64,000 bases of DNA, taken from NCBI GenBank assembly GCA_016201405.1, contig JACQCZ010000014.1:106631-170630 (forward strand), in the 5' to 3' direction. Positions within the stretch are counted from its first letter, which is position 1. The number at the start of each line of letters is the position of its first letter. The DNA is from Candidatus Acetothermia bacterium. GTDB lineage: Bacteria; Bipolaricaulota; Bipolaricaulia; RBG-16-55-9. Made by a program: the position numbers and the translations under genes. The notes beneath the pieces are model-generated. The model was not told where the DNA came from and did not search any database. It was given only the letters and a program-made list of their open reading frames with translations. Shown piece after piece: positions 1 to 64,000 of this stretch.

Positions 1-64
1 TTGCGATGAAGCTAGCCCGCCACTCTAGCCATTCGTAAGTCTGCTCCAAATCGATAAATGAAGA

Positions 65-101
65 GATGCCCGCTTTATCGGCGGGCATCTTCACTTTATT
101 C
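65..101. terminator. GC-rich hairpin (gatgcccgc / 7-nt loop / gcgggcatc) with T-rich flank; possible bidirectional intrinsic terminator downstream of the M32 peptidase gene
   Basis: Perfect 9-bp inverted repeat at 65-73 and 81-89, followed by ttcactttattc on the + strand and a U-rich tract on the - strand. Confidence 0.5.
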
Positions 102-119
102 AGCCGATCAACTCTAATC

Positions 120-1694
120 TTAGTCTAGCTCTCCATAAATGTCTGAGAATTTTGTCTTTATATAGTTGAGATAGCTCCTCGACTGCAACGGCTCACCCGT
201 CACACGCTCAAGAAGCTCATTGGCGGTGAACTTTCGTCCGTGCACATGAATCTTCTTGCGCAGCCAGCTGAGCAAGCCGTCGAACTTGCCGGACTCGATC
301 TGCTTTCCAAGACCTGAAATATCTTTTTGAGCCCGTTCATAGAGCTGAGCAGACATCAAGTTGCCAAGCGCATAAGTCGAGAAGTAGCCAATCCCTCCCA
401 TGGACCAGTGGATGTCTTGCAGAACTCCCTCCGTGTCATTGGAGGGCTTGATTCCGAGATATTCTTCTACTTTTGCATTCCAAAGCTTTGGCAGATCCTT
501 GACGGCAATCTTGCCCGATACCATCTGCGTCTCTAGCTCAAAGCGCAGCATGATGTGAAGGTTGTAGGTCACTTCATCAGCCTCAACCCGAATCAGAGAA
601 GGCTTGACTCTGTTGATGGCCCGATAGAATGTCTCCATAGGCAAACTCTTCAGCTGAGCCGGAAAGGCCTTCTGAATTTTGGGGTAACAAAACTTCCAGA
701 AGCCCCGGCTGCGTCCTACAATATTCTCCCACATCCGAGACTGCGACTCATGGACACCCAGTGATGTGCCATCTGCTAGTAAAGTCCTTGCGAGGTTCTC
801 TCGGACCCCTTGCTCATAGAGACCATGACCACATTCGTGGAAGAGCCCAAAGAGACAGGGCGACAGAAAGTCTCTTTCGACACGAGTCGTTAGCCGCACA
901 TCATCTGAGGTGAAGCCGCTGCAAAATGGATGATGCGAGAGATCTTGCCTTCCCCGCTTGAAATCAAAGCCAAACTCAGCAATCGTCTCATTCCCAAATT
1001 TGAGCTGCGCTTGCTCGTCAAAATCGAGATGAATGCAGGAGTCATCAGATGGAGCGCGCTCTGAAATCTGCTCCACCAATGAGACAAGATGCGGCTTCAG
1101 ATCTGAGAAGATTTTGCTGACATGAGCCGTCTTCATTCCAGGCTCATACTCATCTAGCAATGGGTCGTAGATATGATCCTTGTAGCCATAGGCTTCCGCC
1201 TTCTTGATTGTCAAGGCCAGCACCTTCTCAAGGTGAGGCTGAAAAGTTGAGAACTTTGAGGTGTGATAAGCCTCTTTCCAAGCCTCTTTGGCAGCGGTCG
1301 TGACCTGGGCAAATTCTGCTACAAGACTGCTGGGTAACTTGCGAGCAAGCTCATAATCCCGCTTTACAATGCGGATCAGACTGGCATCATCAGAATCATA
1401 GTCAAGCCCTTTGACCTCTTTGGCAGCAGCATCCAGCAAGGTTCCAGTCTCATCCGCTGTAAAAAGCTCGTGAGAGAGTCGTCCAAGGGTAGCGAGCTGA
1501 TAACCGCGGAATTTTGCCGCACCTGGCGGCATATATGTTTCCTGATCCCAGCTAATCATGGCTAGCGATGAATTGATGTCACTGATTGTTCCCAATCTCT
1601 CTTTTAGAGCGGCAAGCTTTTGTCCCATGCGAAGATTCCTCCCGAGGTTCTCGATGTGTTTGATACGATACTGACTCAAAATATCTTGAGTCAA
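120..1694 (-). CDS. M32 family metallocarboxypeptidase (carboxypeptidase Taq-like)
   Basis: 524 aa; HECGH zinc motif (HEXXH) plus HPF, HESQS and DIHWS motifs typical of M32. Confidence 0.85.
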   Translation of the reverse strand: MTQDILSQYRIKHIENLGRNLRMGQKLAALKERLGTISDINSSLAMISWDQETYMPPGAAKFRGYQLATLGRLSHELFTADETGTLLDAAAKEVKGLDYDSDDASLIRIVKRDYELARKLPSSLVAEFAQVTTAAKEAWKEAYHTSKFSTFQPHLEKVLALTIKKAEAYGYKDHIYDPLLDEYEPGMKTAHVSKIFSDLKPHLVSLVEQISERAPSDDSCIHLDFDEQAQLKFGNETIAEFGFDFKRGRQDLSHHPFCSGFTSDDVRLTTRVERDFLSPCLFGLFHECGHGLYEQGVRENLARTLLADGTSLGVHESQSRMWENIVGRSRGFWKFCYPKIQKAFPAQLKSLPMETFYRAINRVKPSLIRVEADEVTYNLHIMLRFELETQMVSGKIAVKDLPKLWNAKVEEYLGIKPSNDTEGVLQDIHWSMGGIGYFSTYALGNLMSAQLYERAQKDISGLGKQIESGKFDGLLSWLRKKIHVHGRKFTANELLERVTGEPLQSRSYLNYIKTKFSDIYGELD

Positions 1695-1786
1695 GGAGCC
1701 ACCGGAACATCTTGCATTGATTTTGAGGCTTTAGTACATTTGGCATAATGAGGGCAACAACACTGCCGATCAGAAAGGAATAGAGA

Positions 1787-2209
1787 ATGGCCAAGGCGCG
1801 AGTCATCTGGAATCAAGATATGCAATTTGTGGGGATCACCGAGAGCGGACATGCCGTTGTAGTCGATGCAACGCCGGATCACGGCGGCTATGGCTCTGCG
1901 CCCAGCAACACAGAGATGATCGCGGTTGCCCAGGGCGGCTGCACTGGGATGGACATCGTTTCGATCCTGCAAAAGAAGCGTGTTGCGTTTGACCGCTTTG
2001 AGATGGAAGTTGATTTGCAGCCCACAAAAGAGCATCCACGGTATATTCAGAGAGTCGAGATCACTTACAAAATCTGGGGTGAAGACCTCTCGAAAGACGC
2101 CATCCACCGCGCCGTTGAGTTATCGCTTGAGAAATATTGCATTGTGGCGCACACCTTGCGCGGACGCGCGGAGTTAAGCTACAAGATTCTGATCAATCCA
2201 TCAGAATAG
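1787..2209 (+). CDS. OsmC/Ohr family protein
   Basis: 140 aa; size and conserved Cys/Gly pattern (AQGGCTGMD) consistent with OsmC-like peroxiredoxin fold. Confidence 0.75.
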   Translation: MAKARVIWNQDMQFVGITESGHAVVVDATPDHGGYGSAPSNTEMIAVAQGGCTGMDIVSILQKKRVAFDRFEMEVDLQPTKEHPRYIQRVEITYKIWGEDLSKDAIHRAVELSLEKYCIVAHTLRGRAELSYKILINPSE

Positions 2210-3454
2210 ATCGGGGAAATCTCCGCTCACATCCATAACGTCCAACTCGATGATCTTGGCTGTAAAACCAAGTAGCTCTGCCAGATTTGGATCTGTGCGC
2301 CCGCCATCTCCGGAGATCAGTTCTTTCACATAAAGCCCGCCATCACAGCGAAGCTCTATCATAGCCTCTGTAGGGCTTAACAACTCTCCTTGGATAGAAA
2401 ATAGATAGCGCCATCGCGTCAGGTTGGCGCGGCGATGAAGCACTCGCTCTGGCGTCTGCTGCGAGATCTTTCCAGTCAACTTTGCGAGTGTACCATTAAG
2501 AACGACAGAATTTATCGGCTTCTCGAAAGTCACTTTTGCCCGATACGACTTTTGAGCCTTCCCTTCTTTGATCTCTTCAACGACTTTTCTTGAAACAAAA
2601 TGGAGATCTCCGGCTTCGACTTTTCCGCTGGCAGTGGCGTTGATTTCACTCTTTAATCCAGCAAGTTTCAACGTACGTACTTTGGGGCTCTTAATCTCCA
2701 GCACAAAAGGCCGCCCAGTGCCGAGCATTCGCGCGTCAATATCCTCGCGACCAGCGCCATGAAAGGCATGCTCTTTGCTTTTTGCCGCCTCTAGCACGGG
2801 AGCGGCAATCAGCTCTCCCACGCTCTCTGGGTACTGCTTCCCCGTCCCCTTGCAATGAGCACAGCCCTTGCCTTTGCATTTTCGGCAGGGCCAGATAGTT
2901 TGCGGAATATTTCGTACAAATTTTTGGTACCGCCCATAGATGTAGAGCGAATGAATTTCAATTTCCAGTTTCTTTCGTTCCAAATCGATTAAAAAGACGA
3001 CTTCAGGTTGGTTAAAATCGACGGCAATCTCCCGTCCTGTTACGTTTTGAGCCTGGCCGAATCTCTTGCCCACCAACCGATTGAACTCCTGTTTGAAAGG
3101 CTCCACTTGTTCTTGAGGAATCGCATAGCGACTCCAGAAGCTCTGCTCAGCCCGGACCACATTCTCAGGAGGGCGCGTTCCCACCAGGTATTTTGCAAAT
3201 TCGACTCCTTCAATACGATCGGCAGAGAGCCTGCTCCATTCTGCTACCTGCTCGAATAGATTATTGCAGATTGAGCAGATAGCAGGGCTATCGGGCTTCT
3301 TTCCTGATTCCATCGCATAGAGGACGCGAAGCGCCCTTCCCCGCTCTTCAACGCTAAGAGCCGTACCTAGTTTGGCAAAACAGCGACCTAAGCAGTGATC
3401 GCAAATGACTTCGTTTGCCAAGATCTCTCTTGCCATCTCAATGAGTGGTTTCAT
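2201..3454 (-). CDS. pus10: tRNA pseudouridine synthase Pus10 (archaeal/eukaryotic type)
   Basis: 417 aa; N-terminal CxxC...CxxC zinc motif, a second Cys cluster (CRKCKGKGCAHCKG) and catalytic-looking GREDIDARMLGTGRPF motif. Confidence 0.7.
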   Translation of the reverse strand: MKPLIEMAREILANEVICDHCLGRCFAKLGTALSVEERGRALRVLYAMESGKKPDSPAICSICNNLFEQVAEWSRLSADRIEGVEFAKYLVGTRPPENVVRAEQSFWSRYAIPQEQVEPFKQEFNRLVGKRFGQAQNVTGREIAVDFNQPEVVFLIDLERKKLEIEIHSLYIYGRYQKFVRNIPQTIWPCRKCKGKGCAHCKGTGKQYPESVGELIAAPVLEAAKSKEHAFHGAGREDIDARMLGTGRPFVLEIKSPKVRTLKLAGLKSEINATASGKVEAGDLHFVSRKVVEEIKEGKAQKSYRAKVTFEKPINSVVLNGTLAKLTGKISQQTPERVLHRRANLTRWRYLFSIQGELLSPTEAMIELRCDGGLYVKELISGDGGRTDPNLAELLGFTAKIIELDVMDVSGDFPDLF

Positions 3455-3528
3455 TCAGTATGACTCACTCTCTCAATTACTGGAATAACCATTATAGCGT
3501 TTGATCTGGTTCAATCCTTCCGGTATCT

Positions 3529-4467
3529 TTGCACATTGTGAGTAAGCCGATGGAGTGGTGGAAGTATCTCATTTTGGCGATCTTTGGCATTGGCATTGTC
3601 GAAGGGATTAGGCATTTGGAGACAGAGGCACTTCTAGCGCTCTTCTTAGGATCTTCGTTCGTGGCCGCAACATGGCTCATCACTCGATCTTCAATCGGAG
3701 AGGCGATTGCAGACCGCATTCGCAGCAGCCCAAAAACTCCTTCCATTAGCGATGCGGTTGCAGAGCACATCCGAGGTAAGACTCTGGCGCAGTTGGACAA
3801 GATAGACAGACCCGACCTGATCTCTCAGCCTGACAAACTCTTCTCAAAGGGTGACAAGAAGAAGATTGAGTCAGATTTTCCAGAAGGAATCATCGCCATC
3901 ATGTTTACCGACATGGAGAATTTTACAGGTCTCATCGAGCGTGGCGATGAAGAGGCTTATCGATTGTTGAAGAAACACAACCAAGTCATCCATGAATCGG
4001 CCAAGCAGTGGAAGGGATATGTTGTCAAGAGCTATGGCGATGGCTTCATGGTCGCCTTTCCGAGCGCGCGCCGCGCTGTCTATGCCGCCATCAGCATCCA
4101 ACAGCTTCTGGAGAACCAGAATTGCAATTTGATGGCCGATGAACAGATTCATGTGCGCATCGGCATTGATGCGGGAGAGCCGATCAAAGAGGGCGATGAT
4201 TACATTGGCAGGGCGGTCAACCGGGCAGCCCGCATCTCAGCACTTGCCAGCGGCAAGCAGATCTATGTATCCGACACGGTGAGGCAGCTCGTCGGCCCTA
4301 TCCAAAATCTGCAATACATTGATCTCGGAGACCAGTCGCTAAAAGGATTCAAAGACCAGCACCAGATCTTTGAGATCAGCCGCGTCGAGGCCCTGGCCCA
4401 CCCGCTAGATTCTGAGATTGACCGCGGCATTGCAGAGCTGGAGAAGCGCGTCAACACCGGAAAATGA
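3529..4467 (+). CDS. membrane-anchored class III adenylate/guanylate cyclase
   Basis: 312 aa; N-terminal TM helices, then cyclase core (FTDMENFT...YGDGFMVAF...RIGIDAGEPI). Stop overlaps ruvX start (ATGA). Confidence 0.8.
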   Translation: MHIVSKPMEWWKYLILAIFGIGIVEGIRHLETEALLALFLGSSFVAATWLITRSSIGEAIADRIRSSPKTPSISDAVAEHIRGKTLAQLDKIDRPDLISQPDKLFSKGDKKKIESDFPEGIIAIMFTDMENFTGLIERGDEEAYRLLKKHNQVIHESAKQWKGYVVKSYGDGFMVAFPSARRAVYAAISIQQLLENQNCNLMADEQIHVRIGIDAGEPIKEGDDYIGRAVNRAARISALASGKQIYVSDTVRQLVGPIQNLQYIDLGDQSLKGFKDQHQIFEISRVEALAHPLDSEIDRGIAELEKRVNTGK

Positions 4468-4922
4468 GAATCTTGGGGATTGATCTTGGCTCAAAGCGCA
4501 TCGGCCTCGCCCTCAGCGACGAGACAGGAGCACTCGCGTCAGGCTTTGGAACCTATCAGCGCAGAACACAGCCTCAGGACCTTGAATATTTTCGCACTCT
4601 TGTAGAGGACCAGAATATCTCAACCATTGTGCTGGGCATGCCTTTCAACATGAACGGCTCGTTAGGGCCCAAAGCCGATGAGTCGCTGCTCTTCAAAGCA
4701 GAGCTTGAGAGATTGGTGAAGATTCCAGTCGAGCTATTTGATGAGCGCCTCACCTCTGTCGAAGCCGAGCGCGTGCTCATTGAAGCCAATCTGAGCCGCA
4801 AGAGACGCAAAGAGATTCTGGATCAGCAGGCGGCTATTCTTATCCTGCAAGGCTTTCTGGATCAAAGGCGCTTTCAGAACTCAAACAACCAACCAGGCAT
4901 TCCACTGGATAATGCACTCTAG
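4464..4922 (+). CDS. ruvX: Holliday junction resolvase-like protein RuvX/YqgF
   Basis: 152 aa; N-terminus MRILGIDLGSKRIGLALSD is the YqgF/RuvX signature. Confidence 0.9.
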   Translation: MRILGIDLGSKRIGLALSDETGALASGFGTYQRRTQPQDLEYFRTLVEDQNISTIVLGMPFNMNGSLGPKADESLLFKAELERLVKIPVELFDERLTSVEAERVLIEANLSRKRRKEILDQQAAILILQGFLDQRRFQNSNNQPGIPLDNAL

Positions 4923-5016
4923 ATGGCTCCTCAATATTGACTGCCTGCTTCAAATCCTGTACAAACTTTTTCAATGATTGTGCTGAAAATCCAGCATCAT
5001 TCATCAGGAGGTCGCT

Positions 5017-6363
5017 GTGACCACACGGGATAGCAGAGGGCATTGGAGCCGGAGAGAATTTTTGAAAACGGCCGGAGTCGGGTTAGGTGCGCTCTCACTC
5101 GCTTCGTTTGTAGGCTTCTCTCAAGCCACCCCAGCCATTCGCATCGGGCTCATCGATCCACTGCTCTTGCCCGTTGGAACGGCTGCTACGCGCGGCGCAT
5201 CGATTGCTGTCGATGAGATCAACGCCGCCGGGGGCGTCTTGGGCCGGCCCTTCAAAGTTGACTCGTACATCAAAGATGATGGCCTCGACACAAGCGTTGG
5301 GCCACAAAACTTTGAGACGCTTGTCGTTGAGGATAAAGTCTTGGCTGTCGTCGGAGGCTTTCTCGATGAAGTGACTCTGGCCATTGTAGACACAGTTCTG
5401 CCGCGTCTTCGCACCCCATTTTTAAATACAGGAACTGCCACTCCAGAGACAACAGATCGTGTGCGAACTGACTATGCCAATTTCAAATATTATTTCCGGC
5501 TGATGCTGGACACCGACATCCTGACGGCGGACACCGTCAGTGCCGCAGCAGGGGTCCTCGGCAAAGAGGTCCATGTCACATCTGCCGGGATTCTCGTCGA
5601 AGATGGTGTCTTTGGCCGCGATTTCCAAAGCTTCATGGAGACCAAGCTCCCAGGCGTCGGAATCAGCGTCCCAAGCGGTGCTTCCTTCCGCTTTCCAGAG
5701 AGCGGAAGTTTTGATTTCAGCAGCATCCTAAATCAATCGAAAGAGGCTGGTGTGGAGGCATTTATCATTGCCTTTGCCCGAAACGATGGCGTTGGCTTTG
5801 TGACACAGTGGTTCAATCAGGGTCCGCGTGTCCCTGTGCTTGGCATCAATGTCTCTGGCCAGGCCTTTGAATATTATGCAAGCACGCTAGGCAAAGTCGT
5901 CTCACACGTCTATGCGGACGCCGCAACCGGTGCGACGGCCATCACCGAGAAGACTCTCCCATTTTTCAATAGCTATGTGAGCCGTTATACAACGCCTCCA
6001 GTGCAGCCCCTCTTTACGGGATATACGACCTATGATTCTATCTACATCTTAAAGCAGGCGATCGAGCGCATCGGAGAGACGCCGCCACTCACAGGCGATG
6101 AAGCTGGCTATAGCGCTTATAAAGACGAGCTTGTCGCGGCCATCGAGCAGACCGACATCATCTCAACAGTTGGACACGTCCGCTTCCAAGGAAAGAGTGA
6201 CCCTAAGCCTCATGATCCCTTTACTTTAGATGCCCAGGGCAATGTCTTCGTCGTTCCCAAGTGGGTCCAGTGGCAAGTGGAGAATGGCAAAGCGGATCGA
6301 AAGGTCGTCTGGCCAACGGAGTATAAGAACTCGCAATTTGTTCCTCCGCCGCCACAGTCGTGA
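5017..6363 (+). CDS. ABC transporter substrate-binding protein (type 1 periplasmic binding fold, branched-chain amino acid/amide family) with Tat signal
   Basis: 448 aa; twin-arginine motif SRREFLK and hydrophobic region; followed by two permease genes. Confidence 0.75.
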   Translation: MTTRDSRGHWSRREFLKTAGVGLGALSLASFVGFSQATPAIRIGLIDPLLLPVGTAATRGASIAVDEINAAGGVLGRPFKVDSYIKDDGLDTSVGPQNFETLVVEDKVLAVVGGFLDEVTLAIVDTVLPRLRTPFLNTGTATPETTDRVRTDYANFKYYFRLMLDTDILTADTVSAAAGVLGKEVHVTSAGILVEDGVFGRDFQSFMETKLPGVGISVPSGASFRFPESGSFDFSSILNQSKEAGVEAFIIAFARNDGVGFVTQWFNQGPRVPVLGINVSGQAFEYYASTLGKVVSHVYADAATGATAITEKTLPFFNSYVSRYTTPPVQPLFTGYTTYDSIYILKQAIERIGETPPLTGDEAGYSAYKDELVAAIEQTDIISTVGHVRFQGKSDPKPHDPFTLDAQGNVFVVPKWVQWQVENGKADRKVVWPTEYKNSQFVPPPPQS

Positions 6364-6411
6364 TTTTATCTTCGAGTGAGACTGCACTCTGACATGATCG
6401 CGTAAAACTCT

Positions 6412-7281
6412 ATGGAGCAAATTCTGCTCTTTGCCCTATTGAAAAGCTCGCTCTATGCGCTGGTTGCGCTGGGTTTTACGCTCATCTTTAGCGTAGGCGG
6501 GATTCTCAATCTGGCGCACGGAGCGATGCTGATGGCTGGTGGATATTTTGCGCTGATCGCATTTCAATTTCTGGGCGTTCCATTAGAGCTGGCTATAATG
6601 CTGGCCATTGCCGCATCCGCTCTCTTAGCCGCGGCTCTCTATTGGTGCATTGTGCGGCATATTCAATATTCTGGTGTCTTGACGCTGGTAGTAACCCTAT
6701 CATTTGCTCTCGCTCTCCAGATCGGTGCAGTGATTGCCTTTGGAGTCAATGCACGCAGCCTTGAGCCTGTCATTGGCGGGATCTCTCTCATCGCCAATGT
6801 GAGTGTCGAGAATGTGCGAATCGCGGCCTTTGCCAGCTCATGGCTGGCGCTTCTCCTCTTCTGGCTCCTTGTGGAGCGAACAAAGCTTGGCAAAGCGATT
6901 CGCGCCATCTCTATGAGCCAGAAGGGCGCCGCTCTCGCCGGCATTCGCATCGAAAGGACCTATCTCTGGACATGGGCCATCTCGGGCGCACTGGCGGGTC
7001 TGGCAGGAATCTTCTTTGCCTACCCTGGTGGCATCTCACCCACAATGTGGATTGATCCGCTCATCATCTCATTCGCGATTGTAATTTTAGGTGGAATAGG
7101 AAGTCTTTCTGGCTCCATCATCGCGGCCTATCTGATCGGCTTTGTCGAGACTTTTACGTTCTATGCGCCGCAGTTGAAGGTTCCTCTCGGAGCGGCATGG
7201 GTTGGAGTGCCATCTCTATTAATTACCATTCTGATCTTGATCTTCCGCCCGCGCGGGCTCTTGGGGAAGCCCGTCGAATGA
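6412..7281 (+). CDS. branched-chain amino acid ABC transporter permease (LivH-like)
   Basis: 289 aa polytopic membrane protein with typical LivH N-terminus (ALLKSSLYALVALGFTLIF). Confidence 0.8.
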   Translation: MEQILLFALLKSSLYALVALGFTLIFSVGGILNLAHGAMLMAGGYFALIAFQFLGVPLELAIMLAIAASALLAAALYWCIVRHIQYSGVLTLVVTLSFALALQIGAVIAFGVNARSLEPVIGGISLIANVSVENVRIAAFASSWLALLLFWLLVERTKLGKAIRAISMSQKGAALAGIRIERTYLWTWAISGALAGLAGIFFAYPGGISPTMWIDPLIISFAIVILGGIGSLSGSIIAAYLIGFVETFTFYAPQLKVPLGAAWVGVPSLLITILILIFRPRGLLGKPVE

Positions 7282-8342
7282 TCACGCGCAAACGTACGTC
7301 TGCTCACGCTTATCTCATTCTGGTCGGAGTGCTTGCAATCCTTGCCATCTTGCCATGGCTAGGCATCCTCTCCCCGGCGTGGTATCGCACACTGATCGCT
7401 GCTCAATTTTTAGCGATCTTTGCGATGAGCTGGGACTTGCTCGGCGGATGCACAGGGCAAGTCAATTTAGGACAAGCCCTTTTCATTGGAGGAGCTGCCT
7501 ATGCCAGCGGCTTGATTGGCCTCTATCTGCACTGGCCTCCGCTGTTTGCCATTCTGGCTGGAGCGCTGGCTGCTATGCTGATCGGGCTGCTTGTGGTAGT
7601 TCCGGCCATTCGCCTGCGGGGTCCATATTTGGCGCTCGTCACGCTGATCGCGCTGATCGCGGCTCTCAAACTGGTGCTCATCTATTCAGATGTGACAGGC
7701 GGGCTGGCTGGCTTCTCCTTCAAGCCGAATGATTTCTTCCCCCCGCTCGGCTACAGCGTGCCGCTAAAGCAAGCTCTGTCCATTTCGTATTATTATGCGC
7801 TCGGGCTGCTTGCACTCCTTGGGTTCGCAATCCTCTGGATCACCCGATCGCGCTGGGGCGCGATCTTTGAGGGGATACGTGAAGATGAGATGGCCCTTGC
7901 TGCCGTCGGGGTCAATCCTGCAAAATTTAAGATTCTGGCTTTTCTAATCAGCTCGGGCGCAGCAGGGCTTGCGGGTGCTGCATATGTCCACTTGCCCATA
8001 CTTCCCGTAGTTCAACCCGCAGGAGCGGGCGGCGTGCTCAGTCTGGATCTCTCTCTTCTGGTAATTGTGGCCAGCGTGGTTGGCGGACTGGGCACGATCG
8101 TAGGCCCTCTCATTGGAGCCTTTGTTCTGAAATTGGGGGAGTTTGGACTCAATCAGCTGCCAAGCCAGTTTGATGACTTAAAAAACATTGAAGGAACAGG
8201 CTGGATCACACTGGTCTTTCTGCTCTTGTTGATATTTTGGGTGCGTTTTATGCCGCGAGGTCTGGTGCCCACTCTCTTTGGGAATGCGATTCGCGGGGCG
8301 AATCTGACTCTTTTAGGATCGGAAAAGAATCGACCCAACTAG
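7278..8342 (+). CDS. branched-chain amino acid ABC transporter permease (LivM-like)
   Basis: Polytopic membrane protein; in-frame ATG at 7278 overlaps the upstream stop (ATGA), so the 7197 ORF start is probably an artefact. Confidence 0.75.
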   Translation: MITRKRTSAHAYLILVGVLAILAILPWLGILSPAWYRTLIAAQFLAIFAMSWDLLGGCTGQVNLGQALFIGGAAYASGLIGLYLHWPPLFAILAGALAAMLIGLLVVVPAIRLRGPYLALVTLIALIAALKLVLIYSDVTGGLAGFSFKPNDFFPPLGYSVPLKQALSISYYYALGLLALLGFAILWITRSRWGAIFEGIREDEMALAAVGVNPAKFKILAFLISSGAAGLAGAAYVHLPILPVVQPAGAGGVLSLDLSLLVIVASVVGGLGTIVGPLIGAFVLKLGEFGLNQLPSQFDDLKNIEGTGWITLVFLLLLIFWVRFMPRGLVPTLFGNAIRGANLTLLGSEKNRPN

Positions 8343-8902
8343 CCATTAAAGCGGTTCATGGCCGTATCAACGTCATTCTTCAGAAAGCAATCGATCGCTT
8401 CAGCAGCCTGATCTAAGAAGTCATCTAGCTCTTTCTCTTGTTCTTTTGAGAAGGGCTGCAATACATAATCTGCGAGCTCGCTTCGTGCTGTGCCATCACC
8501 AATGCCTAGGCGCAGTCTGGGGAACTCTTCGGTCCCCAAGATGTCGATGATCGACCTCATGCCATTATGGCCACCGGCACCTCCCAGCTTGCGAACCCGA
8601 AGGGTTCCAAAGGGGAGCGCATAATCATCATAGATAACAAGAATATCTTGAGGCTGGATGTTGTAGGTCACGCAAAGCTCGGCGACGGCAACTCCGCTGC
8701 GATTCATAAAGGTCTCAGGTTTGGCTGATAAGAAGCTGCCCACTTTAGATGTGCGAGAAAATTTTGTAGAGATGAGCTTGCTGCCCTTTCCGAAATTGGC
8801 CAGATAATGATCGATGACCAGAAAACCCAAATTGTGGCGAGTCCAGTGATATTGCAGACCGGGGTTTCCTAAGCCAAAGACTGCCTTACGATAGGCAGGC
8901 AT
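8339..8902 (-). CDS. pth: peptidyl-tRNA hydrolase
   Basis: 187 aa; GLGNPG and HNLGF motifs of bacterial Pth. Confidence 0.9.
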   Translation of the reverse strand: MPAYRKAVFGLGNPGLQYHWTRHNLGFLVIDHYLANFGKGSKLISTKFSRTSKVGSFLSAKPETFMNRSGVAVAELCVTYNIQPQDILVIYDDYALPFGTLRVRKLGGAGGHNGMRSIIDILGTEEFPRLRLGIGDGTARSELADYVLQPFSKEQEKELDDFLDQAAEAIDCFLKNDVDTAMNRFNG

Positions 8903-8935
8903 AATCTATGGGAATTGCCAGGCAATAGAGAGAGG

Positions 8936-9670
8936 CTACTTGCCCTTCTTCTCTTCCTTGGGTGCCTCTTTGCCGCCCTTGGCCCCTTCCTTGGAAGGCC
9001 CACCCTTACCCGCTTCCTTTGGCGCAGCTCCCTTGGCTCCCTCTGCAGCCGGAGCAGCACCAGGCTCTCCAGTTGCAGCCGCGCCTTCGGCAGCGGCCTC
9101 GCCTTCGGCAGGTGCAGCCACAGCCTCCTCAATCTTGCGCGGGATCATCACTTGAACCAGCAAGATCTCTTTAGGTGTCAGAAGCTGGATGGCGGATGGC
9201 ACTTTTACCTCTCCGGCCCGGACAGAGTCACCAACATCCAGATGTGAGATATCGACTTCAAGGAGCTCCGGGATTGAGTCGCTCGCTCCCGCCACTTGGA
9301 TTGCATCGCGCAGGCGGTTTGTGGCACCGCCCTTCTTCTTGCCCACGGGCTCACCCACGAACTTTACGGGCACCTGAATCTTTATGGGCTTCCCTTCTGC
9401 GGGGCGGAAGAGATCGATGTGCAGCACTCGATCCGAGAGGGGGTGATAATGAATCTCTTTTATAAAAGTGGGAAAGACTTGTCCATCCAGCTTGAGCGAG
9501 ATGCGCGAGCTTCGGGTGATCTTGGACAAAAGCTTTTCGAGATCATGCTGTGGGATCGTGATCTCTTTGTGAAATTCGCGCCCATAGACGACACCTGGAA
9601 CGAGCCCAGAGCGTCTTAGCTCTTTTGGATTCTTAACCTCGCGAACTGCTGCCGTCAATGTATAGGCCAT
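8936..9670 (-). CDS. ctc: 50S ribosomal protein L25 / general stress protein Ctc with Ala/Glu/Lys/Gly-rich C-terminal tail
   Basis: 244 aa; L25 N-domain (LRRSGLVPGVVYG) plus low-complexity tail; sits in the conserved prs-ctc-pth order. Confidence 0.85.
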   Translation of the reverse strand: MAYTLTAAVREVKNPKELRRSGLVPGVVYGREFHKEITIPQHDLEKLLSKITRSSRISLKLDGQVFPTFIKEIHYHPLSDRVLHIDLFRPAEGKPIKIQVPVKFVGEPVGKKKGGATNRLRDAIQVAGASDSIPELLEVDISHLDVGDSVRAGEVKVPSAIQLLTPKEILLVQVMIPRKIEEAVAAPAEGEAAAEGAAATGEPGAAPAAEGAKGAAPKEAGKGGPSKEGAKGGKEAPKEEKKGK

Positions 9671-9731
9671 ATCGTTTCCCCTCTGGATGAATGGTTATCA
9701 TAACAAACCCAGTAAATCCTTGCCAGTGCCG

Positions 9732-10676
9732 CTAATAGTGCGGGAAGAGCTGGCTGACAGATTCACCACTATAGATGAGCTGAATAATCTCTGCAAAGAC
9801 CTTGCCAACGGAGATCGGGAGGATCTTGGAACTCTTGGGCGGAAGGATGGTATTGGTCACACGCACCGACTTGATCTCAGAGCGCTCGATTCTAGCCACA
9901 GCCTCACCGGCAAAGACGCCGTGCGAGAATGCCGCATGGACTTCGCTCGCTCCTCGCTCTAATAACAACTCAGCAGCAGCCACCACAGTGCCACCCGTGG
10001 CGATAATGTCATCGACGATGATGGCTCGCTTCCCTCCGACGCTGCCGATAAGCGTACGCGCCTCGACCTCGCCTGTCTTCTCGCTGATGCGCGATTTCTC
10101 CACGATGGCATAAGGAAGATTGAGCCGCTCTGCTACAGCGCTGGCACGCTTTGCCGCTCCAACGTCTGGCGCAACAATTACTGCGTTTTCAGCCAATTTT
10201 GCCTGCTGAAGGTGATCGGCCAGAATCGGATCGATGCGCAGATTATCGACGGGAATATTAAAAAAGCCCTGAATCTGTCCGGCGGGAAGATCGAGCGTCA
10301 GCATTCGGTCTGCTCCGGCCGTCTCGATGAAGTTAGCAATCAGCCTGGCGCTGATCGGCACTCTTCCGATGTGCTTGCGGTCCTGGCGTGCATAGCCATA
10401 GTAGGGCACTACAGCCGTGATCTGCCGAGCCGATGCCCGTTTCAGGGCATCGATCATCAGCAGCAATTCCATCGTATGGTCGTTGACAGGCTGAGATGTT
10501 GATTGGATGACGAAGACGTCTTCACCGCGCACGGTCTCGCGGATATGGACGTTGATCTCGCCATCTGGAAAACGGCCTACCGTCACTTCGCAAAGTGCAA
10601 TGTTTAAGGAAGAGCTGATCTCTTGCGCCAATTGCGGATTGGAATTCCCTGCGATCAGTTTCAGTTGGCCAGCCAT
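9732..10676 (-). CDS. prs: ribose-phosphate pyrophosphokinase
   Basis: PRPP synthetase motifs (KLIAGNSNP, DRKHIGRVPISA, IVDDIIATGGT). Start chosen at MAGQLK; the ORF extends to 10694. Confidence 0.9.
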   Translation of the reverse strand: MAGQLKLIAGNSNPQLAQEISSSLNIALCEVTVGRFPDGEINVHIRETVRGEDVFVIQSTSQPVNDHTMELLLMIDALKRASARQITAVVPYYGYARQDRKHIGRVPISARLIANFIETAGADRMLTLDLPAGQIQGFFNIPVDNLRIDPILADHLQQAKLAENAVIVAPDVGAAKRASAVAERLNLPYAIVEKSRISEKTGEVEARTLIGSVGGKRAIIVDDIIATGGTVVAAAELLLERGASEVHAAFSHGVFAGEAVARIERSEIKSVRVTNTILPPKSSKILPISVGKVFAEIIQLIYSGESVSQLFPHY

Positions 10677-10740
10677 CGTCCCCCCTCGACTCAAATTTTA
10701 GCTTATCGAATTTGACAAAAGCCTTCAAATGAAGTGAGGT

Positions 10741-11919
10741 TCATTCATAGCGCAGCGCCTCTACCGGGCGGAGCCCAGCGGCCCGCCGTGCAGGAAGCGC
10801 TCCAGCGATGACGCCAAGCACCACGGCAAGCAGAAGTGCGATGAGCATCAATTCAAAATTGAAGTCTGGCCGAAGCGCAGACAATCCCAGTGCAGGAGCA
10901 AGAAGGAGAGTGAGACTGGCCGAGAGTGAAGCGCCTAAAATGAGCCCCAAGATTCCACCCACCAGCCCCAATGTGGCTGCCTCAACCATGAATAGATTTA
11001 TTATCTGGCTCCGTTTTGCGCCAAGTGCCACAAAGACCCCGATCTCGCGAGTGCGCTCCAGCACAGCCATAAACATGGTATTGGTCAACCCCAATACACC
11101 GACAAAAATTGCAATGCCAGCCATCGAGCCCAGAGCGACGCGAATGAGCGAAAAGATTCCCTCAACAGCATCTTTGAGGCGCCCGGGGGTCTGTATGTTG
11201 ATGGACGTGCCTGAGCTGGCAAATGCGCTGCGCAAAGCCGATTCCAGATCATCCATCGCTGCATCGGGGGCTGCGCGCACCCACGCAAATGAGATCTGGT
11301 CTGTGACAGCCTTGAGCTGCCAAAGCCTTTCAATCTCAATTAAAAAAGAGTTCTCCAGATTCTGATCCCCAGTTGGCGCAAGCAGACCTACGACTTGAAA
11401 CTGCCGTCCCTGAATCTGCAAAGAATCTCCCAGGCTAAGTTGAAGTGAACTGGCCGCCCCATGGGTCAGTAAGACTTCATCGGCATTTGAATTGGGAAGC
11501 CTTCCCTCTGCGATCTGAAAGCTCTGAAAGAAGCGGTCTGCCAAAGAGAATGTGCTCTCGGTGAGCCCCAATCCTGTCAAAAAGCCTTTCGCTTTGTTTG
11601 ATGAGACGGCCAGAGTTGTGCGGAGCACCCATCCCGATTGTAAGACTCCAGGGATCTTCTCGATCTTCTGCGGATCGACCTCAATAGACTCGTCGGATGA
11701 GGGGCTATGAGGCGTTGGTTCAGGCAGAATCAGAATCATGTCAGGTCCAAGCCGCTCAAGTTGCGATGACAACGCCCTCTGTACTCCACCACTGATCGAG
11801 AAGAGGGCCACTACGGCGGTCATTCCTGCTGCTATCCCCAAGATCGTCAGAAAAGATCGAATAGGCCGTCGTCTTATATTCTTAAGGGCGAGTCGTGTGA
11901 GATCAAGAGTCTGCCGCAA
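10741..11919 (-). CDS. ABC transporter permease, FtsX/MacB-like
   Basis: 392 aa; N-terminal TM, large periplasmic domain, C-terminal FtsX-type 3-TM bundle. No ATPase gene adjacent. Confidence 0.75.
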   Translation of the reverse strand: MRQTLDLTRLALKNIRRRPIRSFLTILGIAAGMTAVVALFSISGGVQRALSSQLERLGPDMILILPEPTPHSPSSDESIEVDPQKIEKIPGVLQSGWVLRTTLAVSSNKAKGFLTGLGLTESTFSLADRFFQSFQIAEGRLPNSNADEVLLTHGAASSLQLSLGDSLQIQGRQFQVVGLLAPTGDQNLENSFLIEIERLWQLKAVTDQISFAWVRAAPDAAMDDLESALRSAFASSGTSINIQTPGRLKDAVEGIFSLIRVALGSMAGIAIFVGVLGLTNTMFMAVLERTREIGVFVALGAKRSQIINLFMVEAATLGLVGGILGLILGASLSASLTLLLAPALGLSALRPDFNFELMLIALLLAVVLGVIAGALPARRAAGLRPVEALRYE

Positions 11920-11928
11920 CGGGACTCG

Positions 11929-12585
11929 TCACTCCCGCCGCTCAAAAGCTGTGAGTCTTAGCTGAAAGGTCGTTGTAAATTTCTGAGAGGTGTTTTGCAG
12001 AACGGATAGAACGGAAGTGCAGAAGGGAAGATCGTTTGAGCCCGTCCCCTTGATGTTCTCTCCGGTCTTTTGAAGTTGAATAAACGGCGGAAAGGGAAGC
12101 GTGGGATCCGCCGTGATAGCCAATATCGTTCTTTCGGCAGGTTTTGCATCGGTTGTCAAAACTCCACAGAGTGCTGAGACGCCTTCAATCGTCTCTTGAG
12201 CCCCAGTGACAAAATGCGCTCCGCCTGGCACGATAAATGTGGTGCTGGGGGTCAAGCTGGAGTGGTTTTGCAAAAGCGTCCTGACCGCCTCATCCTGGAT
12301 GATCAGCTGAGTCTGCGCGATGCCATTGACGACGCCATTCTCCATCTCATTGCGTGTCGCCAGCACCTGATTGGTGGTGGTCACCATGAGCTGATGATCA
12401 GCCGTCTCTTCGACTTTCCAGCCCAATTCGAGGGGATTCTGCAAGTCTGCCGTTAGAACTTCATAGGCAGTCTGGGTAAAGCCACCTGGATATTGCGAAA
12501 AATAGTCGCTCGTCTGTGCAAACAAAACCGAGCCGCAAACAACAACCAGAACTCCTGCGAGCACCCAACGATATTCACGTCTCAT
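11929..12585 (-). CDS. hypothetical secreted protein
   Basis: 218 aa; N-terminal signal peptide (VLAGVLVVVCGSVLFA); no recognised motif. Confidence 0.45.
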   Translation of the reverse strand: MRREYRWVLAGVLVVVCGSVLFAQTSDYFSQYPGGFTQTAYEVLTADLQNPLELGWKVEETADHQLMVTTTNQVLATRNEMENGVVNGIAQTQLIIQDEAVRTLLQNHSSLTPSTTFIVPGGAHFVTGAQETIEGVSALCGVLTTDAKPAERTILAITADPTLPFPPFIQLQKTGENIKGTGSNDLPFCTSVLSVLQNTSQKFTTTFQLRLTAFERRE

Positions 12586-12756
12586 AGCGCATCACCTGAC
12601 ACGATCATAGCTTGAAGCCGATAGAGTGGCAATATCGTCCCAAAATGATCGGAATCTCGGAATGTAACCCATATTACACTTGCAAATTTCAATTTTCTGT
12701 ATAATGACAAGTGTCCCTCTACTCTAATTTCCTCTCACCACCGCAAGTGGAGGACA

Positions 12757-12788
12757 AAGCCCTCGCCCCCACCATACGGCGAGGGCTT
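12757..12788. terminator. GC-rich hairpin (aagccctcgcc / 10-nt loop / ggcgagggctt) downstream of the DUF1028 gene
   Basis: Perfect 11-bp inverted repeat; the U tract is only on the + strand side, so assignment is uncertain. Confidence 0.35.
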
Positions 12789-12818
12789 CTATATTTACAT
12801 AGCTTTTGAAGGAAAGTT

Positions 12819-13691
12819 TCACTTCTGTTCGGTGCGGTGTTTCTCTCTCATAAAGTGGAGAACTTTGATATCAATCTGACCTGGCTCGCCCTGCCAGCGC
12901 ATCTCCAGGTTCTCGATATTGTGAAAATTCTGCAGGGCGTCTCGGGTGGGCTGGTCGAGCTCGCCGCTGATCGCTCCGGAGTAGAGCTTGAAATCCAGAA
13001 GCATGGCTTGAATCTCTTTAATATCACCCATTTTGAGCTGGATCGTCTCTCGGGTCTCGCCAAAGTAAAGCTGCTGCAAATGAAAGATACGCTCTAACTC
13101 TTCAATGGGTCTTGTGTGGTCATCCACTCTCAGATCAACGAAGCGATCGGTGTAGCCGCCATAGCCACCTTGGACTTTCACGACATGGAGGGATGCCGAC
13201 TGCTGGCCGCGGCGATCTCCACCAGCGGCCTGACCTGCATGCAAAGAAGCAAGGGGGCGCTCCGCGAGCGCCCCCTTCGTGCTTTCAAATGCTTTAGACA
13301 TGCCGCGCACGACTTCCCCACCGGCTAAGATATTCCCCTGGCAGGCATACTGCTGCCCAACGTGATGCCCTGCCCACGGGAAGCACTCTTCGCCAGTAAA
13401 GGCGGCCGCACGCCCATTTGAATCTACAATCCCAACTTGCCGTTTCTCTCGGTCCTTATCGGCTTCAATCAGTCTCCTTAAGACCTCTTGCGCACTCAGC
13501 CCAGAGCGGAGCAGTCGCAGACCCTGTGCGCCGAAGCTCGTATTGGCATGCGATTGCGTCGCAATCACGCCCACTTCTGCCTCTGCCCACGGAACAACGG
13601 GTCCTACCGCCAGAAACTTCGACTGGACGGCCACACCCCACTCACGAGCCTCCAAATCGCAAGCGACGATCGAGAAGGTCGAGAGTCTCAT
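12819..13691 (-). CDS. DUF1028 family protein (Ntn-hydrolase-like) with C-terminal extension
   Basis: 290 aa; characteristic N-terminus MRLSTFSIVACD...GVAVQSKFLAVGPVVPWAEA...ATQSHAN. Confidence 0.65.
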   Translation of the reverse strand: MRLSTFSIVACDLEAREWGVAVQSKFLAVGPVVPWAEAEVGVIATQSHANTSFGAQGLRLLRSGLSAQEVLRRLIEADKDREKRQVGIVDSNGRAAAFTGEECFPWAGHHVGQQYACQGNILAGGEVVRGMSKAFESTKGALAERPLASLHAGQAAGGDRRGQQSASLHVVKVQGGYGGYTDRFVDLRVDDHTRPIEELERIFHLQQLYFGETRETIQLKMGDIKEIQAMLLDFKLYSGAISGELDQPTRDALQNFHNIENLEMRWQGEPGQIDIKVLHFMREKHRTEQK

Positions 13692-13707
13692 TCTTCTAAG
13701 CTTGCAA

Positions 13708-14736
13708 CTACATCCCTTTTGCCATTGTTATCTCAGCATTCAAGGCATCTTGCTCTGGCTTCGAGAGACCACCGATAAAGGCCGGGCTAAGATCCGAATA
13801 TGAGCCCACGACAATGATCCCGACCTGTCCCATGGCAAAGTGGAGAGCGCAAAAATACGGATAGCTTCCAGCAGGAGCATCGGCTGGGATTTTCCAGTCA
13901 TAGGTTCCACCTGGCATCAGCGTTCCCGTGTCGAATGAGTTCGCCGTACCGGCTGGAATCCCCTGGGTCTTGCCATTCTGGGCGGAGTAGGCAGTAGCGG
14001 TGTGAGGCATGCTTGCGTCTGTGTTGACGAAGTGAATGGTGTCCCCTGGGCTGGCCTTGACGACCTTGGGATCAAAGACGGCCTTGCCGTCGGCAGTCAT
14101 CAACAAGTCGACCTCAATGGTCTGACCCGTCGGCTTGGGTGTGGTGACCGTGATGGCCGTGGCCTTGGAGGCGTTTGTTCCCTTGTCGTTGTCGGTGACT
14201 GTAAGCGTCACATTGTAGGTGCCTGCTGCTGCGTATGGGTGATGAACTTTTGCACCAGAGCCCTTTGTGTTGTCGCCAAAGTCCCACTGATAGTCCGTGA
14301 TCGTTCCATCTGTGTCCTTAGATGAGCTGCCATCAAAGCTGACGTCGAGTGGAGCATCTCCGCTCGTCTTGTCCGCGGTGAAGGCTGCAGTTGGGTTGGC
14401 GTTCTTGACCGTGATGTTGATCGTAACCACTTTGCCCGCTGCGCCTTTGGCTGAATTTGCGGTCACTTTAACAGGGTATGAACCAGGCTTGTCGTAGGTG
14501 TGGCTAGTGGTGGCCGTGGCAACCTTGTCCGCCTTCTTGCCATCTCCAAAGTCCCAGGAGTAGGTCACGCCCGTTTCTTTGCTGTCCGATGAGGCCGTGA
14601 AGCTCACCACTTTGCTGTCCGTCGTGGCTTTGTCTTTTGGAGCAGTGATTGTTGCAGTTGGAGCTGCTGCGCCACAACCTGTGATGATCAACCCGACTAC
14701 GAACAGACACAAAACGAACGACAGTACTTTACTCAT
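13708..14736 (-). CDS. lipoprotein with two PKD domains and a C-terminal amicyanin/plastocyanin-like cupredoxin domain
   Basis: 342 aa; lipobox LIITGC; two PKD repeats (WDFGDG, YQWDFGDN); type-1 copper ligand pattern H...C-x2-H-x2-M (FCALHFAMG). Confidence 0.7.
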   Translation of the reverse strand: MSKVLSFVLCLFVVGLIITGCGAAAPTATITAPKDKATTDSKVVSFTASSDSKETGVTYSWDFGDGKKADKVATATTSHTYDKPGSYPVKVTANSAKGAAGKVVTINITVKNANPTAAFTADKTSGDAPLDVSFDGSSSKDTDGTITDYQWDFGDNTKGSGAKVHHPYAAAGTYNVTLTVTDNDKGTNASKATAITVTTPKPTGQTIEVDLLMTADGKAVFDPKVVKASPGDTIHFVNTDASMPHTATAYSAQNGKTQGIPAGTANSFDTGTLMPGGTYDWKIPADAPAGSYPYFCALHFAMGQVGIIVVGSYSDLSPAFIGGLSKPEQDALNAEITMAKGM

Positions 14737-14868
14737 TCTATATCTTCCCCCTTTAGGTGAAATGCTTTAGCAATCTCTTGATCGATCTCGTTCCGACTGG
14801 ACTCTGCAATGTCATGGCCCGACAGAATCTAACCATCAATGATTCAATCCTGTCAAGGCGGGAGACTC

Positions 14869-15501
14869 TTAACCATGGAGTGTTCTCTCTCTTTCTGGCC
14901 AACCTTCTTTCCCTAAAAGAGGCAAAAAGCTGCAGTCGCAGATCTCGCATTTGATGATCTCTCCTGCAGTCTTCTTCACGAGCAAAAGCTTCTGGATTTG
15001 GCGATTCCCCACAGGGATCACCAGGCGGCCTCCTTCACGAAGCTGCTCTACCAAAGAGGCGGGGATTTCGGGTGCAGCGGCTGTCGAGATTATGGCATCA
15101 AAAGGAGCCTTCTCCGCCCAGCCCTGCGTCCCATCTCCGATCTTGTACTGAATATTCCGATAGCCGATTCTGCTGAGGCGTCCCATCGCCTGACGGGAGA
15201 GAGCTGCCAAACGCTCCACCGTAAAGACTGCGGATGCCAGCTCAGCCAAAATGGCCGTTTGATACCCAGAGCCAGTCCCGATCTCCAAGACCCCATCCGA
15301 TGGCTGAAGCGCCAGACTCTCCGTCATTTTAGCCACAATATAGGGCTGCGAGATCGTCTGACCCTCGTCAATCGGCAATGGATAGTTGGCATACGCCTCT
15401 TCCCATCTCTCGGGTGCAATAAACTGGTGCCTTGGGATCATGCCCATCACATTCAATATCCGTTCATCTTGAATGCCCTGAGCTACCAGATGTCCAATCA
15501 T
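14869..15501 (-). CDS. pcm: protein-L-isoaspartate O-methyltransferase
   Basis: SAM-binding motif VLEIGTGSGYQTAILAEL and Pcm-like N-terminus. Start chosen at MIGHL; the ORF extends to 15567. Confidence 0.85.
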   Translation of the reverse strand: MIGHLVAQGIQDERILNVMGMIPRHQFIAPERWEEAYANYPLPIDEGQTISQPYIVAKMTESLALQPSDGVLEIGTGSGYQTAILAELASAVFTVERLAALSRQAMGRLSRIGYRNIQYKIGDGTQGWAEKAPFDAIISTAAAPEIPASLVEQLREGGRLVIPVGNRQIQKLLLVKKTAGEIIKCEICDCSFLPLLGKEGWPERERTLHG

Positions 15502-15604
15502 CAATTTGCGATCCTTCTGAGGCGAACCGCAAAACCCCTCTGCTCCCCTTTGACCATAATTCCTCACCCTTAAATTCTATGGAAGAAGTGGCCACTCTTC
15601 AACC

Positions 15605-15982
15605 TCAGGAAGGTGAACCGGCCGGAGAAGGTCTGGAATTGACGAAATAATGGCGCGTAGACTTGGGAGGATAGAGTTCGCCACTCAACCCCCTCCGAAT
15701 GACCTCGGTCTTTGAAACATGAATTTCGGGGCGGCGCGATTCCAGCTCGACCTCCACCTCATAGTCGACCAATAAACATGGAACCAGGGCGATCCCCAGC
15801 GCTTTACAGGCGGCATGGCGGTGATGGCCATCTAAGATCACATACGTCTCTTCGTCTACCAGTATCGGGTAATCCTGCAAAAGCTCTCCATTTTTGATCT
15901 CTTGAATTGTCCGCGCCAAATTCGTGGGATCCACCTCTTCATGGGGGCGAAGCGTATCGACTGGCAAAGTGGCCCGGGTCAT
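15605..15982 (-). CDS. ParB/Srx-fold (ParB N-terminal nuclease-like) domain protein
   Basis: 125 aa; DGHHR motif in a ParB-N-like context. Stop/start overlap with the upstream thioesterase gene. Confidence 0.45.
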   Translation of the reverse strand: MTRATLPVDTLRPHEEVDPTNLARTIQEIKNGELLQDYPILVDEETYVILDGHHRHAACKALGIALVPCLLVDYEVEVELESRRPEIHVSKTEVIRRGLSGELYPPKSTRHYFVNSRPSPAGSPS

Positions 15983-16452
15983 CTCAGCTCTTCCCGCAGT
16001 TTTAGCTTGTACTCCCGGTGCTTCTTGGCCTCTTCATACTGCATCTTTTCTTCGGCCGTCTCTGGGATGACTGGAGGAATGGCAGTGGGTCGCCCATCAC
16101 TCCCGAGTGCCACGAATGTGAGATATCCCGAAGTCGTCTTTTTGCGCTCGCCCGTCATGGGGTTTTCAGACTCAATAGAGACTCCGACTTCCATGGATGT
16201 CGTGCCGACATAGTGGACTGCAGCCTTAATGACGACGAATTCCCCAATCTGGATCGGGTGCAGGAAGCTGAGGCTGTCAATCGAAGCGGTGACGACGGGC
16301 ATTCGGGCATGTCGCATCGCGGCCACCGCGGCGGCGCTGTCGATCCATGCGACTACAGCGCCTCCGAAGGCGATTCCAAGCGGATTTGCATCATCGGGGC
16401 GCACAATCTGGATCATTTCGACTATCGATTCTCGGACCGGCTTGCCTTTCAT
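15979..16452 (-). CDS. acyl-CoA thioesterase (hotdog fold)
   Basis: Hotdog-fold thioesterase pattern (IVRPDDANPLGIAFGGAVVAWID). Start chosen at MKGKP to avoid overlap with trmY. Confidence 0.7.
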   Translation of the reverse strand: MKGKPVRESIVEMIQIVRPDDANPLGIAFGGAVVAWIDSAAAVAAMRHARMPVVTASIDSLSFLHPIQIGEFVVIKAAVHYVGTTSMEVGVSIESENPMTGERKKTTSGYLTFVALGSDGRPTAIPPVIPETAEEKMQYEEAKKHREYKLKLREELR

Positions 16453-16462
16453 ACTCTTTATA

Positions 16463-17074
16463 TTAGCTGTGGAGAGAGCGGCGATCCAATTCGTTGTGGA
16501 CAACCGAAATGCAGTGATCTGCGTGGAGCACAACGGGGCCTAGGCTCACTTTTGTGCACTCTTTAAGCAGAAGCTCTTCATCGGGCGAAAAATTCTGGTG
16601 ATCGCTGAGCACAAATGCTACTGGCTGCTGAACTGGAGCAGACCGAATGTCAGTGCCGTGCTCATCTAAAACGTGACACAAGATATTGGTCTTTGCAAAG
16701 AATTCTAAAAGCACTCGCAATCCGCGTCTGGCCACATAGACACCAGGGGTGCTCTCTATCTCTTCGGCTTGGTCTGCAATATTCAATCTCTGAGCGCTTT
16801 CGATTGCATGTTTGATGAGCGCGCCCGTGCTTCGCTCATCGGGATTGAGGCGTTTTACTGTTGCGCCATCAAAACGCAGCGTGAGCTGATCCCGCAGAAT
16901 CAAATAGACTGCCACATCCTTGCGAATGCCATGGGAGAGACAGAACGAAGTGGTAATACAGCGCGCCAAGATGTCCATACGCCCGGCACTGCCCGGAAGA
17001 TCATTCAGAGTAAAATCAGGTGTGATGGAAGCTGCATGTCCCAAAATGACAAAGGTTCTCTGGTGATCAATCAT
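16463..17074 (-). CDS. trmY: tRNA (pseudouridine54-N1)-methyltransferase TrmY-like (SPOUT family)
   Basis: 203 aa; motifs LNDLPGSAGRMDILARCI...LSHGIRKDV and C-terminal LHADHCISVVHNELD match the archaeal TrmY pattern. Confidence 0.7.
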   Translation of the reverse strand: MIDHQRTFVILGHAASITPDFTLNDLPGSAGRMDILARCITTSFCLSHGIRKDVAVYLILRDQLTLRFDGATVKRLNPDERSTGALIKHAIESAQRLNIADQAEEIESTPGVYVARRGLRVLLEFFAKTNILCHVLDEHGTDIRSAPVQQPVAFVLSDHQNFSPDEELLLKECTKVSLGPVVLHADHCISVVHNELDRRSLHS

Positions 17075-17172
17075 GAGTTGTTCTTGAGGCTATTCTAGGC
17101 TCTTTTCATGCAGTTTCAACGGGAGAGCGAGTTGCTGCAGATGACGACATCGCGCTAAAATGGAGTCTCGAA

Positions 17173-18018
17173 ATGGAATTCTTAGAGAAGACTCTCTTAA
17201 TGGCCGGGAAAAATTCGAGCTTGCTTTGTGTGGGGCTTGATCCAGAGATAACACAAATTCCTTCTTCTCTTACCCGACAATATGGCGAGAACGCCGTTGT
17301 TGAATTCAATCGAAGAATTATAGAAAACACAAAAGACCTCGTCTGCGCTTATAAACCAAACAGCGCTTTCTACGAGGCGCTCGGTCCGCATGGCCTGGAG
17401 ATTCTGAGAGAGACGCGCAAGCTCATTCCCAAAGGGATCCCCATGATCTTGGACATCAAGCGCGGCGATATTGATAACACCAATCGAAAGTACGCCGAAG
17501 CGGCATTTGATGTTTACAACGCGGATGCCGTGACCCTCAACCCCTATCTTGGACTAGATTCAATTGAGCCTTTTCTTAGCTATAAAGAACGAGGGCTTTT
17601 ATTGCTCTGTCGCACGTCAAATCCTGGCGCAAAAGATATTCAAGACCTGATCTGCAATGGAAAGCCACTCTACCACGTCATGGCTGAGCGAATTCGTGAA
17701 TGGAGCTCGATCAAAAAAACTTTGCAGATTGGGGCAGTGGTTGGTGCAACTTACCCAGCGGAGCTGGTCAGCGTGCGTCAGATTTTGGGCGATGAGCTGA
17801 TCATTCTCGTTCCTGGCGTCGGCAAACAGGCGGGTGAGCTGGAGAAATCCGCAAAGGCCGCAATCAATTCTCAGGGCGAGCGAGCCGTGATCAATGCCTC
17901 ACGCAGCGTCCTCTATGCTTCACCGAATGAGGATTTTGCCGATGCCGCCCGCAGGGAAGCGATGCGCCTGCGAGAGATCATCCATCAGACGATTGAGCGG
18001 GTGACTCAGTCATCTTAA
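17173..18018 (+). CDS. pyrF: orotidine 5'-phosphate decarboxylase (long type)
   Basis: 281 aa; LCVGLDPE, KPNSAFYEALG and MILDIKRGDI motifs. Confidence 0.9.
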   Translation: MEFLEKTLLMAGKNSSLLCVGLDPEITQIPSSLTRQYGENAVVEFNRRIIENTKDLVCAYKPNSAFYEALGPHGLEILRETRKLIPKGIPMILDIKRGDIDNTNRKYAEAAFDVYNADAVTLNPYLGLDSIEPFLSYKERGLLLLCRTSNPGAKDIQDLICNGKPLYHVMAERIREWSSIKKTLQIGAVVGATYPAELVSVRQILGDELIILVPGVGKQAGELEKSAKAAINSQGERAVINASRSVLYASPNEDFADAARREAMRLREIIHQTIERVTQSS

Positions 18019-18064
18019 CGTTTGGTCAAACCGATCCACATGGCTACAATGTCAGTCAACAAGC

Positions 18065-18316
18065 ATGGCCCAGTTGATCATTGAATACTGCCATGAGTGC
18101 ATGTTTTTGGGACGAGCCATCGAGGTCGCTCAAAAGGCACTTCATCATTACCCTGATGCTTTGGAGTCGGTGACTCTTATCCCTGGCTCAAATGGAGTCT
18201 TTACGGTGATGCTTGATCATCTGCCCATTTACACAATCAATGAAGAAGGATTATTGCCATCTTCAGACCAAGTCCAAAATCTGCTCGCAAAGAAGCTAGG
18301 AGCGAAGCTCGCATGA
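18065..18316 (+). CDS. SelW/Rdx family thioredoxin-like protein (Cys-containing homologue)
   Basis: 83 aa; IEYCHEC (CxxC) at the N-terminus and LIPGSNGVF pattern of the Rdx family. Confidence 0.7.
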   Translation: MAQLIIEYCHECMFLGRAIEVAQKALHHYPDALESVTLIPGSNGVFTVMLDHLPIYTINEEGLLPSSDQVQNLLAKKLGAKLA

Positions 18317-18885
18317 AGAAGAGCACCCGAGCCTTATTTCTTGGGAGATTTCAGCCCTATCACAATGGCCATGATGCGGTCATCCGCAAAATCACGGCAG
18401 AAGTAAACGAGCTGATCATCGCGGTTGGCTCAGCTCAATACAGCCACACTCTGCGCGATCCTTTTACCGCCGGTGAGCGCATTATGATGATCACCCGAGC
18501 TCTGGCTGGCCTGAAGAGCACAAAATATGTCTTGCCCATCGAAGATATTGAGCAAAACGCGCTTTACGTTGCGCATATTCGGCGCCTCACACCCGCGTTT
18601 GATCTTGTCTATTCCAATAATTCACTTGTGATCCGGCTCTTTGAAGAGGCTGGCATTGCCGTAAAACAGCTTCCTCTCATTGATCGTGGCCATCTCTGGG
18701 GAACGAAGATTCGTGACCTAATGACCCAGGGCGGCCTATGGCAAACGTACGTGCCCCCTGCCGTATGCACAATCATTGAAGAGATCGGCGGAATCGAGAG
18801 GCTGCAGCAGATCCAGCAGAGCGATCTGCTCAGTACCGGCCCTTCGAGCAGTGCCTCCAGTCCGAGAAGAGGGGAGTCCGATTGA
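18313..18885 (+). CDS. nadM: nicotinamide-nucleotide adenylyltransferase, archaeal NadM type
   Basis: 190 aa; hallmark GRFQPYHNGH plus IAVGSAQYSHTLRDPFTAGER. Start overlaps upstream stop. Confidence 0.85.
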   Translation: MKKSTRALFLGRFQPYHNGHDAVIRKITAEVNELIIAVGSAQYSHTLRDPFTAGERIMMITRALAGLKSTKYVLPIEDIEQNALYVAHIRRLTPAFDLVYSNNSLVIRLFEEAGIAVKQLPLIDRGHLWGTKIRDLMTQGGLWQTYVPPAVCTIIEEIGGIERLQQIQQSDLLSTGPSSSASSPRRGESD

Positions 18886-19652
18886 ATCTCAGTCTGCCGC
18901 TTCAAGATAACGCAAAGCTCAAGATTGTCGTTGGACGAATCGAGCAGCACATTGCTCTCGAGACTTTTTGGCAATGTTCCAATATTAACGCGGTAGATCG
19001 GCTCGGCTATAACGATCATGGGCCCATCCATATCAAGATTGTGGCCAATCTGGCTCTGAAACTTTTGCGAATGCTCGTAAAGTCGGGAATCAAGACAAGC
19101 ATAGAGCTCAATTACAAAATGACCAGAGAGGATGCCGAGATTGTGGTCATTCTGGCAGCCTGCCTTCATGACATCGGCCACATTGTCCACCGAGCCAACC
19201 ACGAAGAGTTTTCAGTGGCGCTCGCTCCTCCGCTGATCGATGAGCTCTTGGCGGGTGTCTATGAGGGGGCACAAAAAGCGATTATGCTCTCCGAGACATT
19301 GCACGCAATCTACTCGCACCGCGCTGAGATCAGGCCGCTTACTCTGGAAGCGGGGGTCGTCAAGATCGCGGATGCGCTTGATATGGAGCACGGGAGGGCA
19401 CGCATCCCCTTCTCCAAAGGCACGCCATCCATTCATGCTGTCTCAGCCATGGCCATTGAAAAAGTGAGCATTCGCGAGGGTGAGAAGAAGCCGATCTGCA
19501 TTGACATCCGCATGTCAAACTCTGCCGGAATATATCAGCTCGACAATCTTCTCAAAGACAAAGTCGAGAGCTCGGGCATCAAAGAGTATTTTGAGGTCCA
19601 GGCTGAGATCACCGGTGAAGAGAAAAAAATTGTGAGCCGGTACGAGATTTAG
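18882..19652 (+). CDS. HD domain phosphohydrolase
   Basis: 256 aa; HD motif region CLHDIGHIVHR; translationally coupled to nadM. Confidence 0.8.
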   Translation: MNLSLPLQDNAKLKIVVGRIEQHIALETFWQCSNINAVDRLGYNDHGPIHIKIVANLALKLLRMLVKSGIKTSIELNYKMTREDAEIVVILAACLHDIGHIVHRANHEEFSVALAPPLIDELLAGVYEGAQKAIMLSETLHAIYSHRAEIRPLTLEAGVVKIADALDMEHGRARIPFSKGTPSIHAVSAMAIEKVSIREGEKKPICIDIRMSNSAGIYQLDNLLKDKVESSGIKEYFEVQAEITGEEKKIVSRYEI

Positions 19653-19966
19653 CCAGGGGTTGGCGTAATGGCGCTTCGTTGACCTTGTATTGGTTGACTT
19701 TTTACAGACCCCCGTCCTATTTTCCACGTGGGAAATTCTTGGGTGTGGGATTAGCGACCGAGTTGCACAGTACCCCTAATTGACATGTTGCACCCCAGAA
19801 GTATCTCTCGTCCCTAAAGCCGGGCTGATTCCTAGGGATTGGCCCGGCCCCCTAGGGCTCTCTCAAACTCACATCACAAATGTTGATCAAGCTCCAATTG
19901 GCCTGTCAGCACAGGCGTAGAGAATAAGATAATCAATGGGACAATGCATTCATCGAGCATGCCGCC

Positions 19967-19993
19967 TTGACAGCATGCAGATGCAGGCATAAT
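19967..19993 (+). promoter_or_regulatory. putative sigma70-type promoter for the seven-gene operon
   Basis: TTGACA at 19967-19972, 15-nt spacer, CATAAT at 19988-19993; GGAGG RBS at 20021-20025 before ATG 20031. Confidence 0.45.
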
Positions 19994-20030
19994 CTTTCAA
20001 CCAACATCGCGGGCGCGAGCGGAGGCATTG

Positions 20031-21905
20031 ATGAGGGGGGCATTATTTCGCTGGATTCTGAGAGTTCTATTCTCTCTTCTTCTGGTCCTCTCCTTCGCTT
20101 ACCAAACTGGGCTTGCAGATGTCAGTCTAGATGTCGAAGTGGGCTTTGGAGGCCAATTCATGTCCGGCCAGTACACTCTCGTCCAGGTCGTCTTGCAATA
20201 TCAGGGCCCGCCTCTCACGGGAGAGCTGGCACTTCACCAAGAGTACAAATCTCCGCTCGAGAGCGAGAAGTCCTTTTCTGAGCGGCGCACGGTGCGCCTG
20301 GGCTCAAATGTCAACCAGCTCTATCAATTCTATTTCCCCGTCTCCCGCTCTCCCTGGCCCAATGAGGATCAGCCCGCTCTCTCCATCACGCTCTCATCCA
20401 ATGGGAGCGTGGTATTTTCGAAGCGCGTTCCCCTCGCCGGCGACGTTGAGCCACAGCCGCTCGTGCTCGGAGTGAGTGAGACCAACTTTCCCCGCATGCT
20501 CACGACAGGAGAGCGGATAGAGAGCGTGGGACTCAATCAGCTGCCGGAGGACTGGCGAGGATATGACGGAGTGAGAAGAATCTATCTGGGCCGCGCGAGA
20601 ACCGACCAGCTCACCAAGCGCCAACAAGACGCGATCCAGCAGTGGATCACACGGGGCGGAGAATTCGTGGTGCTCGGCGGTGAGAATTTCTACTTGCAGG
20701 ATTCTTCGTGGCTGCGCCAGATCATTCCGTTTGATGTCTCAGGAATCGAAGCGGCACAGGCCTCGTCCGATCTGCCCACGTATGTTGCAGGCAAGCCTCT
20801 CGGGGAAGTCCTCATTCAGCGGGCTGCGATCCCACTTCTGGTAGAGCAGCGGGTCGTCAATGGCATCATCTTCTTTTCCGTGCTCGACTTATCACAGCAG
20901 ACGGAATTGTCTCAAGCCATCTGGAACGACTTGCGGCAGACCTCTTCTCTGCTCGACAATCAGCCTCCTGATCTGGGCTCAAAGATTTTGGGAAACACCC
21001 AGCTCGCTTATCCATCAAAGCCGCTCCTTGGCGCTCTGTTGATTCTTTATCTAATAGGCTTTGCCTATATCAGCCTTTGGATGCTGCGGCAGCCCCTCAA
21101 CACCTTGCTCTCCTCTCCCGAGGGCGGTGAGATGCGCAGAAAGAGGCAGGGCTGGAAGGTGCTCGCCTTTGTTGTCGGCTGGATGCTCATCTTTGCAGTC
21201 CCGAGCCTTGCCTATCTGGGCCAGCCCAGATTTCACAGTTATTTTCAGTCTCTTGAGGTCGGGTTGATCAGAGCCCAGGAGGGATCGTCCTGGGGCTGGA
21301 GCCAGAGCTGGTACAGTGTCATCTCCAAGAAGGAGCGCAGCCTCTCGCTGGCAGCCAGCGACAACTCTCTCATCCTGCCCCTGGGGCAGACGCAGCTGGA
21401 ACTGCTGCAAGAACGCCCCGATGCGTGGGATTTGGACTTTTCACCCAACCCTATGAAAAGCTGGTCCACAGAGAACCTCTATACCGAAGAGATGGTGCCG
21501 CTTGACATCGGCGTACGCGCGGACAAAGAGGGTGGAGATGTCAGAGGCTCTCGGATTCAGGTCTATAATGGCAGCCAATGGAACCTGCGGGATGCCGTGC
21601 TCTTTCGCAACGGAGTCTATTATCCCATCGGAGAGGTCCCAGCCGGAAAGTCGCTCACCGCTGAGCTTAGCGGTCTGGGACTCAATGAGTGGTCACCATG
21701 GAGTGGCTTCAAAGACCTCTGGAGCATCGAGGAGCGGGTGAAGAATGTCATCATGAATCAGCTCGGGATTACGGATGAATTGAAGAGGGATCGCAGCCAA
21801 TGGGTCTTGCTCGGCTGGGCCGAAGTTCGCGCGCTGACTCAGGCTTACCGCGAAAATCGTCAGGGACTTTCACTCATTCTCATTCGCTCCAAGGAGCAAG
21901 AGTAG
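20031..21905 (+). CDS. hypothetical exported/membrane protein, first gene of the MoxR-VWA operon
   Basis: About 624 aa; N-terminal signal peptide, two central TM helices, no recognised catalytic motif. The ORF formally starts at TTG 20028. Confidence 0.5.
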   Translation: MRGALFRWILRVLFSLLLVLSFAYQTGLADVSLDVEVGFGGQFMSGQYTLVQVVLQYQGPPLTGELALHQEYKSPLESEKSFSERRTVRLGSNVNQLYQFYFPVSRSPWPNEDQPALSITLSSNGSVVFSKRVPLAGDVEPQPLVLGVSETNFPRMLTTGERIESVGLNQLPEDWRGYDGVRRIYLGRARTDQLTKRQQDAIQQWITRGGEFVVLGGENFYLQDSSWLRQIIPFDVSGIEAAQASSDLPTYVAGKPLGEVLIQRAAIPLLVEQRVVNGIIFFSVLDLSQQTELSQAIWNDLRQTSSLLDNQPPDLGSKILGNTQLAYPSKPLLGALLILYLIGFAYISLWMLRQPLNTLLSSPEGGEMRRKRQGWKVLAFVVGWMLIFAVPSLAYLGQPRFHSYFQSLEVGLIRAQEGSSWGWSQSWYSVISKKERSLSLAASDNSLILPLGQTQLELLQERPDAWDLDFSPNPMKSWSTENLYTEEMVPLDIGVRADKEGGDVRGSRIQVYNGSQWNLRDAVLFRNGVYYPIGEVPAGKSLTAELSGLGLNEWSPWSGFKDLWSIEERVKNVIMNQLGITDELKRDRSQWVLLGWAEVRALTQAYRENRQGLSLILIRSKEQE

Positions 21906-21907
21906 CG

Positions 21908-22666
21908 GTGTCCGCGCAAGAGCGCGCATCAGTAGCCAATCCCAAGAGCACTGCCCCGAAAATCCCTTGGCTGGGAACCGATTGGGACTACTGGTTCGAC
22001 CGCGAGACGTGGTCATCCCTGATGGCGTTTCTTCTGCTGTCGGGAGGCATCTTGCTCGTTGCCTTGCCGAACACAACCGAAGTCGGCAGGCTCACTCCCA
22101 AATCCATGGAAGCGACTGATCTCTTCTCGGCCCTCTATTCAATCTTATTTGGGATTCTGGCGATCACGCTTGGACAGGCCGAGTTGTCTTGGGGACATCG
22201 GCTCAGCAGCCAGGAGCATTTTGTTCATCTATTTAGCCGTCTGGTGGTGCCGCTGGTGCTCAGTCTGCCCTACTGGATTCTTTATATCTTCGCCAATATC
22301 ATGAGCCCACTTTTAATTATTGTACTCCTTGTGCATTTTATTTTATATGGTTATGTGCTCGGGCTTTGCGGCTGGCGGCTATCGCTGATGGGGCAGTCCG
22401 AGATCTTCCAATTCAACATCAAATATCTGAGCTACTTTGGGCTGGTCGCGATTACCTTCTTTGCTGCGCCGCTCCAGTTCATCAATCCCATCTTGGCGAT
22501 CACGGAGATTTTGGGGGAGAATGGCATGGCTCCCGCACTCAATCTGTTGGGCTTCTATACCGCATGGCTGGCGCTGGGTGCGGTCATAGCGTACTTGATC
22601 TTGCACAAACTGAATACGGAGAATCGAGAAATGGAGGAGTATGAAAACGAACTATCTCGTCGTTGA
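21908..22666 (+). CDS. hypothetical polytopic membrane protein
   Basis: About 253 aa with about 6 predicted TM helices; GTG start immediately after the upstream stop (the ORF track begins at 21800, overlapping the previous gene). Confidence 0.45.
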   Translation: MSAQERASVANPKSTAPKIPWLGTDWDYWFDRETWSSLMAFLLLSGGILLVALPNTTEVGRLTPKSMEATDLFSALYSILFGILAITLGQAELSWGHRLSSQEHFVHLFSRLVVPLVLSLPYWILYIFANIMSPLLIIVLLVHFILYGYVLGLCGWRLSLMGQSEIFQFNIKYLSYFGLVAITFFAAPLQFINPILAITEILGENGMAPALNLLGFYTAWLALGAVIAYLILHKLNTENREMEEYENELSRR

Positions 22667-24380
22667 GCAAGAGGTGATTGAGGCGCGGCGGCGGTTGAAT
22701 CGCCTTCAGGGTGTGCGGCTGGGGTTGACTCTCTCAGCCTCGCTGACGCTCGTCTATCTCATTCTCTTCTTCTTTGGCTGGGTACAGTTGATTCAGCCCT
22801 GGCCGATTCTCATTCTCTTTAACGCCATCTGCGGCGGACTCGGCATGATGTGGGGAGATCGGCGTCCAACGCGCCTCCAGCACGACCTGCTCCGTGTCGA
22901 CCGCGCGCTAGGGCTTGGCGAGAAGCTCACGACGATCTTTGAGCTTCGCCGGGGTGAGCGCTCATCCGACATCTTGGAAGCCCTCTATCGCCGGATTGAC
23001 CAGAGCCACGTCGATCCCAAAGAAGTCTTCAAGCTCCCCCGCACGGAGCAGAATGGCTGGTATGCGCTCGGCGGGATCACTGCCGGCATCTTGCTGATGA
23101 TCGGGCTTTGGGGGAATGGCCTCAGTCTCCTCCATATTGAGCAATGGCTCCAAGGTCTGCCGATAAATGAGCTTTCCAGTCAACAGACTCTCCTGGGTAA
23201 AGATGCACTGGATGGCTCACAAAGCGTTTTAGGGAAGGGCCAGAATCAATCGAATGCCAAAGATAAGAAGAGTGATGACGCAGCCTGTGAAAAGCAAGAC
23301 TCTTCTTCAACAGCCCTGAGCAGCGATGCAAATTGCGTCAATGGCAGAGATCAGAATTCACCTACAGATTCGCAAAATCAGACGGCGAAGAATCAAAATG
23401 GCCAGAATATGCCGCCAAACTTTCCACAGAGTCTGTCCGATTTGCTGCAACAGCTCCAGCAGGGGAATATCTCACAAGATGAAGTGCAAAAAGATCTGAG
23501 CAGCCTCGCCAATCAGCTTCCGCCAGGCCTGTTGCAAGATATGCTAAAAGACGCAGCAAAGAGCATGGATCCTGCTGACCTTGCGAAGCGGCTGGCCGAT
23601 GCCCTCAAGGAAGCACAACGTCAGGATGAGAACCAGAAGAAGCGGGCTCAATCCAATGACAAAAATGACAACCAGCCCTCTCCTCAAGGGGGCCCAGGCT
23701 CCAAAGGCCAGGGGATCCCGGGTATGGCCTCTGGAGACCAATTGGCAAATCAGAATCAAAACAACTCGAATAAATCAGGCACAGAAGCCCCGAACAGCGG
23801 GAGCTCTTCCTCACAATCCGGTGAGAACCCAGATCAGCCCAAAGGTGGGGATCAGTCAAACCAGTCTGGGCAGGCCGGGGGCAAGCAGGGCAGCAGTGAC
23901 TCCCTCTCCCAGAATGGCAAGAGCAAAAATGACTCACCCGACAAGAAAGATGAAAACGGGAAGAGCTCTGATGGCTCCGGCACGAACGACGGATCCAATA
24001 ACAGCGGAAGTAGTAGCGGCTCCCCTGAAAGCTCATCGGATGACGAGGGCTCTGGTGGCAAAGACTCATCGGGTGGCAATGGAGCCGGTGACACCGCTGG
24101 AAATGGCAAGGATGGGAAGAAGGATCAGTCTTTGACCATGGATAAGAGCCTGCTCATCCACGGCGCCAGTCTTCCGCAGGATGCTGAGCAGCTCAAGCGG
24201 TTAATTACGCTTGGATTGCCCGTGGATTTGCAAGGCACTCAAGCCGATGGGACACCCACGCTCAAGCTCAATATCGAGCGTGTCGAGTCGCTGCTCCAGC
24301 TCCGCGAGCTTCCCCCCAATCTGAGAGCGCTGGTCCGGGCCTATTTCTTGGCTATCGCCGGAGAAAAATCGTCCAAATAA
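22641..24380 (+). CDS. hypothetical membrane protein with a roughly 300-aa Q/N/S/D/G/K-rich disordered region
   Basis: 579 aa; N-terminal TM helices, third TM near residue 150, long low-complexity polar segment, conserved-looking C-terminal 80 aa. Start overlaps upstream stop by 26 nt. Confidence 0.5.
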   Translation: MKTNYLVVEQEVIEARRRLNRLQGVRLGLTLSASLTLVYLILFFFGWVQLIQPWPILILFNAICGGLGMMWGDRRPTRLQHDLLRVDRALGLGEKLTTIFELRRGERSSDILEALYRRIDQSHVDPKEVFKLPRTEQNGWYALGGITAGILLMIGLWGNGLSLLHIEQWLQGLPINELSSQQTLLGKDALDGSQSVLGKGQNQSNAKDKKSDDAACEKQDSSSTALSSDANCVNGRDQNSPTDSQNQTAKNQNGQNMPPNFPQSLSDLLQQLQQGNISQDEVQKDLSSLANQLPPGLLQDMLKDAAKSMDPADLAKRLADALKEAQRQDENQKKRAQSNDKNDNQPSPQGGPGSKGQGIPGMASGDQLANQNQNNSNKSGTEAPNSGSSSSQSGENPDQPKGGDQSNQSGQAGGKQGSSDSLSQNGKSKNDSPDKKDENGKSSDGSGTNDGSNNSGSSSGSPESSSDDEGSGGKDSSGGNGAGDTAGNGKDGKKDQSLTMDKSLLIHGASLPQDAEQLKRLITLGLPVDLQGTQADGTPTLKLNIERVESLLQLRELPPNLRALVRAYFLAIAGEKSSK

Positions 24381-24402
24381 ATCTCATTCAACGAGGGATA
24401 TC

Positions 24403-25389
24403 ATGACCATCGAGATGCAACTGGCAAAAACAGAAGAGGTCTTCCAGAAGCTGACGCGTGACATTCAGAAAGTTATTGTCGGCCACCAGGAGACTATCCG
24501 GGGGACGCTGATCTGCCTGCTCTGTGGCGGGCATGCTCTTCTCGAAGGCGTACCCGGGCTCGGCAAGACCCTCACCGTAAAGACGCTGGGTAAATTATTG
24601 GGGCTCTCTTTCTCCAGAATTCAGTTTACGCCCGATCTCATGCCCGCAGACATTTTGGGAACCAATATCATTGTGGAAGAGGGAGGCCGGAGGGCCTTTG
24701 AGTTTTCAAAGGGCCCCATCTTTGCCCATATTGTGCTGGCGGACGAGATAAACCGCGCCACCCCCAAGACGCAATCTGCGCTCCTCGAAGCGATGCAGGA
24801 GCGCGGGGTCACCATCTCCGGCAAAACTTATGTACTGGACGAGCCATTTATCGTTCTGGCCACGCAGAACCCCATCGAGATGGAAGGCACATATCCTCTG
24901 CCTGAGGCACAAGTAGACCGCTTCTTCTTCAAGATTGTCCTCGATCAGCCGACGCAAGAAGAGCTGGACGAGATTCTCAAGCGCCACATGACATCACCGG
25001 AAGTGAAGCACATCGCCGGAAGCGCCATCTCGCGCGAGACTCTAGTCGACGCAAAGAAGCTGATGGCTCAGATCCCTATTGCGGAGCCGTTGCGCCATTA
25101 CATCGTGCGGCTGGTCAATGCCACGCATCCCAAGCGGGATGAGGCAGCTCCGCTGGTCAAAGAATACGTCGAATATGGAGCGAGCCCGCGCGCTGGCATC
25201 GCCCTTCTCTGGGGCGCAAAGGCCAATGCATTCTTAGATGGCCAATTGAACGTTCGCATCGAAGATATTCAGCGCGTCTTTGTGCCTGCATTCCGGCACC
25301 GAATCATCCGCAACTTCCGGGGCGAGGCGGAGGGCATCGCCGTCGATGAGATCTTAAAACAAGTGATCGAGAAGACTCCCGAGGTATAG
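24403..25389 (+). CDS. MoxR family AAA+ ATPase
   Basis: 328 aa; Walker A GVPGLGKT, Walker B VLADEINR, and the MoxR sensor region. Confidence 0.9.
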   Translation: MTIEMQLAKTEEVFQKLTRDIQKVIVGHQETIRGTLICLLCGGHALLEGVPGLGKTLTVKTLGKLLGLSFSRIQFTPDLMPADILGTNIIVEEGGRRAFEFSKGPIFAHIVLADEINRATPKTQSALLEAMQERGVTISGKTYVLDEPFIVLATQNPIEMEGTYPLPEAQVDRFFFKIVLDQPTQEELDEILKRHMTSPEVKHIAGSAISRETLVDAKKLMAQIPIAEPLRHYIVRLVNATHPKRDEAAPLVKEYVEYGASPRAGIALLWGAKANAFLDGQLNVRIEDIQRVFVPAFRHRIIRNFRGEAEGIAVDEILKQVIEKTPEV

Positions 25390-25395
25390 CGGCAC

Positions 25396-26268
25396 ATGCC
25401 CCTTCTGCTCGATTCAGCCTATCTCAAAAAGCTCGAAAACCTGGGTCTGGTCATTCGGGGGCGCTTTCATGGCTATATGACCGGAAAGCGGCTCACTTCC
25501 CGCTCCGGGATGAGCCTGGAATTTGCTGAATACAAAGAATATTCGCCGGGGGATGATTTTCGCTATGTAGACTGGAATCTCTATGGACGCCTTGGGAAGC
25601 TCTTTGTCAAACGCTTTAACCGCGAAGAGGACGTTCCGATCTATCTCTTTTTGGACATTAGCCATTCGATGGCCATCGGAGAAAAGCTCAATTACGCCGT
25701 TCTGCTGGCGGGCACGCTGGCCTATTTAGGACTGAAAGAATTCAATCGCGTCGGGATCTTTCCGTTTGCCAGCGATCTGGCTCTCGGCGTGCCTCCCAAA
25801 GGGAGCTACAAACAGCTCTTCCAGATCTTCCATTTCTTAGAGAAAGTCGTGCCAGCGGGAGAGACCTCCATCAATGAGTCCCTGACGCGCTTTACGCGCA
25901 TCCGCCGTGAGAGCGGGCTGGCCGTCATTATCAGCGACATGCTCAGCGAGGATGGCTTTGAAGAGGGACTGGCACAGCTCCTCTATCATGGCTATGAGGT
26001 GATCGTCCTTCATCTGTTGGCTCCCGATGATTTGAATCCAGCGTGGAATGGCGAGATTCGCCTCAAAAATATTGAAGACCAGAAGGAGATTACAGTCCAT
26101 GTGGATCGCGCTGCGCTGAACGAGTACCAGACGGCCTTGGATAATTATCGTTCAAGACTGGAAGCATTCTGTCGTGAGCGCGGCATCCGCTATGCCCTGG
26201 TCTCTACGGACAGCCCTCTTGAGAAGACAGTCTTCGAGACCTTGCGGGAAGGGGCGCTGGTTCAATGA
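25396..26268 (+). CDS. DUF58 domain protein (MoxR partner)
   Basis: 290 aa; DUF58 signature YVDWNLYGRLGKLFVKRF and LFLDISHSM; directly downstream of MoxR. Confidence 0.85.
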   Translation: MPLLLDSAYLKKLENLGLVIRGRFHGYMTGKRLTSRSGMSLEFAEYKEYSPGDDFRYVDWNLYGRLGKLFVKRFNREEDVPIYLFLDISHSMAIGEKLNYAVLLAGTLAYLGLKEFNRVGIFPFASDLALGVPPKGSYKQLFQIFHFLEKVVPAGETSINESLTRFTRIRRESGLAVIISDMLSEDGFEEGLAQLLYHGYEVIVLHLLAPDDLNPAWNGEIRLKNIEDQKEITVHVDRAALNEYQTALDNYRSRLEAFCRERGIRYALVSTDSPLEKTVFETLREGALVQ

Positions 26269-28154
26269 CCTTTCTATCGGGCATTGCGCTCTGGCTTCTA
26301 GGCCTTGGTGCGATCATCACATTTATTTATTTCTTAAAGCGCCAGGCGCGGGTGCAGCCCGTCTCGACGCTCTTTCTCTGGCAAAGGATTGAGCAGAGGC
26401 CCCAGAGCGCGCTCCGTTTTCAGTGGACCCAGCTCCTCGGGCTCATCTTGCAGTTACTGGCTCTCACAGCCATTGTGGTGGGGATTGCCCAGCCGGTGAT
26501 CTACTCTGCCAGCGGCGGTGTGGGACGAATGGCCATTCTGCTCGATGGAAGCGCCAGCATGCGAGCGCTCATGCCTTCTGAAAAGATCACACGCTTTGAG
26601 CGGGCCGTACAGCGGGCTCAAGGGTTGCTCGATGAGAATCCGGCTGCCGAGGTGACCTTGGTCGAGGCACAGACGCACAGCGCAATCCTTGTACCGCCTA
26701 CCCATGATCATTCCTTCATTCGCAAGGCTCTGAGCGACGCCAGGCCGACGTATCAGGGGAATGCTGACTCGGGCGAGCTGCTCAGCCTTCTTCAAAGTCA
26801 GAGCAGCACAGGCTATGACCAAGTTGTCCTGATCAGCGATCAAGCTGCCAAGCCGCAGCAGCAGCAATTGGGGATTGATGTTGAGTCCGTCTTGGGAGAT
26901 GAATCTTCTGAAAATATTGCCCTTACGGACTTTTCTGTGCGTGAGCAGCCCAATGGCAAGGGGTATGACTTCTATCTCCAAGCCTGGAACTCATCGAGTG
27001 ATGCAGTAAACGTTCCGCTGGATATAGAAGCCGATGGGAAATCCGTCCAGTCGGATGTGATCACCATCCCCGCGCATGGCTCTCTCTCACGAACTTTCTC
27101 ATCGTCGCTTCGCTATGCGGATGAGTTTCGAGCCAAGATCGATACCACGGCTCTTCCCGACGACTGGAGCGATGATGACGTACGCTATGCGACATCTCCA
27201 CAGCCACCCCCCTGGAAGATTTTATGGGTAGGCAAGATCAATTTTTATCTAGAGAGCTTTTTGCAGAATTCAGGAGAGGTTGACCTGACCGAGAAGGCGA
27301 CCCTGGATGAAGCGGGAGATCTCAACCGCTATGACGTGGTCCTGCTCAATCAAGTCGATCTTTCGGATGCTCAGGCTGGCGCGGGTCATTATCTGGCATT
27401 TGGCGGCTCTTTTGGAAGCTATATCCTCTCCAAAAGCATTCATGATCTGACGAGTGGCGCGGTGGATGTCCAGAAAGATGACCCACTCTTGCAAGGGATG
27501 GACCCGACCGCTTGGCGACTGCTCCACATTCCGGACGCGGCCGTCGATCCCAAGGGAGAGGTCTTATTATCTTCCGAGAGTCTTCCGTTTCTTTATATTT
27601 ATGAGAAGCCGGGTCTGCGGCTTTCGTATATCGGAGCCGATTTGGAGGCTTCCAATCTTGTATTGTCGATTGATTTTCCAATACTGATCTATCGTCTGCT
27701 CTCTTGGCTTTCTCCCCGCTCTGGGGAGAGCACAACGCTGACGGCTGGAGACGAGCTTCCGCTATCATCATTAGAAAATATAAAGAGCATTGTCGATCCG
27801 CAAGGCAAGACCTGTCAATACAATTCTTCCGCAAGCCAGTGCGGCAGCTTGGGCGAGATCGGTTTCTATCAGGCCACGCGAGCCGATGGAGAGGCCGTGA
27901 CTTTCGCCGCCAATGCGGATCCAACAGAGTCTATTTGGGAGGATGCTTCGGATGCGGCTGCAACTGCAGTGACTCCGACGAGCTCACAGCAGGCAGGGTC
28001 ACTGGGCGACACGCCGCAAGCGTTAAAAGCGGCGATCCCTGTATGGCCCTATTTGCTGGCGATTGGATTGATCTTATTACTGGCTGAGCTCTTCACATTT
28101 CACCGTCCAACGGCAATTCCATGGCTGCCCTCCCTGGGGAGGAAGAGGGCATGA
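26265..28154 (+). CDS. BatA-like membrane protein with VWA domain
   Basis: 629 aa; N-terminal BatA-type TM region, MIDAS-like DGSAS motif, C-terminal TM helix. Start overlaps upstream stop. Confidence 0.7.
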   Translation: MTFLSGIALWLLGLGAIITFIYFLKRQARVQPVSTLFLWQRIEQRPQSALRFQWTQLLGLILQLLALTAIVVGIAQPVIYSASGGVGRMAILLDGSASMRALMPSEKITRFERAVQRAQGLLDENPAAEVTLVEAQTHSAILVPPTHDHSFIRKALSDARPTYQGNADSGELLSLLQSQSSTGYDQVVLISDQAAKPQQQQLGIDVESVLGDESSENIALTDFSVREQPNGKGYDFYLQAWNSSSDAVNVPLDIEADGKSVQSDVITIPAHGSLSRTFSSSLRYADEFRAKIDTTALPDDWSDDDVRYATSPQPPPWKILWVGKINFYLESFLQNSGEVDLTEKATLDEAGDLNRYDVVLLNQVDLSDAQAGAGHYLAFGGSFGSYILSKSIHDLTSGAVDVQKDDPLLQGMDPTAWRLLHIPDAAVDPKGEVLLSSESLPFLYIYEKPGLRLSYIGADLEASNLVLSIDFPILIYRLLSWLSPRSGESTTLTAGDELPLSSLENIKSIVDPQGKTCQYNSSASQCGSLGEIGFYQATRADGEAVTFAANADPTESIWEDASDAAATAVTPTSSQQAGSLGDTPQALKAAIPVWPYLLAIGLILLLAELFTFHRPTAIPWLPSLGRKRA

Positions 28155-30721
28155 TTCGGTTCAGCCAGCTCTGGCCGCTTCTCTTACTGCTTATCCCTAT
28201 CGGACTGCTCCTCTGGCAGTGGGAGGCGCTGAAGCGCTTTACCCTCGGCGACCGCATTTCGTTTGGGGCGCGGCTCGGAGTTGTGGCGCTTGGCATCCTC
28301 GCACTCTCAGGACCGCAATTGTTGAGCTGGACGGAATCGCACTACGTCTATTTTCTGGCAGATCTTTCCAAAAGCGTGAGCCCTCAAGACCGGGGTCAGC
28401 TGCTCTCGGAGCTTCGCGCACTCGCCAAGCCGCAAGAGTACACTCAATACGGCCTGATCGTCTTTGGGGTCAAGCCGTATGTCGAAGCTCCATTCAGCCC
28501 AATGTTAAATTTGAACGAGGTCTTGACGAATGTCGATAGTGAAGGAACAGATTTGCAGGCCGCACTGGAGCTGGCCATGTCAACCTTCCCCCGTGATGGC
28601 AAGAAGACGATTGTGCTTCTTTCCGATGGCCAGCCAAGCCAGGGAGAGACGACAGAGGCGCTGGCCCGCGCCAAACGGGAAGGGGTAGAGATCTTCACTT
28701 TGCCGATGGACCCGCCAGCCTCTGAGTTTTCAATCCAGACGATCCAGGCTCCACAAGAGGTCGCAGTCCAGCTCCCCTTCTCATTCCAGAGCGTCGTCTA
28801 TGCCTCACGATCCAGCACCGGAAAGCTGCTCACATACCGCAATGAGACACTGATTGACACAAAAGATGTCGCTCTGCGTCCTGGGCTCAATTACTTTTCG
28901 TATAGCGACAAAGTGAATGACCCCGGCAGCTATGAGTACCGAGCCGAGCTTGTTGTCGCTGGCGATGCGCTCCCTCAGAACAATCATTATCGCGCATTGG
29001 TCGATGCGATCGGCGATCCGCGCATTCTTCTGGTAGAGAACAATTCTTCAGAGCAAGAATCGGTGATGGGAAAGCTGTTAAAAAACTCTGGCTATGCCTT
29101 CTCCAAAGTGAGCCTGAATGAGCTGGCGCCGACAGCCAGCTCCCTGCTCTCATACCGAGCTGTGATTATGAACGAAGTGCCGCTCAAAGATCTCACGGCA
29201 CGGCAGACCGAATTTCTAGAAAATTATGTGCGCGATCTCGGCGGAGGGCTCTTCCTCGTCCAGGGCAGGCAGTCCGTCGAAGAGTTTTATGACCGCCAGT
29301 TTGAGCAGATGCTGCCCATCACCTATGAAGGTCCGCAAGAGATCCAGCGCCCCGCGCTCGCTTTGGTGATGCTGCTCGACCGCTCCGGCAGCATGGGCGA
29401 GATCGCCGGCGGTGATACCAAGGGCAGCTATATGAAGATCGATCTCTTAAAACAGGCAGCACGAGAGGCCGTCTCCAAGCTCGATGACAACAGCCTTGTC
29501 GGCATCATCGGCTTTGACTCGACCTACGACTGGCTGGTAGACATTGGCCCCGTGAAAGGTCGGAAAGATGAGATTTTAGCTGCAGTTGATAAGCTCTATG
29601 CCAATGGCGGGACAGACATCTATCAGCCTCTCAAAGATGCCGTCGCCCAGTTGCAGAAGCTGACCGCGCGCGTCAAGCACATTCTGGTCTTCTCCGATGG
29701 AAAAGTATCCCAGCAGGGGCGCGATTTCGATCAAATCTTCCAGGAGATTGCCGGCAGCACGATCAGCGCCTCATCCATTGCCATCGGAGCACAAGCCGAT
29801 TTTGACTTCATGTGGAAGCTGGCGGATGCGGGGAGCGGCGCCAAATATCCAGTGGCCGATGCGCGGGATCTGCCACGAATCACGCTGGAAGAGATGGTGC
29901 GGCTGGAACGCGCCCGCTGGGTCAAAGGGCCATTGGGTGTCGAGGCCGGACCCTTTGCAAATCAGCTGACTGGAATTGACCCCAGCACCATCCCCAATGT
30001 CGATGGCTATGTTCTGACGTTTGAGAAGCCAACGGCGCAGACGCAGCTTCAGGTCCGTGCTGACAAAGATCATGCAGACCCTCTGGTGAGTCAGTGGCAC
30101 TATGGTCTGGGCAAGGTCTTTGTGCTCAACACCAGCTTTGAAGGCGAAGGCCTGGAGCGCTGGAAGTCCTGGAGCGGACTGGGCGAGCTGAGCTCTGAGA
30201 TTCTGAGCCAGGTCTACAGCGAGAGCACCATCAAGCCCAAAGAGCTAGCCGTCTGGACAGATTCTTCTAACTCAACGCTGAGCGTCCATGTTGAAGCGGA
30301 CCGCGACGGCAAATGGCTGGATCAATTGGTAATGAATGGGCAACTCAACACACCGGATGGCAAGTCAATTCCTCTCGACTTGGAACAGACGGGACCAGGG
30401 ACCTATCAGGCCACCGTAAAAGATCTGAGCGAAGGCGTCTATCTGCTCAATTTGGGTGAAGATTCACTCGGTCAAGTCCAAGAGGCTGTCCAGATTCCCT
30501 ATGCAGCGGAGTACAAAAAGATTGGGCTGAATGAGCCACTTTTGCAACAGATCGCAGAAGTGACTGGAGGAGAATATCTTGAGAATCCAGATCGCTTGCA
30601 AGGCCTGTTGCAGGGCCGGACACTGATCTACCGGGATATCTGGCAGGAGATTTTATTGGCAGCCCTCTTCTTCTTTCTGGCCGATCTGGCTCTGAGAAAA
30701 GTGCCTTTTCTGCACGCTTAA
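28151..30721 (+). CDS. BatB-like membrane protein with two VWA domains
   Basis: About 856 aa from ATG 28151 (ATGA overlap); N-terminal TM, two MIDAS-like motifs (DLSKS and DRSGS), C-terminal TM anchor. Confidence 0.7.
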   Translation: MIRFSQLWPLLLLLIPIGLLLWQWEALKRFTLGDRISFGARLGVVALGILALSGPQLLSWTESHYVYFLADLSKSVSPQDRGQLLSELRALAKPQEYTQYGLIVFGVKPYVEAPFSPMLNLNEVLTNVDSEGTDLQAALELAMSTFPRDGKKTIVLLSDGQPSQGETTEALARAKREGVEIFTLPMDPPASEFSIQTIQAPQEVAVQLPFSFQSVVYASRSSTGKLLTYRNETLIDTKDVALRPGLNYFSYSDKVNDPGSYEYRAELVVAGDALPQNNHYRALVDAIGDPRILLVENNSSEQESVMGKLLKNSGYAFSKVSLNELAPTASSLLSYRAVIMNEVPLKDLTARQTEFLENYVRDLGGGLFLVQGRQSVEEFYDRQFEQMLPITYEGPQEIQRPALALVMLLDRSGSMGEIAGGDTKGSYMKIDLLKQAAREAVSKLDDNSLVGIIGFDSTYDWLVDIGPVKGRKDEILAAVDKLYANGGTDIYQPLKDAVAQLQKLTARVKHILVFSDGKVSQQGRDFDQIFQEIAGSTISASSIAIGAQADFDFMWKLADAGSGAKYPVADARDLPRITLEEMVRLERARWVKGPLGVEAGPFANQLTGIDPSTIPNVDGYVLTFEKPTAQTQLQVRADKDHADPLVSQWHYGLGKVFVLNTSFEGEGLERWKSWSGLGELSSEILSQVYSESTIKPKELAVWTDSSNSTLSVHVEADRDGKWLDQLVMNGQLNTPDGKSIPLDLEQTGPGTYQATVKDLSEGVYLLNLGEDSLGQVQEAVQIPYAAEYKKIGLNEPLLQQIAEVTGGEYLENPDRLQGLLQGRTLIYRDIWQEILLAALFFFLADLALRKVPFLHA

Positions 30722-31299
30722 TCAGGCTCAATGATCTTCGCGCTGGGCCGCTCTCTCCCCAATTCGCGCCGCAGCTCGGGGCCAATCTTCTGACCAAAGA
30801 CAACGACCATCTTTTCACTATGAAGGGGCTTCTCGAGCTGGTGCAGCTGATGAAGCAACTGACTTGTCCTTTCGGCAGTCGAAGGGATTTCCGCTAATAT
30901 AATGTTGTATTCATCTCCAACGACGAAGGCAACGGCATTATCCAGGGGGACTTCGGCTAGCTCGATATCGGGCAACTCGCCTGCAACTCTGTGATGGAAT
31001 GCATTGCCCCAGTCTATAAACGGCGTGCGCCAAGGCTCTCCGGAAAGATCGCTCATCAGGAGCTCCCTGATTGTCTTATCGGGCTGTAAAGCATAGCGCA
31101 GTGCGCTGGCCGGGCTCTTCAATCTGGAAAAGAGCATATAGAGCGCAAGAGCTCCGACGACAATCGCTATTCCCCCTACCAAAGAGCCCTCACTCAACGG
31201 CTCCGAAGTAAGCAGCAGATAGATGCCAAAGAGCGGCGTAATCAAGTACGTCACCATGCGGATGAGAAAGCGCTTGCGCGATCCAAATTCAGGTCGCAT
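30718..31299 (-). CDS. hypothetical membrane protein
   Basis: Two N-terminal TM helices and a cytoplasmic domain; start uncertain (the ORF extends to 31338 and overlaps the rhomboid gene). Confidence 0.4.
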   Translation of the reverse strand: MRPEFGSRKRFLIRMVTYLITPLFGIYLLLTSEPLSEGSLVGGIAIVVGALALYMLFSRLKSPASALRYALQPDKTIRELLMSDLSGEPWRTPFIDWGNAFHHRVAGELPDIELAEVPLDNAVAFVVGDEYNIILAEIPSTAERTSQLLHQLHQLEKPLHSEKMVVVFGQKIGPELRRELGRERPSAKIIEPD

Positions 31300-31303
31300 A
31301 GAG

Positions 31304-32047
31304 TCAAACAGGGCTGGGTGGGCTTGGCCTTTTTGCAAAGAAGCGCACGAAGAGCAAGCCTGTTATGAAGCCGCCAATGTGAGCCATATAGGCAATACCA
31401 CCCCCCTGAATTGCACCACCTCCAAGCAGAGAGCTAATCACTTGCAGCAAGAACCAGAAGCCCAAGACAATCATCGCTGGCATCTCGATCAACTGCACGA
31501 TGACAAAGAGGAAGAGAATTGTGAGAACGCGGGCAAAGGGATACAGGAGCAGGTATGCACCCAAGACCCCGGCAATCGCTCCGCTTGCCCCCACCATCGG
31601 GCTCACACTATGGGTGTTCGTCAGAATCTGCGCAATCGCTGCCACTAAGCCAGCCATGAAGTAGAAGAGTGCAAAGCGCACTTTGCCCATGGCATCTTCT
31701 ACATTGTCGCCAAAGATCCATAGAAACCACATATTACTCGCAATGTGCAGAATGTCTCCGTGCAAAAACATGGATGAAAAAAGCTTCATCCAGACTGGAA
31801 AATCTGTGACAGAAAAGAGGGGACAGTTGGACAGAATCTCACAGGGCGTCAGTCCGTATTTGTAGATAAAGTAGTCGTAGTGTGAGATCACGCCGACTTC
31901 GCCGCCAATTTGCACGCGAACTTTGGAGGGATTCTGCCCCATAACCAGCGCCTGATAGAGAAAGACAATCACGTTGATGGCAATAATGAGTACCGTGACC
32001 CAGGGAAAGGACTGGCTACGTCTATAATCCCGCAATGGGAAGAGCAA
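31304..32047 (-). CDS. rhomboid family intramembrane serine protease
   Basis: 247 aa; catalytic Ser in GASGAIAGVLGAY and His in AHIGGF; 6-7 TM helices. Confidence 0.85.
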   Translation of the reverse strand: MLFPLRDYRRSQSFPWVTVLIIAINVIVFLYQALVMGQNPSKVRVQIGGEVGVISHYDYFIYKYGLTPCEILSNCPLFSVTDFPVWMKLFSSMFLHGDILHIASNMWFLWIFGDNVEDAMGKVRFALFYFMAGLVAAIAQILTNTHSVSPMVGASGAIAGVLGAYLLLYPFARVLTILFLFVIVQLIEMPAMIVLGFWFLLQVISSLLGGGAIQGGGIAYMAHIGGFITGLLFVRFFAKRPSPPSPV

Positions 32048-32141
32048 AAGTCCACCTCCTGGTCATTCGTAACTTAGCTCAATGTACAGATCGAATTCAT
32101 TGGCTTCAAGTTGTACAATGCGGCACATAAGGAGACCCATG

Positions 32142-32537
32142 AAGCAAGGAGCCGTCATCAAATTTATTGCGCGCTGGGTAGTGGCCACAATCTCCATCTA
32201 CGCCATCGCTTGGCTCTTTCCGGGCATCATCCAGATTGATGACTTCTCAACAGCGATTTGGGCGGGATTGGCTCTTGGTTTTCTCAACGCAATTGTGAGA
32301 CCCATTCTCATTGTTTTTACGCTGCCAGCCACAATTCTAACCCTTGGGCTTTTTATTCTCGTGATCAATGCTCTAATGCTCTATCTTGTAGGCGCGCTGG
32401 TGGCTGGAGTTCATGTGACTAGCTTTGGCTCAGCATTTTTGGGAGCACTGCTCATCAGCATTCTCTCCTCTGTTATTCACTTCGTATTGTTCCCTGAGGA
32501 GCGCCGCCTGCACGTACAGATCAAGCGAAACTTGTAA
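32142..32537 (+). CDS. DUF360 / phage-holin-family 4-TM membrane protein
   Basis: Four TM helices with conserved NAIVRPILIVFTLP pattern. Start chosen at MKQGAV; the ORF starts at 32082. Confidence 0.55.
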   Translation, partial: KQGAVIKFIARWVVATISIYAIAWLFPGIIQIDDFSTAIWAGLALGFLNAIVRPILIVFTLPATILTLGLFILVINALMLYLVGALVAGVHVTSFGSAFLGALLISILSSVIHFVLFPEERRLHVQIKRNL

Positions 32538-32558
32538 CATTTCTGGCTAAGATTCTCA

Positions 32559-33239
32559 CTAGGACGCCAAGCGACTAGCCAAAAGCACAGTATAGATCAG
32601 ATAAATCGCGCTTCCCCACATAATGAGAGCTGAGACTTTATTAAGAGCTCTTCTGATTTGTGGAAACGATCCCACCCACCGCCCTGCGATAGCCAGAATG
32701 AAGAACCAGAGCCACGAGACAAAGATGCAGGCCAGCACAAAGCCAATCTTTTCACTCGGCTGATATTGAATAGAGCTCGTTCCAATCACGCCAATGGTGT
32801 CAAGAATCGCATGAGGATTGAGGAGCGACACAGACATCGAAAATAATATCAGCCGAGTGATGGGCCATGGGTTTTGAGTCAAGCCACTCTGCGTGTCGTT
32901 TAAGACATTTTGGACGTCGCATTGGTCATCTGTTGAGGCGACCGATGGGGCGGGCGTGTCACTCTTCCAAGTCATCCAGCCGATGTATCCCAGGAATAAG
33001 ACCCCAACACCCACAAGCAGAAGTTTGACCCACGAAAATGTCAAGACGACAGCCGAGATTCCCAGCACCGCAATCAAGATCAAAAATGTATCGCAGAGTG
33101 AGGCGGTGATGATGACCGGAATGACGCGGACAAATTTGGGCTGAATCGCGCCCTGGGTAAGCACAAATAAATTTTGGGCTCCCAGTGGCAAAATGAGCCC
33201 AAGCGCGAGAAGAAAGCCATGGACTGCGGCTGTAATCAT
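32559..33239 (-). CDS. LysE/ArgO family amino acid exporter
   Basis: 226 aa; LysE-type N-terminus (LGLILPLGAQNLFVLTQG) and 6-TM topology. Confidence 0.75.
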   Translation of the reverse strand: MITAAVHGFLLALGLILPLGAQNLFVLTQGAIQPKFVRVIPVIITASLCDTFLILIAVLGISAVVLTFSWVKLLLVGVGVLFLGYIGWMTWKSDTPAPSVASTDDQCDVQNVLNDTQSGLTQNPWPITRLILFSMSVSLLNPHAILDTIGVIGTSSIQYQPSEKIGFVLACIFVSWLWFFILAIAGRWVGSFPQIRRALNKVSALIMWGSAIYLIYTVLLASRLAS

Positions 33240-33297
33240 GCTCTATAGTAGTGAGTTTGGGAGATTCTTCAATCTCGAGGGAGTAAAATAAAAGCCT

Positions 33298-33774
33298 ATG
33301 AAGATCTGGAATTTTGCATTCGGCTCGCATCTGGATCTGGGGCGCTATGCAGAGATCATTGAAGGAAAGCCTGCACAGCGCATGAAGGCAATACTACGAG
33401 ATCATCGGCTCACGGCGTCGGCACTGACTCGATTCCCCAAAGAGCATGAGGATCTGGCAGGAACTGGCGGCGGGCCGCGATTTATTCCACAACAGGAAAG
33501 TCAAGTCTATGGCGTGCTCTATGAGATTGACTCCAAACAATGGGCGCTCCTGGATCAGTACGAGCGGGCCTGGGCTTATGAGAGTCTTCCAGTCGAAGCG
33601 CAAACCGAGAATGGCAGAATAGTAAAAGCCCTTGCTCACAATCTGGTGGAGTTCGGAAGATTCTCTCCCCCTTCGGATCAATTTCTGAAATATATGGCGC
33701 ACGGGTTACGCGATCTGGGATACTCAGAGAAAATTATTGAAGAAGTGCGAAATTCAGTTTTGCTGCCGATATGA
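33298..33774 (+). CDS. gamma-glutamylcyclotransferase (AIG2/GGCT-like) family protein
   Basis: 158 aa; N-terminal FAFGSHL (YGS/T-x-L type motif) and conserved Glu in GVLYEID. Confidence 0.6.
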   Translation: MKIWNFAFGSHLDLGRYAEIIEGKPAQRMKAILRDHRLTASALTRFPKEHEDLAGTGGGPRFIPQQESQVYGVLYEIDSKQWALLDQYERAWAYESLPVEAQTENGRIVKALAHNLVEFGRFSPPSDQFLKYMAHGLRDLGYSEKIIEEVRNSVLLPI

Positions 33775-33815
33775 AATTTGCCGTACCACTGCATGACACT
33801 GTACGTTGTTAATCA

Positions 33816-34052
33816 ATGCCGACTGTGCTCAAAGTGGGGCCGTATCGATTCTTCTTTTACGCAGGAGATCGAGGTGAGCCTCCGCATGTTCATGTCGAAC
33901 ACGACGATAAGATCGCGAAGTTTTGGCTTGATCCAATCCGAATGCACAGAAGTGGAGGATTTTCTAGGGCCGAGGTGAGCAGAATTCAGAAACTGGCAGG
34001 CACGCATCAAAAGAGATTGCTGGAGGCATGGAATGAGTACTTCTCCAATTGA
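33816..34052 (+). CDS. DUF4160 family protein
   Basis: 78 aa; PPHVHVEHDDKIAKFWLDP pattern; overlaps the next gene by 20 nt. Confidence 0.6.
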   Translation: MPTVLKVGPYRFFFYAGDRGEPPHVHVEHDDKIAKFWLDPIRMHRSGGFSRAEVSRIQKLAGTHQKRLLEAWNEYFSN

Positions 34053-34356
34053 GATCACAATTCCATTCGCACAGAATGTGACGATTTCAGCCGACACATT
34101 GAGTGTCGAGCTGAGCGATGGGCGCACAATTTCAGTACCACTCACTTGGTTTCCCAGACTTGTCCAGGCAACAGCTAAAGAGCGCAAGAACTGGAGATGG
34201 ATTGGCCAGGGAGAAGGTATCCACTGGGAAGAACTCGACGAAGATATCAGTGTCGAGAATCTGTTGACTGGAAAACCTTCAGGCGAGAGTCAGGCTTCCT
34301 TTAAGAAGTGGCTCGCCAAACGCGCACCCCGACAGATTGAACGCGGTAATAAATAG
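34033..34356 (+). CDS. DUF2442 family protein
   Basis: 107 aa; typical partner of DUF4160 (LSVELSDGRTISVPLTWFPRL). Confidence 0.6.
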   Translation: MSTSPIEITIPFAQNVTISADTLSVELSDGRTISVPLTWFPRLVQATAKERKNWRWIGQGEGIHWEELDEDISVENLLTGKPSGESQASFKKWLAKRAPRQIERGNK

Positions 34357-34401
34357 CCCACTAGGGCTGCAGGCAAAGCCCACAGCCCCAGTGGCACATG
34401 C

Positions 34402-34617
34402 TTAGCTACTACAACAGCCGTCGGAGCAGCAGCCGGGTGGACAACAGTCCACGCAGCACTTTTCATCCTTACCCGATGCAGGCTGCTGGGCTGCCGTCGC
34501 CCTGCTGCTCGCTGCCGCGACTCCTAGCGCGCCCAAGGCCAGCACAGAAGCAGTCTGACCCAGTTTGTGCAGGAAGGAGCGGCGGTCTGCTCTCTCGTCC
34601 AGCGAAGCGGCATTCAT
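34402..34617 (-). CDS. small Tat-signal secreted protein with C-terminal four vicinal-Cys pairs
   Basis: 71 aa; RRSFLHKLG twin-arginine motif, hydrophobic region, then CCVDCCPPGCCSDGCC; 16 nt downstream of the ArsR gene on the same strand. Confidence 0.5.
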   Translation of the reverse strand: MNAASLDERADRRSFLHKLGQTASVLALGALGVAAASSRATAAQQPASGKDEKCCVDCCPPGCCSDGCCSS

Positions 34618-34633
34618 AAGAAATTCCCCCTTT

Positions 34634-35053
34634 CTATGATTGAGATTGCCGAGAACAGCAGCAGCACGCTGGCTGCTCCGGCTTTGAACTGAGATTATGG
34701 GAAAGCTCTTCCCATTGTCTTGAGAACTTCGATGAGATCTCGAAATAACTCCATCTCCCTTCTCGCTGATTCTCTAATATGCCAGCCTGTACGAGCTGAT
34801 TGAGATGATGAATCACCGTAGAGTGCGAAAGCTCAAAGGCAGACTCAATCTCACAGCCGCAGAGCCGGCCATACTGCCGGACCAATTTGAAGATGGCCAG
34901 CCGATTTTTATCAGCCAAAGCGACCATGGTTCCCAAATCCACGGCAAAGCAGGAGTCATGGGTCAGCCCTTTTACGGCTTGCCGAAAGTCTGCGCTGCAA
35001 CAGCGCGCATCTTCATGAAGCTTCGAGAGTCTCTCTTTTAGCTCATTTTTCAT
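34634..35053 (-). CDS. ArsR/SmtB family metalloregulatory transcription factor
   Basis: ArsR HTH with LCGCEIE metal-site-like motif and C-terminal CCCC cluster. Start chosen at MKNELK (GAGGAG RBS upstream); the ORF extends to 35203. Confidence 0.7.
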   Translation of the reverse strand: MKNELKERLSKLHEDARCCSADFRQAVKGLTHDSCFAVDLGTMVALADKNRLAIFKLVRQYGRLCGCEIESAFELSHSTVIHHLNQLVQAGILENQREGRWSYFEISSKFSRQWEELSHNLSSKPEQPACCCCSRQSQS

Positions 35054-35065
35054 TGTGGCTCTCCT

Positions 35066-35087
35066 CATGTCGATATAAATAGACATG
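35066..35087. promoter_or_regulatory. perfect palindrome CATGTC-N10-GACATG upstream of the ArsR-family gene; candidate autoregulatory operator
   Basis: 6-bp arms, AT-rich 10-nt spacer (gatataaata), directly upstream of the RBS. Confidence 0.45.
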
Positions 35088-35180
35088 GAAGAATAGCACC
35101 AAGAGCTCCATGTTGTCAAGCCAGGGTGTTTGTGCGGGTCGATTTCTAGATAACATGTCCAGTGGTACAATGTCATCGAA

Positions 35181-35774
35181 ATGAACGAGATCCCAAAAGC
35201 CAAATTCTTCCGATCTCAAGCTCAATTGCATGCGTGGTTTGTCAAAAACCACACCGATACAACAGAAGTCTGGATTGGATTTTACAAGAAGGGCTCTGAC
35301 AAAAAGGGAGTCAGCTATTCAGAAGCCGTCGATGAAGCTCTCTCTTTCGGCTGGATCGATGGCATCATGAAGAGCATAGACGAGATCAGCTATGCCAATC
35401 GCTTCACGCCGCGAAGAGCGCGCAGCAACTGGAGCGAAGCCAATATCAAGCGTGTGGCCGAGCTTAGAAAACTGGGACGCATGCAACCATCCGGTCTTAA
35501 AGCTTTTCAAATGCGCGATGCGAAGAAGCCCGCCCAATATTCATACGAAAAGAGCTTCACGCTGGATTCAAAGTACTTAAAAGAGTTTAAGAAGAACAAG
35601 AGTGCCTGGGCATCCATTCAAGCTCAATCTGCTACCTATCAGCGCTCAGCAAGCTGGTGGGTGATGAGTGCAAAGCGAGAGGAGACACGCCTCAGGCGTC
35701 TAGCAATACTGATTGCTGACTCAGAGAATGGACGCAGAATCAGAGAGTTGACGCGTCCTGTCAAACCGAAGTAA
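35181..35774 (+). CDS. YdeI/OmpD-associated family protein
   Basis: 197 aa; WFVKNH...EVWIGFYKK...EALSFGWIDG and C-terminal RLRRLAILI pattern. Confidence 0.6.
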   Translation: MNEIPKAKFFRSQAQLHAWFVKNHTDTTEVWIGFYKKGSDKKGVSYSEAVDEALSFGWIDGIMKSIDEISYANRFTPRRARSNWSEANIKRVAELRKLGRMQPSGLKAFQMRDAKKPAQYSYEKSFTLDSKYLKEFKKNKSAWASIQAQSATYQRSASWWVMSAKREETRLRRLAILIADSENGRRIRELTRPVKPK

Positions 35775-35821
35775 ATAAGTATACTAGTTCGGAACAATCC
35801 ACAAGAAAGGGGAGAAGTATT

Positions 35822-36613
35822 GTGCCAAGGAAGCTCGTTCTATTGGCTCTGCTAAGCTTGGTATTTGGATTAGCAGGTATTCCAATTCTATCCGCACAAT
35901 CATCACAGCCATCCGCAGAAATCACCGTTGCCGCCGCCTCCAATTTGACGAACGCCTTTATGGCCATCGCGGACCAGTTCCAGAGTGCTACCGGAATCAA
36001 AGTGACTCTTAGCTTTGGCTCTACCGGAAGCCTCTCACAGCAGATCAGGAATGGAGCGCCCTTTGATCTCTTTGCCGCAGCCGATGTGGCCACGGTCGAT
36101 TCGCTAGTTCAAGGGGATTTTATTCTTCCAGAGAGTGAGAAATTGTACGCACGCGGAAAGCTCATCATCTGGTGGACTGCAGACAGCACAGTTCAAGTGA
36201 CAAAACTGGATGATCTGCTCGACCCGAAAATTGGTCGAATCGCCATCGCCAATCCTGATGTTGCTCCATACGGCGCCGCTGCCAAAGATACATTGATCGC
36301 AGCGGGTCTCTGGGATGTCTTGCAGCCAAAGATCGTCATAGCCGACAACGTCACGGCTACCAAACAAGTGGTAGCCACGGGTAATGCCGAAGTCGCCTTT
36401 ATTCCGATCTCTCTTGTAACACCTGGGAGAGACGGCTTCTTCGCTATTAGCGGCCAACTGCACAAGCCGCTCGATCAGGCTCTTGGTATTCTAAAGACAT
36501 CAACCCATCAAGATGCCGCACAACAGTTCATCACATTTTTGACAACGGGCGTGGGACGCGTAATTCTAGAAGACTACTGGTACAGCGCTCCCTGTGCTGA
36601 TCCATCTCTATGA
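35822..36613 (+). CDS. modA: molybdate ABC transporter substrate-binding protein
   Basis: 263 aa; signal peptide and ModA motifs (AAASNLTNAF, SFGSTGSL, FAAAD). Confidence 0.9.
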   Translation: MPRKLVLLALLSLVFGLAGIPILSAQSSQPSAEITVAAASNLTNAFMAIADQFQSATGIKVTLSFGSTGSLSQQIRNGAPFDLFAAADVATVDSLVQGDFILPESEKLYARGKLIIWWTADSTVQVTKLDDLLDPKIGRIAIANPDVAPYGAAAKDTLIAAGLWDVLQPKIVIADNVTATKQVVATGNAEVAFIPISLVTPGRDGFFAISGQLHKPLDQALGILKTSTHQDAAQQFITFLTTGVGRVILEDYWYSAPCADPSL

Positions 36614-37293
36614 GTCTCCCTTTCTGGAATGATATAGACTGGTTTCCGATCCAGCTCTCGTTTCGTGTCGCTGCGATCGCGACGTTTATTGCGCTTGTCG
36701 TCGGTCTGTCGTGTGGCTGGCTGCTGGCACGCAAGCGCTTCTGGGGCAAGGAATTTTTGGATTCGCTCATCACACTTCCTCTCGTTCTGCCACCGACTGT
36801 GCTGGGTTATTATCTGCTGGTGATGCTGGGGAACCGCAGCCCCATTGGGCAATTTATTCAAAATACGTTCGGGACACGCCTCACATTTACAGTGACAGCC
36901 GCTGTGATTGCCGCCTCGATTCATGCATTGCCTCTGTTTGTCAAAGCTGTGCGTGCTGCATTTGAACAGGTCTCACCGCAACTTGAACAAGCAGCGAGGC
37001 TGATGGGGGCTTCCGAGTGGCGCGTCTTTCGCACCGTAACTCTTCCACTCGGAGCACGAACTGTGCTGGCAGCGACGACGCTGGCCTTTGCCAGAGCGCT
37101 TGGCGATTTTGGCGTCACGATTATGATTGCAGGGAACATTCCCGGCAAGACCCAAACCGCCGCCGTCGCCATCTATGATGCTGTACAAGCCGGCAAGGAT
37201 GCACAGGCCGGGGCGCTGGTGTTAATCGTTTCCATACTGGCCATTCTGCTTCTCTATATCACCAACCGCATCAGTGCCAAGGCTCTCTGGTAG
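36610..37293 (+). CDS. modB: molybdate ABC transporter permease
   Basis: 227 aa; ABC permease EAA-type loop (AARLMGASEWRVFRTVTLPL). Confidence 0.9.
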   Translation: MSLPFWNDIDWFPIQLSFRVAAIATFIALVVGLSCGWLLARKRFWGKEFLDSLITLPLVLPPTVLGYYLLVMLGNRSPIGQFIQNTFGTRLTFTVTAAVIAASIHALPLFVKAVRAAFEQVSPQLEQAARLMGASEWRVFRTVTLPLGARTVLAATTLAFARALGDFGVTIMIAGNIPGKTQTAAVAIYDAVQAGKDAQAGALVLIVSILAILLLYITNRISAKALW

Positions 37294-37296
37294 GCT

Positions 37297-38403
37297 ATGC
37301 TCACTGCGCAAATCTCGATCAAGCGCACAACTCGCGATTCAGAGCCATTTCAGATAGAGGTCTCAATCCAAGCCAGGCAGGGAATCACAACTCTCTTTGG
37401 CCCTTCGGGCTCTGGCAAAAGCTCAATCTTGCAGGCCATTGCTGGATTGTTAAAACCCGATGCCGGACACATTGAAGTGGATAATCAAATCTTCTTTGAT
37501 TCCACAAAGCAGATTGATCTGCCTCTGAGAGATCGCTGCGTTGGGTATCTCTTTCAAGATCTGGCTCTCTTCCCACACCTCAGTATTGAAGCCAATGTTG
37601 CGTACGGCCTGCACTCGTTGAATAAAAAAGAGAAGCATGAGAAGGCACTCCAGATTCTTGAGAGCTTTGGACTTCAGGCTATGGCATCGCGCAAGCCCAA
37701 GCAGCTTTCGGGAGGGCAACAGCAGCGAGTCGCATTAGCACGAGCTTTGGTCATCAATCCCAGAATCTTGTTATTAGATGAGCCTTTGTCGGCACTCGAT
37801 TCGGCCACCAAGCGCGATCTGATGGCTGAGATCAAGAGAGTGGCTCAAAATTTGTCTATTCCCATTCTCTATGTGACGCACAGCCGCGATGAAGTCTTGG
37901 CACTGGCGCATCATGTCATTGCCCTTGATCGGGGACGAGTCATTGCAGAGGGCGAGCCGCTTCAGGTCCTTGAGAACGCAAGCAACCCGACCATTGCACG
38001 GCTGACGGGTGTCGAGAATCTATTTGTTGGGAAAATAATGGACAAGCATCTAGAGCGCGGCACGATGACCTTTCAGATTGATAAGACTCTCTTAGAGATT
38101 CCGCTTACTGATCAGGCCGTTGGAGAGGTCATTCAGGTTGCGATTCGGGCTGGTGATATCTTGCTCTCGCTGGCAGAGCCGAAGGGACTGAGCGCACGAA
38201 ATCGCATCGTTGGAAAGGTACTAGAAGTCAATCCGCATGAGCACAATCAGCTAGTGCGAGTGGAGTCCAGTCCTGGGGTCGTCTTTTCGGTCTTGATTAC
38301 GAGCAGCGCTCAACACGAGCTGAATGTGCATCCAGGGAAAAATATTTGGCTGCTCATCAAGACTCATGCCTGTCATATTTTGGCTGGCAGAGATTCATAT
38401 TAA
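37297..38403 (+). CDS. modC: molybdate ABC transporter ATP-binding protein with C-terminal MOP/TOBE domain
   Basis: 368 aa; Walker A GPSGSGKS, signature LSGGQQQR, Walker B LLLDEP. Confidence 0.9.
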   Translation: MLTAQISIKRTTRDSEPFQIEVSIQARQGITTLFGPSGSGKSSILQAIAGLLKPDAGHIEVDNQIFFDSTKQIDLPLRDRCVGYLFQDLALFPHLSIEANVAYGLHSLNKKEKHEKALQILESFGLQAMASRKPKQLSGGQQQRVALARALVINPRILLLDEPLSALDSATKRDLMAEIKRVAQNLSIPILYVTHSRDEVLALAHHVIALDRGRVIAEGEPLQVLENASNPTIARLTGVENLFVGKIMDKHLERGTMTFQIDKTLLEIPLTDQAVGEVIQVAIRAGDILLSLAEPKGLSARNRIVGKVLEVNPHEHNQLVRVESSPGVVFSVLITSSAQHELNVHPGKNIWLLIKTHACHILAGRDSY

Positions 38404-38650
38404 CAGTAAATTTCTGGATTCCGGCTCGCGCTTCGCGTGGCCGGAATGACGGGCAAGAAAGCACCCGTCATTCTTGCTTAATTTCGTATGTCATTCCTGC
38501 GAAAGCAGGAATCCAGCGGCTTTCTGTTTTTGGCAAGATTCGTAGATTCCTGGCTTCCGGGTCTACACTTCGCTTGGCTGGAATGACAATCTTATTGATG
38601 CCTGTCATATTTTGGCTGATAGAAATGAATTTCAGTAAAGGCCCAGAAAT
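38366..38650. repeat. composite palindromic repeat insertion at the 3' end of modC: 21-bp perfect direct repeats flanking nested GGAATGAC/GTCATTCC hairpin units
   Basis: atgcctgtcatattttggctg at 38366-38386 and 38598-38618; hairpin units between them. See finding. Confidence 0.6.
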
Positions 38651-38766
38651 GCCAGAACCAGATTGACGATCCACGAGACCCATTTGATGCGGGGCTTTGA
38701 TTTTGCGGCCTTCTCCGACTCCTGCTGTTGGCCACTCTCTTTTATAACTCGCATATCTAGACCCTA

Positions 38767-39201
38767 TCACCTCTTAGCACACTCTTGACAGACTGATGAT
38801 CCTTTGTCAACCACACGTCCGCATTCGCGGCAATTGGACTTCAAATCTTCGTAACAGTTGGGGCAGATGGCATGCTCACGGCCAACCGGCTTTCCGCAGT
38901 GAGGGCATTTGGAGGTAAATGAAAGGTTAAACTTTGAGGCCTTCTCTGCCAAAGGCTCAGGATAGGCGCGCAGCCAGATGGCGATCTGTCTGCTGGCGCG
39001 GAACGAGAATGGAACCCAGAAAAAGGCAAAGATGACCCAACTGATCCATTCTAAGATGGGGGTCAGCTCGCGGGCAAAGAGAATTCCAACCCAGATCAGC
39101 AGCCAAAAGGGGAGCCAGCGAAGCCAGCCACCTCCAAACCACGAGATCGAGCAGATTCTCCGCTCAGATCTTCTCTCGCGTCTCCACGTGCGATAGCTCA
39201 T
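38767..39201 (-). CDS. membrane protein with C-terminal zinc-ribbon
   Basis: Tryptophan-rich TM helices followed by four CxxC pairs (CPHCGK, CPNCYE, CRECGR, CQEC). Start uncertain; the ORF extends to 39255. Confidence 0.5.
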   Translation of the reverse strand: MSYRTWRRERRSERRICSISWFGGGWLRWLPFWLLIWVGILFARELTPILEWISWVIFAFFWVPFSFRASRQIAIWLRAYPEPLAEKASKFNLSFTSKCPHCGKPVGREHAICPNCYEDLKSNCRECGRVVDKGSSVCQECAKR

Positions 39202-40066
39202 TGACTTCCAGTGACTCCTCGTATTCGACTCGCTCAATCTCGCAGCCCAGGCCAATGATCACATTTTTGCCGCGGACAATCTTGGCTTTGGTCGATTCCA
39301 AGTGAATCTCATCGCCTTCAATCGTTTCGGCTTCGAGCACACCATTGCCAATAAAGCCGCTCACGTGGATGCCAAAGTTACCCAAGCTCTCTTTGAGCTG
39401 CCCCATCATGTCGGCTATCTTCTCCAGATCAACATCAATGTTGACCCCGAAGTCATTGAACTTCCAGCGCTTTCCTCGTGCTTTCTCTTCCATGCGTCTC
39501 TTGAATTTATCTTGGTCAAAGCCGCCAAATTTCTGCAAGACTTCGATCTTTTCGCCGCCAATCTCACGGGCATGAGAATCCCCACCTAGCCGAATTGAGA
39601 TCTCGTCGGCGCTGAGCAGACCGCCAATCTCAAAAGAGCCTTCCGAGTTGAATTTGTCGGCCTCGACGTCACCGCCGACTGCGCATGTGCCGCTGATCTT
39701 GATATAGCTGGTAGTTAGCTTACCGCCGATCTTCTGCGTGCCAGAGCACTTAAAGACATCTGCTGAGACATCGCCATTGACCACCGCTGAGCCTGTGGTG
39801 CGCAGGTCTTCGGCTTTCACGTTGCCATCGACGCGGCATGAGCCTGCTGAGTGAAACTCTTCCGCTTCGGCATCCCCTTCGATCGCGCATGACCCTGCAA
39901 TGCTGATCGACTCGGCTTTGACATCACCGGCAATTGTCCCTGAGCCGGCCACTTTGATGCTCTGGTAGGTGCCGCCGCTGATCCGGCCCGAGCCGGCAAT
40001 CGTGACGCGCTCTGCGCCCTCTTCTTCTTTGGCCTCTGATCTCATGACCATAATCGCTCCTTTCAC
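39164..40066 (-). CDS. bactofilin-like (polymer-forming, beta-helical repeat) protein with two repeat domains
   Basis: 300 aa; repeated G-x-G beta-strand pattern (GSGRISGG, VAGSGTIAGDV, IAGSCAIEGD, ISGTCAVGGDV) typical of bactofilin/YhbE-YhbF-type proteins. Confidence 0.6.
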   Translation of the reverse strand: MKGAIMVMRSEAKEEEGAERVTIAGSGRISGGTYQSIKVAGSGTIAGDVKAESISIAGSCAIEGDAEAEEFHSAGSCRVDGNVKAEDLRTTGSAVVNGDVSADVFKCSGTQKIGGKLTTSYIKISGTCAVGGDVEADKFNSEGSFEIGGLLSADEISIRLGGDSHAREIGGEKIEVLQKFGGFDQDKFKRRMEEKARGKRWKFNDFGVNIDVDLEKIADMMGQLKESLGNFGIHVSGFIGNGVLEAETIEGDEIHLESTKAKIVRGKNVIIGLGCEIERVEYEESLEVNELSHVETREKI

Positions 40067-40260
40067 CGCCCGTATTTCTTATGCTGCAGCCAGCGGAAGA
40101 GCAAGTAGATTCCTCCGCCAATCAGAACCCACGGCAAGACCGCAGCCACCAATTCGACGGCTGCCGTCAGAATCTTGAACAGAATCAATATTCCAATGAG
40201 CAGAAGAACCCCTGCGCCGATGAGAAAGAGCAGATTCTTGAATGGATTGTCATTGTTCAT
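40063..40260 (-). CDS. small two-TM membrane protein
   Basis: 65 aa, two hydrophobic helices; ATGA-type overlap with the downstream bactofilin-like gene. Confidence 0.4.
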   Translation of the reverse strand: MNNDNPFKNLLFLIGAGVLLLIGILILFKILTAAVELVAAVLPWVLIGGGIYLLFRWLQHKKYGR

Positions 40261-40277
40261 GACTAGTCTTCACTCCT

Positions 40278-40931
40278 TCAGATACCCCGTAAGCTCAGTT
40301 TCGTCTCTTCGACAAGCTGACTCAGATCCAGTTGTGCGACAATCTGCGTCTCGGGGTCAAATCGCACCTTCGATTTGGGAGCGATGCAGCAGAGGCTGCT
40401 CCCCTTCTCTTTGCGCAGCACCCATAGAGTCCAGTCGGCTTCGGATTCGCTTGCCGGCAATACATCGGCGTTGAGCGTGGAGAGAACAAGCCTTAACTCT
40501 TCCTGAGCCAGCTCTTTCGTCCCCAGCTCTTCGAGCGCCGCAATCTGAATGACATCTCGAAATGGGAATGGACTCTCATGCCCAGTGATCGTCTGAAAGC
40601 GCTTTAAGGTCTCAGTCGAGATAAATTTATTGACCAGCTCTTTAAGATCAAACCTGGCTTCCGTAGATTCAGGCGAGAGCATCTCTGTGATCTCTTCCAG
40701 GCTGTAATCTTCCTTGAGCTTCATGATCCGCTCGATGCGCTCAATGATCTTATCGCTCGGCAAAAAAGTCTCTTGGCCAGTAAAGGTGCTCTTGCGGATA
40801 AACCAGGACTCGGGGATGAGCCCCTTCCGCTTCCAGCGGTAAAACTGGCCATACGAGATGCCAAATTTATCTAGAATCCCTTTCTTGGAGATCAGTTCCG
40901 GCTCTCGCTGTGTAACCTCTTTGTCAGCCAT
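40278..40931 (-). CDS. DUF4004 (YhbD-like) MerR-type HTH protein
   Basis: N-terminal motif ISKKGILDKFGISYGQFYRWKRKGLIPESWFIRKSTFTGQETF. Start chosen at MADKEV so the pspA promoter lies in intergenic DNA; the ORF extends to 41012. Confidence 0.55.
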   Translation of the reverse strand: MADKEVTQREPELISKKGILDKFGISYGQFYRWKRKGLIPESWFIRKSTFTGQETFLPSDKIIERIERIMKLKEDYSLEEITEMLSPESTEARFDLKELVNKFISTETLKRFQTITGHESPFPFRDVIQIAALEELGTKELAQEELRLVLSTLNADVLPASESEADWTLWVLRKEKGSSLCCIAPKSKVRFDPETQIVAQLDLSQLVEETKLSLRGI

Positions 40932-40980
40932 AACGATTGCATTGTAACATAACACTGTTACGATTACAAGAGGGAAGAGT

Positions 40981-41009
40981 TTTGCAGGACCGGCTCGCTC
41001 TCTTATAAT
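40981..41009 (+). promoter_or_regulatory. putative sigma70-type promoter of pspA-like gene
   Basis: TTTGCA at 40981-40986, 17-nt spacer, TATAAT at 41004-41009; about 65 nt upstream of ATG 41075. Confidence 0.45.
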
Positions 41010-41074
41010 CAATGGGCTAGGCGAGCTTATGAGGATTCAACCCACATGAGACTCGGAGCGAAAGGGGCATCTGA

Positions 41075-42175
41075 ATGAGCATATTTAGCCGTTTTCGAGA
41101 CATCATCAAATCCAATCTCCACGCTGCAGCCGACAAGATTGAGAACCCGGAATATATTCTGGATTCCAAATATGACGACTTGCTCCATGAGCGGAAGCGT
41201 ATCGAGCAAGGCGTGCGGGATTCCATCGCCCACCGCATCATGATCCAGAATGAGATGGAAGATCTGCGCAAAAAGATCGGCAAGGTCTTTGAGCAAGCCA
41301 AGCTTCACCGCCTGAAAGCCCTTTCATTGGAAGAGAAGGCCAAAGAGGACCCCAAGTCACAGGTTCAGCTGGAGAAGCACAATAGCGAAGCCCTAAAGCG
41401 CCTGCAAGACAAGATGCGCATGGAAGAGAAGCTGGGCGAGTTTCAAGAGAAGTTCCAGAAGGCCGAGCTGCGCATCAATGCCATGAAAGAGAAGCAGATC
41501 GCTCTCCAAGCCAAGCTGGAAGATCTGAGATTGCGCAAAGAGGAGATCAAGAGCGAGCTGCGCATGGCTGAGGCGGAGCGCAAGATTTCGTCCGCCCTTT
41601 CCGGTCTGGATGGCGACTTTGGCGATGTTGACCTCACCATTCAGCGCATCGAAGACAAAGTGAAGCGGACCAAAGCCCTGGCTGAAGCCACAACCGAGAT
41701 GGCCCTGGAGATGGGGCGCGCACGGGGTGATGTGATCGAGATTGAAGGGGTCACAGAGCTTCGCGCCGAATCGGCATTGAAGAAACTGGATATTGAGCTG
41801 CTTGGCGAAGGACAGATCGAGAGACTCGCTCCAGGTGAGATCGAATTCTTCACTATTGAGGTCTCGGGCGGCGGAACGTGGGCCTTCCCCGCCAGCGATA
41901 AGAAGGAGATCTTGGCATCGCTCAACCAGATTGACAAAGAGATGACCCGACTCAAAGAGAAGAATGAGCTCGACCATGACGGCTTTGAAGAGAATTACAA
42001 AAAGATCTTTCAGATCATCCGCAAGCGCGGCAAACTTGTAGGCCGGGACATCAAGATGAGCGCCGTGGCACGAGACAAAGCCACAACTGAGCCGGCAATT
42101 CGCATCCCACCTGAAGATTTGGAGTACAGCGAGGCGATCAAGCTGCTCGAAGGTGAAGGGCTGATCGCGGATTAA
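41075..42175 (+). CDS. pspA: PspA/IM30 family protein with roughly 130-aa C-terminal extension
   Basis: 366 aa; N-terminus MSIFSRFRDIIKSNLHAAADKIENPE and coiled-coil PspA core to about residue 230; unrecognised C-terminal domain. Confidence 0.8.
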   Translation: MSIFSRFRDIIKSNLHAAADKIENPEYILDSKYDDLLHERKRIEQGVRDSIAHRIMIQNEMEDLRKKIGKVFEQAKLHRLKALSLEEKAKEDPKSQVQLEKHNSEALKRLQDKMRMEEKLGEFQEKFQKAELRINAMKEKQIALQAKLEDLRLRKEEIKSELRMAEAERKISSALSGLDGDFGDVDLTIQRIEDKVKRTKALAEATTEMALEMGRARGDVIEIEGVTELRAESALKKLDIELLGEGQIERLAPGEIEFFTIEVSGGGTWAFPASDKKEILASLNQIDKEMTRLKEKNELDHDGFEENYKKIFQIIRKRGKLVGRDIKMSAVARDKATTEPAIRIPPEDLEYSEAIKLLEGEGLIAD

Positions 42176-43011
42176 TGCTCGATCTCGCGTTTGAGTTTGG
42201 CTTCGAGCTCCATCAATCTCTGCTCTAGCTCGTGCTTTTCTGGTGATTCTAGCGCCTCGATCTTGACCACTTCACAGAGGTGCTGCGGCTCTGTGAATCC
42301 TTGCAAGCGCTGTGTGCCACGCTCCACAAACTGAAAATCCCGTGAGGGCCCGACCAAGTTTCGAATAATATCAGAGACCCAGATCTCTCCACCCCGAGCA
42401 CAATCCGCGATGCGGGCGGCCAGATTGACTGTGCGCCCGATATAATCGCCATGCTCTTGGATCGGCTCACCTGAGTTGATGCCAATACGCACACGAATCG
42501 GCTCCATGTGCTTGAAATTATAAGTCTTAAAGATCTCCTGGATATCGAGCGAGCACTGGACGGCCTTACGCGCCGATGAGAACGAGACCATAAAGCCGTC
42601 GCCGTAATTCTTCACTTCCAGCCCGTCGTGGCTCTTGATCTGATCCCTCATAATGCGATTATGGATCTGCAGAATCTCATGTCCAAGCTCATCCCCTCGG
42701 TCGACAAAACGGGAAAAGTTCTCGATATCACTGAAGAGAATCGTCACAGTCCCTTGTGATGGGCCCATCTCACGCCGGATGCGCTCGGTCTCTTCTTTGC
42801 CGACCCGCTGGGCGAGCTGATCCGCCCTGTCTTTGCGGGAGAGCTTCTTTTCCAGCATCTCGATGCGATCGGCCAGAGCTGGGTCAGAGCCTGACTTTCC
42901 CGCGATGCGGGTCGCCCAAGCCTTGGCCGGCGGTGAGTTCAAGATGATCTTCAAGATCGACCCGGAGAAGATAAAGACGACTGCAATTAGAGCGATTAAG
43001 TCCCAACCCAT
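42172..43011 (-). CDS. membrane-anchored class III adenylate/guanylate cyclase (paralogue of 3529-4467)
   Basis: 279 aa; N-terminal TM helix and cyclase core (FSDIENFS...YGDGFMVSF...RIGINSGEPI). Confidence 0.8.
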   Translation of the reverse strand: MGWDLIALIAVVFIFSGSILKIILNSPPAKAWATRIAGKSGSDPALADRIEMLEKKLSRKDRADQLAQRVGKEETERIRREMGPSQGTVTILFSDIENFSRFVDRGDELGHEILQIHNRIMRDQIKSHDGLEVKNYGDGFMVSFSSARKAVQCSLDIQEIFKTYNFKHMEPIRVRIGINSGEPIQEHGDYIGRTVNLAARIADCARGGEIWVSDIIRNLVGPSRDFQFVERGTQRLQGFTEPQHLCEVVKIEALESPEKHELEQRLMELEAKLKREIEH

Positions 43012-43073
43012 TCGATCCGCCTCATTTATTCAAGTTTGCTTGCTACAATTATGGAGGATAGGAGTTTGAAAGG

Positions 43074-44921
43074 TCAATCTTCGCCCACTTCGACTGGAGC
43101 GCGCTCCGCTTGATCTCTAGTGCTGATGCCCGTCTCGCCAAATTGCAAGGTGTACAAGGCATGATAGAGACCTCTGCGCGCGAAGAGCTCCTCGTGATTG
43201 CCCTGCTCGATGATTCGCCCCTTTTGCAACACAATGATCTGATTTGAATCGCGAATTGTCGAGAGCCGGTGGGCGATCACAATCGAAGTCCTCCCCTTCA
43301 AGATTCGCTCAATCGACTCTTGAATCAGACTTTCGGTTTTTGAGTCAATGTTGGCTGTCGCCTCGTCGAGGACGAGCACCTTGGGATCAAAAGCAATGGC
43401 CCTGGCAAAGGCGAGCAGCTGACGCTGGCCCACGGAGAGCGTGGCGCCACGCTCCTTTACTTCGGTGCTGTACTCATTTGGCAGCTCTTGAATGAAGGGG
43501 TCGGCCTGGACGAATCGCGCTGCGCTCATGGCTTTCTCGGAAGAGATCGAATCAGCCTGCAGCCGAATATTTCCCATGATGTCTCCTGAGAACAAAAAGA
43601 CATCTTGCAAAACCACGGCCATCTTCGAGCGCAGAGATTGCAAATCCATCTCTTTGATATCGACCCCGTCAAAGAGAATCTGCCCCTTCTGAATCTCATA
43701 GAGTCTCAGCAGCAAGCTGATGATTGTCGTTTTGCCTGAGCCAGTCGGCCCGACAATGGCCACCCGCTCTCCAGGCTCAGCCAGAAACGAGACGCCGCGC
43801 AGCACCCAGTCTGAATCTTTTTTCTGCTCGGCCTGATATGAGAACCAGACATTGCGAAACTCGATTCTTCCCAGCCCCGTTTGAAGAGTCTTTCCGTCAT
43901 AGCGCTCTTCTGACTCGTCTAGCAACATGAAAATTCGCTCAGAAGAGGCCATAGCGCCCTGCAAGATGTTATATTTTTCTGCAATGTCTCGAATGGGCTG
44001 GAAGAGCATGTCAACGTAGTTCAAAAACTGAACCAGCATTCCGAGCGTAAAGATGCCAGACAAAATGTTGAGTCCGCCGTACCAGAGAATGACCGCTGTG
44101 GCGATGGCGCTCATCTGGTGGATGAGCGGCTGAAAGACAGCAAAGATATTGATCTGGCGCATGTTGGCTTCATACTCTTCGCGGTTGATCTCGGAAAATC
44201 TGTAAAAACTGGGCTTCTCTTGCACAAAGAGGTGTGTAATCCGCATTCCCGAGATGTTCTCTGCCAGATAGGCGTTGAGCTTGGCCAGCTTACGGCGTAC
44301 TTCGCGATAGGCGTCCCGCACCCGCCTGCGAAATTCAAAGGTGATCCAGAAGAGCAGCGGAAAGAGGATTAGTACAAAGAGCGCGAGCCGCCAGTTGATC
44401 AAGAACATCACAATCAAGACACCCGCAATCAAAAATACATCTTTAAATAGATTGACCAGAACCGCGCTGTACATCTCGTTGATGGCACCCACGTCATTTG
44501 TAGCGCGCGTCACCAGGCGGCCTACCGGATTGCGGTCAAAGAATTTGGCAGGCAGTCTCATCAGGCGGGCAAAGATCTCGGTGCGCATGTCATACATGAT
44601 CTTTTGGCCCGTGTATTGCAAGACATAGACCTGAACGAACGAAAATAAGAGACGAAAGACCAGCAGAATCATAAAAAATAGCGCCAGCTGCGTGATTCCC
44701 TGAACGGCTTCGTCCTTGGGAATGGAAGCTTTTAGATAATTATCAATCATCACGGCAGTCAAGTAGGGCAGCGCCAGCTCGACAACTGTGATCAGCGCGG
44801 ACAGAACGACAGTGATGACAAAGAGCCATTTATAAGGACGAATATATTGTAGAAGTCGGCCCATCAGACCGGCATCAAAGGCTTTGCCCAATTTTTCTTC
44901 TTCCCAAAAAAAATCATCCAT
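43074..44921 (-). CDS. ABC exporter, fused permease/ATP-binding subunit
   Basis: 615 aa; 6-TM domain plus NBD (GPTGSGKTT, LSVGQRQ, LVLDEATA). Confidence 0.85.
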   Translation of the reverse strand: MDDFFWEEEKLGKAFDAGLMGRLLQYIRPYKWLFVITVVLSALITVVELALPYLTAVMIDNYLKASIPKDEAVQGITQLALFFMILLVFRLLFSFVQVYVLQYTGQKIMYDMRTEIFARLMRLPAKFFDRNPVGRLVTRATNDVGAINEMYSAVLVNLFKDVFLIAGVLIVMFLINWRLALFVLILFPLLFWITFEFRRRVRDAYREVRRKLAKLNAYLAENISGMRITHLFVQEKPSFYRFSEINREEYEANMRQINIFAVFQPLIHQMSAIATAVILWYGGLNILSGIFTLGMLVQFLNYVDMLFQPIRDIAEKYNILQGAMASSERIFMLLDESEERYDGKTLQTGLGRIEFRNVWFSYQAEQKKDSDWVLRGVSFLAEPGERVAIVGPTGSGKTTIISLLLRLYEIQKGQILFDGVDIKEMDLQSLRSKMAVVLQDVFLFSGDIMGNIRLQADSISSEKAMSAARFVQADPFIQELPNEYSTEVKERGATLSVGQRQLLAFARAIAFDPKVLVLDEATANIDSKTESLIQESIERILKGRTSIVIAHRLSTIRDSNQIIVLQKGRIIEQGNHEELFARRGLYHALYTLQFGETGISTRDQAERAPVEVGED

Positions 44922-46642
44922 CAGAGCGTCACCCCCTCTTCCGCTTTCTGCAATTCGTAGAGGTGGGCGTAGATGCCATTGGCGTGAATCAGCTCTTCGT
45001 GTGTCCCCTGTTCAATCAGCTTGGAGTGATCGAGCACGATGATGTGGTCCAAGTCTTTTACAGCGGAGATGCGATGCGCGATCACAATGGCCGTCCGCTC
45101 CTGGAAGATCTGGCGCAGGTTGCCCAAAATCTCTTCCTCTTTTTCCGCGTCTACAGCTGAGAGCGCGTCATCCAAAATCAAAATCTTTGGGTCTGTGAGA
45201 AGCGCTCGGGCAATCGCGACGCGCTGCTTCTGCCCACCGGAGAGCGAGACGCCGCGCTCTCCCAATAATGTATTAAATTGCTGTGGCATATCGAGAATCT
45301 CTTCGTAAATCCCGGCCAGCTTTGCGACACGCTCGATCTCTTCTTGTGTCGCCTCCGGTTTCCCGTAGGCCAGGTTGTCCCGAATGGTTGTAGAGAAGAG
45401 AAAGCCATCTTGAGGGACAAGCGCAATCTGACGGCGCAGGTCATAGAGTTGATATTCATGGACTGGGAGCCCATCAATCAGAAGCTGGTCTCGCTGCGGC
45501 TCAAAGAGACGCACCATCAAATGAACGAGCGTGCTCTTGCCAGAGCCTGTCAGGCCGATCACACCCAGCGTCTCTCCAGGCTCGATAGAAATATTTATAT
45601 GCTCAAGCACGTTGGTGCCTTGGAGATAGGCAAAGGTCAGGTCTTTATATTCAATTCGCCCTGGGCCATCGAAGGGCTTGGCGCCAGGAACATCTTTGAT
45701 CTCCGGAATGCTGGCCAAAATCGTCTCGATGCGCTTCATCGAGGCGCTGCCACGCTGCATCATGTTGACCATCATCCCCACCGCCATCATCGGCCAGGTG
45801 AGAAGTCCCAGATAGAGCATGAAGGCGACAAAATCGCCAATATTGATCTCTTGATGAACAACTGCCAATCCACCAAAGAAGAGGACCATCAGAAACGACA
45901 ACTCGCTGAGCGTTGAGATCATCGGGTCGAGCAGACCAGAGATCTTGACGAGGCTCATGTTCTGGTCAATGAAGAGCTGATTCGTCTTGGCGAAGTCGCG
46001 GCTCATCCCCTCTTCCTGCGTAAAGCTCTTGATGACTCGAATCCCGGCGAGCGATTCGCGAACTTTCTCCATCAGCAATGAGAAGGTCTCTTGGACGGCC
46101 TCGAAGCGGTTATGAATAATCCGGCCAAAGAAGATGACGATAAAGGTCAGTATGGGAAGCGGCAAAAAGGCATAGAGCGTCAGCATGGGGTGAATCGAGA
46201 TCATCGCGGCGATGCAGAAGGTCATCATGATGCAGAAGTCGGCGCAAGCGAGCACGCCAAAGCCGCAGGCCATCATCACCGCATCGGCGTCGTTGGTGAA
46301 ATGGGCCATCAAGTCTCCAGTGGTGTTGTTATAAAAAAATTTGGCAGAGAGCTTGACAATATGCTGATAGATCTGATTGCGGACGTCGCGGCGGATGCGG
46401 CGCGACGCACCTAACAGAAAGAAGCGCCAGAAGAAGCGGCCAATCCCGACGAGAATGGCCATAGCCACAATGAGCAGCGCATTTCGCACCAGCGCCTCTG
46501 AGCTCCCAGCCGTCAGTTGGTTGACCGCGTTTCGGATGAAGAGGGGCACGAAGAGCTGTCCCGCGTCCACCAGCAGCAACGCGAAGAGCCCGATCAGCAC
46601 TCGGCCTCGATAGCGTCTGAGATGCTTGAAGATGCCACGCAT
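44921..46642 (-). CDS. ABC exporter, fused permease/ATP-binding subunit (heterodimer partner)
   Basis: TMD plus NBD (GLTGSGKST, LSGGQKQR, LILDDALS). Start chosen at MRGIFK; the ORF extends to 46696; 1-nt overlap with the downstream partner. Confidence 0.85.
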   Translation of the reverse strand: MRGIFKHLRRYRGRVLIGLFALLLVDAGQLFVPLFIRNAVNQLTAGSSEALVRNALLIVAMAILVGIGRFFWRFFLLGASRRIRRDVRNQIYQHIVKLSAKFFYNNTTGDLMAHFTNDADAVMMACGFGVLACADFCIMMTFCIAAMISIHPMLTLYAFLPLPILTFIVIFFGRIIHNRFEAVQETFSLLMEKVRESLAGIRVIKSFTQEEGMSRDFAKTNQLFIDQNMSLVKISGLLDPMISTLSELSFLMVLFFGGLAVVHQEINIGDFVAFMLYLGLLTWPMMAVGMMVNMMQRGSASMKRIETILASIPEIKDVPGAKPFDGPGRIEYKDLTFAYLQGTNVLEHINISIEPGETLGVIGLTGSGKSTLVHLMVRLFEPQRDQLLIDGLPVHEYQLYDLRRQIALVPQDGFLFSTTIRDNLAYGKPEATQEEIERVAKLAGIYEEILDMPQQFNTLLGERGVSLSGGQKQRVAIARALLTDPKILILDDALSAVDAEKEEEILGNLRQIFQERTAIVIAHRISAVKDLDHIIVLDHSKLIEQGTHEELIHANGIYAHLYELQKAEEGVTL

Positions 46643-46756
46643 GTGAGTACGTCCCCCCAAAAACTCTCCCGGATCAGGGGAGAAAGAAGAATTCAATTCT
46701 AAGTGTCAATTTTAGGATTGTCAAAAATCTCGTGATTTGTGGACAGGATGATATTT

Positions 46757-49450
46757 TTATGAGCCAAGCTTTGTTTGTAGCGTCTTTCTCACTTCTTGCA
46801 AGGCTCTCTCAAGATGCTTAGGCTGGTCGCCGCCGCCCTGGGCGAAGCGCGGATTCCCGCCGCCCTTGCCGCCCACAATCTGGGCTGCATCCCGAACGAG
46901 ATCGCCAGCGCGAATCTTCTTGGTGAGTGATTCGCTCACTTTTGCGATGAGCAGGGCACGTCCATTCTGCTCGCTGCCAAATAAAACTACACCGTGCTCC
47001 AATTGCCCTTCGACGAGATCCGCCAGCTCTTTGAGGGCATCCACATCAAGATCAATTTTTTTGAAAAGAATCTGACAATCAGAGACCCGCTCAGCACTTT
47101 GAACCAGCTCATCGCGCATCGTTATGAGACTGGCTGTCGTAAGTTTCTTGAGTTGTTGCTCTAGTTGTGATTTCTCGTTGATTAATAATTCAAGCTTGGA
47201 TGGAATCTCACTCTCAGACGTCTTCAATTGAGTTGAGAGTGTGCTGAGAATCTGCTCTTTCTCATGAAGATAACGCAACAGATTTTCGCCAGTGGCCACA
47301 TAGACACGCCGCACCCCCGCAGCCACTCCCTCTTCTCGAACAATCTTGAAGAGCCCAATCTCGCCTGTGCGGCTGACATGAGTTCCGCCGCAGAGCTCAA
47401 TGCTAAAGGGCGAGCCAATTCCAGTCTCGCTCACAATCGAGACGACACGGACCTTCTCTTTGCCTTGATAATCTTCGGGGAAGAGCGCCATTGCGCCTTT
47501 TGCCTTGGCATCTTCCAATCTCTCTTCTGCAATACGCACCGGCAGATCGCGCAAGATTATTTCGTTTGACATCTCGTCGATCTTGCGAATCTCATCCTCA
47601 GTAAGCGCGGAAAAGTGTGTGAAGTCAAAGCGCAGCTCATCGGGAGCCACTAGCGATCCCGCTTGAATTCCCGTTTTGTGATTCAAGACTTTGCGAAGCG
47701 CCGCATGCAAAATATGCGTGGCGGTATGGTTTCGCTGCGTTGCTTTGCGAGATGGAAGGTCAATTTCAAGTTTGCAATTCTCTCCTTTTTCAAAATAGCC
47801 ATCAATCACCTCTACCTGATGGAAGAAAATTCTATGTTGCCGTTTTTCTACATTAATTACCTTCGCTTTACTTGTCTGGTCAATATTTTGGATAATTCCA
47901 GTGTCAGACACTTGACCTCCACCGTCAGGGTAGAAAGGGCTAGCGTTAAACACAATGTATCCTTGCATCCCTGGTGTCAATCTTGTAGTCACACCTATTT
48001 GTTTATCTAGTTGTTTATCGAAAATACCGAGAATTTCTGAGGTTTGTTGAGCTGATTCATACCCAACAAACTGAGTAGGAGGCAAAGCTTCAACCTTATA
48101 TTCAAGCCTCAATGATCCACTTACAGTTACCTTTGACCTCTTTCGCTGCATATCCATCTCTGCTTCAAATCCTACTCGGTCTACTGAAAAACCTTGTTCC
48201 TTGGCAATGTCTTCAATGATTTGAATGTGCAGGCCCTCTCTGTCATGTAGAGGGAAGACCTCTGCACCTGTGAGAACTTTTTCGGCTTTCTTCGATTTGA
48301 TCTCGAACAACTGCTCTAAATATCTCATGCTCGAGTTATAAGTCTTGTCAAAGCGCTCCTCTTCCACAGAGATAGCCTTGAGAATAAAATCATGCCGCCC
48401 GCGTAATTCTGGATATACATCACCCATGTGGTCAATGACAGATTTCGAAACAGAACTCAGAAATGGCCCATTCAGCCCAAGCTTCATGCCAAAGCGGATG
48501 GCGCGGCGGATGAGCATTCGCAGCACATAGCTGCGGTCTTCGTTTCCAGGCAAGACGCCATCTGCAATGAGGAAGGTCATCGCCCGCCCGTGATCAGCAA
48601 TGACGCGATAGGGCACAATCTGCTCTCTCATCTGAGCTACTGAATGACCCGTCAGCTTGCGAATCGCTGCAAAGATTGGCTCAAATAGATCGGTGTCATA
48701 GTTGGCCTCTTTATTCTGGAGGACTGCGGTTATGCGCTCAAGACCCATGCCAGTGTCTACGCTGGGGGTGGCCAAAGGCGTCGTCTTGCCACTGGAGTCG
48801 ATGTTATACTGCATAAAGACCAGATTCCAGATCTCCCAGAAGCGCTCGCACTTTTCCACTTCAGATGAGGTCTTTGGCGTGCACTTTCCTTTGAGCGAGC
48901 AGATGCAGCGCTCAATGCCTCGATCATAATAGATCTCGGAATTGGGGCCATTGGGACCCGTATCCCCCATCGACCACCAGTTGTCTGCTTTGCCTAAGCG
49001 CTCGATACGGGATTCAGGAAGCTTTGCGATCTCGCGCCACAGACTGGCGGCTTCATCATCGTCTTGATAGACCGTGACTGAGATGAGCATGGGGTCTATT
49101 TTCAATGTTTTGGTGACAAACTCCCAAGCGTAAAAAATGGCCTCCCGCTTGAAATAGTCGCCAAAGCTGAAGTTACCCAGCATCTCGAAAAAGGTCTGAT
49201 GGCGCGGGCTAGGCCCGACCTCTTCGAGGTCATTGTGCTTTCCTGAGAGGCGGGCGCATTTCTGAGCCGTCGTTGCCCGCGTGTATGGGCGCTTTTCGCG
49301 CCCCAGAAATAGATCCTTGAACTGCACCATGCCCGAATTGACCAGCAACAGTGTTGGGTCGTCAGGCACAAGCGACGAGCTCGGGACAATGGTATGCCCC
49401 TGAGCCTCAAAATACTTCAAAAATGCCTTGCGAATCTCAAATGATTTCAT
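46757..49450 (-). CDS. alaS: alanine--tRNA ligase
   Basis: 897 aa; class II core, editing domain zinc motif (HTATH...CGGTH) and C-terminal DHHA1-like domain. Confidence 0.95.
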   Translation of the reverse strand: MKSFEIRKAFLKYFEAQGHTIVPSSSLVPDDPTLLLVNSGMVQFKDLFLGREKRPYTRATTAQKCARLSGKHNDLEEVGPSPRHQTFFEMLGNFSFGDYFKREAIFYAWEFVTKTLKIDPMLISVTVYQDDDEAASLWREIAKLPESRIERLGKADNWWSMGDTGPNGPNSEIYYDRGIERCICSLKGKCTPKTSSEVEKCERFWEIWNLVFMQYNIDSSGKTTPLATPSVDTGMGLERITAVLQNKEANYDTDLFEPIFAAIRKLTGHSVAQMREQIVPYRVIADHGRAMTFLIADGVLPGNEDRSYVLRMLIRRAIRFGMKLGLNGPFLSSVSKSVIDHMGDVYPELRGRHDFILKAISVEEERFDKTYNSSMRYLEQLFEIKSKKAEKVLTGAEVFPLHDREGLHIQIIEDIAKEQGFSVDRVGFEAEMDMQRKRSKVTVSGSLRLEYKVEALPPTQFVGYESAQQTSEILGIFDKQLDKQIGVTTRLTPGMQGYIVFNASPFYPDGGGQVSDTGIIQNIDQTSKAKVINVEKRQHRIFFHQVEVIDGYFEKGENCKLEIDLPSRKATQRNHTATHILHAALRKVLNHKTGIQAGSLVAPDELRFDFTHFSALTEDEIRKIDEMSNEIILRDLPVRIAEERLEDAKAKGAMALFPEDYQGKEKVRVVSIVSETGIGSPFSIELCGGTHVSRTGEIGLFKIVREEGVAAGVRRVYVATGENLLRYLHEKEQILSTLSTQLKTSESEIPSKLELLINEKSQLEQQLKKLTTASLITMRDELVQSAERVSDCQILFKKIDLDVDALKELADLVEGQLEHGVVLFGSEQNGRALLIAKVSESLTKKIRAGDLVRDAAQIVGGKGGGNPRFAQGGGDQPKHLERALQEVRKTLQTKLGS

Positions 49451-49678
49451 TTGTTTTTGCCTTCATTTGGAACGTCCGATTCTAGGCATGATGCTCTAGA
49501 ATTGCAACATTCAGAGTGCGAGCGTGAATCACAGAAGCCACTCGGTTCCGGCTGGAATTTACCCTGGACATGATCCGGGGCAGGAACGACAGGCACTTTA
49601 ATTTGCATGTGTTGTCTGATTACTTGCCGATCAATAGAATGGCTGCATCAAACAAAAAATCACTGTAACGGAGGAATG

Positions 49679-50749
49679 ATGAAGAAGAATTCACTGGCAT
49701 TCTTGAAGAGATTGATGGAGACAATCAGCCCATCTGGCTTTGAGCAGGAGGCCGCCAAAGTCTGGATGGCCGAAGCAAAGACATTTGCCGATAAAGTCTG
49801 GAGCGACCAGCACGGCAATTGCTATGCCCTAATCAATGGCGGTGGTGGCCCCCGCGTGATGCTGGCAGGCCACATCGATGAGATCGGCCTGATGATCACG
49901 CACATTGATGAGAAGGGCTTCTTGTACTTCACCAACATCGGCGGCTGGGATGCGCAAGTGCTCGTTGGACAGCGCGTCTGGGTCAATGCCAAGCGCGGGC
50001 GGGTGCTGGGCGTCATCGGGAAGAAGCCGATTCACCTGATGCAGGCCAAAGAGCGCGAAAATGCCGTCAAGATTGATGATCTTTGGATCGATATCGGCTC
50101 CAAAGATAAGAAGGACGCCGAGAAGCGCGTGGGCGTTGGCGATCCAACGGTATTGGCCTATGGAATGGAAGAGCTTCCCAATGACCTGCTAGTCTCTCGG
50201 GGTTTTGATGATAAAGCGGGCGCATTTGTCGTTCTAGAGGCCGCTCGCTTGCTCTCCCAGATGAATCCCAAAGCGGAAGTCTATGCAGTGGCGACTGTGC
50301 AAGAAGAGATTGGGCTGCGCGGCGCAACGACCAGTTCCTTCCACATCGATCCGCAAGTCGGAATCGCCGTAGACGTCGAATTTGCGACAGACTTCCCATC
50401 AATGGACAGCGAGAAGAAGAAGCTGGGCGAGATTTTGATCGGTAAAGGACCAGGAGTCATGCGTGGGGCAAATATCAACCACGTTCTCTTTGATCTGATG
50501 GTCGAGGCTGGCGACAAAGAGAAGATCCCCTACCAGGTGACGGGCTATCCAGGCGGGACTGGGACCGATGCCAATGCGATGCAGCTTGCGCGTGCAGGGG
50601 TTGCAACAGGTTTGATCGGCGTACCCAACCGCTACATGCACAGCCCATGCGAGATTGTTCATATGGATGATCTGGAGAACTCAGCCAAGATCATTGCTCA
50701 TGCTGTCAGGAGAATTGACAAGAAGAGTGATTTCACCTGGGCAAAGTAG
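49679..50749 (+). CDS. M42 family peptidase (aminopeptidase/FrvX-like)
   Basis: M42 motifs (GHIDEIGLMITHID, RGFDDKAG, VQEEIGLRGA). Start chosen at MKKNSL; the ORF starts at 49607. Confidence 0.85.
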   Translation: MKKNSLAFLKRLMETISPSGFEQEAAKVWMAEAKTFADKVWSDQHGNCYALINGGGGPRVMLAGHIDEIGLMITHIDEKGFLYFTNIGGWDAQVLVGQRVWVNAKRGRVLGVIGKKPIHLMQAKERENAVKIDDLWIDIGSKDKKDAEKRVGVGDPTVLAYGMEELPNDLLVSRGFDDKAGAFVVLEAARLLSQMNPKAEVYAVATVQEEIGLRGATTSSFHIDPQVGIAVDVEFATDFPSMDSEKKKLGEILIGKGPGVMRGANINHVLFDLMVEAGDKEKIPYQVTGYPGGTGTDANAMQLARAGVATGLIGVPNRYMHSPCEIVHMDDLENSAKIIAHAVRRIDKKSDFTWAK

Positions 50750-50758
50750 AGTATTGAT

Positions 50759-51550
50759 TTAACGCGGCGCAGCCTTGCGCATCATTTTGGCAAAGCGGTT
50801 GGGGAAGAATCTCTTGATGTAAATGAGCTTTATATCCCGTCCCGCGATGAAGATCTCATTCTCGTCTTGCTCGATTCCTTGCAGAATCTTCTCTGCACAG
50901 ACCGCAGGGGGCTGGCCATTCGCCACAGCCTGGTCCATTTTGTTAAAAACTGCCCCGTCGCCTTTAAGCGCATTGAGCGAGATATTCGTGTGAATGTAGC
51001 CAGGACAGACAATCATGACTTTGATCCCATCTTGCCACGTCTCAGCGCGGAGCGATTCGAAGAAGCCGTGCAGAGCGTGCTTTGAGGCCGAATAAGCCGA
51101 GCGCAGCGGCGTCCCGAACTTTCCGGCCAAGCTGCTGATGGCCACAATGTGACCCGATTTCTGTTTCAACATGATGGGCAGAACGGCCTTTGTCAGTGCC
51201 ACTGTGCCAAAGTAATTGACGGCCATGATCTTCTTGTCGACTTCAAGTCTCGTATCTTTGGTGAGTGCACGCTGGCTGATTCCGCCATTGTTGACGAGAA
51301 CATCAATTCTTCCGAATTTTGCGAGCGCCGTCTCAGTTTTCTTGGTAAGAGAGTCGTGATCAGCCAGATCAAGGGGCAAAACAAGTATATCCTCTGGTTT
51401 AGCTCCCAAACTGGCTTGAGCCCGGTTGAGCTCGTCCTCGCGGCGCGCTGACAGAATCACTTTCGCGCCCTTCTGATAAAACAAACGAGCCAGAGCCTCC
51501 CCAATTCCTGAAGATGCACCCGTGATCCATACGACTTTTTCTTGAAAGCT
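50759..51550 (-). CDS. SDR family oxidoreductase
   Basis: Rossmann motif TGASSGIGEA, NNGG and catalytic YSASK. Start chosen at MSFQEK; the ORF extends to 51592. Confidence 0.85.
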   Translation of the reverse strand, partial: SFQEKVVWITGASSGIGEALARLFYQKGAKVILSARREDELNRAQASLGAKPEDILVLPLDLADHDSLTKKTETALAKFGRIDVLVNNGGISQRALTKDTRLEVDKKIMAVNYFGTVALTKAVLPIMLKQKSGHIVAISSLAGKFGTPLRSAYSASKHALHGFFESLRAETWQDGIKVMIVCPGYIHTNISLNALKGDGAVFNKMDQAVANGQPPAVCAEKILQGIEQDENEIFIAGRDIKLIYIKRFFPNRFAKMMRKAAPR

Positions 51551-52245
51551 CATGCTTGCACCCCACGCTTGAGATAGTTGCACCAGCCGCACTCCGGATC
51601 AGCCTCTGGCGCTTCGACTCTCTCCAGTACATCCAGAACATTGTCTAGCAGCCTCAAGAAGACTTGTGGGTCTTGCCTCACTTCAATCCAGGAGAGAGAA
51701 CCAGCCATCGTCGCGCTGCCGCCTCCATTATGCACAAAGAGCTCTGGCTCAAAGATGAGCAGCCCCAATCGGGTGACTGGGCTTAGCGAAAGCTTTCCAA
51801 GGGCTGCATTTTGCAAGGAGTAAGCATATGCATTGAGCTGCTTAAAATAGACATCGGCGTGGGCTGCCGATGGCCTTGAGGTCTTGAAGTCAATCACCCC
51901 ATAGGAGCCATCATCAAAGGCCACAACCGCATCGAGCTTGCCTCGAATATAGCAGCTTGTTGAATGATTTTTAAGCGAAATGGGCTTCGATTCGATCCAC
52001 TTCTCTCCAAATTTGACGATGCCACTGGGAAGCTGGCTGCTGATGCGCTCTGTGCGCTCATTGATGAGACAATCTTTCATCTTGGAGTCAATCACCGTAA
52101 AGATCTTGGGCATGGCCATTCGCGGGCGGTCAAAATGATCAACAAGCTTGAGGTAAAAGCAGCGTTTGCACTCTTCCCAAAGAAAGACCAGATCACTCGG
52201 CGTCAGTTTCCAGCAGGCCTCTTCTGGAAAGAGGGACTTGATCAT
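51550..52245 (-). CDS. PD-(D/E)XK nuclease superfamily protein, Cas4/RecB-like with Cys clusters
   Basis: 231 aa; N-terminal CKRC, nuclease motifs VIDFKTS and YFKQLNAYAYSL (QxxxY), C-terminal CGWC. Confidence 0.6.
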   Translation of the reverse strand: MIKSLFPEEACWKLTPSDLVFLWEECKRCFYLKLVDHFDRPRMAMPKIFTVIDSKMKDCLINERTERISSQLPSGIVKFGEKWIESKPISLKNHSTSCYIRGKLDAVVAFDDGSYGVIDFKTSRPSAAHADVYFKQLNAYAYSLQNAALGKLSLSPVTRLGLLIFEPELFVHNGGGSATMAGSLSWIEVRQDPQVFLRLLDNVLDVLERVEAPEADPECGWCNYLKRGVQA

Positions 52246-52440
52246 TGAGATGTTCGCTCGCCTCCTCAGTTTTCACGATTGTCAAGCCGCGTAATGTAAT
52301 CTTTAGAACCGCCTGCCCTATAGCCTACCAGTAAGATGAGCGAGGAGCCAAATAGTAGATGAGCGATCTACTGATTTATTATGCATGGGTAGCGACCCAT
52401 GCTATAGCGTTACCGAATGAGGTAAGCAATAGGAGGGCAC

Positions 52441-54954
52441 ATGTTTAAGGGAACCTTAGCAAAGCCATACAAACTATTATTTTGTCTGCTCGCCTTGGCA
52501 GGGCTGTTGGCATTCTTTAGCAATGCATCTGTCTTAGCCCAGCGGCAGCCCGCCACTTCGAACCCGGCGCCGACGACGCTCCCTAAAGGGGACATCGTCT
52601 TTGTGATGGATGAATCTGGCAGCATCTTCAATGATGCGATGGCCGTAGACGCCAATTTGAACCAGATTGTCCAGCTCCTTGAGGGCGTCCTTGATTATCA
52701 AGTCGGCATCGTCGGCTTTGGCTCATATGTGGGGCACATGGGCACTCAATATGAAGGCCAGCCCTACATCAACCTAAAGCTGACGTCTGACATGAAGGCT
52801 TTTTCAAAAGCCCTCAAGACGCTAGTGACAGATGGCAATTTTGAGTATGGATTCGATGCCGTCAAGCTGGCCACTCAGGACGAGCTGGGCTTCCGCCCAG
52901 GCGCGGGCGTCTGCGTCGTGCTCATCACCGATGAAGATGCCGATCTCTCCAGTGAGCAGCCAGTCAGCCGCGAGGATGCTATTGCGGCCTTACAGAAGAT
53001 CCACGCCGATTTTCTCGGAATTGTGGACCCGTCGTATGGAACGACCATGCAAGATTACGGGCCATTGGCTGGAAGTCTGGCGCAGGCGACCGGTGGAAAA
53101 ATCTTTGATATCGCGAAGTTCCGCAAAGATGCAGGCCCGGTCCTGCGTGAGCTGATCTCATCGTGCGTCAGCACGGTTCAGAATAATAATCAAAACAATA
53201 ACCAAAACAACGGAAACACGGGCACCCCAAGCACACAGCCTCAACAACCCCAGCCTAGCTATGCAACCAGCGAAGAGCTCGATCAGCTCAAGATCGCCTT
53301 CACGGCGCTCTCCAACCAGAACACGGACTTTTTGGCTCGCCTGAGCCAGATTGTGAGCCGCATCGAGGCACTGGAAGCGAAGGGCAATGGGCTGCCAGCC
53401 GATCTTGAAGCGCGGCTCACGACCTATGAGCGCAACTTCCAGCGCATTGACATCACTTTCCAGAACTTTACTGCCAACTTCAATCAGTACAATTTGCGCC
53501 TTAATGACGCCGAGCAGAATATTGCCTCGCTACGGACTACAATTGCCGCTCTGCAAGAATCCAACCAGAATATGGCGATCCGAATGCAGAGCTTGGAGGA
53601 CCGCATCAAAGCCCTGGAAGGCTCTGACATTGGCGACCGCGTCAAGGCACTCGAAGCCGTCTTTGTCGAATTTGACAGCTTCAAGACCGACTTTGGCGCT
53701 CTGCTCAACTGGCGTGACGACGCCAAGCAGAGACTGGATGCGCTGGAGAAGGCATTTGCCGATGCGAATAACCAATTCAATGCTATCCACGCAACCCTGA
53801 CAGACTTACAAAACTCAGACAGCGGCATAAACTCGCGCGTCGACGACCTGACGGGACGTCTGAAGAGCTTGGAGGATCAGACCGCACAGCTCTCTTCGGG
53901 TCTTGGAGCACGGATCGATGCATTAGAGAAGCAGCTCGCCGGATTTGCTGGATATGAGGCCCGCTTCCAGGAGATCGAATCGAAACTCAATGGCATTGAT
54001 CTGAGTGTATATGATGCCAAATTCCAAACATTTGCTGGCGAGATTGATGCACTGCAAAAAGCCGTCACAGAGAACTCTCAAGATATCGCTTCGTTCAAAG
54101 ACCGGGCTTCCGCTTGGGATTTGGATCTTTCTAACTTGAAAGGAGCGGTTGGCTCCCTGGTCGATAAAGTGAGCGCCCTGGGCGGCCTGGTCCAGCAGGT
54201 CGCAGACTTGCAATCCGCCGTTCAGGGACTTCAGACAAAGCTCCAGGATACGCAAGACTCATTCTCAGCCCGATTTCAGACGAACGAAGCAAATTTGGAT
54301 GCCCTTAAGAAAGAGATCGATGGCGTCAATAGCGATCTTCAAGATTTGATCAAGCGCCTCAGCGACAAACCGTTCGCGCTTCAATCCGACTTGGATTCGC
54401 TCGCCTCAAGCTTGGGCAGCCGCATCCAGTCTCTCTTGCACCGCATCCAAAACTTGGAGGCGGCAGGACAGGGACCTGATCCCGAGACGAAGAGCCAGCT
54501 TGAGAACCTGGCCAACTTGATCTCGCAGCTCCAGGTGAGCCTGGCACAGCAGGCATCGAAACAGAATGCCGATTACGAAGAAGTGAAGAATCTGATCGCG
54601 GGTCATGAGGAATGGCTCCAAAAGATCGAGGCTTGGAAGTCGATGGATGACGAGCGGGTGGCTGGCCTCGATCAACGACTGACGACTGTGGAGGGTAGTC
54701 TCAATGACCTCTCTGCACAGCTGAAAGATAGCCAGAACAAGCTGACTGCGAATCAGAAGACGATGGGAGATCTCCAGCACTCTCTCACCGACTTGAAGAC
54801 CAAGCTGGATGACCTTGCCAATCGAATGGATGGACAGAGCAATGCGCTCGATCCCGCCAAGCTGCGCTCGGCTCAGCGTCTGGCAGAGATTGCCTTCCTG
54901 ACCGCAGTGGCAGCCATCGGAATCTCGCTGCTCTTCTTTCTATCCAAATCGTAA
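52441..54954 (+). CDS. secreted VWA-domain protein with long coiled-coil region and C-terminal TM anchor
   Basis: 837 aa; signal peptide, VWA with MIDAS DESGS, N/Q-rich linker, about 550 aa of heptad-like repeats (RIEALEA, RIKALEG, RVKALEA, RIDALEK), C-terminal TM helix. Confidence 0.7.
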   Translation: MFKGTLAKPYKLLFCLLALAGLLAFFSNASVLAQRQPATSNPAPTTLPKGDIVFVMDESGSIFNDAMAVDANLNQIVQLLEGVLDYQVGIVGFGSYVGHMGTQYEGQPYINLKLTSDMKAFSKALKTLVTDGNFEYGFDAVKLATQDELGFRPGAGVCVVLITDEDADLSSEQPVSREDAIAALQKIHADFLGIVDPSYGTTMQDYGPLAGSLAQATGGKIFDIAKFRKDAGPVLRELISSCVSTVQNNNQNNNQNNGNTGTPSTQPQQPQPSYATSEELDQLKIAFTALSNQNTDFLARLSQIVSRIEALEAKGNGLPADLEARLTTYERNFQRIDITFQNFTANFNQYNLRLNDAEQNIASLRTTIAALQESNQNMAIRMQSLEDRIKALEGSDIGDRVKALEAVFVEFDSFKTDFGALLNWRDDAKQRLDALEKAFADANNQFNAIHATLTDLQNSDSGINSRVDDLTGRLKSLEDQTAQLSSGLGARIDALEKQLAGFAGYEARFQEIESKLNGIDLSVYDAKFQTFAGEIDALQKAVTENSQDIASFKDRASAWDLDLSNLKGAVGSLVDKVSALGGLVQQVADLQSAVQGLQTKLQDTQDSFSARFQTNEANLDALKKEIDGVNSDLQDLIKRLSDKPFALQSDLDSLASSLGSRIQSLLHRIQNLEAAGQGPDPETKSQLENLANLISQLQVSLAQQASKQNADYEEVKNLIAGHEEWLQKIEAWKSMDDERVAGLDQRLTTVEGSLNDLSAQLKDSQNKLTANQKTMGDLQHSLTDLKTKLDDLANRMDGQSNALDPAKLRSAQRLAEIAFLTAVAAIGISLLFFLSKS

Positions 54955-54990
54955 CGCTAAGGTTCCCATACCGGAGACGCGTGCGCTGGG

Positions 54991-55797
54991 TCACATATAG
55001 CCCAGCGCGCGGAGTCTCTCCATCAATTCTTCTTTATCCTGCTCACGGCCTGCGCGCTCATTGACGCCCAGCTCTTGCTCCCAGGCCGGGCGGTCGTCGA
55101 GCGGCTCGGCACCAATCGAATCAAGAGAGCGAAAGCCCTTTGCATAGAGCGGATGGATGGGGAGCTTCTCCTGCATCATCACAGTCCAAATATCCCGCTC
55201 AGTCAATGGCAGAATTGGGTGGACGCGGAAGTGATCGGGAGCCGTTCGTTTTGAAAAGAAAGTCTCCGTGGCGCGGGCAGGATGCTCATCCCAGCGGATT
55301 CCTACAAATGCATAATCAAAGCCATGCTCCCGGAACGCCTGATTCATAGCGACTGTTTTTAATAGATGATTCCCCACATCGGAATCTAGGCTGAAAGGGA
55401 ATGTGGCATTGTGATAGCTCAATCGATCTGTCACTTCATGCTGGTTCTCAGCACTTAGACTTGAGACTGAGATTGGCTCACCCATTCGCCTAGCTTCTTT
55501 CAGCACATCGGCGTTGCGGGCAATCACAAGCTTGAAGTTGTATCTCTTCTGCATTTCTCCAATGAACTTCCACGTCTCGGGAAAGTGCAGGCCGTGATCC
55601 AAGATCAACGCCGGGATCTTTTCAAGCGAGCCAACGGTCTGGTGAATCATCCATAAGAGAATAGTCGAATCTTTGCCACCGGTATAGAGCAGCACGGGAT
55701 GTCTGGCTTTTTGCAGTGTTTCTCGCACAATCTGTTGCCCGTGATCTGTTCTTTCTTTCAAAGTTCTAAACAAATGCTGATGTGAGTCGGTCGTCAT
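54991..55797 (-). CDS. PAPS reductase / sulfate adenylyltransferase subunit 2 (CysD)-like PP-loop protein
   Basis: 268 aa; PP-loop LYTGGKDS and CysD-like blocks including C-terminal LRALGYM. Confidence 0.6.
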   Translation of the reverse strand: MTTDSHQHLFRTLKERTDHGQQIVRETLQKARHPVLLYTGGKDSTILLWMIHQTVGSLEKIPALILDHGLHFPETWKFIGEMQKRYNFKLVIARNADVLKEARRMGEPISVSSLSAENQHEVTDRLSYHNATFPFSLDSDVGNHLLKTVAMNQAFREHGFDYAFVGIRWDEHPARATETFFSKRTAPDHFRVHPILPLTERDIWTVMMQEKLPIHPLYAKGFRSLDSIGAEPLDDRPAWEQELGVNERAGREQDKEELMERLRALGYM

Positions 55798-55890
55798 CTA
55801 ATATTTCCTCCCAGTGGCACCCTTCTCGAGAATTAGGCGCATCCAGAACGATACTAGGAGAGAGAGAAGCGTGCAATCGCCACCCAAAAC

Positions 55891-56850
55891 CTAGGCCCGA
55901 ATGGAAACTCGATCTCTCTCCAGCGCGTTGAGCGCTCGCTTCAGCAGCCCAGCCAAGGCCGCCATTCCGTTCAAGCCATTGCGTTCCTCGACGGCTGGTG
56001 AGTAGTTGGTCGTGCCATTGACATCATAAGTGACCTTGCGCCCATTGCGGTCTTCAATAAACTCAATTCCAGCCAAGTCAAGTCCATTGGCCTCCATAAA
56101 TTGGATGTATTGAGCCACAATTGGGTCATCAAAATCTTCACGGAGTGAAAAGAGACTCTGAGGATCGATCTGCAGCGACTCTTCCGGTGCGCAGCCATCT
56201 GCCGGACAGAGCAGAAATCCCCGGCTGGTCTCTGAGCGAATGGCATAAAGAAATTGGCCAGCTACGATCTCGACCCGTGTGATATAGGGTTCTGGCGCTT
56301 CGATGTACTCTTGCAAGAGAGTGATATTGTCGATCGGGTATTCAAATTCCGGTGAGTCTGCATATTCCTCAAATTCATGGTGAGAGCGGAAGAGCCGCAC
56401 ACCAAGCCCTTTGCCGCCCCGATTGTGTTTGGTAATAAATGGCGTCTCAATCTTCTTCGCGGCATCTTTGAGCGACTTTCCAGTGCCCGACGCGACAATT
56501 GTGTGAGGAGTTTGAATCTCGAATCTTCTTAAGCACTCATATTGGCGCACTTTGCTGATCTCAAGGCTGAAAGCACGGCTGCCATTGATGACGCGCCGCC
56601 CGTGGCTCTCCAGCCAGACGAGCAGCTCTCTTGTGAAATCGACGCTCTCGCGGTGGTCGCGGGTATGGGATGAGGGGCTCATCCTGTTCAGAAAGATGCC
56701 GATCGGAGGCACTTCGCTGAGATCGAAGCTGCCGGTGTGAATCAGCCACTTTTCGTAGGGCAGTCTTGCACGCTCGAGCTCCCGAATGAGGGGCGGCAGC
56801 CAAGCATCATTCTCATAGAGAATATAAATTTTCGGCTCTTTAAAATTCAT
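55891..56850 (-). CDS. ATP-grasp domain protein
   Basis: 319 aa; ATP-grasp-like region PFITKHNRGGKGLGVRLF with acidic residues downstream; specific family not recognised. Confidence 0.55.
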   Translation of the reverse strand: MNFKEPKIYILYENDAWLPPLIRELERARLPYEKWLIHTGSFDLSEVPPIGIFLNRMSPSSHTRDHRESVDFTRELLVWLESHGRRVINGSRAFSLEISKVRQYECLRRFEIQTPHTIVASGTGKSLKDAAKKIETPFITKHNRGGKGLGVRLFRSHHEFEEYADSPEFEYPIDNITLLQEYIEAPEPYITRVEIVAGQFLYAIRSETSRGFLLCPADGCAPEESLQIDPQSLFSLREDFDDPIVAQYIQFMEANGLDLAGIEFIEDRNGRKVTYDVNGTTNYSPAVEERNGLNGMAALAGLLKRALNALERDRVSIRA

Positions 56851-57097
56851 GAGTCCTCCCTATTGAAAGATTTGAATTCAGTTCTAAACGGGATATTCGC
56901 TCTGTGAGAAACGCCAATCGGGTCAAATTCCGAAGTGATGCTGATCTGTCTCTGCAGAGTTAAATTTGGTGGAGCATGATTTGAATCAAAAGCCAGGTGG
57001 GAAGACTCAACAAATGCAGTTGCTGATGCTAAACAATTCTACAAAGGCGCTCGCGTGACATCGCTTCCTCCCTTCAAAAGCTAATAACTCAACTCAT

Positions 57098-58204
57098 CTA
57101 TCGTCTTCCTCTCGGATCGAGTGCGTCGCGCAATCCGTCGCCAAGGAAGTTAAAGCAGAGCACCGTGAGAAAAATGCAGATGCCTGGGAAGAGGGCCACA
57201 AAGATACCATTCGGCTGAAAGATTAGATCTTGGGCCATCGCCAGCATGTTGCCCCAGGAGACTGTCGGCTCTTTGATCCCGAATCCGAGAAATGAGAGAC
57301 CCGATTCGGTCAGAATTGCATCTCCCACCCAGAGTGTTGCCTGAACAATGATGAGATGCATCGTGTTAGGCAGTAGATGGCGCACAATAATCCGGAGTTT
57401 TGAGAAGCCCATCGAATGGGCGGCCTGAATGAAGTCACGCTCACGCAGGCTGAGGATCTCTCCTCGCACCAGGCGCGCCGTGCTCATCCAAGAGAGTAAG
57501 ACAATGACCAAGATAATAATCACAATACTTTCGGAATCTCCCAGCGCCGCCCGCATATTTTTGATGAATGCTGCGTCGCTTGTAGCCAGCAGACCTGACG
57601 TAATGAGAAGCAGGGGCAAAGTGGGAATTGAAAGCATAATATCAATGAAGCGGCTGATCAGAACATCAATACGCCCTCCGAAGAAGGCGGCGAACCCACC
57701 CAGCATCGCTCCCAGCAGAGTCGCTGCAAGCGCCGCCACAAATCCTACGATCAGCGAAACACGCCCCCCATACATGACCCGCGTCAAAATGTCACGACCC
57801 AGCTGATCTGTCCCCAAAGGATGTAAGCCACACTCCCAGATGAGAACTTCCGGTCTGATGCAGTGGCCCACGAGACGTGAGTCCGACGGGACTTCGGTGA
57901 TTGGGCCGCATGGATGCGCGGCTCCAAATTGCCCTGGCGGCAGACCTCCACATTCCCGGAGAAGAAGCTGACGATTCTGTTCAGTCGGCTCGTAGGGGCT
58001 TAAAATGGGTGCCAAAATGGCGACCAGCACGAAGAAGGTGATGAACGAGATGCCAACGATCGCTCCTTTATGCCGGCGAAAGCGCCTCCAGGCGAGTTGT
58101 CCCGCAGAGGGCCCATAATCAATCTTTTGATTACGATTTCGCGACCCGGGAGCCTTACCTTGCTTACCCGCTAAGCTCTTATTCTTTTCGTGAACTCGGA
58201 TCAT
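57098..58204 (-). CDS. ABC transporter permease (peptide/nickel, DppC/OppC-like)
   Basis: 368 aa; N-terminal extension, 6 TM helices, EAA-type loop. Confidence 0.85.
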   Translation of the reverse strand: MIRVHEKNKSLAGKQGKAPGSRNRNQKIDYGPSAGQLAWRRFRRHKGAIVGISFITFFVLVAILAPILSPYEPTEQNRQLLLRECGGLPPGQFGAAHPCGPITEVPSDSRLVGHCIRPEVLIWECGLHPLGTDQLGRDILTRVMYGGRVSLIVGFVAALAATLLGAMLGGFAAFFGGRIDVLISRFIDIMLSIPTLPLLLITSGLLATSDAAFIKNMRAALGDSESIVIIILVIVLLSWMSTARLVRGEILSLRERDFIQAAHSMGFSKLRIIVRHLLPNTMHLIIVQATLWVGDAILTESGLSFLGFGIKEPTVSWGNMLAMAQDLIFQPNGIFVALFPGICIFLTVLCFNFLGDGLRDALDPRGRR

Positions 58205-58219
58205 AGTCTCAGCTTTGCC

Positions 58220-59257
58220 TTATTCGTACCGAATTCGCGGATCGACCAGTGCGTAGACAATGTCCGCCATCAGATTGAAGAAGAGAATTAAGATGGAAAT
58301 GAACAAGAGAGAGACCATCGCCACATTAAAATCGTTGTTCAGAACTGCCTCAAAGATAGCCCTTCCCATCCCCGGCCAATTGAATACTGTCTCGGTAAGC
58401 ACAGCGCCCGACATCAGGAGTGGCACAGCCAGAGCGACCAGTGTAATGATGGGTAGAATCGCATTGCGTATCTCGTGCTTGAGCACGATCGATCGCTCTG
58501 AAAGCCCTTTGGCACGTGCTGTTCTCACATAATCAAGATTCAGCACTTCCAGCATAGAGCTTCGCATAAAGCGGGTCCATGAGGCCATCTGCAGGGAGGA
58601 GAGGGCTGCTACTGGCAAGATCAGGTGCGCGATGCGATCTAAAATGACGGGCCAGAGCCCCTGAATATACATGCCGATCCCGCTTAGGCCTCCGCCAGTC
58701 TGAGCCACAACGTCATTCCACGAGGCAGCTTGCAGGCCTGCGGTCTGGACGCTGCCCGCAGGCAAAATATTCCATTTGACAGAGAAGAGATACATGAGCA
58801 TGATTCCAAGCCAAAAAATGGGAATGGAGACCCCAATAAAGTTGATGAAGGTCACACTATAGTCAAAGATGCTATGTTGCTTTAACGAGCTAAGAACACC
58901 CGTCGGTATGGCAATACAAAACGCAATTAAGAGCGACAATCCAGAAAGAATAAGCGTCAGTGGAAGTCGTTCATAAAATACATACTGTGCCGCAGGGATG
59001 CCGTGCTGTCTCGAGGGGCCAAAATCTCCTTGGGCGGCCCGCGCCAACCAGTACCAGTAGCGCACGTACCAAGGCTGATTGAGGCCATAGAGCTGAGCTA
59101 AGCGCTCATAATCAGCCGAAGTGAAGCCGGGGTTGCCGCGTCGCAATTCATCCAGCGGGTCTCCGGGCTTCAGGGCAAGGAGGCCATAGACAATGACCGA
59201 AATAATAAAAATCGTCGGAATGATCTGTAAGAGCCTTCGTAAAATATAGGTCAGCAT
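58220..59257 (-). CDS. ABC transporter permease (peptide/nickel, DppB/OppB-like)
   Basis: DppB-like N-terminus YILRRLLQIIPTIFIISVIVYGL. Start chosen at MLTYIL; the ORF extends to 59275. Confidence 0.85.
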   Translation of the reverse strand: MLTYILRRLLQIIPTIFIISVIVYGLLALKPGDPLDELRRGNPGFTSADYERLAQLYGLNQPWYVRYWYWLARAAQGDFGPSRQHGIPAAQYVFYERLPLTLILSGLSLLIAFCIAIPTGVLSSLKQHSIFDYSVTFINFIGVSIPIFWLGIMLMYLFSVKWNILPAGSVQTAGLQAASWNDVVAQTGGGLSGIGMYIQGLWPVILDRIAHLILPVAALSSLQMASWTRFMRSSMLEVLNLDYVRTARAKGLSERSIVLKHEIRNAILPIITLVALAVPLLMSGAVLTETVFNWPGMGRAIFEAVLNNDFNVAMVSLLFISILILFFNLMADIVYALVDPRIRYE

Positions 59258-59350
59258 CTTGCCCCTTGTCACCAACGCCGGGGAAGGTTGGCAGCCCCTT
59301 CCCCGGTGTCGTGATTATAGCTGATTGTATCATGAACTCTGACGAACAGA

Positions 59351-61237
59351 CTAGCGGACGGATTGAGCTCCGTTCGCGGTCCAGCCCCACTCCCATGCGT
59401 TCCAGAAGGGGGTCCTCGTCAATGGATTGCCCTTTACATAGTTGGCCAATCCAGTCTTAGCACTGATGATATCCGTTCTCTCATAGAGCGGAATGAAGGG
59501 GAGCTCGGCGCTGAAGATATCTTGCATTTTGCTGATAACGGCAGCTCTTGCGTCCAGATCGAACGTCGCAAGTGCCTGGACTCGCAATTTATCGAAATCG
59601 GAGTTGATCCAACCGATGACGTTGCCACCTGAGAAGTTGTTCGAGGCTCGGGCCAGGTTGTCATAAGCAGCCGGAGTGCTTGGATCATCAGCCCACAGCC
59701 CACCTGAGAGCTCATCGGCAGGGGCCTCGCCGATGCCACCGGCGCTCGCGAACTCAATGATTCCTTGCCAGTTGCAGTTCGATCCATTGACATAGTTGGT
59801 GCTGAAGAGAATCGCCGCTGGCTCATTGGTCGGCTCAAGAGCGATGCCCACACCCTTGAGGTCTTGCTGCAAGAAGGCTTGGGTGTTCTTACGGAAGCCG
59901 GCTGTGGTCGTCACATGAGGCAGGCGGAACTCAACTCGGCGCCCGTCTGTAGTCAATCGATCCAGAATGCCATTGCCATCGGAGTCAGCCCAGCCCAGTT
60001 GAGCCAAAATCGTCTTGGCCGCATCTTGGTTGAACTCGTAAGTATTTAAATTGGGGTTGTACCCGGTGTCACCCTTGACCACGAATGAGTTGCTTGGCAC
60101 GCCGCCAGGGAAGACGACCGGTGCAAGTGTCGCCCGGTCAATGGCCTGGATGATGGCCTGCCGGGTTCGTGGATCGCCAAGCTGCAGGTCATCAGCAATT
60201 TGACACTCTGGAAGACCGAGACCTCGCTTGGTGTAGCTGTTGAAGTTGAGCTGCTCAATAAATCCAGATGGGCTCACTTCTACGGTACCCGCATTCCCCA
60301 ACGATGTCTGAAGCTGAGACGGGTTGACGCCGGCCAAGCCGATGTCATCGGTGGCATCAACAGCTCCATTGAGAACGTTGGCCTGTAGAGTCTCTTGCGC
60401 AACGAAGTACTGAACGACTACTTCTTGGACATATTTGCTGGCATCTCCACCTGGAGGAGCAATGAAGAAGTCGCCGCGGCGGGCGAGCCTCATAAACTGG
60501 CCGCGCTGCCACTCAACGAGCTTGAATGCACCGCTGCCTACTACAGAGGTCGCTTTAGCACCTGCTGGGTCAGCACCAAGGAACTGTGCTGAAATGATGG
60601 AGGCGGCATTCCCCTGGTCCGCTTGTGCGGCGGCAACGGCACTGTTGAAGACACTCTCCCAAACGTGCTTGGGAGCCACATCATAGAAACGGGCGAGACC
60701 CAATCGGCCCGTCGGGCTGGCGTAAAAGAGATTGGGCTGGTTGTACACAATCGTGAAGCTCTTTGGATCTTTGACTTTGATCTCTTTGACGGTGTCAGAG
60801 AATGTGCGGAATGAGGCAGGAATGAACTGGTTCTGCTGTACGGTATAGGTGAAGGTCACATCGTCCGTGGTGATATCGACCCCATCACTCCACTTGGCGT
60901 CCGTGCGGATTGTCCAATCCACTTCCTGGCTGACGAAGTTGCCGCTTGAGTCTTTGTTGATCCGGACGCGGCCATTGGCCTCCGTTGGAATCTCAGTTGC
61001 CAGCCCTGGCTGGATCTTTCCGTTAGAATCAAAATAGCTAAAGCCGATGTCCATGAGCGCCAGCGCGTTCTCTTTCGTGTCCGCTGAGCCTTCCCACGGA
61101 TTGAGATTGTCCGGCTCTTGGTTGGCGCCGATGACCAAGTTGTTATGATCTGCACTGTTTACGACGGGGCTAGCGCCCGCCCACCCGGTAGAGATAAGCA
61201 TGAGAACGGCTAATACAGCTAACGACAGTCTTTTCAT
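59351..61237 (-). CDS. ABC transporter substrate-binding protein, family 5 (peptide/nickel type)
   Basis: 628 aa; signal peptide and family-5 SBP architecture; no ATPase genes in the cluster. Confidence 0.8.
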   Translation of the reverse strand: MKRLSLAVLAVLMLISTGWAGASPVVNSADHNNLVIGANQEPDNLNPWEGSADTKENALALMDIGFSYFDSNGKIQPGLATEIPTEANGRVRINKDSSGNFVSQEVDWTIRTDAKWSDGVDITTDDVTFTYTVQQNQFIPASFRTFSDTVKEIKVKDPKSFTIVYNQPNLFYASPTGRLGLARFYDVAPKHVWESVFNSAVAAAQADQGNAASIISAQFLGADPAGAKATSVVGSGAFKLVEWQRGQFMRLARRGDFFIAPPGGDASKYVQEVVVQYFVAQETLQANVLNGAVDATDDIGLAGVNPSQLQTSLGNAGTVEVSPSGFIEQLNFNSYTKRGLGLPECQIADDLQLGDPRTRQAIIQAIDRATLAPVVFPGGVPSNSFVVKGDTGYNPNLNTYEFNQDAAKTILAQLGWADSDGNGILDRLTTDGRRVEFRLPHVTTTAGFRKNTQAFLQQDLKGVGIALEPTNEPAAILFSTNYVNGSNCNWQGIIEFASAGGIGEAPADELSGGLWADDPSTPAAYDNLARASNNFSGGNVIGWINSDFDKLRVQALATFDLDARAAVISKMQDIFSAELPFIPLYERTDIISAKTGLANYVKGNPLTRTPFWNAWEWGWTANGAQSVR

Positions 61238-61476
61238 AGATACCCTCCTCTGGGATTTGATGATCTTTTGTCTCTACAGCCGGAAGCCGATGATCGCGTC
61301 ACCTCCTGCGCACCACATCCAGCCAAGAGTTTGCCTCATCAGAACATTAGCACAACTGGCTGAAACGAATCAAGTCACGGCCATCCTACCTGTAATTTTC
61401 GCCCCGCTGACAACACGGGCCGGCTCACATCTTGTCCTCTCAGAAATTGTTTTGGGAAGAGATCACTGCCATGCCC

Positions 61477-61506
61477 TTGACATGGGTGCATCTTGAAGTT
61501 TATAAT
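61477..61506 (+). promoter_or_regulatory. sigma70-type promoter of hsp20
   Basis: TTGACA at 61477-61482, 18-nt spacer, TATAAT at 61501-61506. Confidence 0.6.
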
Positions 61507-61507
61507 A

Positions 61508-61538
61508 ACTTAGCAGTCGTTAGTATAGACTGCTAAGT
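61508..61538 (+). promoter_or_regulatory. CIRCE-like inverted repeat (TTAGCAGTC-N9-GACTGCTAA) between the -10 box and the hsp20 start
   Basis: Perfect 11-bp arms with 9-nt spacer; one compensatory change per arm relative to CIRCE (TTAGCACTC-N9-GAGTGCTAA). Confidence 0.55.
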
Positions 61539-61571
61539 GAATGCGAACCATTCAGAAGGAGTGATAAGAAT

Positions 61572-62006
61572 ATGATTAGATTGCCACGAGTGTGGGTGCA
61601 GCCAGCAGGTCTAAGCCGTCATATGGATGAGATGTTCAATGAGCTCTTCACGGACTGGCCAGAGGCAGCTTCGTTCGGTCGCACAGACATCTATGAGAAG
61701 GATGGAACTCTTCTCTTTGAGACGGAGATGCCTGGGGTAAAGCGCGAGGACATCAATATCAGAGTCGAGGAGGGCCACCTCATCATAAGCGGAGAGACGA
61801 AGCGTGAGGAGAAGATTGAAGAGCAGAACTTCTTCCGCATGGGACGCCGCTATGGAAAGTTCCAGCGCTCCTTCCCGCTCCCAGAGGAGGCTGGCGATCC
61901 CAGGAAGATCGAGGCCAAGTTCCAAGATGGAATCTTGAAGGTCTCCGTGCCTCTTAGCCATTCGCTGAGAGAGAAGGATAAGCCCGTCCAGATAGCAGTC
62001 GGATAA
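61572..62006 (+). CDS. Hsp20/alpha-crystallin family small heat shock protein
   Basis: 144 aa; alpha-crystallin domain (FETEMPGVKREDINIRVEEGHLIISGE...GILKVSVP). Confidence 0.9.
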   Translation: MIRLPRVWVQPAGLSRHMDEMFNELFTDWPEAASFGRTDIYEKDGTLLFETEMPGVKREDINIRVEEGHLIISGETKREEKIEEQNFFRMGRRYGKFQRSFPLPEEAGDPRKIEAKFQDGILKVSVPLSHSLREKDKPVQIAVG

Positions 62007-62036
62007 ACACGAATAAACGGGATTTCTTGCTAGACA

Positions 62037-62076
62037 GGGGCATGGTGCTGGCTGCCATGCCCCACTTCCTTTCTTG
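62037..62076 (+). terminator. intrinsic terminator downstream of hsp20
   Basis: 9-bp GC-rich stem (ggggcatgg / ccatgcccc), 9-nt loop, T-rich tail acttcctttcttg. Confidence 0.6.
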
Positions 62077-62103
62077 ATCTGGATACATCCTCTTTTTTAT
62101 AAT
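62074..62103 (+). promoter_or_regulatory. putative sigma70-type promoter of pyrBI
   Basis: TTGATC at 62074-62079, 18-nt spacer, TATAAT at 62098-62103; RBS GAGAGGGG before ATG 62126. Confidence 0.45.
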
Positions 62104-62107
62104 GTGA

Positions 62108-63500
<1,393 letters not shown>

Positions 63501-63501
<1 letters not shown>

Positions 63502-64000
63502 TGAGGGCCTTCTTCTGCCTCGAGCTTGATTCCACTCTTAGAGAAGCAATCTCAAAGATTTCATCAAGGCTTAAACGCTCAGATGCGCGGGTTAGCTGGG
63601 TAAGACCTGCCAGCCTGCACATCACACTCAAATTTCTTGGCGACATTTCAGAAGATCTGATCCCGAAACTTAAAGAGTCCGTGCATCATGCAATCCACTC
63701 GACAGAGACGACAAGTCCTGTTTCATGTCAATTCAATCAACTGGGAGCCTTCCCCAATATCAATCGCCCGCGTGTGGTCTGGGTCGGCTGCAAAGAAGAA
63801 CCCGCAAGGCTTCAGGCTTTGGCAAAGCGGCTCGAAGAATCGCTCGCTCAATTGGGCTTTGAACCAGAGCGCGGTGGAATTGTAACGCACGTCACACTCG
63901 GCCGGGTGAAGGAAGAGGGCGCTGGCGTTGCCCGACTGGTGCAATCTATGCAAAAGATTGAGCCCTTCTCATTTCCAACAAAACTCGATCACATCACGCT
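63501..64000 (+). CDS. thpR: RNA 2',3'-cyclic phosphodiesterase / 2'-5' RNA ligase (LigT/ThpR family), 3'-partial at window end
   Basis: Hand-translated from ATG 63501 (1-nt overlap with the pyrI stop): MRAFFCLELD...; two H-x-T-x motifs (HITLKF and HVTLGRV). Not in the ORF track because no stop lies within the window. Confidence 0.7.

Follow-up and report, generated by a model that had tools for sequence, protein, structure and literature searches.

Why should a bacterial genome carry an archaeal-type nicotinamide/nicotinate mononucleotide adenylyltransferase (NadM) whose gene overlaps those of a small CxxC protein and an HD hydrolase, and what might these neighbours do for NadM? We addressed both parts of this question for a stretch of 64,000 nucleotides from a Candidatus Acetothermia bacterium (contig JACQCZ010000014.1), hereafter the window. 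The reading we favour, with a probability of roughly 55%, is that the locus is a NAD-cofactor operon typical of the Bipolaricaulota lineage ("Acetothermia"/OP1, including the genomes named Fraserbacteria by NCBI). NadM and the HD protein would form its core, with the HD protein acting as hydrolytic partner of the adenylyltransferase.

Gene organisation of the locus

The window derives from a bacterium. Both its NadM and its Rdx protein are 100% identical to those of the NCBI entry "Candidatus Acetothermia bacterium", and the genome carries bacterial genes such as bL25/Ctc, Pth, RuvX, a LolCE-type permease and Prs. Profile matches above cut-off identified four consecutive genes on the forward strand, just as the original prediction had described them. 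The first, pyrF (17173..18018), encodes a type-2 orotidine-5′-phosphate decarboxylase of 281 residues (TIGR02127 pyrF_sub2, 244.9 bits, cut-off 110.6). It is followed after a 46 nt gap by Rdx (18065..18316), an 83-residue protein of the SelT/SelW/SelH family with a CHEC motif at residues 9–12. NadM (18313..18885, 190 residues) comes next and then a predicted HD-superfamily metal-dependent phosphohydrolase (18882..19652, 256 residues), whose TTG start is consistent with the N-termini of 22 orthologues. As read from the sequence, Rdx ends and NadM begins within a shared ATGA (18313–18316), and in the same way NadM ends and HD begins within TTGA (18882–18885). The tight coupling of NadM to both of its neighbours, also part of the original prediction, is thus borne out. 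With the three genes on one strand and their junctions overlapping, we infer that Rdx, NadM and HD are co-transcribed as an operon. The gap downstream of pyrF holds a weak sigma-70-like promoter match (18023..18050, forward strand; TGGTCA-16-TACAAT, 9/12 positions) that could provide a separate start for Rdx–NadM–HD. A terminator-like hairpin (19678..19708, forward strand; stem of 7 pairs, loop of 7, then TTTTTACAGA) probably ends the transcription unit; about 320 nt without a gene follow it, the next open reading frame being at 20028. Both elements are consensus matches, the number of which does not exceed that expected in shuffled sequence.

NadM is of the archaeal type

The window NadM scores 213.4 bits against TIGR01527 (arch_NMN_Atrans, cut-off 181.2), with residues 6–168 aligned to model positions 1–166/167, and 228.1 bits against NF002243 (cut-off 127). 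Searches against the PDB gave E values of about 4e-51 for the Methanothermobacter and M. jannaschii enzymes (1EJ2, 1F9A) and only 2e-6 for the bacterial NadM-Nudix structure 2QJO; NadM-Nudix models scored far under their cut-offs on the window protein. The assignment as archaeal type therefore stands. The protein is a stand-alone enzyme with CTP_transf_like as its sole Pfam domain. The alignment with archaeal and bacterial homologues contains 53 invariant columns, including GRFQPxHxGH and PFTAGER; the corresponding motifs of the window protein, G11-R-F-Q-P-Y-H-N-G-H20 and P50-F-T-A-G-E-R56, fall in invariant columns across 17 such homologues. By homology, NadM would catalyse the adenylyl-transfer step, converting NMN or NaMN and ATP into NAD or NaAD.

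NadM and HD are linked throughout the lineage

At least about 25 related bacterial loci from Bipolaricaulota and "Fraserbacteria" carry the HD gene, and always 3′ of NadM, either directly or after a CinA/PncC gene. These are the window, L001/L002, L003/L004, L007–L010, L016, L087–L091, L093–L096, L099, L127, L153, L154 and L170–L172; all counts of loci are lower bounds taken from the matches listed in two collection scans. When the open reading frames of 17 bacterial loci were clustered, only NadM and HD occurred in 17/17, and the best genuine flanking gene in no more than five. The adjacency is more than chance, because it is repeated in every related bacterial locus examined. The gene found exactly between the pair in L010, L099, L154 and L172 encodes CinA/PncC, an NMN deamidase (PF02464, E = 1.6e-59); in L098 CinA/PncC lies 3′ of NadM and the contig then ends. 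Among the loci listed, an Rdx gene in front of NadM is confined to the subclade nearest the window, where the order Rdx–NadM–HD is kept in L003, L007, L008, L087–L091 and L170; Rdx is absent from the other two NadM–HD subclades. Upstream of the block, pyrF is present only in the window, L003/L004, L090 and L170, and is absent within 5 kb in L001, L007, L087–L089 and L091. The operon-like block originally proposed thus needs trimming: the Rdx–NadM–HD order is preserved in relatives, while pyrF lies outside the conserved unit and is a neighbour in some lineages only.

The archaeal loci look different. Around some 140 archaeal-type NadM genes among the matches listed, no HD, Rdx or CinA gene was found within 5 kb; in Haloferax, nadM adjoins a DUF62-type gene (PMC8305020). 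The archaeal HD orthologues are located away from NadM and adjoin an FKBP26-type gene. As the archaeal HD gene was never seen beside NadM in the loci examined, the ancestral function of the family need not concern NAD. Gene order might then have been conserved without shared function, a housekeeping HD protein having been captured early into a compact NadM operon. Four-base gene overlaps are frequent in compact genomes, so that the junction itself agrees with such a capture. Set against this are the persistence of the pair where NadM identity has dropped to about 52% (p-distance 0.48) and all other neighbours have changed, and the fact that the sole gene inserted between the two, in at least four loci, belongs to the NAD pathway. 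We regard simple capture as rather unlikely, and return to it below with the evidence from the HD family.

Probable ancient acquisition and vertical inheritance

Among the matches listed, the nearest relatives of NadM and HD outside Bipolaricaulota are archaeal, and the bacterial copies group together. The HD-linked NadM sequences formed one bipartition in 123 of 200 neighbour-joining bootstraps, for a short protein and a tree without outgroup; archaeal and unlinked HD proteins were split from all NadM-linked ones in 99 of 100 (neighbour-joining, again without outgroup). Pairwise distances of NadM and HD are correlated (r = 0.91), a value reached by none of 2000 Mantel permutations. The GC content, GC3 and codon usage of NadM, HD and pyrF fall inside the range spanned by 34 further window genes. 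Rdx (252 nt) is slightly under that range in GC (0.464) and GC3 (0.488), with a codon-usage score within it. Because the bacterial copies group, the distances co-vary and the composition matches that of the flanks, the data point to an ancient acquisition of NadM and HD followed by vertical inheritance, and not to recent gene transfer. As to direction and age, we infer that both genes either came from archaea at an early date or go back to a deep common ancestry; their linkage would have arisen within the bacterial lineage, with co-inheritance from then on.

The opposite view, that the block is an archaeal island recently acquired by this genome through horizontal transfer, can draw on the archaeal affinities just described and on the GC content of the block, 0.46–0.53, slightly below the window mean of 0.532. 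It conflicts with the comparison of the block with the 34 other genes, in which only the GC and GC3 of Rdx were slightly low, with the co-divergence of NadM and HD, and with the recurrence of the same arrangement throughout related bacterial lineages, down to 55–60% identity. In the archaeal loci examined the two genes are not adjacent, which makes arrival as a ready-made block impossible, and Rdx is bacterial in type. This view is largely refuted, and we consider it scarcely credible. Where the original prediction had left lineage and horizontal transfer side by side, it is lineage that is supported. The reading as an unusual transfer does not survive, NadM–HD being the norm in related Bipolaricaulota/Fraserbacteria loci with the bacterial copies grouped together.

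The archaeal-like flavour noted for the region holds in part. Pus10 (2201–3454, reverse strand) and TrmY (16463–17074, reverse strand), both regarded as archaeal in the literature (PMC7912444), lie nearby in an otherwise bacterial genome; type-2 pyrF and pyrB/pyrI (62111–63501, forward strand) are no archaeal markers. An archaeal-like CODH has been reported in some Acetothermia (PMC9586279). NadM and HD join Pus10, TrmY and CODH as archaeal-type genes in Bipolaricaulota, and such genes bear on the exchange or sharing of core functions between early-branching bacteria and archaea.

The HD protein

The HD protein, first described simply as a hydrolase, matches the Pfam HD family (PF01966, 39.6 bits, cut-off 22) and can be placed more precisely. 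It is 57–62% identical to archaeal orthologues (about 60% to that of Aciduliprofundum boonei) and, judged by sequence, belongs to a mainly archaeal, uncharacterised family of some 150 clusters (50% identity, E ≤ 1e-30). The metal ligands of the H…HD…D motif, H50, H96–D97 and D164, do not vary among 23 family members. Together with H100/H107 and H141/H146, which are likewise invariant, these residues fit, in sequence, an extended H..HD..H..H..D pattern. This pattern is the signature of a dinuclear site such as that of YqeK (PMC8177086), and the HD protein probably has a dinuclear metal site as well. The AlphaFold model (pLDDT 86) consists of a helical HD core and a small α/β C-terminal domain.

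Membership of the YqeK family itself was considered and rejected. No YqeK-family NCBIfam match (TIGR00488/COG1713) was obtained at E ≤ 0.01. At E ≤ 10 the family profile retrieved only YedJ from the PDB, although YqeK structures are deposited there. The best Foldseek matches of the model were the C-terminal halves of PPX/GppA (TM 0.36–0.43), and the top 50 included no YqeK structure. The analogy with YqeK is consequently one of gene context alone. E. coli YedJ (PDB 3GW7) is the only solved structure matched by sequence (E = 8e-4 for the window sequence by itself, 1e-6 when the family profile is used). The likeness is very distant, covering about 90 residues of the HD core, and YedJ does not have the C-terminal domain of the window protein; being so remote and without known function, YedJ is of no help with the mechanism.

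We drew on analogy with nadD–yqeK and NadM-Nudix in proposing a partner role for the HD protein. Translationally coupled to NadM, it would be a diphosphatase or phosphodiesterase acting on nucleotides or dinucleotides and would remove what the adenylyltransferase makes in error or in excess; Ap4A, ADP-ribose and similar related nucleotides are alternative candidate substrates. One subclade adds the NMN deamidase CinA/PncC between the two genes.

The capture hypothesis offers other activities: the protein could serve pterin synthesis as an MptB-like 2′,3′-cyclic phosphodiesterase, or it could be a nucleotidase or some other phosphohydrolase. The lack of sequence or fold affinity to YqeK is in its favour, as are the separation of HD from NadM in archaea and the finding that none of the best 150 family representatives is a NadM–HD fusion. 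An MptB-like role is suggested by a gene for archaeal dihydroneopterin aldolase (PF04038) about 1.3 kb from HD in L005 and L167, both Aciduliprofundum-type loci; this neighbour is absent in L006 and L168, and a gene on the opposite strand separates it from HD. Haloarchaea are said to have no close MptB (PMC8305020). The persistence of the pair in bacteria, and the NAD-pathway nature of the one gene that enters it, lead us to retain the HD protein as putative hydrolytic partner of NadM.

The Rdx protein

Rdx matches PF10262 (58.9 bits, cut-off 22.6) and TIGR02174 (42.0 bits, cut-off 34.2). Its C9-H-E-C12 motif is encoded by tgc cat gag tgc; both motif positions are cysteine codons, so the window protein does not contain selenocysteine. 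All 15 orthologous copies keep the CxxC, and 0/15 have an in-frame TGA at this site. Matches to the bacterial SelW-like structures 2OKA (E = 4e-8), 3DEX, 2OBK and 2FA8 (range 4e-8 to 6e-6) identify Rdx as a protein of the bacterial SelW-like kind, with a predicted thioredoxin fold. A bacterial-type Rdx beside archaeal-type NadM and HD makes the operon a chimera.

In the subclade of the window, Rdx would presumably be a thiol-redox accessory of the NadM–HD core. Fusions of Rdx to NadM (282–285 residues) occur in P0062, P0066–P0080, L001 and L095. They have been assembled independently many times; P0066, for example, was recovered from 35 contigs, and P0067 from one of 1.79 Mb. A literature search found no paper describing this domain combination. 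It is also conceivable that Rdx serves the peroxiredoxin next door, as the CxxC protein that reduces an AhpC/TSA-type thiol peroxidase and not as a partner of NadM–HD. The ancestral order would have been pyrF – AhpC(−) – Rdx – NadM – HD, with the position and the fusion of Rdx as by-products and AhpC lost in the window. Rdx often stands beside a divergent AhpC/TSA-Redoxin gene, which does suggest another partner: the gene lies upstream of Rdx, directly so in L008, L089, L090 and L170 and at a distance of 4.5 kb in L001. NadM, moreover, has no conserved cysteine as a possible Rdx target, and two NadM–HD subclades do without Rdx. Yet Rdx–NadM–HD occurs without an adjacent AhpC gene in the window, L003, L007, L087 and L088, and Rdx lies on the NadM strand, where it overlaps or abuts NadM. 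In L090 the divergent promoter region leaves Rdx on the same side as NadM, and an abundant population has kept the translational fusion. On this evidence we judge a peroxiredoxin partner unlikely.

A more ambitious version of our own reading, which we hold doubtful and would advance only very tentatively, makes Rdx–NadM–HD a thiol-redox-controlled unit of NAD homeostasis. Rdx would sense or relay the redox state and so tune synthesis by NadM against hydrolysis by a diiron HD protein. Cysteines C32, C94 and C206 of the HD protein are conserved in Rdx-linked loci, but equally in L096 and L171, which have no adjacent Rdx. Were such a unit real, it would give a first function both to the prokaryotic SelW-like Rdx proteins and to a widespread archaeal HD family.

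Implications and comparison with known systems

Automatic annotation already gives each of these genes its correct name, and the immediate gain is accordingly modest. What the locus does provide is testable hypotheses for two families, the conserved HD proteins (about 60% identity between Bipolaricaulota and Euryarchaeota) and the prokaryotic SelW-like Rdx proteins, for the study of which the natural Rdx::NadM fusion is a handy entry. If our assignment of the HD protein holds, NadM–HD would be a third, independently evolved pairing of a NAD-forming adenylyltransferase with a nucleotide-diphosphate hydrolase, after NadD–YqeK and NadM-Nudix. It would strengthen the idea that NAD adenylyl transfer as a rule depends on a hydrolytic partner for "proofreading" or turnover.

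The Nudix domain of NadM-Nudix is an ADP-ribose pyrophosphatase. In this bacterial enzyme (Synechocystis slr0787, PDB 2QJO), as in the window, an adenylyltransferase of the NadM class goes together with a hydrolase of nucleotide diphosphates, an activity that is putative for the window HD protein; the partner is a fused domain there and a separate HD protein here. The HD diphosphatase YqeK, whose gene clusters with nadD or is fused to it, hydrolyses NaAD analogues, 8-oxo-GTP and Ap4A (PMC9426524; PMC8177086). The nadD–yqeK pair of Firmicutes and mycoplasmas (YqeK = COG1713) likewise links a pyridine-mononucleotide adenylyltransferase gene tightly to an HD hydrolase gene, and the invariant residues of the window HD protein fit, in sequence, the extended histidine pattern of YqeK. 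The window differs in that the adenylyltransferase is archaeal-type NadM and not NadD, in that its HD protein is of another family, with 256 residues and an extra α/β C-terminal domain, and in the absence of fusions of the two proteins among the best 150 family representatives. The bacterial SelW-like proteins of known structure (2OKA, 3DEX, 2OBK, 2P0G, 2FA8) share with Rdx its small size, family and N-terminal CxxC. These structural-genomics entries are titled hypothetical, without assigned function or partner, whereas the Rdx gene here shares a predicted operon with NadM, to which it is fused in one lineage. Archaeal NadM (M. jannaschii MJ0541, PDB 1F9A; M. thermautotrophicus, PDB 1EJ2) and the window protein agree in size and motifs and align over their full length, and the latter scores above the cut-off of the TIGR01527 equivalog model. 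The distinction lies in the setting, a bacterial genome in which the gene is part of a predicted Rdx–NadM–HD operon.

Gene content and boundaries

Profile searches and the ORF listing located four genes, all on the forward strand and at the positions originally predicted. These are type 2 pyrF (17173–18018; TIGR02127, 244.9 bits, cut-off 110.6), a gene for an 83-residue Rdx protein of the SelT/SelW/SelH group (18065–18316; PF10262, 58.9 bits; TIGR02174, 42 bits), the gene for the 190-residue NMN adenylyltransferase NadM (18313–18885) and that for a 256-residue HD-domain protein (18882–19652; PF01966, 39.6 bits), referred to below simply as HD. Each is already correctly named by automatic annotation. 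NadM had been called archaeal in type, and indeed it passes the archaeal equivalog model TIGR01527 (213.4 bits against 181.2) and can be aligned from end to end with the archaeal NMNAT structures 1EJ2 and 1F9A (E ~4e-51); the bacterial NadM–Nudix enzyme 2QJO is matched with only E = 2e-6. The proposed tight joining of NadM to both its neighbours can be read directly from the DNA: Rdx ends and NadM begins within a shared ATGA, and the NadM stop likewise shares a TTGA with the TTG start of HD, a start which agrees with the N-termini of aligned orthologues. The gap between pyrF and Rdx is 46 nt. Both cysteines of the Rdx motif C9-H-E-C12 are encoded by TGC and Rdx is therefore not a selenoprotein.

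Downstream of HD lies a gene-free stretch of about 375 nt (19653–20027), which contains a terminator-like hairpin 3′ of HD and a weak promoter-like match (19694–19723). Match counts in the promoter/terminator scan were no higher than in shuffled sequence, and these sites serve as tentative boundaries only. Searched with Rfam at gathering thresholds, the window as a whole gave no match; nor did 16900–20100 at E ≤ 1, where no NAD riboswitch or other RNA was detectable. The tRNA search found none across the window.

Beyond the gap, a long co-directional cluster (20028–30721, +) encodes two large proteins without family matches (625 and 288 aa), a 579-residue protein with a very long Ser/Gly/Asn/Gln/Asp-rich low-complexity region (22641–24380) and, further on, a MoxR-like ATPase, a DUF58 protein and vWA-type proteins of 629 and 866 aa; it resembles the Bat/aerotolerance-type operons.

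Conservation of gene order

Loci around NadM homologues (L-numbers denote loci fetched around NadM or HD homologues) were drawn from species-representative genomes, metagenomes and contigs encoding selected matches, and their six-frame ORFs were searched with the window proteins. Counts from these genome and metagenome scans describe a sample among the matches listed, not a census. Three arrangements occur among the loci listed. The order Rdx–NadM–HD accompanies NadM copies that share ~63% identity or more with that of the window (L003/L004, L007, L008, L087–L091, L093 and L094) and also occurs in L170; in L092 the contig ends after NadM. The order NadM–CinA–HD is found in L010, L099, L154 and L172, with the L098 contig ending after CinA. 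In L016 (assigned by NCBI to “Candidatus Fraserbacteria”), L096, L127, L153 and L171 only NadM and HD are present, and an M20 peptidase gene usually comes next. When the ORFs of 17 bacterial loci were clustered, NadM and HD alone were present in 17/17, and the commonest genuine flanking gene occurred in at most five. The conserved unit is thus NadM–HD. Although pyrF had been included in the operon-like block, among the loci listed only the window, L003/L004, L090 and L170 have it upstream, and we do not count it as a member.

The gene between NadM and HD in the second arrangement carries the CinA/PncC NMN-deamidase domain (PF02464, E = 1.6e-59). This NAD-pathway gene is the only insertion ever seen between the two in the loci listed. 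Neither HD, Rdx nor CinA was found within 5 kb of NadM at any of ~140 archaeal-type NadM loci among the matches listed, which came from Halobacteria, Methanomicrobiales, Archaeoglobi, Methanosarcinales and further metagenome contigs.

Rdx and its possible partner

A direct, word-based homologue search with the short Rdx query returned two proteins, and Rdx copies were taken from the fetched loci instead; every one of the 15 copies so obtained keeps the CxxC motif. At L001/L002 and L095, Rdx and NadM form a single ORF. Such Rdx::NadM fusions are 282–285 residues long (proteins P0062 and P0066–P0080) and occur on many independent contigs, one of 1.79 Mb. An assembly artefact was ruled out, as dozens of contigs, assembled from different samples, carry the same fusion. 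The fusion argues for a functional link between Rdx and NadM.

Rdx could instead, or in addition, be the reductant of an AhpC/TSA peroxiredoxin. A divergent AhpC/TSA-Redoxin gene sits just upstream of Rdx in several lineages (L089, 4075–4605, −; L090, 3011–3538, −; L170, 1593–2120, −; L008, 2–325, −), and at L001 such a gene lies 4.5 kb upstream (3012–3539, −); against a role confined to the peroxiredoxin stands the fusion of Rdx to NadM. The Rdx subclade may have started from the order pyrF–AhpC(−)–Rdx–NadM–HD; on that view the window, in which the peroxiredoxin gene is missing, has lost AhpC. The idea that cysteines of NadM or HD might track the presence of Rdx was dropped: NadM has no conserved cysteine, and Cys-32, Cys-94 and Cys-206 of HD are conserved in Rdx-linked loci but also present in L096 and L171, which have no adjacent Rdx. 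In the metagenomic relative L090, a gene for a 245-residue Fic/DOC and HEAT-repeat protein (4205–4942, +) separates Rdx from NadM.

Archaeal affinity and origin

The source genome is bacterial and belongs to the Bipolaricaulota; an archaeal origin for the window itself was ruled out by the genes for bL25/Ctc, bacterial Pth, RuvX and a LolCE-type permease, and Prs is also encoded. The window NadM and Rdx show 100% identity to proteins listed by NCBI under “Candidatus Acetothermia bacterium”, encoded on a contig of 488 kb. The archaeal flavour attributed to the region holds for NadM, HD, Pus10 and TrmY. It does not extend to pyrF, to pyrBI or to Rdx, which is of the bacterial SelW-like kind (matching PDB entries 2OKA, 3DEX, 2OBK and 2FA8). 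Pus10, the tRNA pseudouridine(54/55) synthase (2201–3454, −), is of the full-length archaeal type (TIGR01213, 491.7 bits, cut-off 200), and TrmY, the tRNA m1-pseudouridine54 methyltransferase (16463–17074, −), scores 221 bits against 183 for NF002560. Both enzymes are regarded in the literature as archaeal, Pus10 as eukaryal too (PMC7912444). As judged from these profile matches, the pair suggests archaeal-style modification at T-loop position 54 of Bipolaricaulota tRNAs. TrmY is also close to the block in L003/L004. No nadD or other NAD gene was found among the ~45 larger window ORFs scanned.

Outside the Bipolaricaulota and Fraserbacteria, the best relatives of NadM among the matches listed are archaeal, at ~50–56% identity. 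HD belongs to a strikingly well conserved family: the window protein is 57–62% identical to orthologues of Aciduliprofundum boonei and other Euryarchaeota, where its gene adjoins one of FKBP26 type and not NadM. Phylogenetic placement supported a common history of the linked genes: in neighbour-joining trees, which are simple, have no outgroups and so do not fix donor lineage or direction of transfer, the bacterial HD-linked NadMs formed one bipartition in 123/200 bootstraps (157 sequences; in the point tree archaeal L048, from Archaeoglobi, and L057 join them), and all NadM-linked HDs were split from archaeal or unlinked HDs in 99/100. Across 18 loci the pairwise distances of NadM and HD correlate with r = 0.91, a value reached by 0 of 2000 Mantel permutations. 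GC, GC3 and codon-usage score of NadM, HD and pyrF lie inside the range of 34 other window genes and give no sign of a recent island; the Rdx gene (252 nt) is slightly under all 34 in GC and GC3, with its codon-usage score in range. Taken together, the trees, the distance correlation and the compositional results argue that each gene was acquired from archaea long ago, or reflects deep shared inheritance, and that the NadM–HD linkage formed within the bacterial lineage and was then inherited vertically. Of the two origins first entertained, lineage or horizontal transfer, a lineage trait with archaeal affinity therefore stands and a recent transfer does not.

Several other genes of the window deserve mention. 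A 125-residue ParB-N-like protein (15605–15982, −), whose gene overlaps the stop of an upstream thioesterase gene and keeps this position in L003/L004, is most like the N-terminal part of the archaeal ADP-dependent serine kinase SerK among NCBIfam models (E = 8e-16, far under the cut-off). The gene for a DUF1028 and peptidoglycan-binding protein adjoins that for a PKD-repeat lipoprotein with a C-terminal cupredoxin-like (Copper-bind) domain (12819–14736, −), a pair syntenic in L003/L004. For two further proteins (3529–4467, +; 42172–43011, −) the likeness to the LipJ adenylate-cyclase model is confined to its cyclase-domain end (E = 3e-21 and 7e-24, respectively); on this basis they may be nucleotide cyclases.

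The HD protein and its proposed role

Searches of the PDB with the HD sequence and family profile matched E. coli YedJ only (E = 8e-4 and 1e-6, respectively). The AlphaFold model, built from a 23-sequence alignment (mean pLDDT 86, pTM 0.86), has a helical HD core (residues ~10–165) and a small α/β C-terminal domain (184–256). Foldseek against the PDB gave only weak matches, to the C-terminal halves of PPX/GppA (TM 0.36–0.43), with no YqeK structure in the top 50; by neither route was a characterised close relative found. Membership of the YqeK family was ruled out, since the YqeK NCBIfam model does not match the protein. The invariant residues His-50, His-96–Asp-97, His-100/His-107, His-141/His-146 and Asp-164 are consistent with the extended H..HD..H..H..D pattern, which a review of the superfamily describes as marking a dinuclear site such as that of YqeK (PMC8177086). 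Clustered at 50% identity, the family members fall into 152 groups at E ≤ 1e-30 and 509 at E ≤ 1e-10. Judged by length, none of the 150 best representatives is a NadM–HD fusion, and Pfam scans of the ten longest also showed none; they yielded one YHS domain, one partial deacetylase and otherwise nothing, with no informative extra domain among them.

Because HD stays linked to NadM even between deeply diverged lineages, and the sole insertion between them is the NAD-pathway gene CinA/PncC, we propose that HD serves NadM. It would be a nucleotide or dinucleotide hydrolase, acting in proofreading or in turnover. The main rival is that HD retains a housekeeping role unrelated to NAD. One candidate for such a role is a cyclic phosphodiesterase like MptB (M. 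jannaschii MJ0837), hinted at by a PF04038 gene ~1.3 kb from HD in two archaeal loci. From guilt by association and two precedents, we infer that NadM–HD is an adenylyltransferase plus its probable hydrolase partner, which is the best-supported reading. Our literature search, which left most subscription journals outside, found nothing on the NadM–HD linkage, the NadM–CinA–HD variant or the Rdx::NadM fusion. Nothing in the finding conflicts with current understanding, and it offers cheap, concrete experiments on two unassigned protein families.

The first precedent is YqeK of Firmicutes and mycoplasmas, an HD diphosphatase clustered with or fused to NadD, whose substrates are 8-oxo-GTP, Ap4A and those NaAD analogues into which an incorrect nucleotide has been built (PMC9426524). 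An adenylyltransferase and an HD hydrolase are linked in both systems; here, however, the HD family is unrelated and the partner is NadM. The second is the fusion of NadM to a Nudix hydrolase in several bacteria (structure 2QJO): there the Nudix domain is fused to NadM, whereas here the HD protein is separate.

Follow-up and report, generated by a model that had tools for sequence, protein, structure and literature searches.

Our analysis revealed that seven plus-strand ORFs (g1–g7, positions 20031–30721) of the window, the whole 64,000-nucleotide stretch that was analyzed, constitute a conserved cassette (Table 1). The cassette is a variant of the Bat-like and archaeal DUF4350–MoxR–vWA systems, in a seven-gene order not found described in the literature searched. 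Its products are two soluble cytoplasmic proteins (g4 and g5) and five membrane proteins, their topologies being predictions based on hydropathy and the positive-inside rule alone. We give about an even chance to the reading that all seven form one machine of the cytoplasmic membrane, in which the MoxR–DUF58 pair would remodel a g2–g3 platform carrying a scaffold of g1, g6, and g7.

Table 1. Coordinates and assignments of the cassette features in the window.
Feature	Position	Strand	Length	Description and basis
Promoter-like site (predicted)	19967..19993	+		TTGACA (19967-72), 15-nt spacer, CATAAT (19988-93); read from sequence
Ribosome-binding site	20021..20025	+		GGAGG, 5 nt before the g1 ATG at 20031; conserved in L007
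g1	20031..21905	+	624 aa	Divergent DUF7408/DUF4350 family member
g2	21908..22666	+	252 aa	GTG start at 21908; predicted six-TM, ABC-2 / type V ABC-exporter permease fold
g3	22641..24380	+	579 aa	Three TM helices; alignments, TM prediction, composition
g4	24403..25389	+	328 aa	MoxR-type AAA+ ATPase, cytoplasmic; Pfam AAA_3 E 2.9e-62, AAA_lid_2 E 1.9e-16
g5	25396..26268	+	290 aa	DUF58, cytoplasmic VWA-like adaptor; Pfam DUF58 E 2.3e-32, VWA_2 E 4e-6
g6	26265..28154	+	629 aa	Pfam BatA N-terminal domain E 1.2e-10, VWA_2 E 3e-10
g7	28151..30721	+	856 aa	From ATG 28151; two VWA domains; VWA E 1.3e-24, VWA_2 in two stretches

Cassette order was compared over at least 12 other metagenomic contigs, giving 13 loci with the window. 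The complete g1–g7 order was identical in the window and in L001/2, L003, L007, L011, L012, L013, and L014, and was identical as far as each contig reaches in L004, L005/6, L009, L010, and L015. Every related contig of sufficient length showed this order, which was kept though g1 identity drops to about 18–22% among loci and which survived an IS110 insertion in L011. Such an arrangement lies far outside what chance would give. L008 carried a g1 relative without g2 and g3 after it. The single co-directional, near-abutting cassette proposed in an earlier note on this DNA was borne out by the junctions in the window (+2, −26, +22, +6, −4, and −4 nt, from g1 to g7) and by the recurrence of the same gene order in 12 other contigs. 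The gene coordinates given there also held, except that ATG 28151 is the most likely start of g7, not 28121; there an ATGA overlaps the g6 stop codon, as it does in relatives.

The promoter-like site that the earlier note placed upstream of g1 fared less clearly. Both hexamers were kept in L007, an 86%-identical relative, as TTGACA-N15-CATACT, and the adjoining spacer had diverged. A consensus promoter scan did not report the site because its spacer range was 16–18 nt, against the 15 nt found here. Promoter-like sites in the region were no commoner than in shuffled sequences.

The MoxR/DUF58/BatA/VWA half of the cassette was confirmed by Pfam matches for g4–g7. The Walker A (GVPGLGKT) and Walker B (LADEI) motifs of g4 were conserved in seven of seven loci, as was the DxSxS pattern of the g5 MIDAS motif (DISHS), and TM prediction gave no TM segment in either protein. 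MoxR–vWA pairs form the core of “ternary” anti-invader conflict systems (PMC7159879), and g4 passes the Pfam bpMoxR cut-off of 27 with 34 bits. However, its AAA_3 match is far stronger (209 bits), VMAP, iSTAND, FtsH, beta-propeller, and effector domains are absent from the seven proteins, and none of the seven has a PADLOC match. In addition, the window neighborhood of the cassette is housekeeping in content and uniform in composition, and the gene order does not vary but is strictly kept. A defense function is therefore scarcely credible.

The membrane protein g6 comprises a BatA-type double-TM N-terminus, a VWA domain (MIDAS DGSAS), an unassigned ectodomain of ~390 aa, and a C-terminal TM anchor. 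In g7, the double-TM N-terminus is followed by VWA1 (DLSKS), a GATase1-like domain split by VWA2 (DRSGS), an Ig-like region, and a C-terminal TM anchor. The MIDAS motif of g6 was found in 6/7 loci, and those of g7 were conserved in 6/6. The L014 orthologue of g7 matched GATase1_like in two stretches (E 9e-15) and the L011 orthologue matched it weakly, while for g6 there were only weak hints of similarity to g1 (hhalign E 0.039; in one member, DUF7408 E 0.034). We infer that the g6 VWA domain faces outward, both from the positive-inside rule and by comparison with the BatA-type protein BB0173, in which this orientation was mapped experimentally (PMC5700661).

Bat operons, spirochaete bb0170–bb0176, and the Leptospira bat loci likewise encode a MoxR AAA+ ATPase and a DUF58 protein, and, as in the cassette, their membrane proteins have a BatA double-TM N-terminus and, after it, a VWA domain with a MIDAS motif on the non-cytoplasmic side (PMC5700661). 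The adjacency of MoxR, DUF58, and a protein with the BatA N-terminal domain would fit a classic Bat (Bacteroides aerotolerance) operon protecting against oxygen or oxidative stress, as would the matches of a g7 orthologue to NCBIfam Leptospira BatA/BatB, although these are weak (E 8.6e-7 and 1.4e-4) and far below the cut-offs. In contrast to Bat loci, TPR (BatC), BatD, and BatE/SH3 domains were absent from all seven proteins in Pfam/NCBIfam profile searches, in line with the earlier note, which had recognized no TPR component. The VWA proteins (629 and 856 aa) are two to three times the BatA/BatB-type length, with extra GATase1-like, Ig-like, and second VWA domains and C-terminal anchors, and three additional conserved genes (g1–g3) precede the cassette moxR. 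Moreover, Bat-type mutant phenotypes are inconsistent, and the aerotolerance role was not reproduced in Leptospira, where deletion gave no phenotype (PMC3557215). We consider a classic Bat operon highly improbable. The “broadly conserved operon” RL3499–RL3502 of Rhizobium leguminosarum reportedly consists of four genes of the MoxR–DUF58–double-TM/VWA-membrane-protein type, which would make it similar to the cassette, and it is not known to have a GIFT-domain or ABC-2-fold gene.

Direct Pfam and NCBIfam searches with g1, g2, and g3 gave no match even at E ≤ 10, in agreement with the earlier note, which had found no family to name for them. The lack of a nameable family holds for g3, but not for g1 or g2. 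The g1 protein consists of a signal/anchor helix, an Ig-like beta-sandwich (aa 30–134), a GATase1-like/GIFT domain (aa 144–285), a TM hairpin (aa 332–395), and a second beta-rich outer domain (aa 396–624), with model pLDDT below 50 in the C-terminal half. It has a GATase1-like/GIFT fold resembling GldG/IFT52, and its family of 2395 representative clusters includes members that match Pfam DUF7408 and DUF4350. A DUF4350-type family in an already described gene order had been named beforehand as evidence against novelty. The profile matches do place g1 in that family, but no description of the seven-gene order or of the g2/g3 partners was found in the literature searched, so that only half of the objection applies.

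The association of DUF4350 with MoxR and vWA was already described for archaea in 2015, as a predicted secretion or membrane-remodelling complex (arCOG01314; Makarova, Galperin, Koonin 2015; PMC5898192), and DUF4350 was linked to GldG by HHpred (PMC5898192). Like the cassette, the archaeal system combines a membrane-anchored extracellular flavodoxin/GATase1-like (GldG-like) protein with MoxR, vWA, and further membrane proteins (PMC5898192); g1 and the archaeal DUF4350 protein share the same fold, and g1 relatives match the same Pfam family. However, where the archaeal protein has a single C-terminal TM, g1 carries a TM hairpin plus a second ectodomain. The partners also differ, being Ig-like S-layer-type proteins (COG4743/DUF1616) and a secreted Ig-vWA protein in archaea, and an ABC-2-fold protein, g3, DUF58, and BatA-type double-anchored VWA proteins in the cassette.

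An AF2 model, with an alignment of 7 sequences as input, predicts that g2 has an ABC-2 permease fold. No sequence-level link between g2 and ABC-2 families was found, and the gene in the g2 position of the distant clade was not significantly related in sequence (hhalign E 0.023). At its cytoplasmic end, TM2 carries a conserved motif, LGQAE..W..RL. Flavobacterium GldF/GldG and NosY of NosDFY resemble g1–g2 in that genes for a GIFT-domain auxiliary membrane protein and for a six-TM permease of the ABC-2 fold lie side by side. In contrast, g1–g2 show no sequence-level membership of either family, have no evident ABC ATPase partner, and are embedded in a MoxR/VWA operon. An alternative reading would be two independent modules in one operon: a GldG/GldF-like ABC-2 transporter (g1–g2) with g3 as an accessory, and an ordinary MoxR/DUF58/BatA/BatB set (g4–g7) with an unrelated target. 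The transporter would then draw its energy from an ABC ATPase whose gene lies at another site. Such an ATPase could serve g2; in Flavobacterium, gldA is unlinked to gldFG. However, no ABC-2-type ATPase gene was found in or beside the cassette at any locus examined, and those ABC ATPases that do occur nearby are parts of binding-protein importers or of fused exporters. The TM2–TM3 loop, the would-be coupling helix, is only ~5 residues long in the window clade, and the seven genes stay together in unchanged order over very deep divergence, even after the L011 insertion. We therefore regard two independent modules as unlikely.

Judged by sequence comparison, g3 is a separate family and the sole upstream gene left without a family assignment; Pfam, NCBIfam, and PDB searches gave no match. 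An N-in TM hairpin (aa 27–66) precedes a cytoplasmic domain (aa 67–145) with the motif VDRALGLGEKLTTIxEL and invariant L83, D87, E94, L96, T98, and E101. TM3 (aa 146–164) leads into an S/G/Q/D/N-rich, low-complexity outer linker (aa 166–505; net charge −14), and the C-terminal YF motif LPPNLRALVRAYF is kept in close and distant clades. The two clades were connected by hhalign (98.4%, E 6e-15), and the D87/E94/E101 motif is invariant across both. In L009, g2 and g3 are naturally fused: TM6 of g2 continues directly into “LDRTLGLGEKLTTLHEL”, and the invariant acidic motif lies right behind the final g2 helix, on the cytoplasmic side.

In characterized MoxR/VWA pairs, a VWA finger enters the MoxR pore and surface carboxylates of the target are needed (PMC9976466, PMC13036017); VWA peptide capture has also been described (PMC7159879). 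In the proposed single machine, the g4 hexamer would similarly grip g5, and g5 would use its metal site to bind target carboxylates. The favored target is the cytoplasmic domain of g3, conserved and rich in D/E, which would dock on the g2 bundle; the g5–g3 contact we purely infer. ATP hydrolysis would then remodel or gate the g2–g3 platform and in this way control the scaffold of g1, g6, and g7, either its assembly, its activation, or its activity in export. By prediction, the large GIFT/GATase1-like, Ig-like, and MIDAS-bearing VWA domains of these three proteins point outward. The low-complexity linker and YF motif of g3 may extend into this scaffold.

NorQ/NorD and RavA/ViaA likewise combine a MoxR hexamer with a MIDAS-bearing VWA adaptor, and known pairs bind acidic surface residues of a membrane-protein target; their client is a defined respiratory enzyme, whereas here the candidates lie within the cassette, among its five membrane proteins. 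MoxR/VWA pairs often act in metal-cofactor insertion or enzyme maturation (PMC9976466, PMC13036017, PMC7159879), and the MIDAS motifs are intact, as expected of a chaperone like NorQD, CoxDE, or MoxR-MxaL with a metalloenzyme client encoded elsewhere. However, no candidate client enzyme occurred in or beside the cassette among the 13 loci, whose flanks vary, and five of the seven products are membrane proteins whose large domains are of a scaffold type and not enzymatic. Such a chaperone role appears very unlikely.

As the earlier note suggested, the gene layout is indicative of a complex embedded in the membrane and associated with MoxR that is unlike described Bat operons. The only conserved client candidates for the cassette MoxR/VWA proteins are its own five membrane proteins. 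The cassette likely serves to build or maintain a cell-envelope or surface structure, or to secrete or flip one of its components; oxygen tolerance is the less probable role. Thus, the presence of MoxR and four metal-binding VWA domains together with g1, g2, and g3 in a conserved order speaks for an as yet unstudied machine of the cell envelope and against a classic “aerotolerance” operon.

Our analysis revealed that the seven + strand genes that the earlier note had grouped as co-directional are present as ORFs across 20031-30721 of the window. Apart from g3, discussed below, their parts are of known kinds: g1 (DUF4350/GIFT, where GIFT denotes the GATase1-like fold of GldG/IFT52-type proteins), g2 (ABC-2 fold), g4 (MoxR), g5 (DUF58), g6 (BatA-type VWA) and g7 (double VWA). 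Proteins identical to g1, g3 and g4 are recorded for a 488-kb contig of a 'Candidatus Acetothermia bacterium' MAG. From g1 to g7 the junctions measure +2, -26, +22, +6, -4 and -4 nt when ATG 28151 is taken as the g7 start, a choice that gives g7 the same ATGA stop/start overlap with g6 as in the relatives. Base composition is uniform with the remainder of the window, and a sequence scan found no terminator-like site of note within the cassette.

Features of the cassette, its neighbourhood and two related loci (L009, L011)
Feature	Sequence	Positions	Strand	Remarks
Rdx-family (SelW/SelT-like thioredoxin-fold) protein, 83 aa	window	18065-18316	+	just upstream of cytidylyltransferase-like and HD-domain genes
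g1	window	20031-21905	+	ORF
g2	window	21908-22666	+	ORF, GTG start at 21908
g3	window	22641-24380	+	ORF
g4	window	24403-25389	+	ORF
g5	window	25396-26268	+	ORF
g6	window	26265-28154	+	ORF
g7	window	28121/28151-30721	+	ORF
206-aa ORF	window	30718-31338	-	no Pfam/NCBIfam match; converges on g7, overlaps g7 stop by 4 nt
Rhomboid protease gene	window	31304-32047	-	next to 206-aa ORF
Phage_holin_4_2 family protein, 151 aa	window	32082-32537	+	E 1e-31
LysE-type exporter gene	window	32559-33239	-	adjoins Phage_holin_4_2 gene
Natural g2-g3 fusion, one ORF	L009	3485-5134	+	HMM match and translation
IS110-family transposase	L011	12387-13448	-	inserted between g1 and g2

The gene order g1-g7 recurred in close, distant and independent MAG loci, bearing out the arrangement described in the earlier note. 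A word-indexed search with g1 found only five relatives (33-86% identity), whose contigs carry identical genes in identical order. With g1, such searches gave 6 matches, with the g2 alignment 7 and with the N-terminal alignment of g3 only 1, too few to reach known families; it was an exhaustive profile search with the g1 alignment (A1) that opened the g1 family. This search found 2395 representative clusters at E<=1e-3, of which 765 pass E<=1e-10 and 38 pass E<=1e-30. The distant members inspected for context (profile E 1e-23 to 1e-97, about 18-27% identity to g1) showed g1-g2-g3-MoxR-DUF58-BatA-VWA with a single exception. The full order is present in L012 and L014 and holds as far as the contigs extend in L015, L010 and L009; in L011, a 4.9-Mb genome, it is intact save for an IS110 transposase between g1 and g2, which implies an internal promoter if g2-g7 are still expressed there. 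In the exception, L008, g1 lies 509 nt from one end of the contig, and the genes that come after g1 are unrelated. The same order was found in L013, an independent GTDB Bipolaricaulota MAG and the only one that a scan of the genome collection with A1 found. MAG labels in one distant g1 cluster, which are indicative only, include Aminicenantes, Aerophobetes and Clostridia. Since the flanking genes vary between loci, the seven genes constitute the conserved unit.

The promoter-like site that the earlier note placed ahead of g1 can be upheld only in part. The sequence TTGACA-N15-CATAAT is present, and its hexamers and spacing are kept in L007, an 86%-identical relative, but the region has no excess of promoter-like sites; the N15 spacer falls outside the range of 16-18 nt used in our consensus promoter scan. 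Just upstream of the hexamers, the sequence diverges between the window and L007. The g1 start codon (ATG 20031) is preceded by GGAGG at a spacing of 5 nt, and Rfam gave no match in the window, including the 5' intergenic region.

Several further observations concern the neighbourhood. A spacer block of about 215 nt (19653-19865, +), immediately behind the stop codon of the HD-domain gene, shares about 93% identity with L007 7364-7580; the spacer outside it diverges from L007, with an indel of about 250 nt. The + strand of the block folds at -76.7 kcal/mol (z -2.1), whereas the - strand does not. The block has no Rfam match and is absent from the other loci. It could represent either a structured RNA not described so far or a 3' element that belongs to the HD gene. 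The three-gene arrangement of Rdx, cytidylyltransferase-like and HD-domain genes is kept in L007. Downstream, the translation of the 206-aa ORF shows, on inspection by eye, a hydrophobic stretch at the N-terminus; the ORF and the rhomboid gene also lie downstream of g7 in L001, L003 and L007, not in L012. No further phage genes were noticed near the Phage_holin_4_2 gene. An ABC importer and/or TRAP transporter (DctPQM), the importer being of the binding-protein-dependent kind, is found directly upstream of g1 in L001, L002 and L004, and further upstream in L005 and L004. The importer in these relatives comprises SBP_bac_1/8, ABC_tran and two BPD_transp_1 genes, an arrangement that the window does not share, and the association of these transporters with the cassette is probably coincidental.

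The second half of the cassette was assigned with Pfam. The g4 product is a MoxR ATPase (AAA_3, E 2.9e-62, 208.8 bits against a cut-off of 27; AAA_lid_2, 60 bits against 22.7), with Walker A GVPGLGKT and Walker B LADEI intact in the window and six orthologues. Its VWA/DUF58 partner g5 (DUF58, E 2.3e-32) begins 6 nt past the end of g4. In g6 the BatA double-TM N-terminal domain (PF07584, E 1.2e-10; present in 6/6 orthologues) is accompanied by VWA_2, and g7 carries two VWA domains. The DxSxS MIDAS, the metal site of VWA domains, is kept across the orthologues of g5, g6 and both domains of g7, with g6 of L014 as the sole exception. The g7 orthologue of L014 matches GATase1_like (E 9e-15) in two stretches on either side of VWA2, and one g6 orthologue has a weak DUF7408 match; hhalign comparisons of g1 with g6 and g7 gave no significant sign of a shared paralogous ectodomain (E 0.039 and 0.38). 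No TM segment was predicted in g4 or g5, and two N-terminal segments plus one C-terminal segment were predicted in each of g6 and g7; by the positive-inside rule, the large domains of g6 and g7 are predicted to face outward. The experimentally mapped topology of BB0173, a BatA-type protein, agrees with this prediction (PMC5700661).

MoxR, DUF58 and a BatA-type (PF07584) VWA membrane protein are also common to the Bat operon, and the cassette might be read as a classic aerotolerance operon. However, BatC (TPR), BatD and BatE (TPR/SH3) are absent, which weakens this explanation. The missing BatC-like component had already been remarked upon in the earlier note, and indeed the seven proteins had no match to a TPR, BatD or SH3 family at E<=0.01; none was found in g1-g3 even at E<=10, or in the flanking genes. 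Moreover, the phenotype itself is doubtful, as oxygen tolerance was not reproducible even among accepted Bat members (PMC3557215). Another explanation, a cofactor-insertion chaperone serving an unlinked enzyme, is weakened by the lack of a conserved client gene nearby. A MoxR-vWA ternary conflict/defence system was rejected, since PADLOC returned nothing for the seven proteins; no VMAP, iSTAND, FtsH, beta-propeller or effector domains were detected in the cassette proteins.

The earlier note could name no family for the three upstream genes. This stands for direct scans of g1-g3, which gave no match in Pfam (E<=10) or NCBIfam (E<=0.01), but g1 and g2 can now be annotated by fold, and only g3 is left without a family. 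The five closest g1 relatives match DUF4350 at E>=0.027 and no better. When 71 diverse members of the g1 family were scanned singly, DUF7408 was matched by 33 (best E 7e-9) and DUF4350 by 25 (best E 4e-5); single members match ABC_transp_aux, GATase1_like and Glyco_hydro_42M, and the L015 orthologue, with 31.4 bits, passed the DUF7408 cut-off of 27. These profile-detected full-length relatives link g1 by transitive homology to the DUF4350/DUF7408 GldG-like membrane proteins. In the AF2 model of g1, confidence is confined to residues 30-300, where a beta-sandwich precedes an alpha/beta domain. The GATase1-like/flavodoxin-like GIFT fold is found in a domain of g1 that is predicted to be extracytoplasmic. 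Its resemblances include ThuA-like proteins, with Foldseek in agreement. HHpred has tied the same fold of archaeal DUF4350 proteins to GldG (PMC5898192); g1 departs from those proteins in carrying a TM hairpin at aa 332-395, as well as a second outer domain that is beta-rich and poorly modelled.

The AF2 model of g2 was usable (pLDDT 74.9, pTM 0.74) and showed a six-TM ABC-2 fold with an elbow helix at the N-terminus and a TM5 that is split, as in the TMD of type V ABC exporters. By sequence, g2 matched neither the Pfam/NCBIfam ABC-2 families nor solved permeases, and a PDB search with g2 profiles of both clades, close and distant, gave no meaningful match.

Values for g2 against individual proteins
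Protein	Value	Alignment
ABCG1	16.9	219 residues aligned
ABCG2	16.2	
Cdr1	15.7	
ABCG5	15.1	
ABCA4	13.9	
NosY	13.7	204/267 residues, 14% identity
PmtD	13.1	
Wzm	11.5	
KpsM	11.5	
CcmB	11.0	
TarG	10.1	

The top conserved motif of g2, LGQAE..W..RL, sits where TM2 ends on the cytoplasmic side. The TM2-TM3 loop, the site of the ABC-2 coupling helix, has about 5 residues in the close-clade model; its counterpart in the distant clade is longer by about 15 residues, with a sequence like W-L-x-x-T-P-L...G-K/R, which we take to resemble the conserved ABC-2 loop, a likeness without statistical support. The hhalign comparison of g2 between the clades was not significant (E 0.023), and we treat the proteins as equivalent because gene position, length and TM pattern agree. 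No cognate ABC ATPase (NBD), whose gene usually accompanies that of such a permease, was found in the cassette or conserved beside it at 13 loci, although one may be encoded in trans; ABC signatures in the window occur only at about 37.3-38.4 kb and 43.1-46.7 kb.

No known family in Pfam or NCBIfam accounts for g3, and a PDB profile search gave no meaningful match. In its conserved architecture, the basic N-terminus is followed by a TM hairpin, then by a domain of about 80 aa with L83, D87, E94, L96, T98 and E101 invariant in the alignment, and by a third TM. The 340-aa stretch that follows is S/G/Q/D/N-rich with a net charge of -14 (E/Q/R/L-rich in the distant clade), and the C-terminal motif [IL]P..[LFY][RK]..[IV][RK].YF is common to both clades, whose g3 proteins are homologous (hhalign probability 98.4%, E 6e-15). 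In the L009 fusion, g2 HMM positions 13-238 are followed directly by g3 from HMM position 86, and the last g2 helix runs into '...WLTRRQISSLDRTLGLGEKLTTLHEL...'. The g3 N-terminal TM hairpin is missing there, and the last g2 helix continues straight into the conserved LDRTLGLGEKLTTLHEL motif. The topology of the fused protein makes sense only with the acidic motif on the cytoplasmic side. This fusion argues for g2 and g3 working together.

The main alternative is that the cassette joins a GldFG-like ABC-2 transporter, its ATPase encoded in trans, with an ordinary Bat-like module that is independent of it. We consider this unlikely; it is weakened by the reduced coupling loop in g2, by the fusion of g2 with g3 and by the rigid synteny of all seven genes.

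In characterised MoxR/VWA pairs, the hexamer engages the VWA adaptor via its pore, the MIDAS face of the adaptor binds acidic groups of the client, and the client is remodelled at the expense of ATP (PMC9976466; PMC13036017; PMC7159879). The g3 domain on the g2 bundle is the only conserved acidic cytoplasmic candidate surface, and for this reason we propose it as the MoxR-DUF58 client. MoxR-DUF58 would remodel or gate a g2-g3 platform, which in turn would organise the GIFT/Ig/VWA scaffold that g1, g6 and g7 are predicted to form on the outer face. We are highly confident of the cassette composition, evenly divided on this overall picture, and more doubtful of the specific DUF58-g3 contact. A bolder version, which we regard as a long shot, is that MoxR-DUF58 substitutes for NBDs: the AAA+ hexamer, via a VWA adaptor gripping the acidic g3 domain, would cycle the NBD-less g2 bundle to export, flip or mechanically present an envelope component to the GIFT/VWA scaffold. 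If MoxR-DUF58 does power g2, this would be a new way to energise a transporter fold, and it would open the long-enigmatic Bat/MoxR-proper systems to mechanistic study for the first time.

The cassette is likely to serve in envelope assembly, maintenance or secretion. An envelope role fits the envelope-defect phenotype that is reportedly named in the title of a study of RL3499-RL3502. A role in the envelope or secretion also matches the prediction for the archaeal DUF4350-MoxR-vWA system (PMC5898192). That system (arCOG01314) shares with the cassette a DUF4350-type protein, MoxR and vWA in one operon; in contrast, its Ig-like S-layer-type proteins (COG4743/pfam07760) have no Pfam match in the cassette. 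The linkage has been published for archaea, and a complex was predicted in 2015 (PMC5898192). Our literature searches found no description of a fixed seven-gene bacterial cassette, of a MoxR operon that contains an ABC-2-fold protein but no ATPase gene for it, of the g3 family or of the g2-g3 fusion.

Operons of MoxR-proper, DUF58 and BatA-type VWA proteins occur widely among bacteria, and the Bat operon dates from 1999; to our knowledge, they have no accepted function as yet. Our study reveals that in many uncultured lineages the MoxR/DUF58/BatA module is tied rigidly to three more genes, encoding a GldG/IFT52-like surface protein, an ABC-2-fold protein without an adjoining ATPase gene, and g3, a new three-TM protein whose acidic cytoplasmic motif is conserved. 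Two of these three formerly "hypothetical" genes now have a fold-level annotation, and g1-g3 supply concrete, testable candidates for the MoxR/DUF58 client. The cassette thereby connects bacterial Bat-like systems with the archaeal DUF4350-MoxR-vWA complex, and it points away from oxygen defence and towards envelope assembly, transport or secretion.

Follow-up and report, generated by a model that had tools for sequence, protein, structure and literature searches.

A conserved membrane protein encoded next to MoxR in Candidatus Acetothermia, with two disordered segments predicted to lie outside the cytoplasm

The window analysed here, a 64,000-nucleotide stretch of a Candidatus Acetothermia bacterium contig, holds a genuine and correctly framed gene for an unannotated conserved membrane protein (the target) directly ahead of a MoxR-type AAA+ ATPase gene. 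The protein belongs to an unnamed family. From synteny, we take it to be a constant subunit of a MoxR / DUF58 / BatA-VWA membrane cassette of seven genes, which occurs in Bipolaricaulota (Acetothermia), in Fraserbacteria and in metagenomic lineages without assignment, and its long polar stretches most likely lie outside the membrane as tethers instead of being something that the ATPase pulls on. We consider this explanation as a whole modestly probable. Few bacterial gene clusters whose mechanism is still unknown are as widespread as the MoxR-DUF58-BatA/VWA operons; what is new here is a conserved, formerly unnamed subunit with clearly separable modules, and the function of the system is not revealed by the target alone.

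The features of the gene and its cassette are listed in Table 1. An identical protein is deposited at NCBI as MBI1729971.1 (‘hypothetical protein [Candidatus Acetothermia bacterium]’) and is present on several independent assemblies. A purine-rich, Shine-Dalgarno-like motif lies ahead of the start codon. Codon-usage and frame analysis agrees with the annotated frame, without frameshift: this frame alone has a positive coding log-likelihood in every 240-nt window of the gene, and alignment with a 91%-identical relative contains zero indels. Purifying selection over short evolutionary distances is shown for both disordered segments by comparison with the same relative, with dN/dS of 0.09 in polar segment 1 and 0.13 in polar segment 2, and with 9, 4 and 22 substitutions at codon positions 1, 2 and 3 of the latter. 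Three alternative-frame ORFs present over the same DNA had been set aside as low-complexity artefacts in a preliminary description of this region, and they are artefacts because the DNA is T-poor. Codon statistics and the relative bear this out: the 39 nucleotide differences cause 30 amino acid changes in alternative frames versus 13 in the annotated frame, and where an alternative frame does not gather 30 changes, it meets a stop codon in the relative instead. Tandem Repeats Finder detected no tandem DNA repeat in the target, which rules out replication slippage as the origin of its low complexity.

These data also bear on the reading that the ORF is itself an artefact, either two genes fused by frameshift or misassembly or a gene with a polar part that is non-coding filler. 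Low-complexity DNA is prone to sequencing and assembly errors, and long open frames exist in the other frames as well. Against this stand the independent assemblies, the lack of tandem repeats together with the best score of the annotated frame throughout, the indel-free relative with a polar-segment dN/dS of about 0.1, the decay of the alternative frames, and the colinearity of the N-terminal, helical and C-terminal modules in one ORF in 31/31 family members. The codon scores, the relative and the alternative-frame decay effectively refute a frameshift or gene fusion, and an artefact of either kind is barely credible. A promoter and terminator scan gave nothing exceeding chance, and no tRNA or Rfam elements were found within the window.

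Table 1. Target gene, predicted protein modules and cassette genes (positions within the window; aa, residues of the encoded protein)
Feature	Position	Strand	Remarks
First cassette gene	20028..21905	+	625 aa; signal/anchor segment, two large predicted extracytoplasmic domains, two central TM helices
Second cassette gene, multi-TM protein	21800..22666	+	no Pfam match
Shine-Dalgarno-like motif of target	22633-22639		GGAGGAG
Target gene	22641..24380	+	579 aa plus stop codon; unannotated conserved membrane protein
Predicted cytoplasmic N-tail, aa 1-26	22641..22718	+	Arg-rich; family consensus ‘RRRRRLN’
TM1-TM2 hairpin, ~aa 27-49 and 55-72	22719..22856	+	uncharged 5-residue loop between, predicted outer
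Conserved helical loop, predicted cytoplasmic, aa 73-139	22857..23057	+	motif LYRVDRALGLGEKLTTIYELR; invariant D87, E94, L96
TM3, ~aa 140-162	23058..23126	+	
Predicted disordered polar segment 1, aa 176-258	23166..23414	+	
Cysteine pair C216/C232 in segment 1	23286-23288 and 23334-23336	+	pair in 12/14 close members
Predicted folded helical domain, aa 259-345	23415..23675	+	four helices: aa 261-273, 279-292, 297-306, 311-341
Predicted disordered polar segment 2, aa 346-502	23676..24146	+	QNSDGK fraction 0.81
Glycine motif in segment 2, aa 478-488	24072..24104	+	GG[DS]x[AP]Gxx..[PA]G; G479 and G487 at least 90% conserved
Predicted C-terminal alpha/beta domain, aa 503-579	24147..24377	+	motif LLI.G..LP.D..LL..L.T.G.PvD...LPPELR.LVRaYFLaI; invariant Y568, F569
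Alternative-frame ORFs over target	23581-24135, 23605-24069, 23852-24109		artefacts
MoxR-type AAA+ ATPase	24403..25389	+	AAA_3 (PF07726, E = 2.9e-62), AAA_lid_2
DUF58 protein (PF01882)	25396..26268	+	VWA-like domain, MIDAS DISHS at aa 87
BatA-VWA protein	26265..28154	+	BatA N-terminal double-TM (PF07584), VWA with MIDAS DGSAS at aa 94, C-terminal TM anchor
Double-VWA protein	28121..30721	+	866 aa; MIDAS DLSKS at aa 81 and DRSGS at aa 420; N-terminal TM pair, C-terminal TM anchor

The protein had been described as three TM helices followed by a roughly 300-residue low-complexity stretch and a more ordered C-terminal segment, and most of this description holds. Three TM helices are located by hydrophobicity, and the AlphaFold2 (AF2) model has helices at aa 3-45, 55-73 and 134-158 in a region with pLDDT >90 (aa 1-160). 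They are not consecutive, since a conserved 67-aa soluble loop separates TM2 from TM3. All three of the quoted low-complexity runs are found in the translation, and the polar bias goes well past what chance would give: Q, N, S, D, G and K make up a fraction of 0.82 of aa 346-495, compared with a maximum of 0.51 (mean 0.33, sd 0.06) for any 150-aa window in the 47 other proteins of the window. Segment 2 consists of 21% S, 19% G, 11% N, 11% D, 9% Q and 9% K. What does not stand is the single stretch. According to the AF2 model, the polar span of aa 176-502 is two disordered segments, with pLDDT <50 at aa 191-253 and 349-502, placed around a folded helical domain that reaches pLDDT >95 at about aa 260-340. 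The ordered C-terminal segment is present at aa 503-575 (pLDDT 70-83) and includes the two invariant residues Y568 and F569; its domain is modelled with only moderate confidence (pLDDT about 69).

Using aa 1-177 in an exhaustive phmmer search, we collected a family of 31 representatives of 450-648 aa, in which the alignment gives the same five-module layout: N-terminal three-TM module, polar segment 1, helical domain, polar segment 2 and C-terminal domain. Only D87, E94, L96, Y568 and F569 are invariant across the alignment, and the helical domain follows the pattern L..L...L..GElS.Ee.r..L..LA. Comparison of the orthologues showed that the low-complexity parts vary in length (79-153 and 60-217 aa, up to 3.6-fold) while the folded modules are conserved, at 155-169 aa for the N-terminal, 72-84 aa for the helical and 71-95 aa for the C-terminal module. 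Conservation is lowest in the disordered segments; over the family they keep only their composition, which is rich in G, S, E, D and Q and net negative in 29/31 members. They thus represent bacterial disordered segments in which composition and net charge, not sequence, are kept over long distances, with purifying selection acting over short ones. The loop between TM2 and TM3 ranks with the best-conserved modules and contains three of the five residues that are invariant.

Across the 31 members, there was no meaningful match at E <= 1 among the best 25 of 81 Pfam and the best 25 of 60 NCBIfam families. A PDB profile search returned nothing below E = 0.37, Foldseek against PDB nothing below E = 1, and tblastn against plasmids no match. 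In word-index searches, the whole protein retrieved itself alone among the matches listed, where low-complexity words crowd the candidates, and the C-terminal 82 aa had no matches listed; a profile search with the N-terminal and C-terminal modules gave four fragments among the matches listed. The family is small and well-defined, which makes it apt for multimer modelling or heterologous reconstitution.

Charge and cysteine distribution suggest how the protein is oriented. Median K+R counts over 31 members are 13 for loop 2 and 6 for the N-tail, against 0 for loop 1 and 1 for the 30 residues that follow TM3, and the number of cysteines after TM3 is either 0 or exactly 2 in 31/31 members. So strict a count suggests a disulphide and therefore an extracytoplasmic location. 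Because the positive-inside rule and the paired-cysteine pattern agree, we infer that the N-terminus is in and the C-terminus out, with about 415 residues after TM3, both disordered segments included, outside the cytoplasm. The only parts that MoxR and DUF58 could reach would then be the Arg-rich N-tail and the loop of aa 73-139. Such a topology would split the invariant acidic hairpin accessible to the ATPase from the outer tethers, the helical domain and the Tyr-Phe domain. The same outer side is predicted for the large domains in the 625-aa protein and for the VWA ectodomains that both downstream proteins carry. What a tether would span depends on the Acetothermia envelope, whose type the literature leaves unsettled (PMC6092417).

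The order of the cassette is 625-aa protein, multi-TM protein, target, MoxR, DUF58, BatA-VWA and double-VWA. The target overlaps its upstream neighbour by 26 nt, and its stop codon is 22 nt from the MoxR start. A related-locus search with an alignment of the 14 closest sequences as query led to five loci from reference genomes; seven metagenomic ones with divergent members and one from a close relative bring the loci examined to 13. The target is directly upstream of an AAA_3 MoxR gene on the same strand in all 13, and the other cassette genes keep the same order wherever the contig reaches far enough, so the placement of a membrane protein within the MoxR operon, just ahead of MoxR, was right. 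The 625-aa protein, which has no Pfam match, and the multi-TM protein are co-conserved with the target in these loci. For the latter, translation probably begins at the in-frame codon at 21908 (valine in the ORF translation), giving 252 aa. TM segments are absent from MoxR and DUF58, and the VWA proteins carry BatA-type double anchors; the bulk of the BatA-VWA protein is predicted to be outside the cytoplasm. VWA domains in the cassette are matched by PF13519/PF00092, and the MIDAS motif DxSxS is intact in all four VWA-type domains. PADLOC models for anti-phage defence, including MoxR-vWA conflict systems, had no match at E <= 0.001 to the seven cassette proteins. The Pfam match of MoxR to bpMoxR (1.7e-8) is far weaker than that to AAA_3.

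Of the two roles suggested earlier for the polar region, that of a spacer or tether fits the data. As flexible, negatively charged tethers, the polar segments could let the helical and C-terminal domains reach partners at variable distance from the membrane, possibly the MIDAS-bearing VWA ectodomains or the wall. On the inner side, the Arg-rich N-tail together with the D87/E94 loop would offer more conserved cytoplasmic surface than any other membrane subunit and so a likely docking site, through which the cytoplasmic MoxR and its MIDAS-containing DUF58 adaptor may act on the complex. We therefore propose the loop of aa 73-139 as a coupling surface for MoxR and DUF58. That D87 and E94 serve as MIDAS ligands, or the acidic disordered segments as VWA ligands, is conjecture. 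A still bolder version, which we regard as doubtful, is that the family and the two co-conserved unannotated membrane proteins upstream would make up a distinct and so far undescribed design of MoxR/VWA envelope machine, an ATP-driven analogue of TonB/TolA in which the AAA+ ATPase and DUF58 would grip the D87/E94 hairpin and control, mechanically or allosterically, an outer module held on length-tunable acidic tethers, with the tethers or the GGDxAG motif as VWA MIDAS ligands.

The other suggested role was that of a flexible substrate, with the polar region in the cytoplasm as substrate or threading handle of MoxR. AAA+ unfoldases often engage disordered segments, and the MoxR gene adjoins at 22 nt with conserved synteny. 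The positive-inside rule, however, assigns the N-tail as well as loop 2 to the inside and the region after TM3 to the outside, and the cysteine count points to the same extracytoplasmic placement; polar regions outside the cytoplasm argue against a substrate of a cytoplasmic ATPase, and neither MoxR nor DUF58 has a TM segment. It is also the cytoplasmic loop, not the disordered segments, that is strongly conserved. We consider a substrate role improbable. An envelope sensor or regulator is possible, though on balance unlikely: the outer disordered segments would monitor the condition of the cell wall, as in RsgI and PBP1 of Bacillus subtilis, and signal via the TM module and the loop to MoxR and DUF58. 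Consistent with this are the predicted extracytoplasmic location of the segments, the conserved cytoplasmic loop on the opposite membrane face, the precedent of extracytoplasmic disordered regions of membrane proteins in cell-wall sensing and homeostasis in B. subtilis (PMC9732909), and the envelope and morphology defects reported for Rhizobium MoxR-operon mutants, as cited in PMC5700661. Yet Pfam, NCBIfam and PDB searches revealed no recognisable signalling domain in the target, and the domain search found no sigma factor, protease or kinase in the cassette. The conserved folded helical and C-terminal domains, moreover, suggest specific binding partners and not a free probe.

Compared with known systems, the cassette most resembles the Bat / MoxR-DUF58-VWA operons (the Bacteroides aerotolerance operon batI-batE, Borrelia bb0170-bb0176, the Leptospira bat cluster and Rhizobium cmdA-D). 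The literature presumes that Bat and MoxR-VWA proteins assemble into a complex at the membrane, to which no function has been assigned (PMC3557215, PMC5700661), and “Bat function remains elusive” (PMC3557215). Shared features are a co-oriented, tightly packed cassette with AAA_3 MoxR, DUF58 and BatA-type double-TM MIDAS VWA proteins, alongside accessory membrane proteins of unassigned role. The arrangement differs in that three unannotated membrane proteins precede MoxR here, whereas BatC, BatD and BatE follow MoxR there. No match to PF07584, BatD, TPR or SH3 was found in the target and its 30 relatives at E <= 1 among the best 25 of 81 Pfam families. In our reading, the target is a new accessory subunit in a type of system that is known but whose function is obscure; lineage-specific accessory subunits are expected for such operons.

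TIGR02302 / DUF4175 (PF13779) proteins, which we take to be alphaproteobacterial membrane proteins with two to three N-terminal TM helices and Gln/Gly-rich low complexity, are associated with MoxR-DUF58 double-TM-anchor gene clusters. The likeness to the target is one of architecture only, namely N-terminal TM helices ahead of an extended, probably extracytoplasmic region of low complexity. They are about 850 aa long, in contrast to 450-650 aa in the target family, and neither TIGR02302 nor PF13779 matched any of the 31 members at E <= 1 among the best 25 of 81 Pfam and 25 of 60 NCBIfam families; the matches of the target itself include neither model. The target-family motifs LYRVDR..GLGEKL and LR.LVRAYFLAI occur in no library model among the matches listed.

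Like the TonB and TolA tethers, the target has an N-terminal membrane anchor and, beyond a long low-complexity spacer, a conserved C-terminal alpha/beta domain of small size, and its gene likewise adjoins that of an energy-converting machine; its C-terminal domain shows no similarity to the TonB/TolA C-terminal fold. RsgI and PBP1 of B. subtilis (PMC9732909) are likewise membrane-anchored, with long polar disordered regions outside that have an envelope function there. Unlike them, the target has no anti-sigma or PBP domain in Pfam, and its disordered segments join conserved folded domains instead of forming the end of the protein.

The ATG of the target gene comes just after a purine-rich GGAGGAG. 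The upstream ORF runs 26 nt into the target ORF, and 22 nt separate the target's stop codon from the ATG of MoxR. The product is a 100% match to MBI1729971.1, which carries only the NCBI label "hypothetical protein [Candidatus Acetothermia bacterium]", and is present on several independent assemblies. All three low-complexity runs quoted in the preliminary description occur in the translation, and the polar bias is extreme: Q/N/S/D/G/K residues make up a fraction of 0.82 at amino acids 346-495, against a maximum of 0.51 (mean 0.33, sd 0.06) for any 150-residue stretch in 47 other proteins of the window. No tandem DNA repeat was found.

A codon log-likelihood trained on the neighboring genes is positive in the annotated frame only, in every 240-nt window, the polar part included, and a relative with 91% identity (P0036) has equal length with zero indels, which upholds the annotated reading frame. 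Substitutions between the two sequences in polar segment 2 number 9/4/22 at codon positions 1/2/3. This position-3 excess, together with the Nei-Gojobori dN/dS estimates for the modules (see table), shows that the annotated frame of the low-complexity DNA is the translated one and that purifying selection acts on it. The alternative-frame ORFs over the same DNA do exist, yet are artefacts, as had been proposed. T accounts for only 13.4% of bases in the polar stretch, and overlapping frames stay open because stop codons of either strand require a T on the + strand. Across the span of the +1 ORF, 39 nt differences from P0036 produce 30 amino acid changes in that ORF and 13 in the annotated frame. 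The antisense ORF shows only 2 amino acid differences for 14 nt differences from the same relative, which mimics conservation, perhaps because its wobble positions match those of the sense frame. It was rejected as a gene, having an internal stop in P0036.

Features of the target gene and its surroundings (window positions, or amino acids of the target where marked aa), with module lengths across the family, dN/dS against P0036, and AF2 confidence
Feature	Position	Family length (aa)	dN/dS	AF2 pLDDT
625-aa protein gene	20028-21905
Multi-TM protein ORF	21800-22666
Target ORF (579 aa, ORF listing)	22641-24380 (+)
N-terminal module		155-169	0.17	>90 (aa 1-160)
Hydrophobic helices	~aa 27-49, 55-72, 140-162
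Polar segment 1	aa 176-258	79-153	0.09	<50 (aa 191-253)
Cysteine pair C216/C232	23286-23336
Helical domain	aa 259-345	72-84	0.14	>95, four helices (aa 260-340)
Polar segment 2	aa 346-502	60-217	0.13	<50 (aa 349-502)
Glycine motif	aa 478-488
C-terminal domain	aa 503-579	71-95	0.08	70-83, order beta-alpha-beta-beta-alpha-alpha (aa 503-575)
+1 ORF	23581-24135
Alternative-frame ORF	23605-24069
Antisense ORF	23852-24109 (-)

Both hydropathy and an AF2 model computed from an alignment of 31 sequences show the three hydrophobic helices previously described. The roughly 300-residue disordered region of the preliminary description is retained as polar disorder but is not one stretch: the model divides it in two, one part of about 80 residues and the other of about 155, which flank a folded helical domain.

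Word-index searches for homologues were either swamped by low-complexity words or returned nothing. A phmmer search run exhaustively with residues 1-177 retrieved 31 cluster representatives of 450-648 aa, and the five-module layout is common to every aligned member. In line with the check proposed in the preliminary description, the polar segments vary widely in length while the folded modules remain near constant. Pairwise identity averages 0.32, 0.26 and 0.34 for the N-terminal, helical and C-terminal modules; for the polar segments, where most alignment gaps are located, it averages 0.14 and 0.18. Five residues are invariant in the family alignment: D87, E94 and L96, which belong to the LYRVDRALGLGEKLTTIYELR motif of the TM2-TM3 loop, and the C-terminal Y568 and F569 of LPPELR.LVRAYFLAI. 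Polar-segment composition shifts from S/G/N/D/Q/K in the target to G/S/E/A/P in other members, and the segments are net negative in 29 of the 31. The "disordered" part also contains a conserved glycine motif, GG[DS]x[AP]Gxx..[PA]G, and, in segment 1, a cysteine pair conserved in the closer subfamily (12 of the 14 closest members, spacing 9-24 residues, frequently enclosing an L[AT]E[ED]Q-like motif), which may close a small disulphide-bonded loop in a segment that otherwise lacks features.

Pfam assigns the genes downstream of the target to AAA_3 MoxR, DUF58, a BatA-N + VWA_2 protein and an 866-aa double-VWA protein. Using tblastn, we found the seven genes with order and strand preserved up to contig ends in five reference genomes, of which three belong to Candidatus Fraserbacteria and two to Candidatus Bipolaricaulota, at identities to the window of 73-77% for MoxR, 65-69% for DUF58, 55-59% for the double-VWA protein and 28-34% for the target. 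Seven metagenomic contigs with divergent members have the target homologue directly 5' of MoxR, with the same downstream genes and both upstream-gene homologues wherever the contig is long enough, and the locus of P0036 (L014) holds a complete cassette. The placement in a MoxR operon is thus borne out: the target adjoins MoxR on its upstream side in 13/13 loci, a gene order that marks it as a fixed component of the cassette.

Among the matches listed for the 31 members at E <= 1 (the best 25 of 81 Pfam and of 60 NCBIfam families), none was meaningful, and DUF4175/TIGR02302 and Bat family models were absent. PADLOC defence models did not match any of the seven cassette proteins, and neither a PDB profile search nor Foldseek gave anything significant. 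We therefore read the cassette as a Bat-like MoxR-DUF58-VWA operon, an already known sort of system whose function is still termed elusive (PMC3557215; also PMC5700661), and the target as an undescribed accessory subunit of it. Its likeness to TIGR02302/DUF4175 proteins and to TonB/TolA tethers is by analogy of design only.

Counts of K+R have medians, over all 31 members, of 6 in the N-tail, 0 in the TM1-TM2 loop, 13 in the TM2-TM3 loop (aa 73-139) and 1 in the 30 residues after TM3. The positive-inside rule would put the N-tail and conserved loop in the cytoplasm and everything after TM3 outside. Independently, all 31 members have either 0 or exactly 2 cysteines after TM3, the even number one expects where an exported region carries a disulphide. 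Also predicted outside are the VWA domains of both downstream proteins and, in the 625-aa protein, the two large domains, each of these flanked by TM anchors; MoxR and DUF58 both lack TM segments. The DxSxS MIDAS motif is kept in 4/4 VWA-type domains.

This topology bears on the earlier suggestion that the polar region is a flexible substrate or a spacer. A substrate of the MoxR ATPase is unlikely, since the polar region and the ATPase are predicted on opposite membrane sides, and a spacer role fits the data. A sensor is a reasonable alternative by analogy with RsgI and PBP1 of B. subtilis, whose extracytoplasmic disordered regions have that role (PMC9732909). The reading with most support makes the target a subunit of a transmembrane MoxR/VWA complex, with a structural or coupling role. 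In such a complex MoxR and DUF58 would likely contact the N-tail and the loop with D87 and E94, since no other membrane subunit offers a conserved cytoplasmic surface as large; as a specific conjecture, D87 or E94 could be a ligand of the DUF58 MIDAS, since this site needs an acidic ligand and both residues are invariant. The two acidic disordered segments would serve as flexible tethers that place the helical and Tyr-Phe domains either between the VWA ectodomains or within the wall, and might themselves supply acidic ligands for outer MIDAS sites. The Acetothermia envelope type is unresolved (PMC6092417). If the ATP-driven tether model were true, the target would be far more interesting.

The 625-aa and multi-TM genes upstream have no Pfam or NCBIfam match and are co-conserved with the target in all loci that are long enough (L002-L006, L008, L010, L011 and L014), so the cassette contains three unnamed families, not one. 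The multi-TM ORF, with a mechanical start at ATG 21800 (288 aa), shares 105 nt with the preceding gene. In the close relative the gene is called at 252 aa, which corresponds to a start at in-frame codon 21908 (valine in the ORF translation), right after the stop at 21905, and the real protein is probably 252 aa. The whole 64-kb window yielded no tRNA/tmRNA gene (ARAGORN) and no Rfam family at gathering threshold. One double-VWA homologue (L011 7637-10408) has a weak GATase1_like (PF07090) match at its C-terminus; none was seen at E <= 0.1 in the window's 866-aa protein. The C-terminal portion concerned is ~280 residues long. Beside the most divergent family member (P0022) lies a divergently oriented gene for a 1057-aa WD40 beta-propeller protein (L007 4776-7949, -), and among the Pfam hits of the window's MoxR is a secondary one to bpMoxR, which represents the MoxR domain of MoxR-vWA-beta-propeller ternary systems, to which the cassette may be linked.
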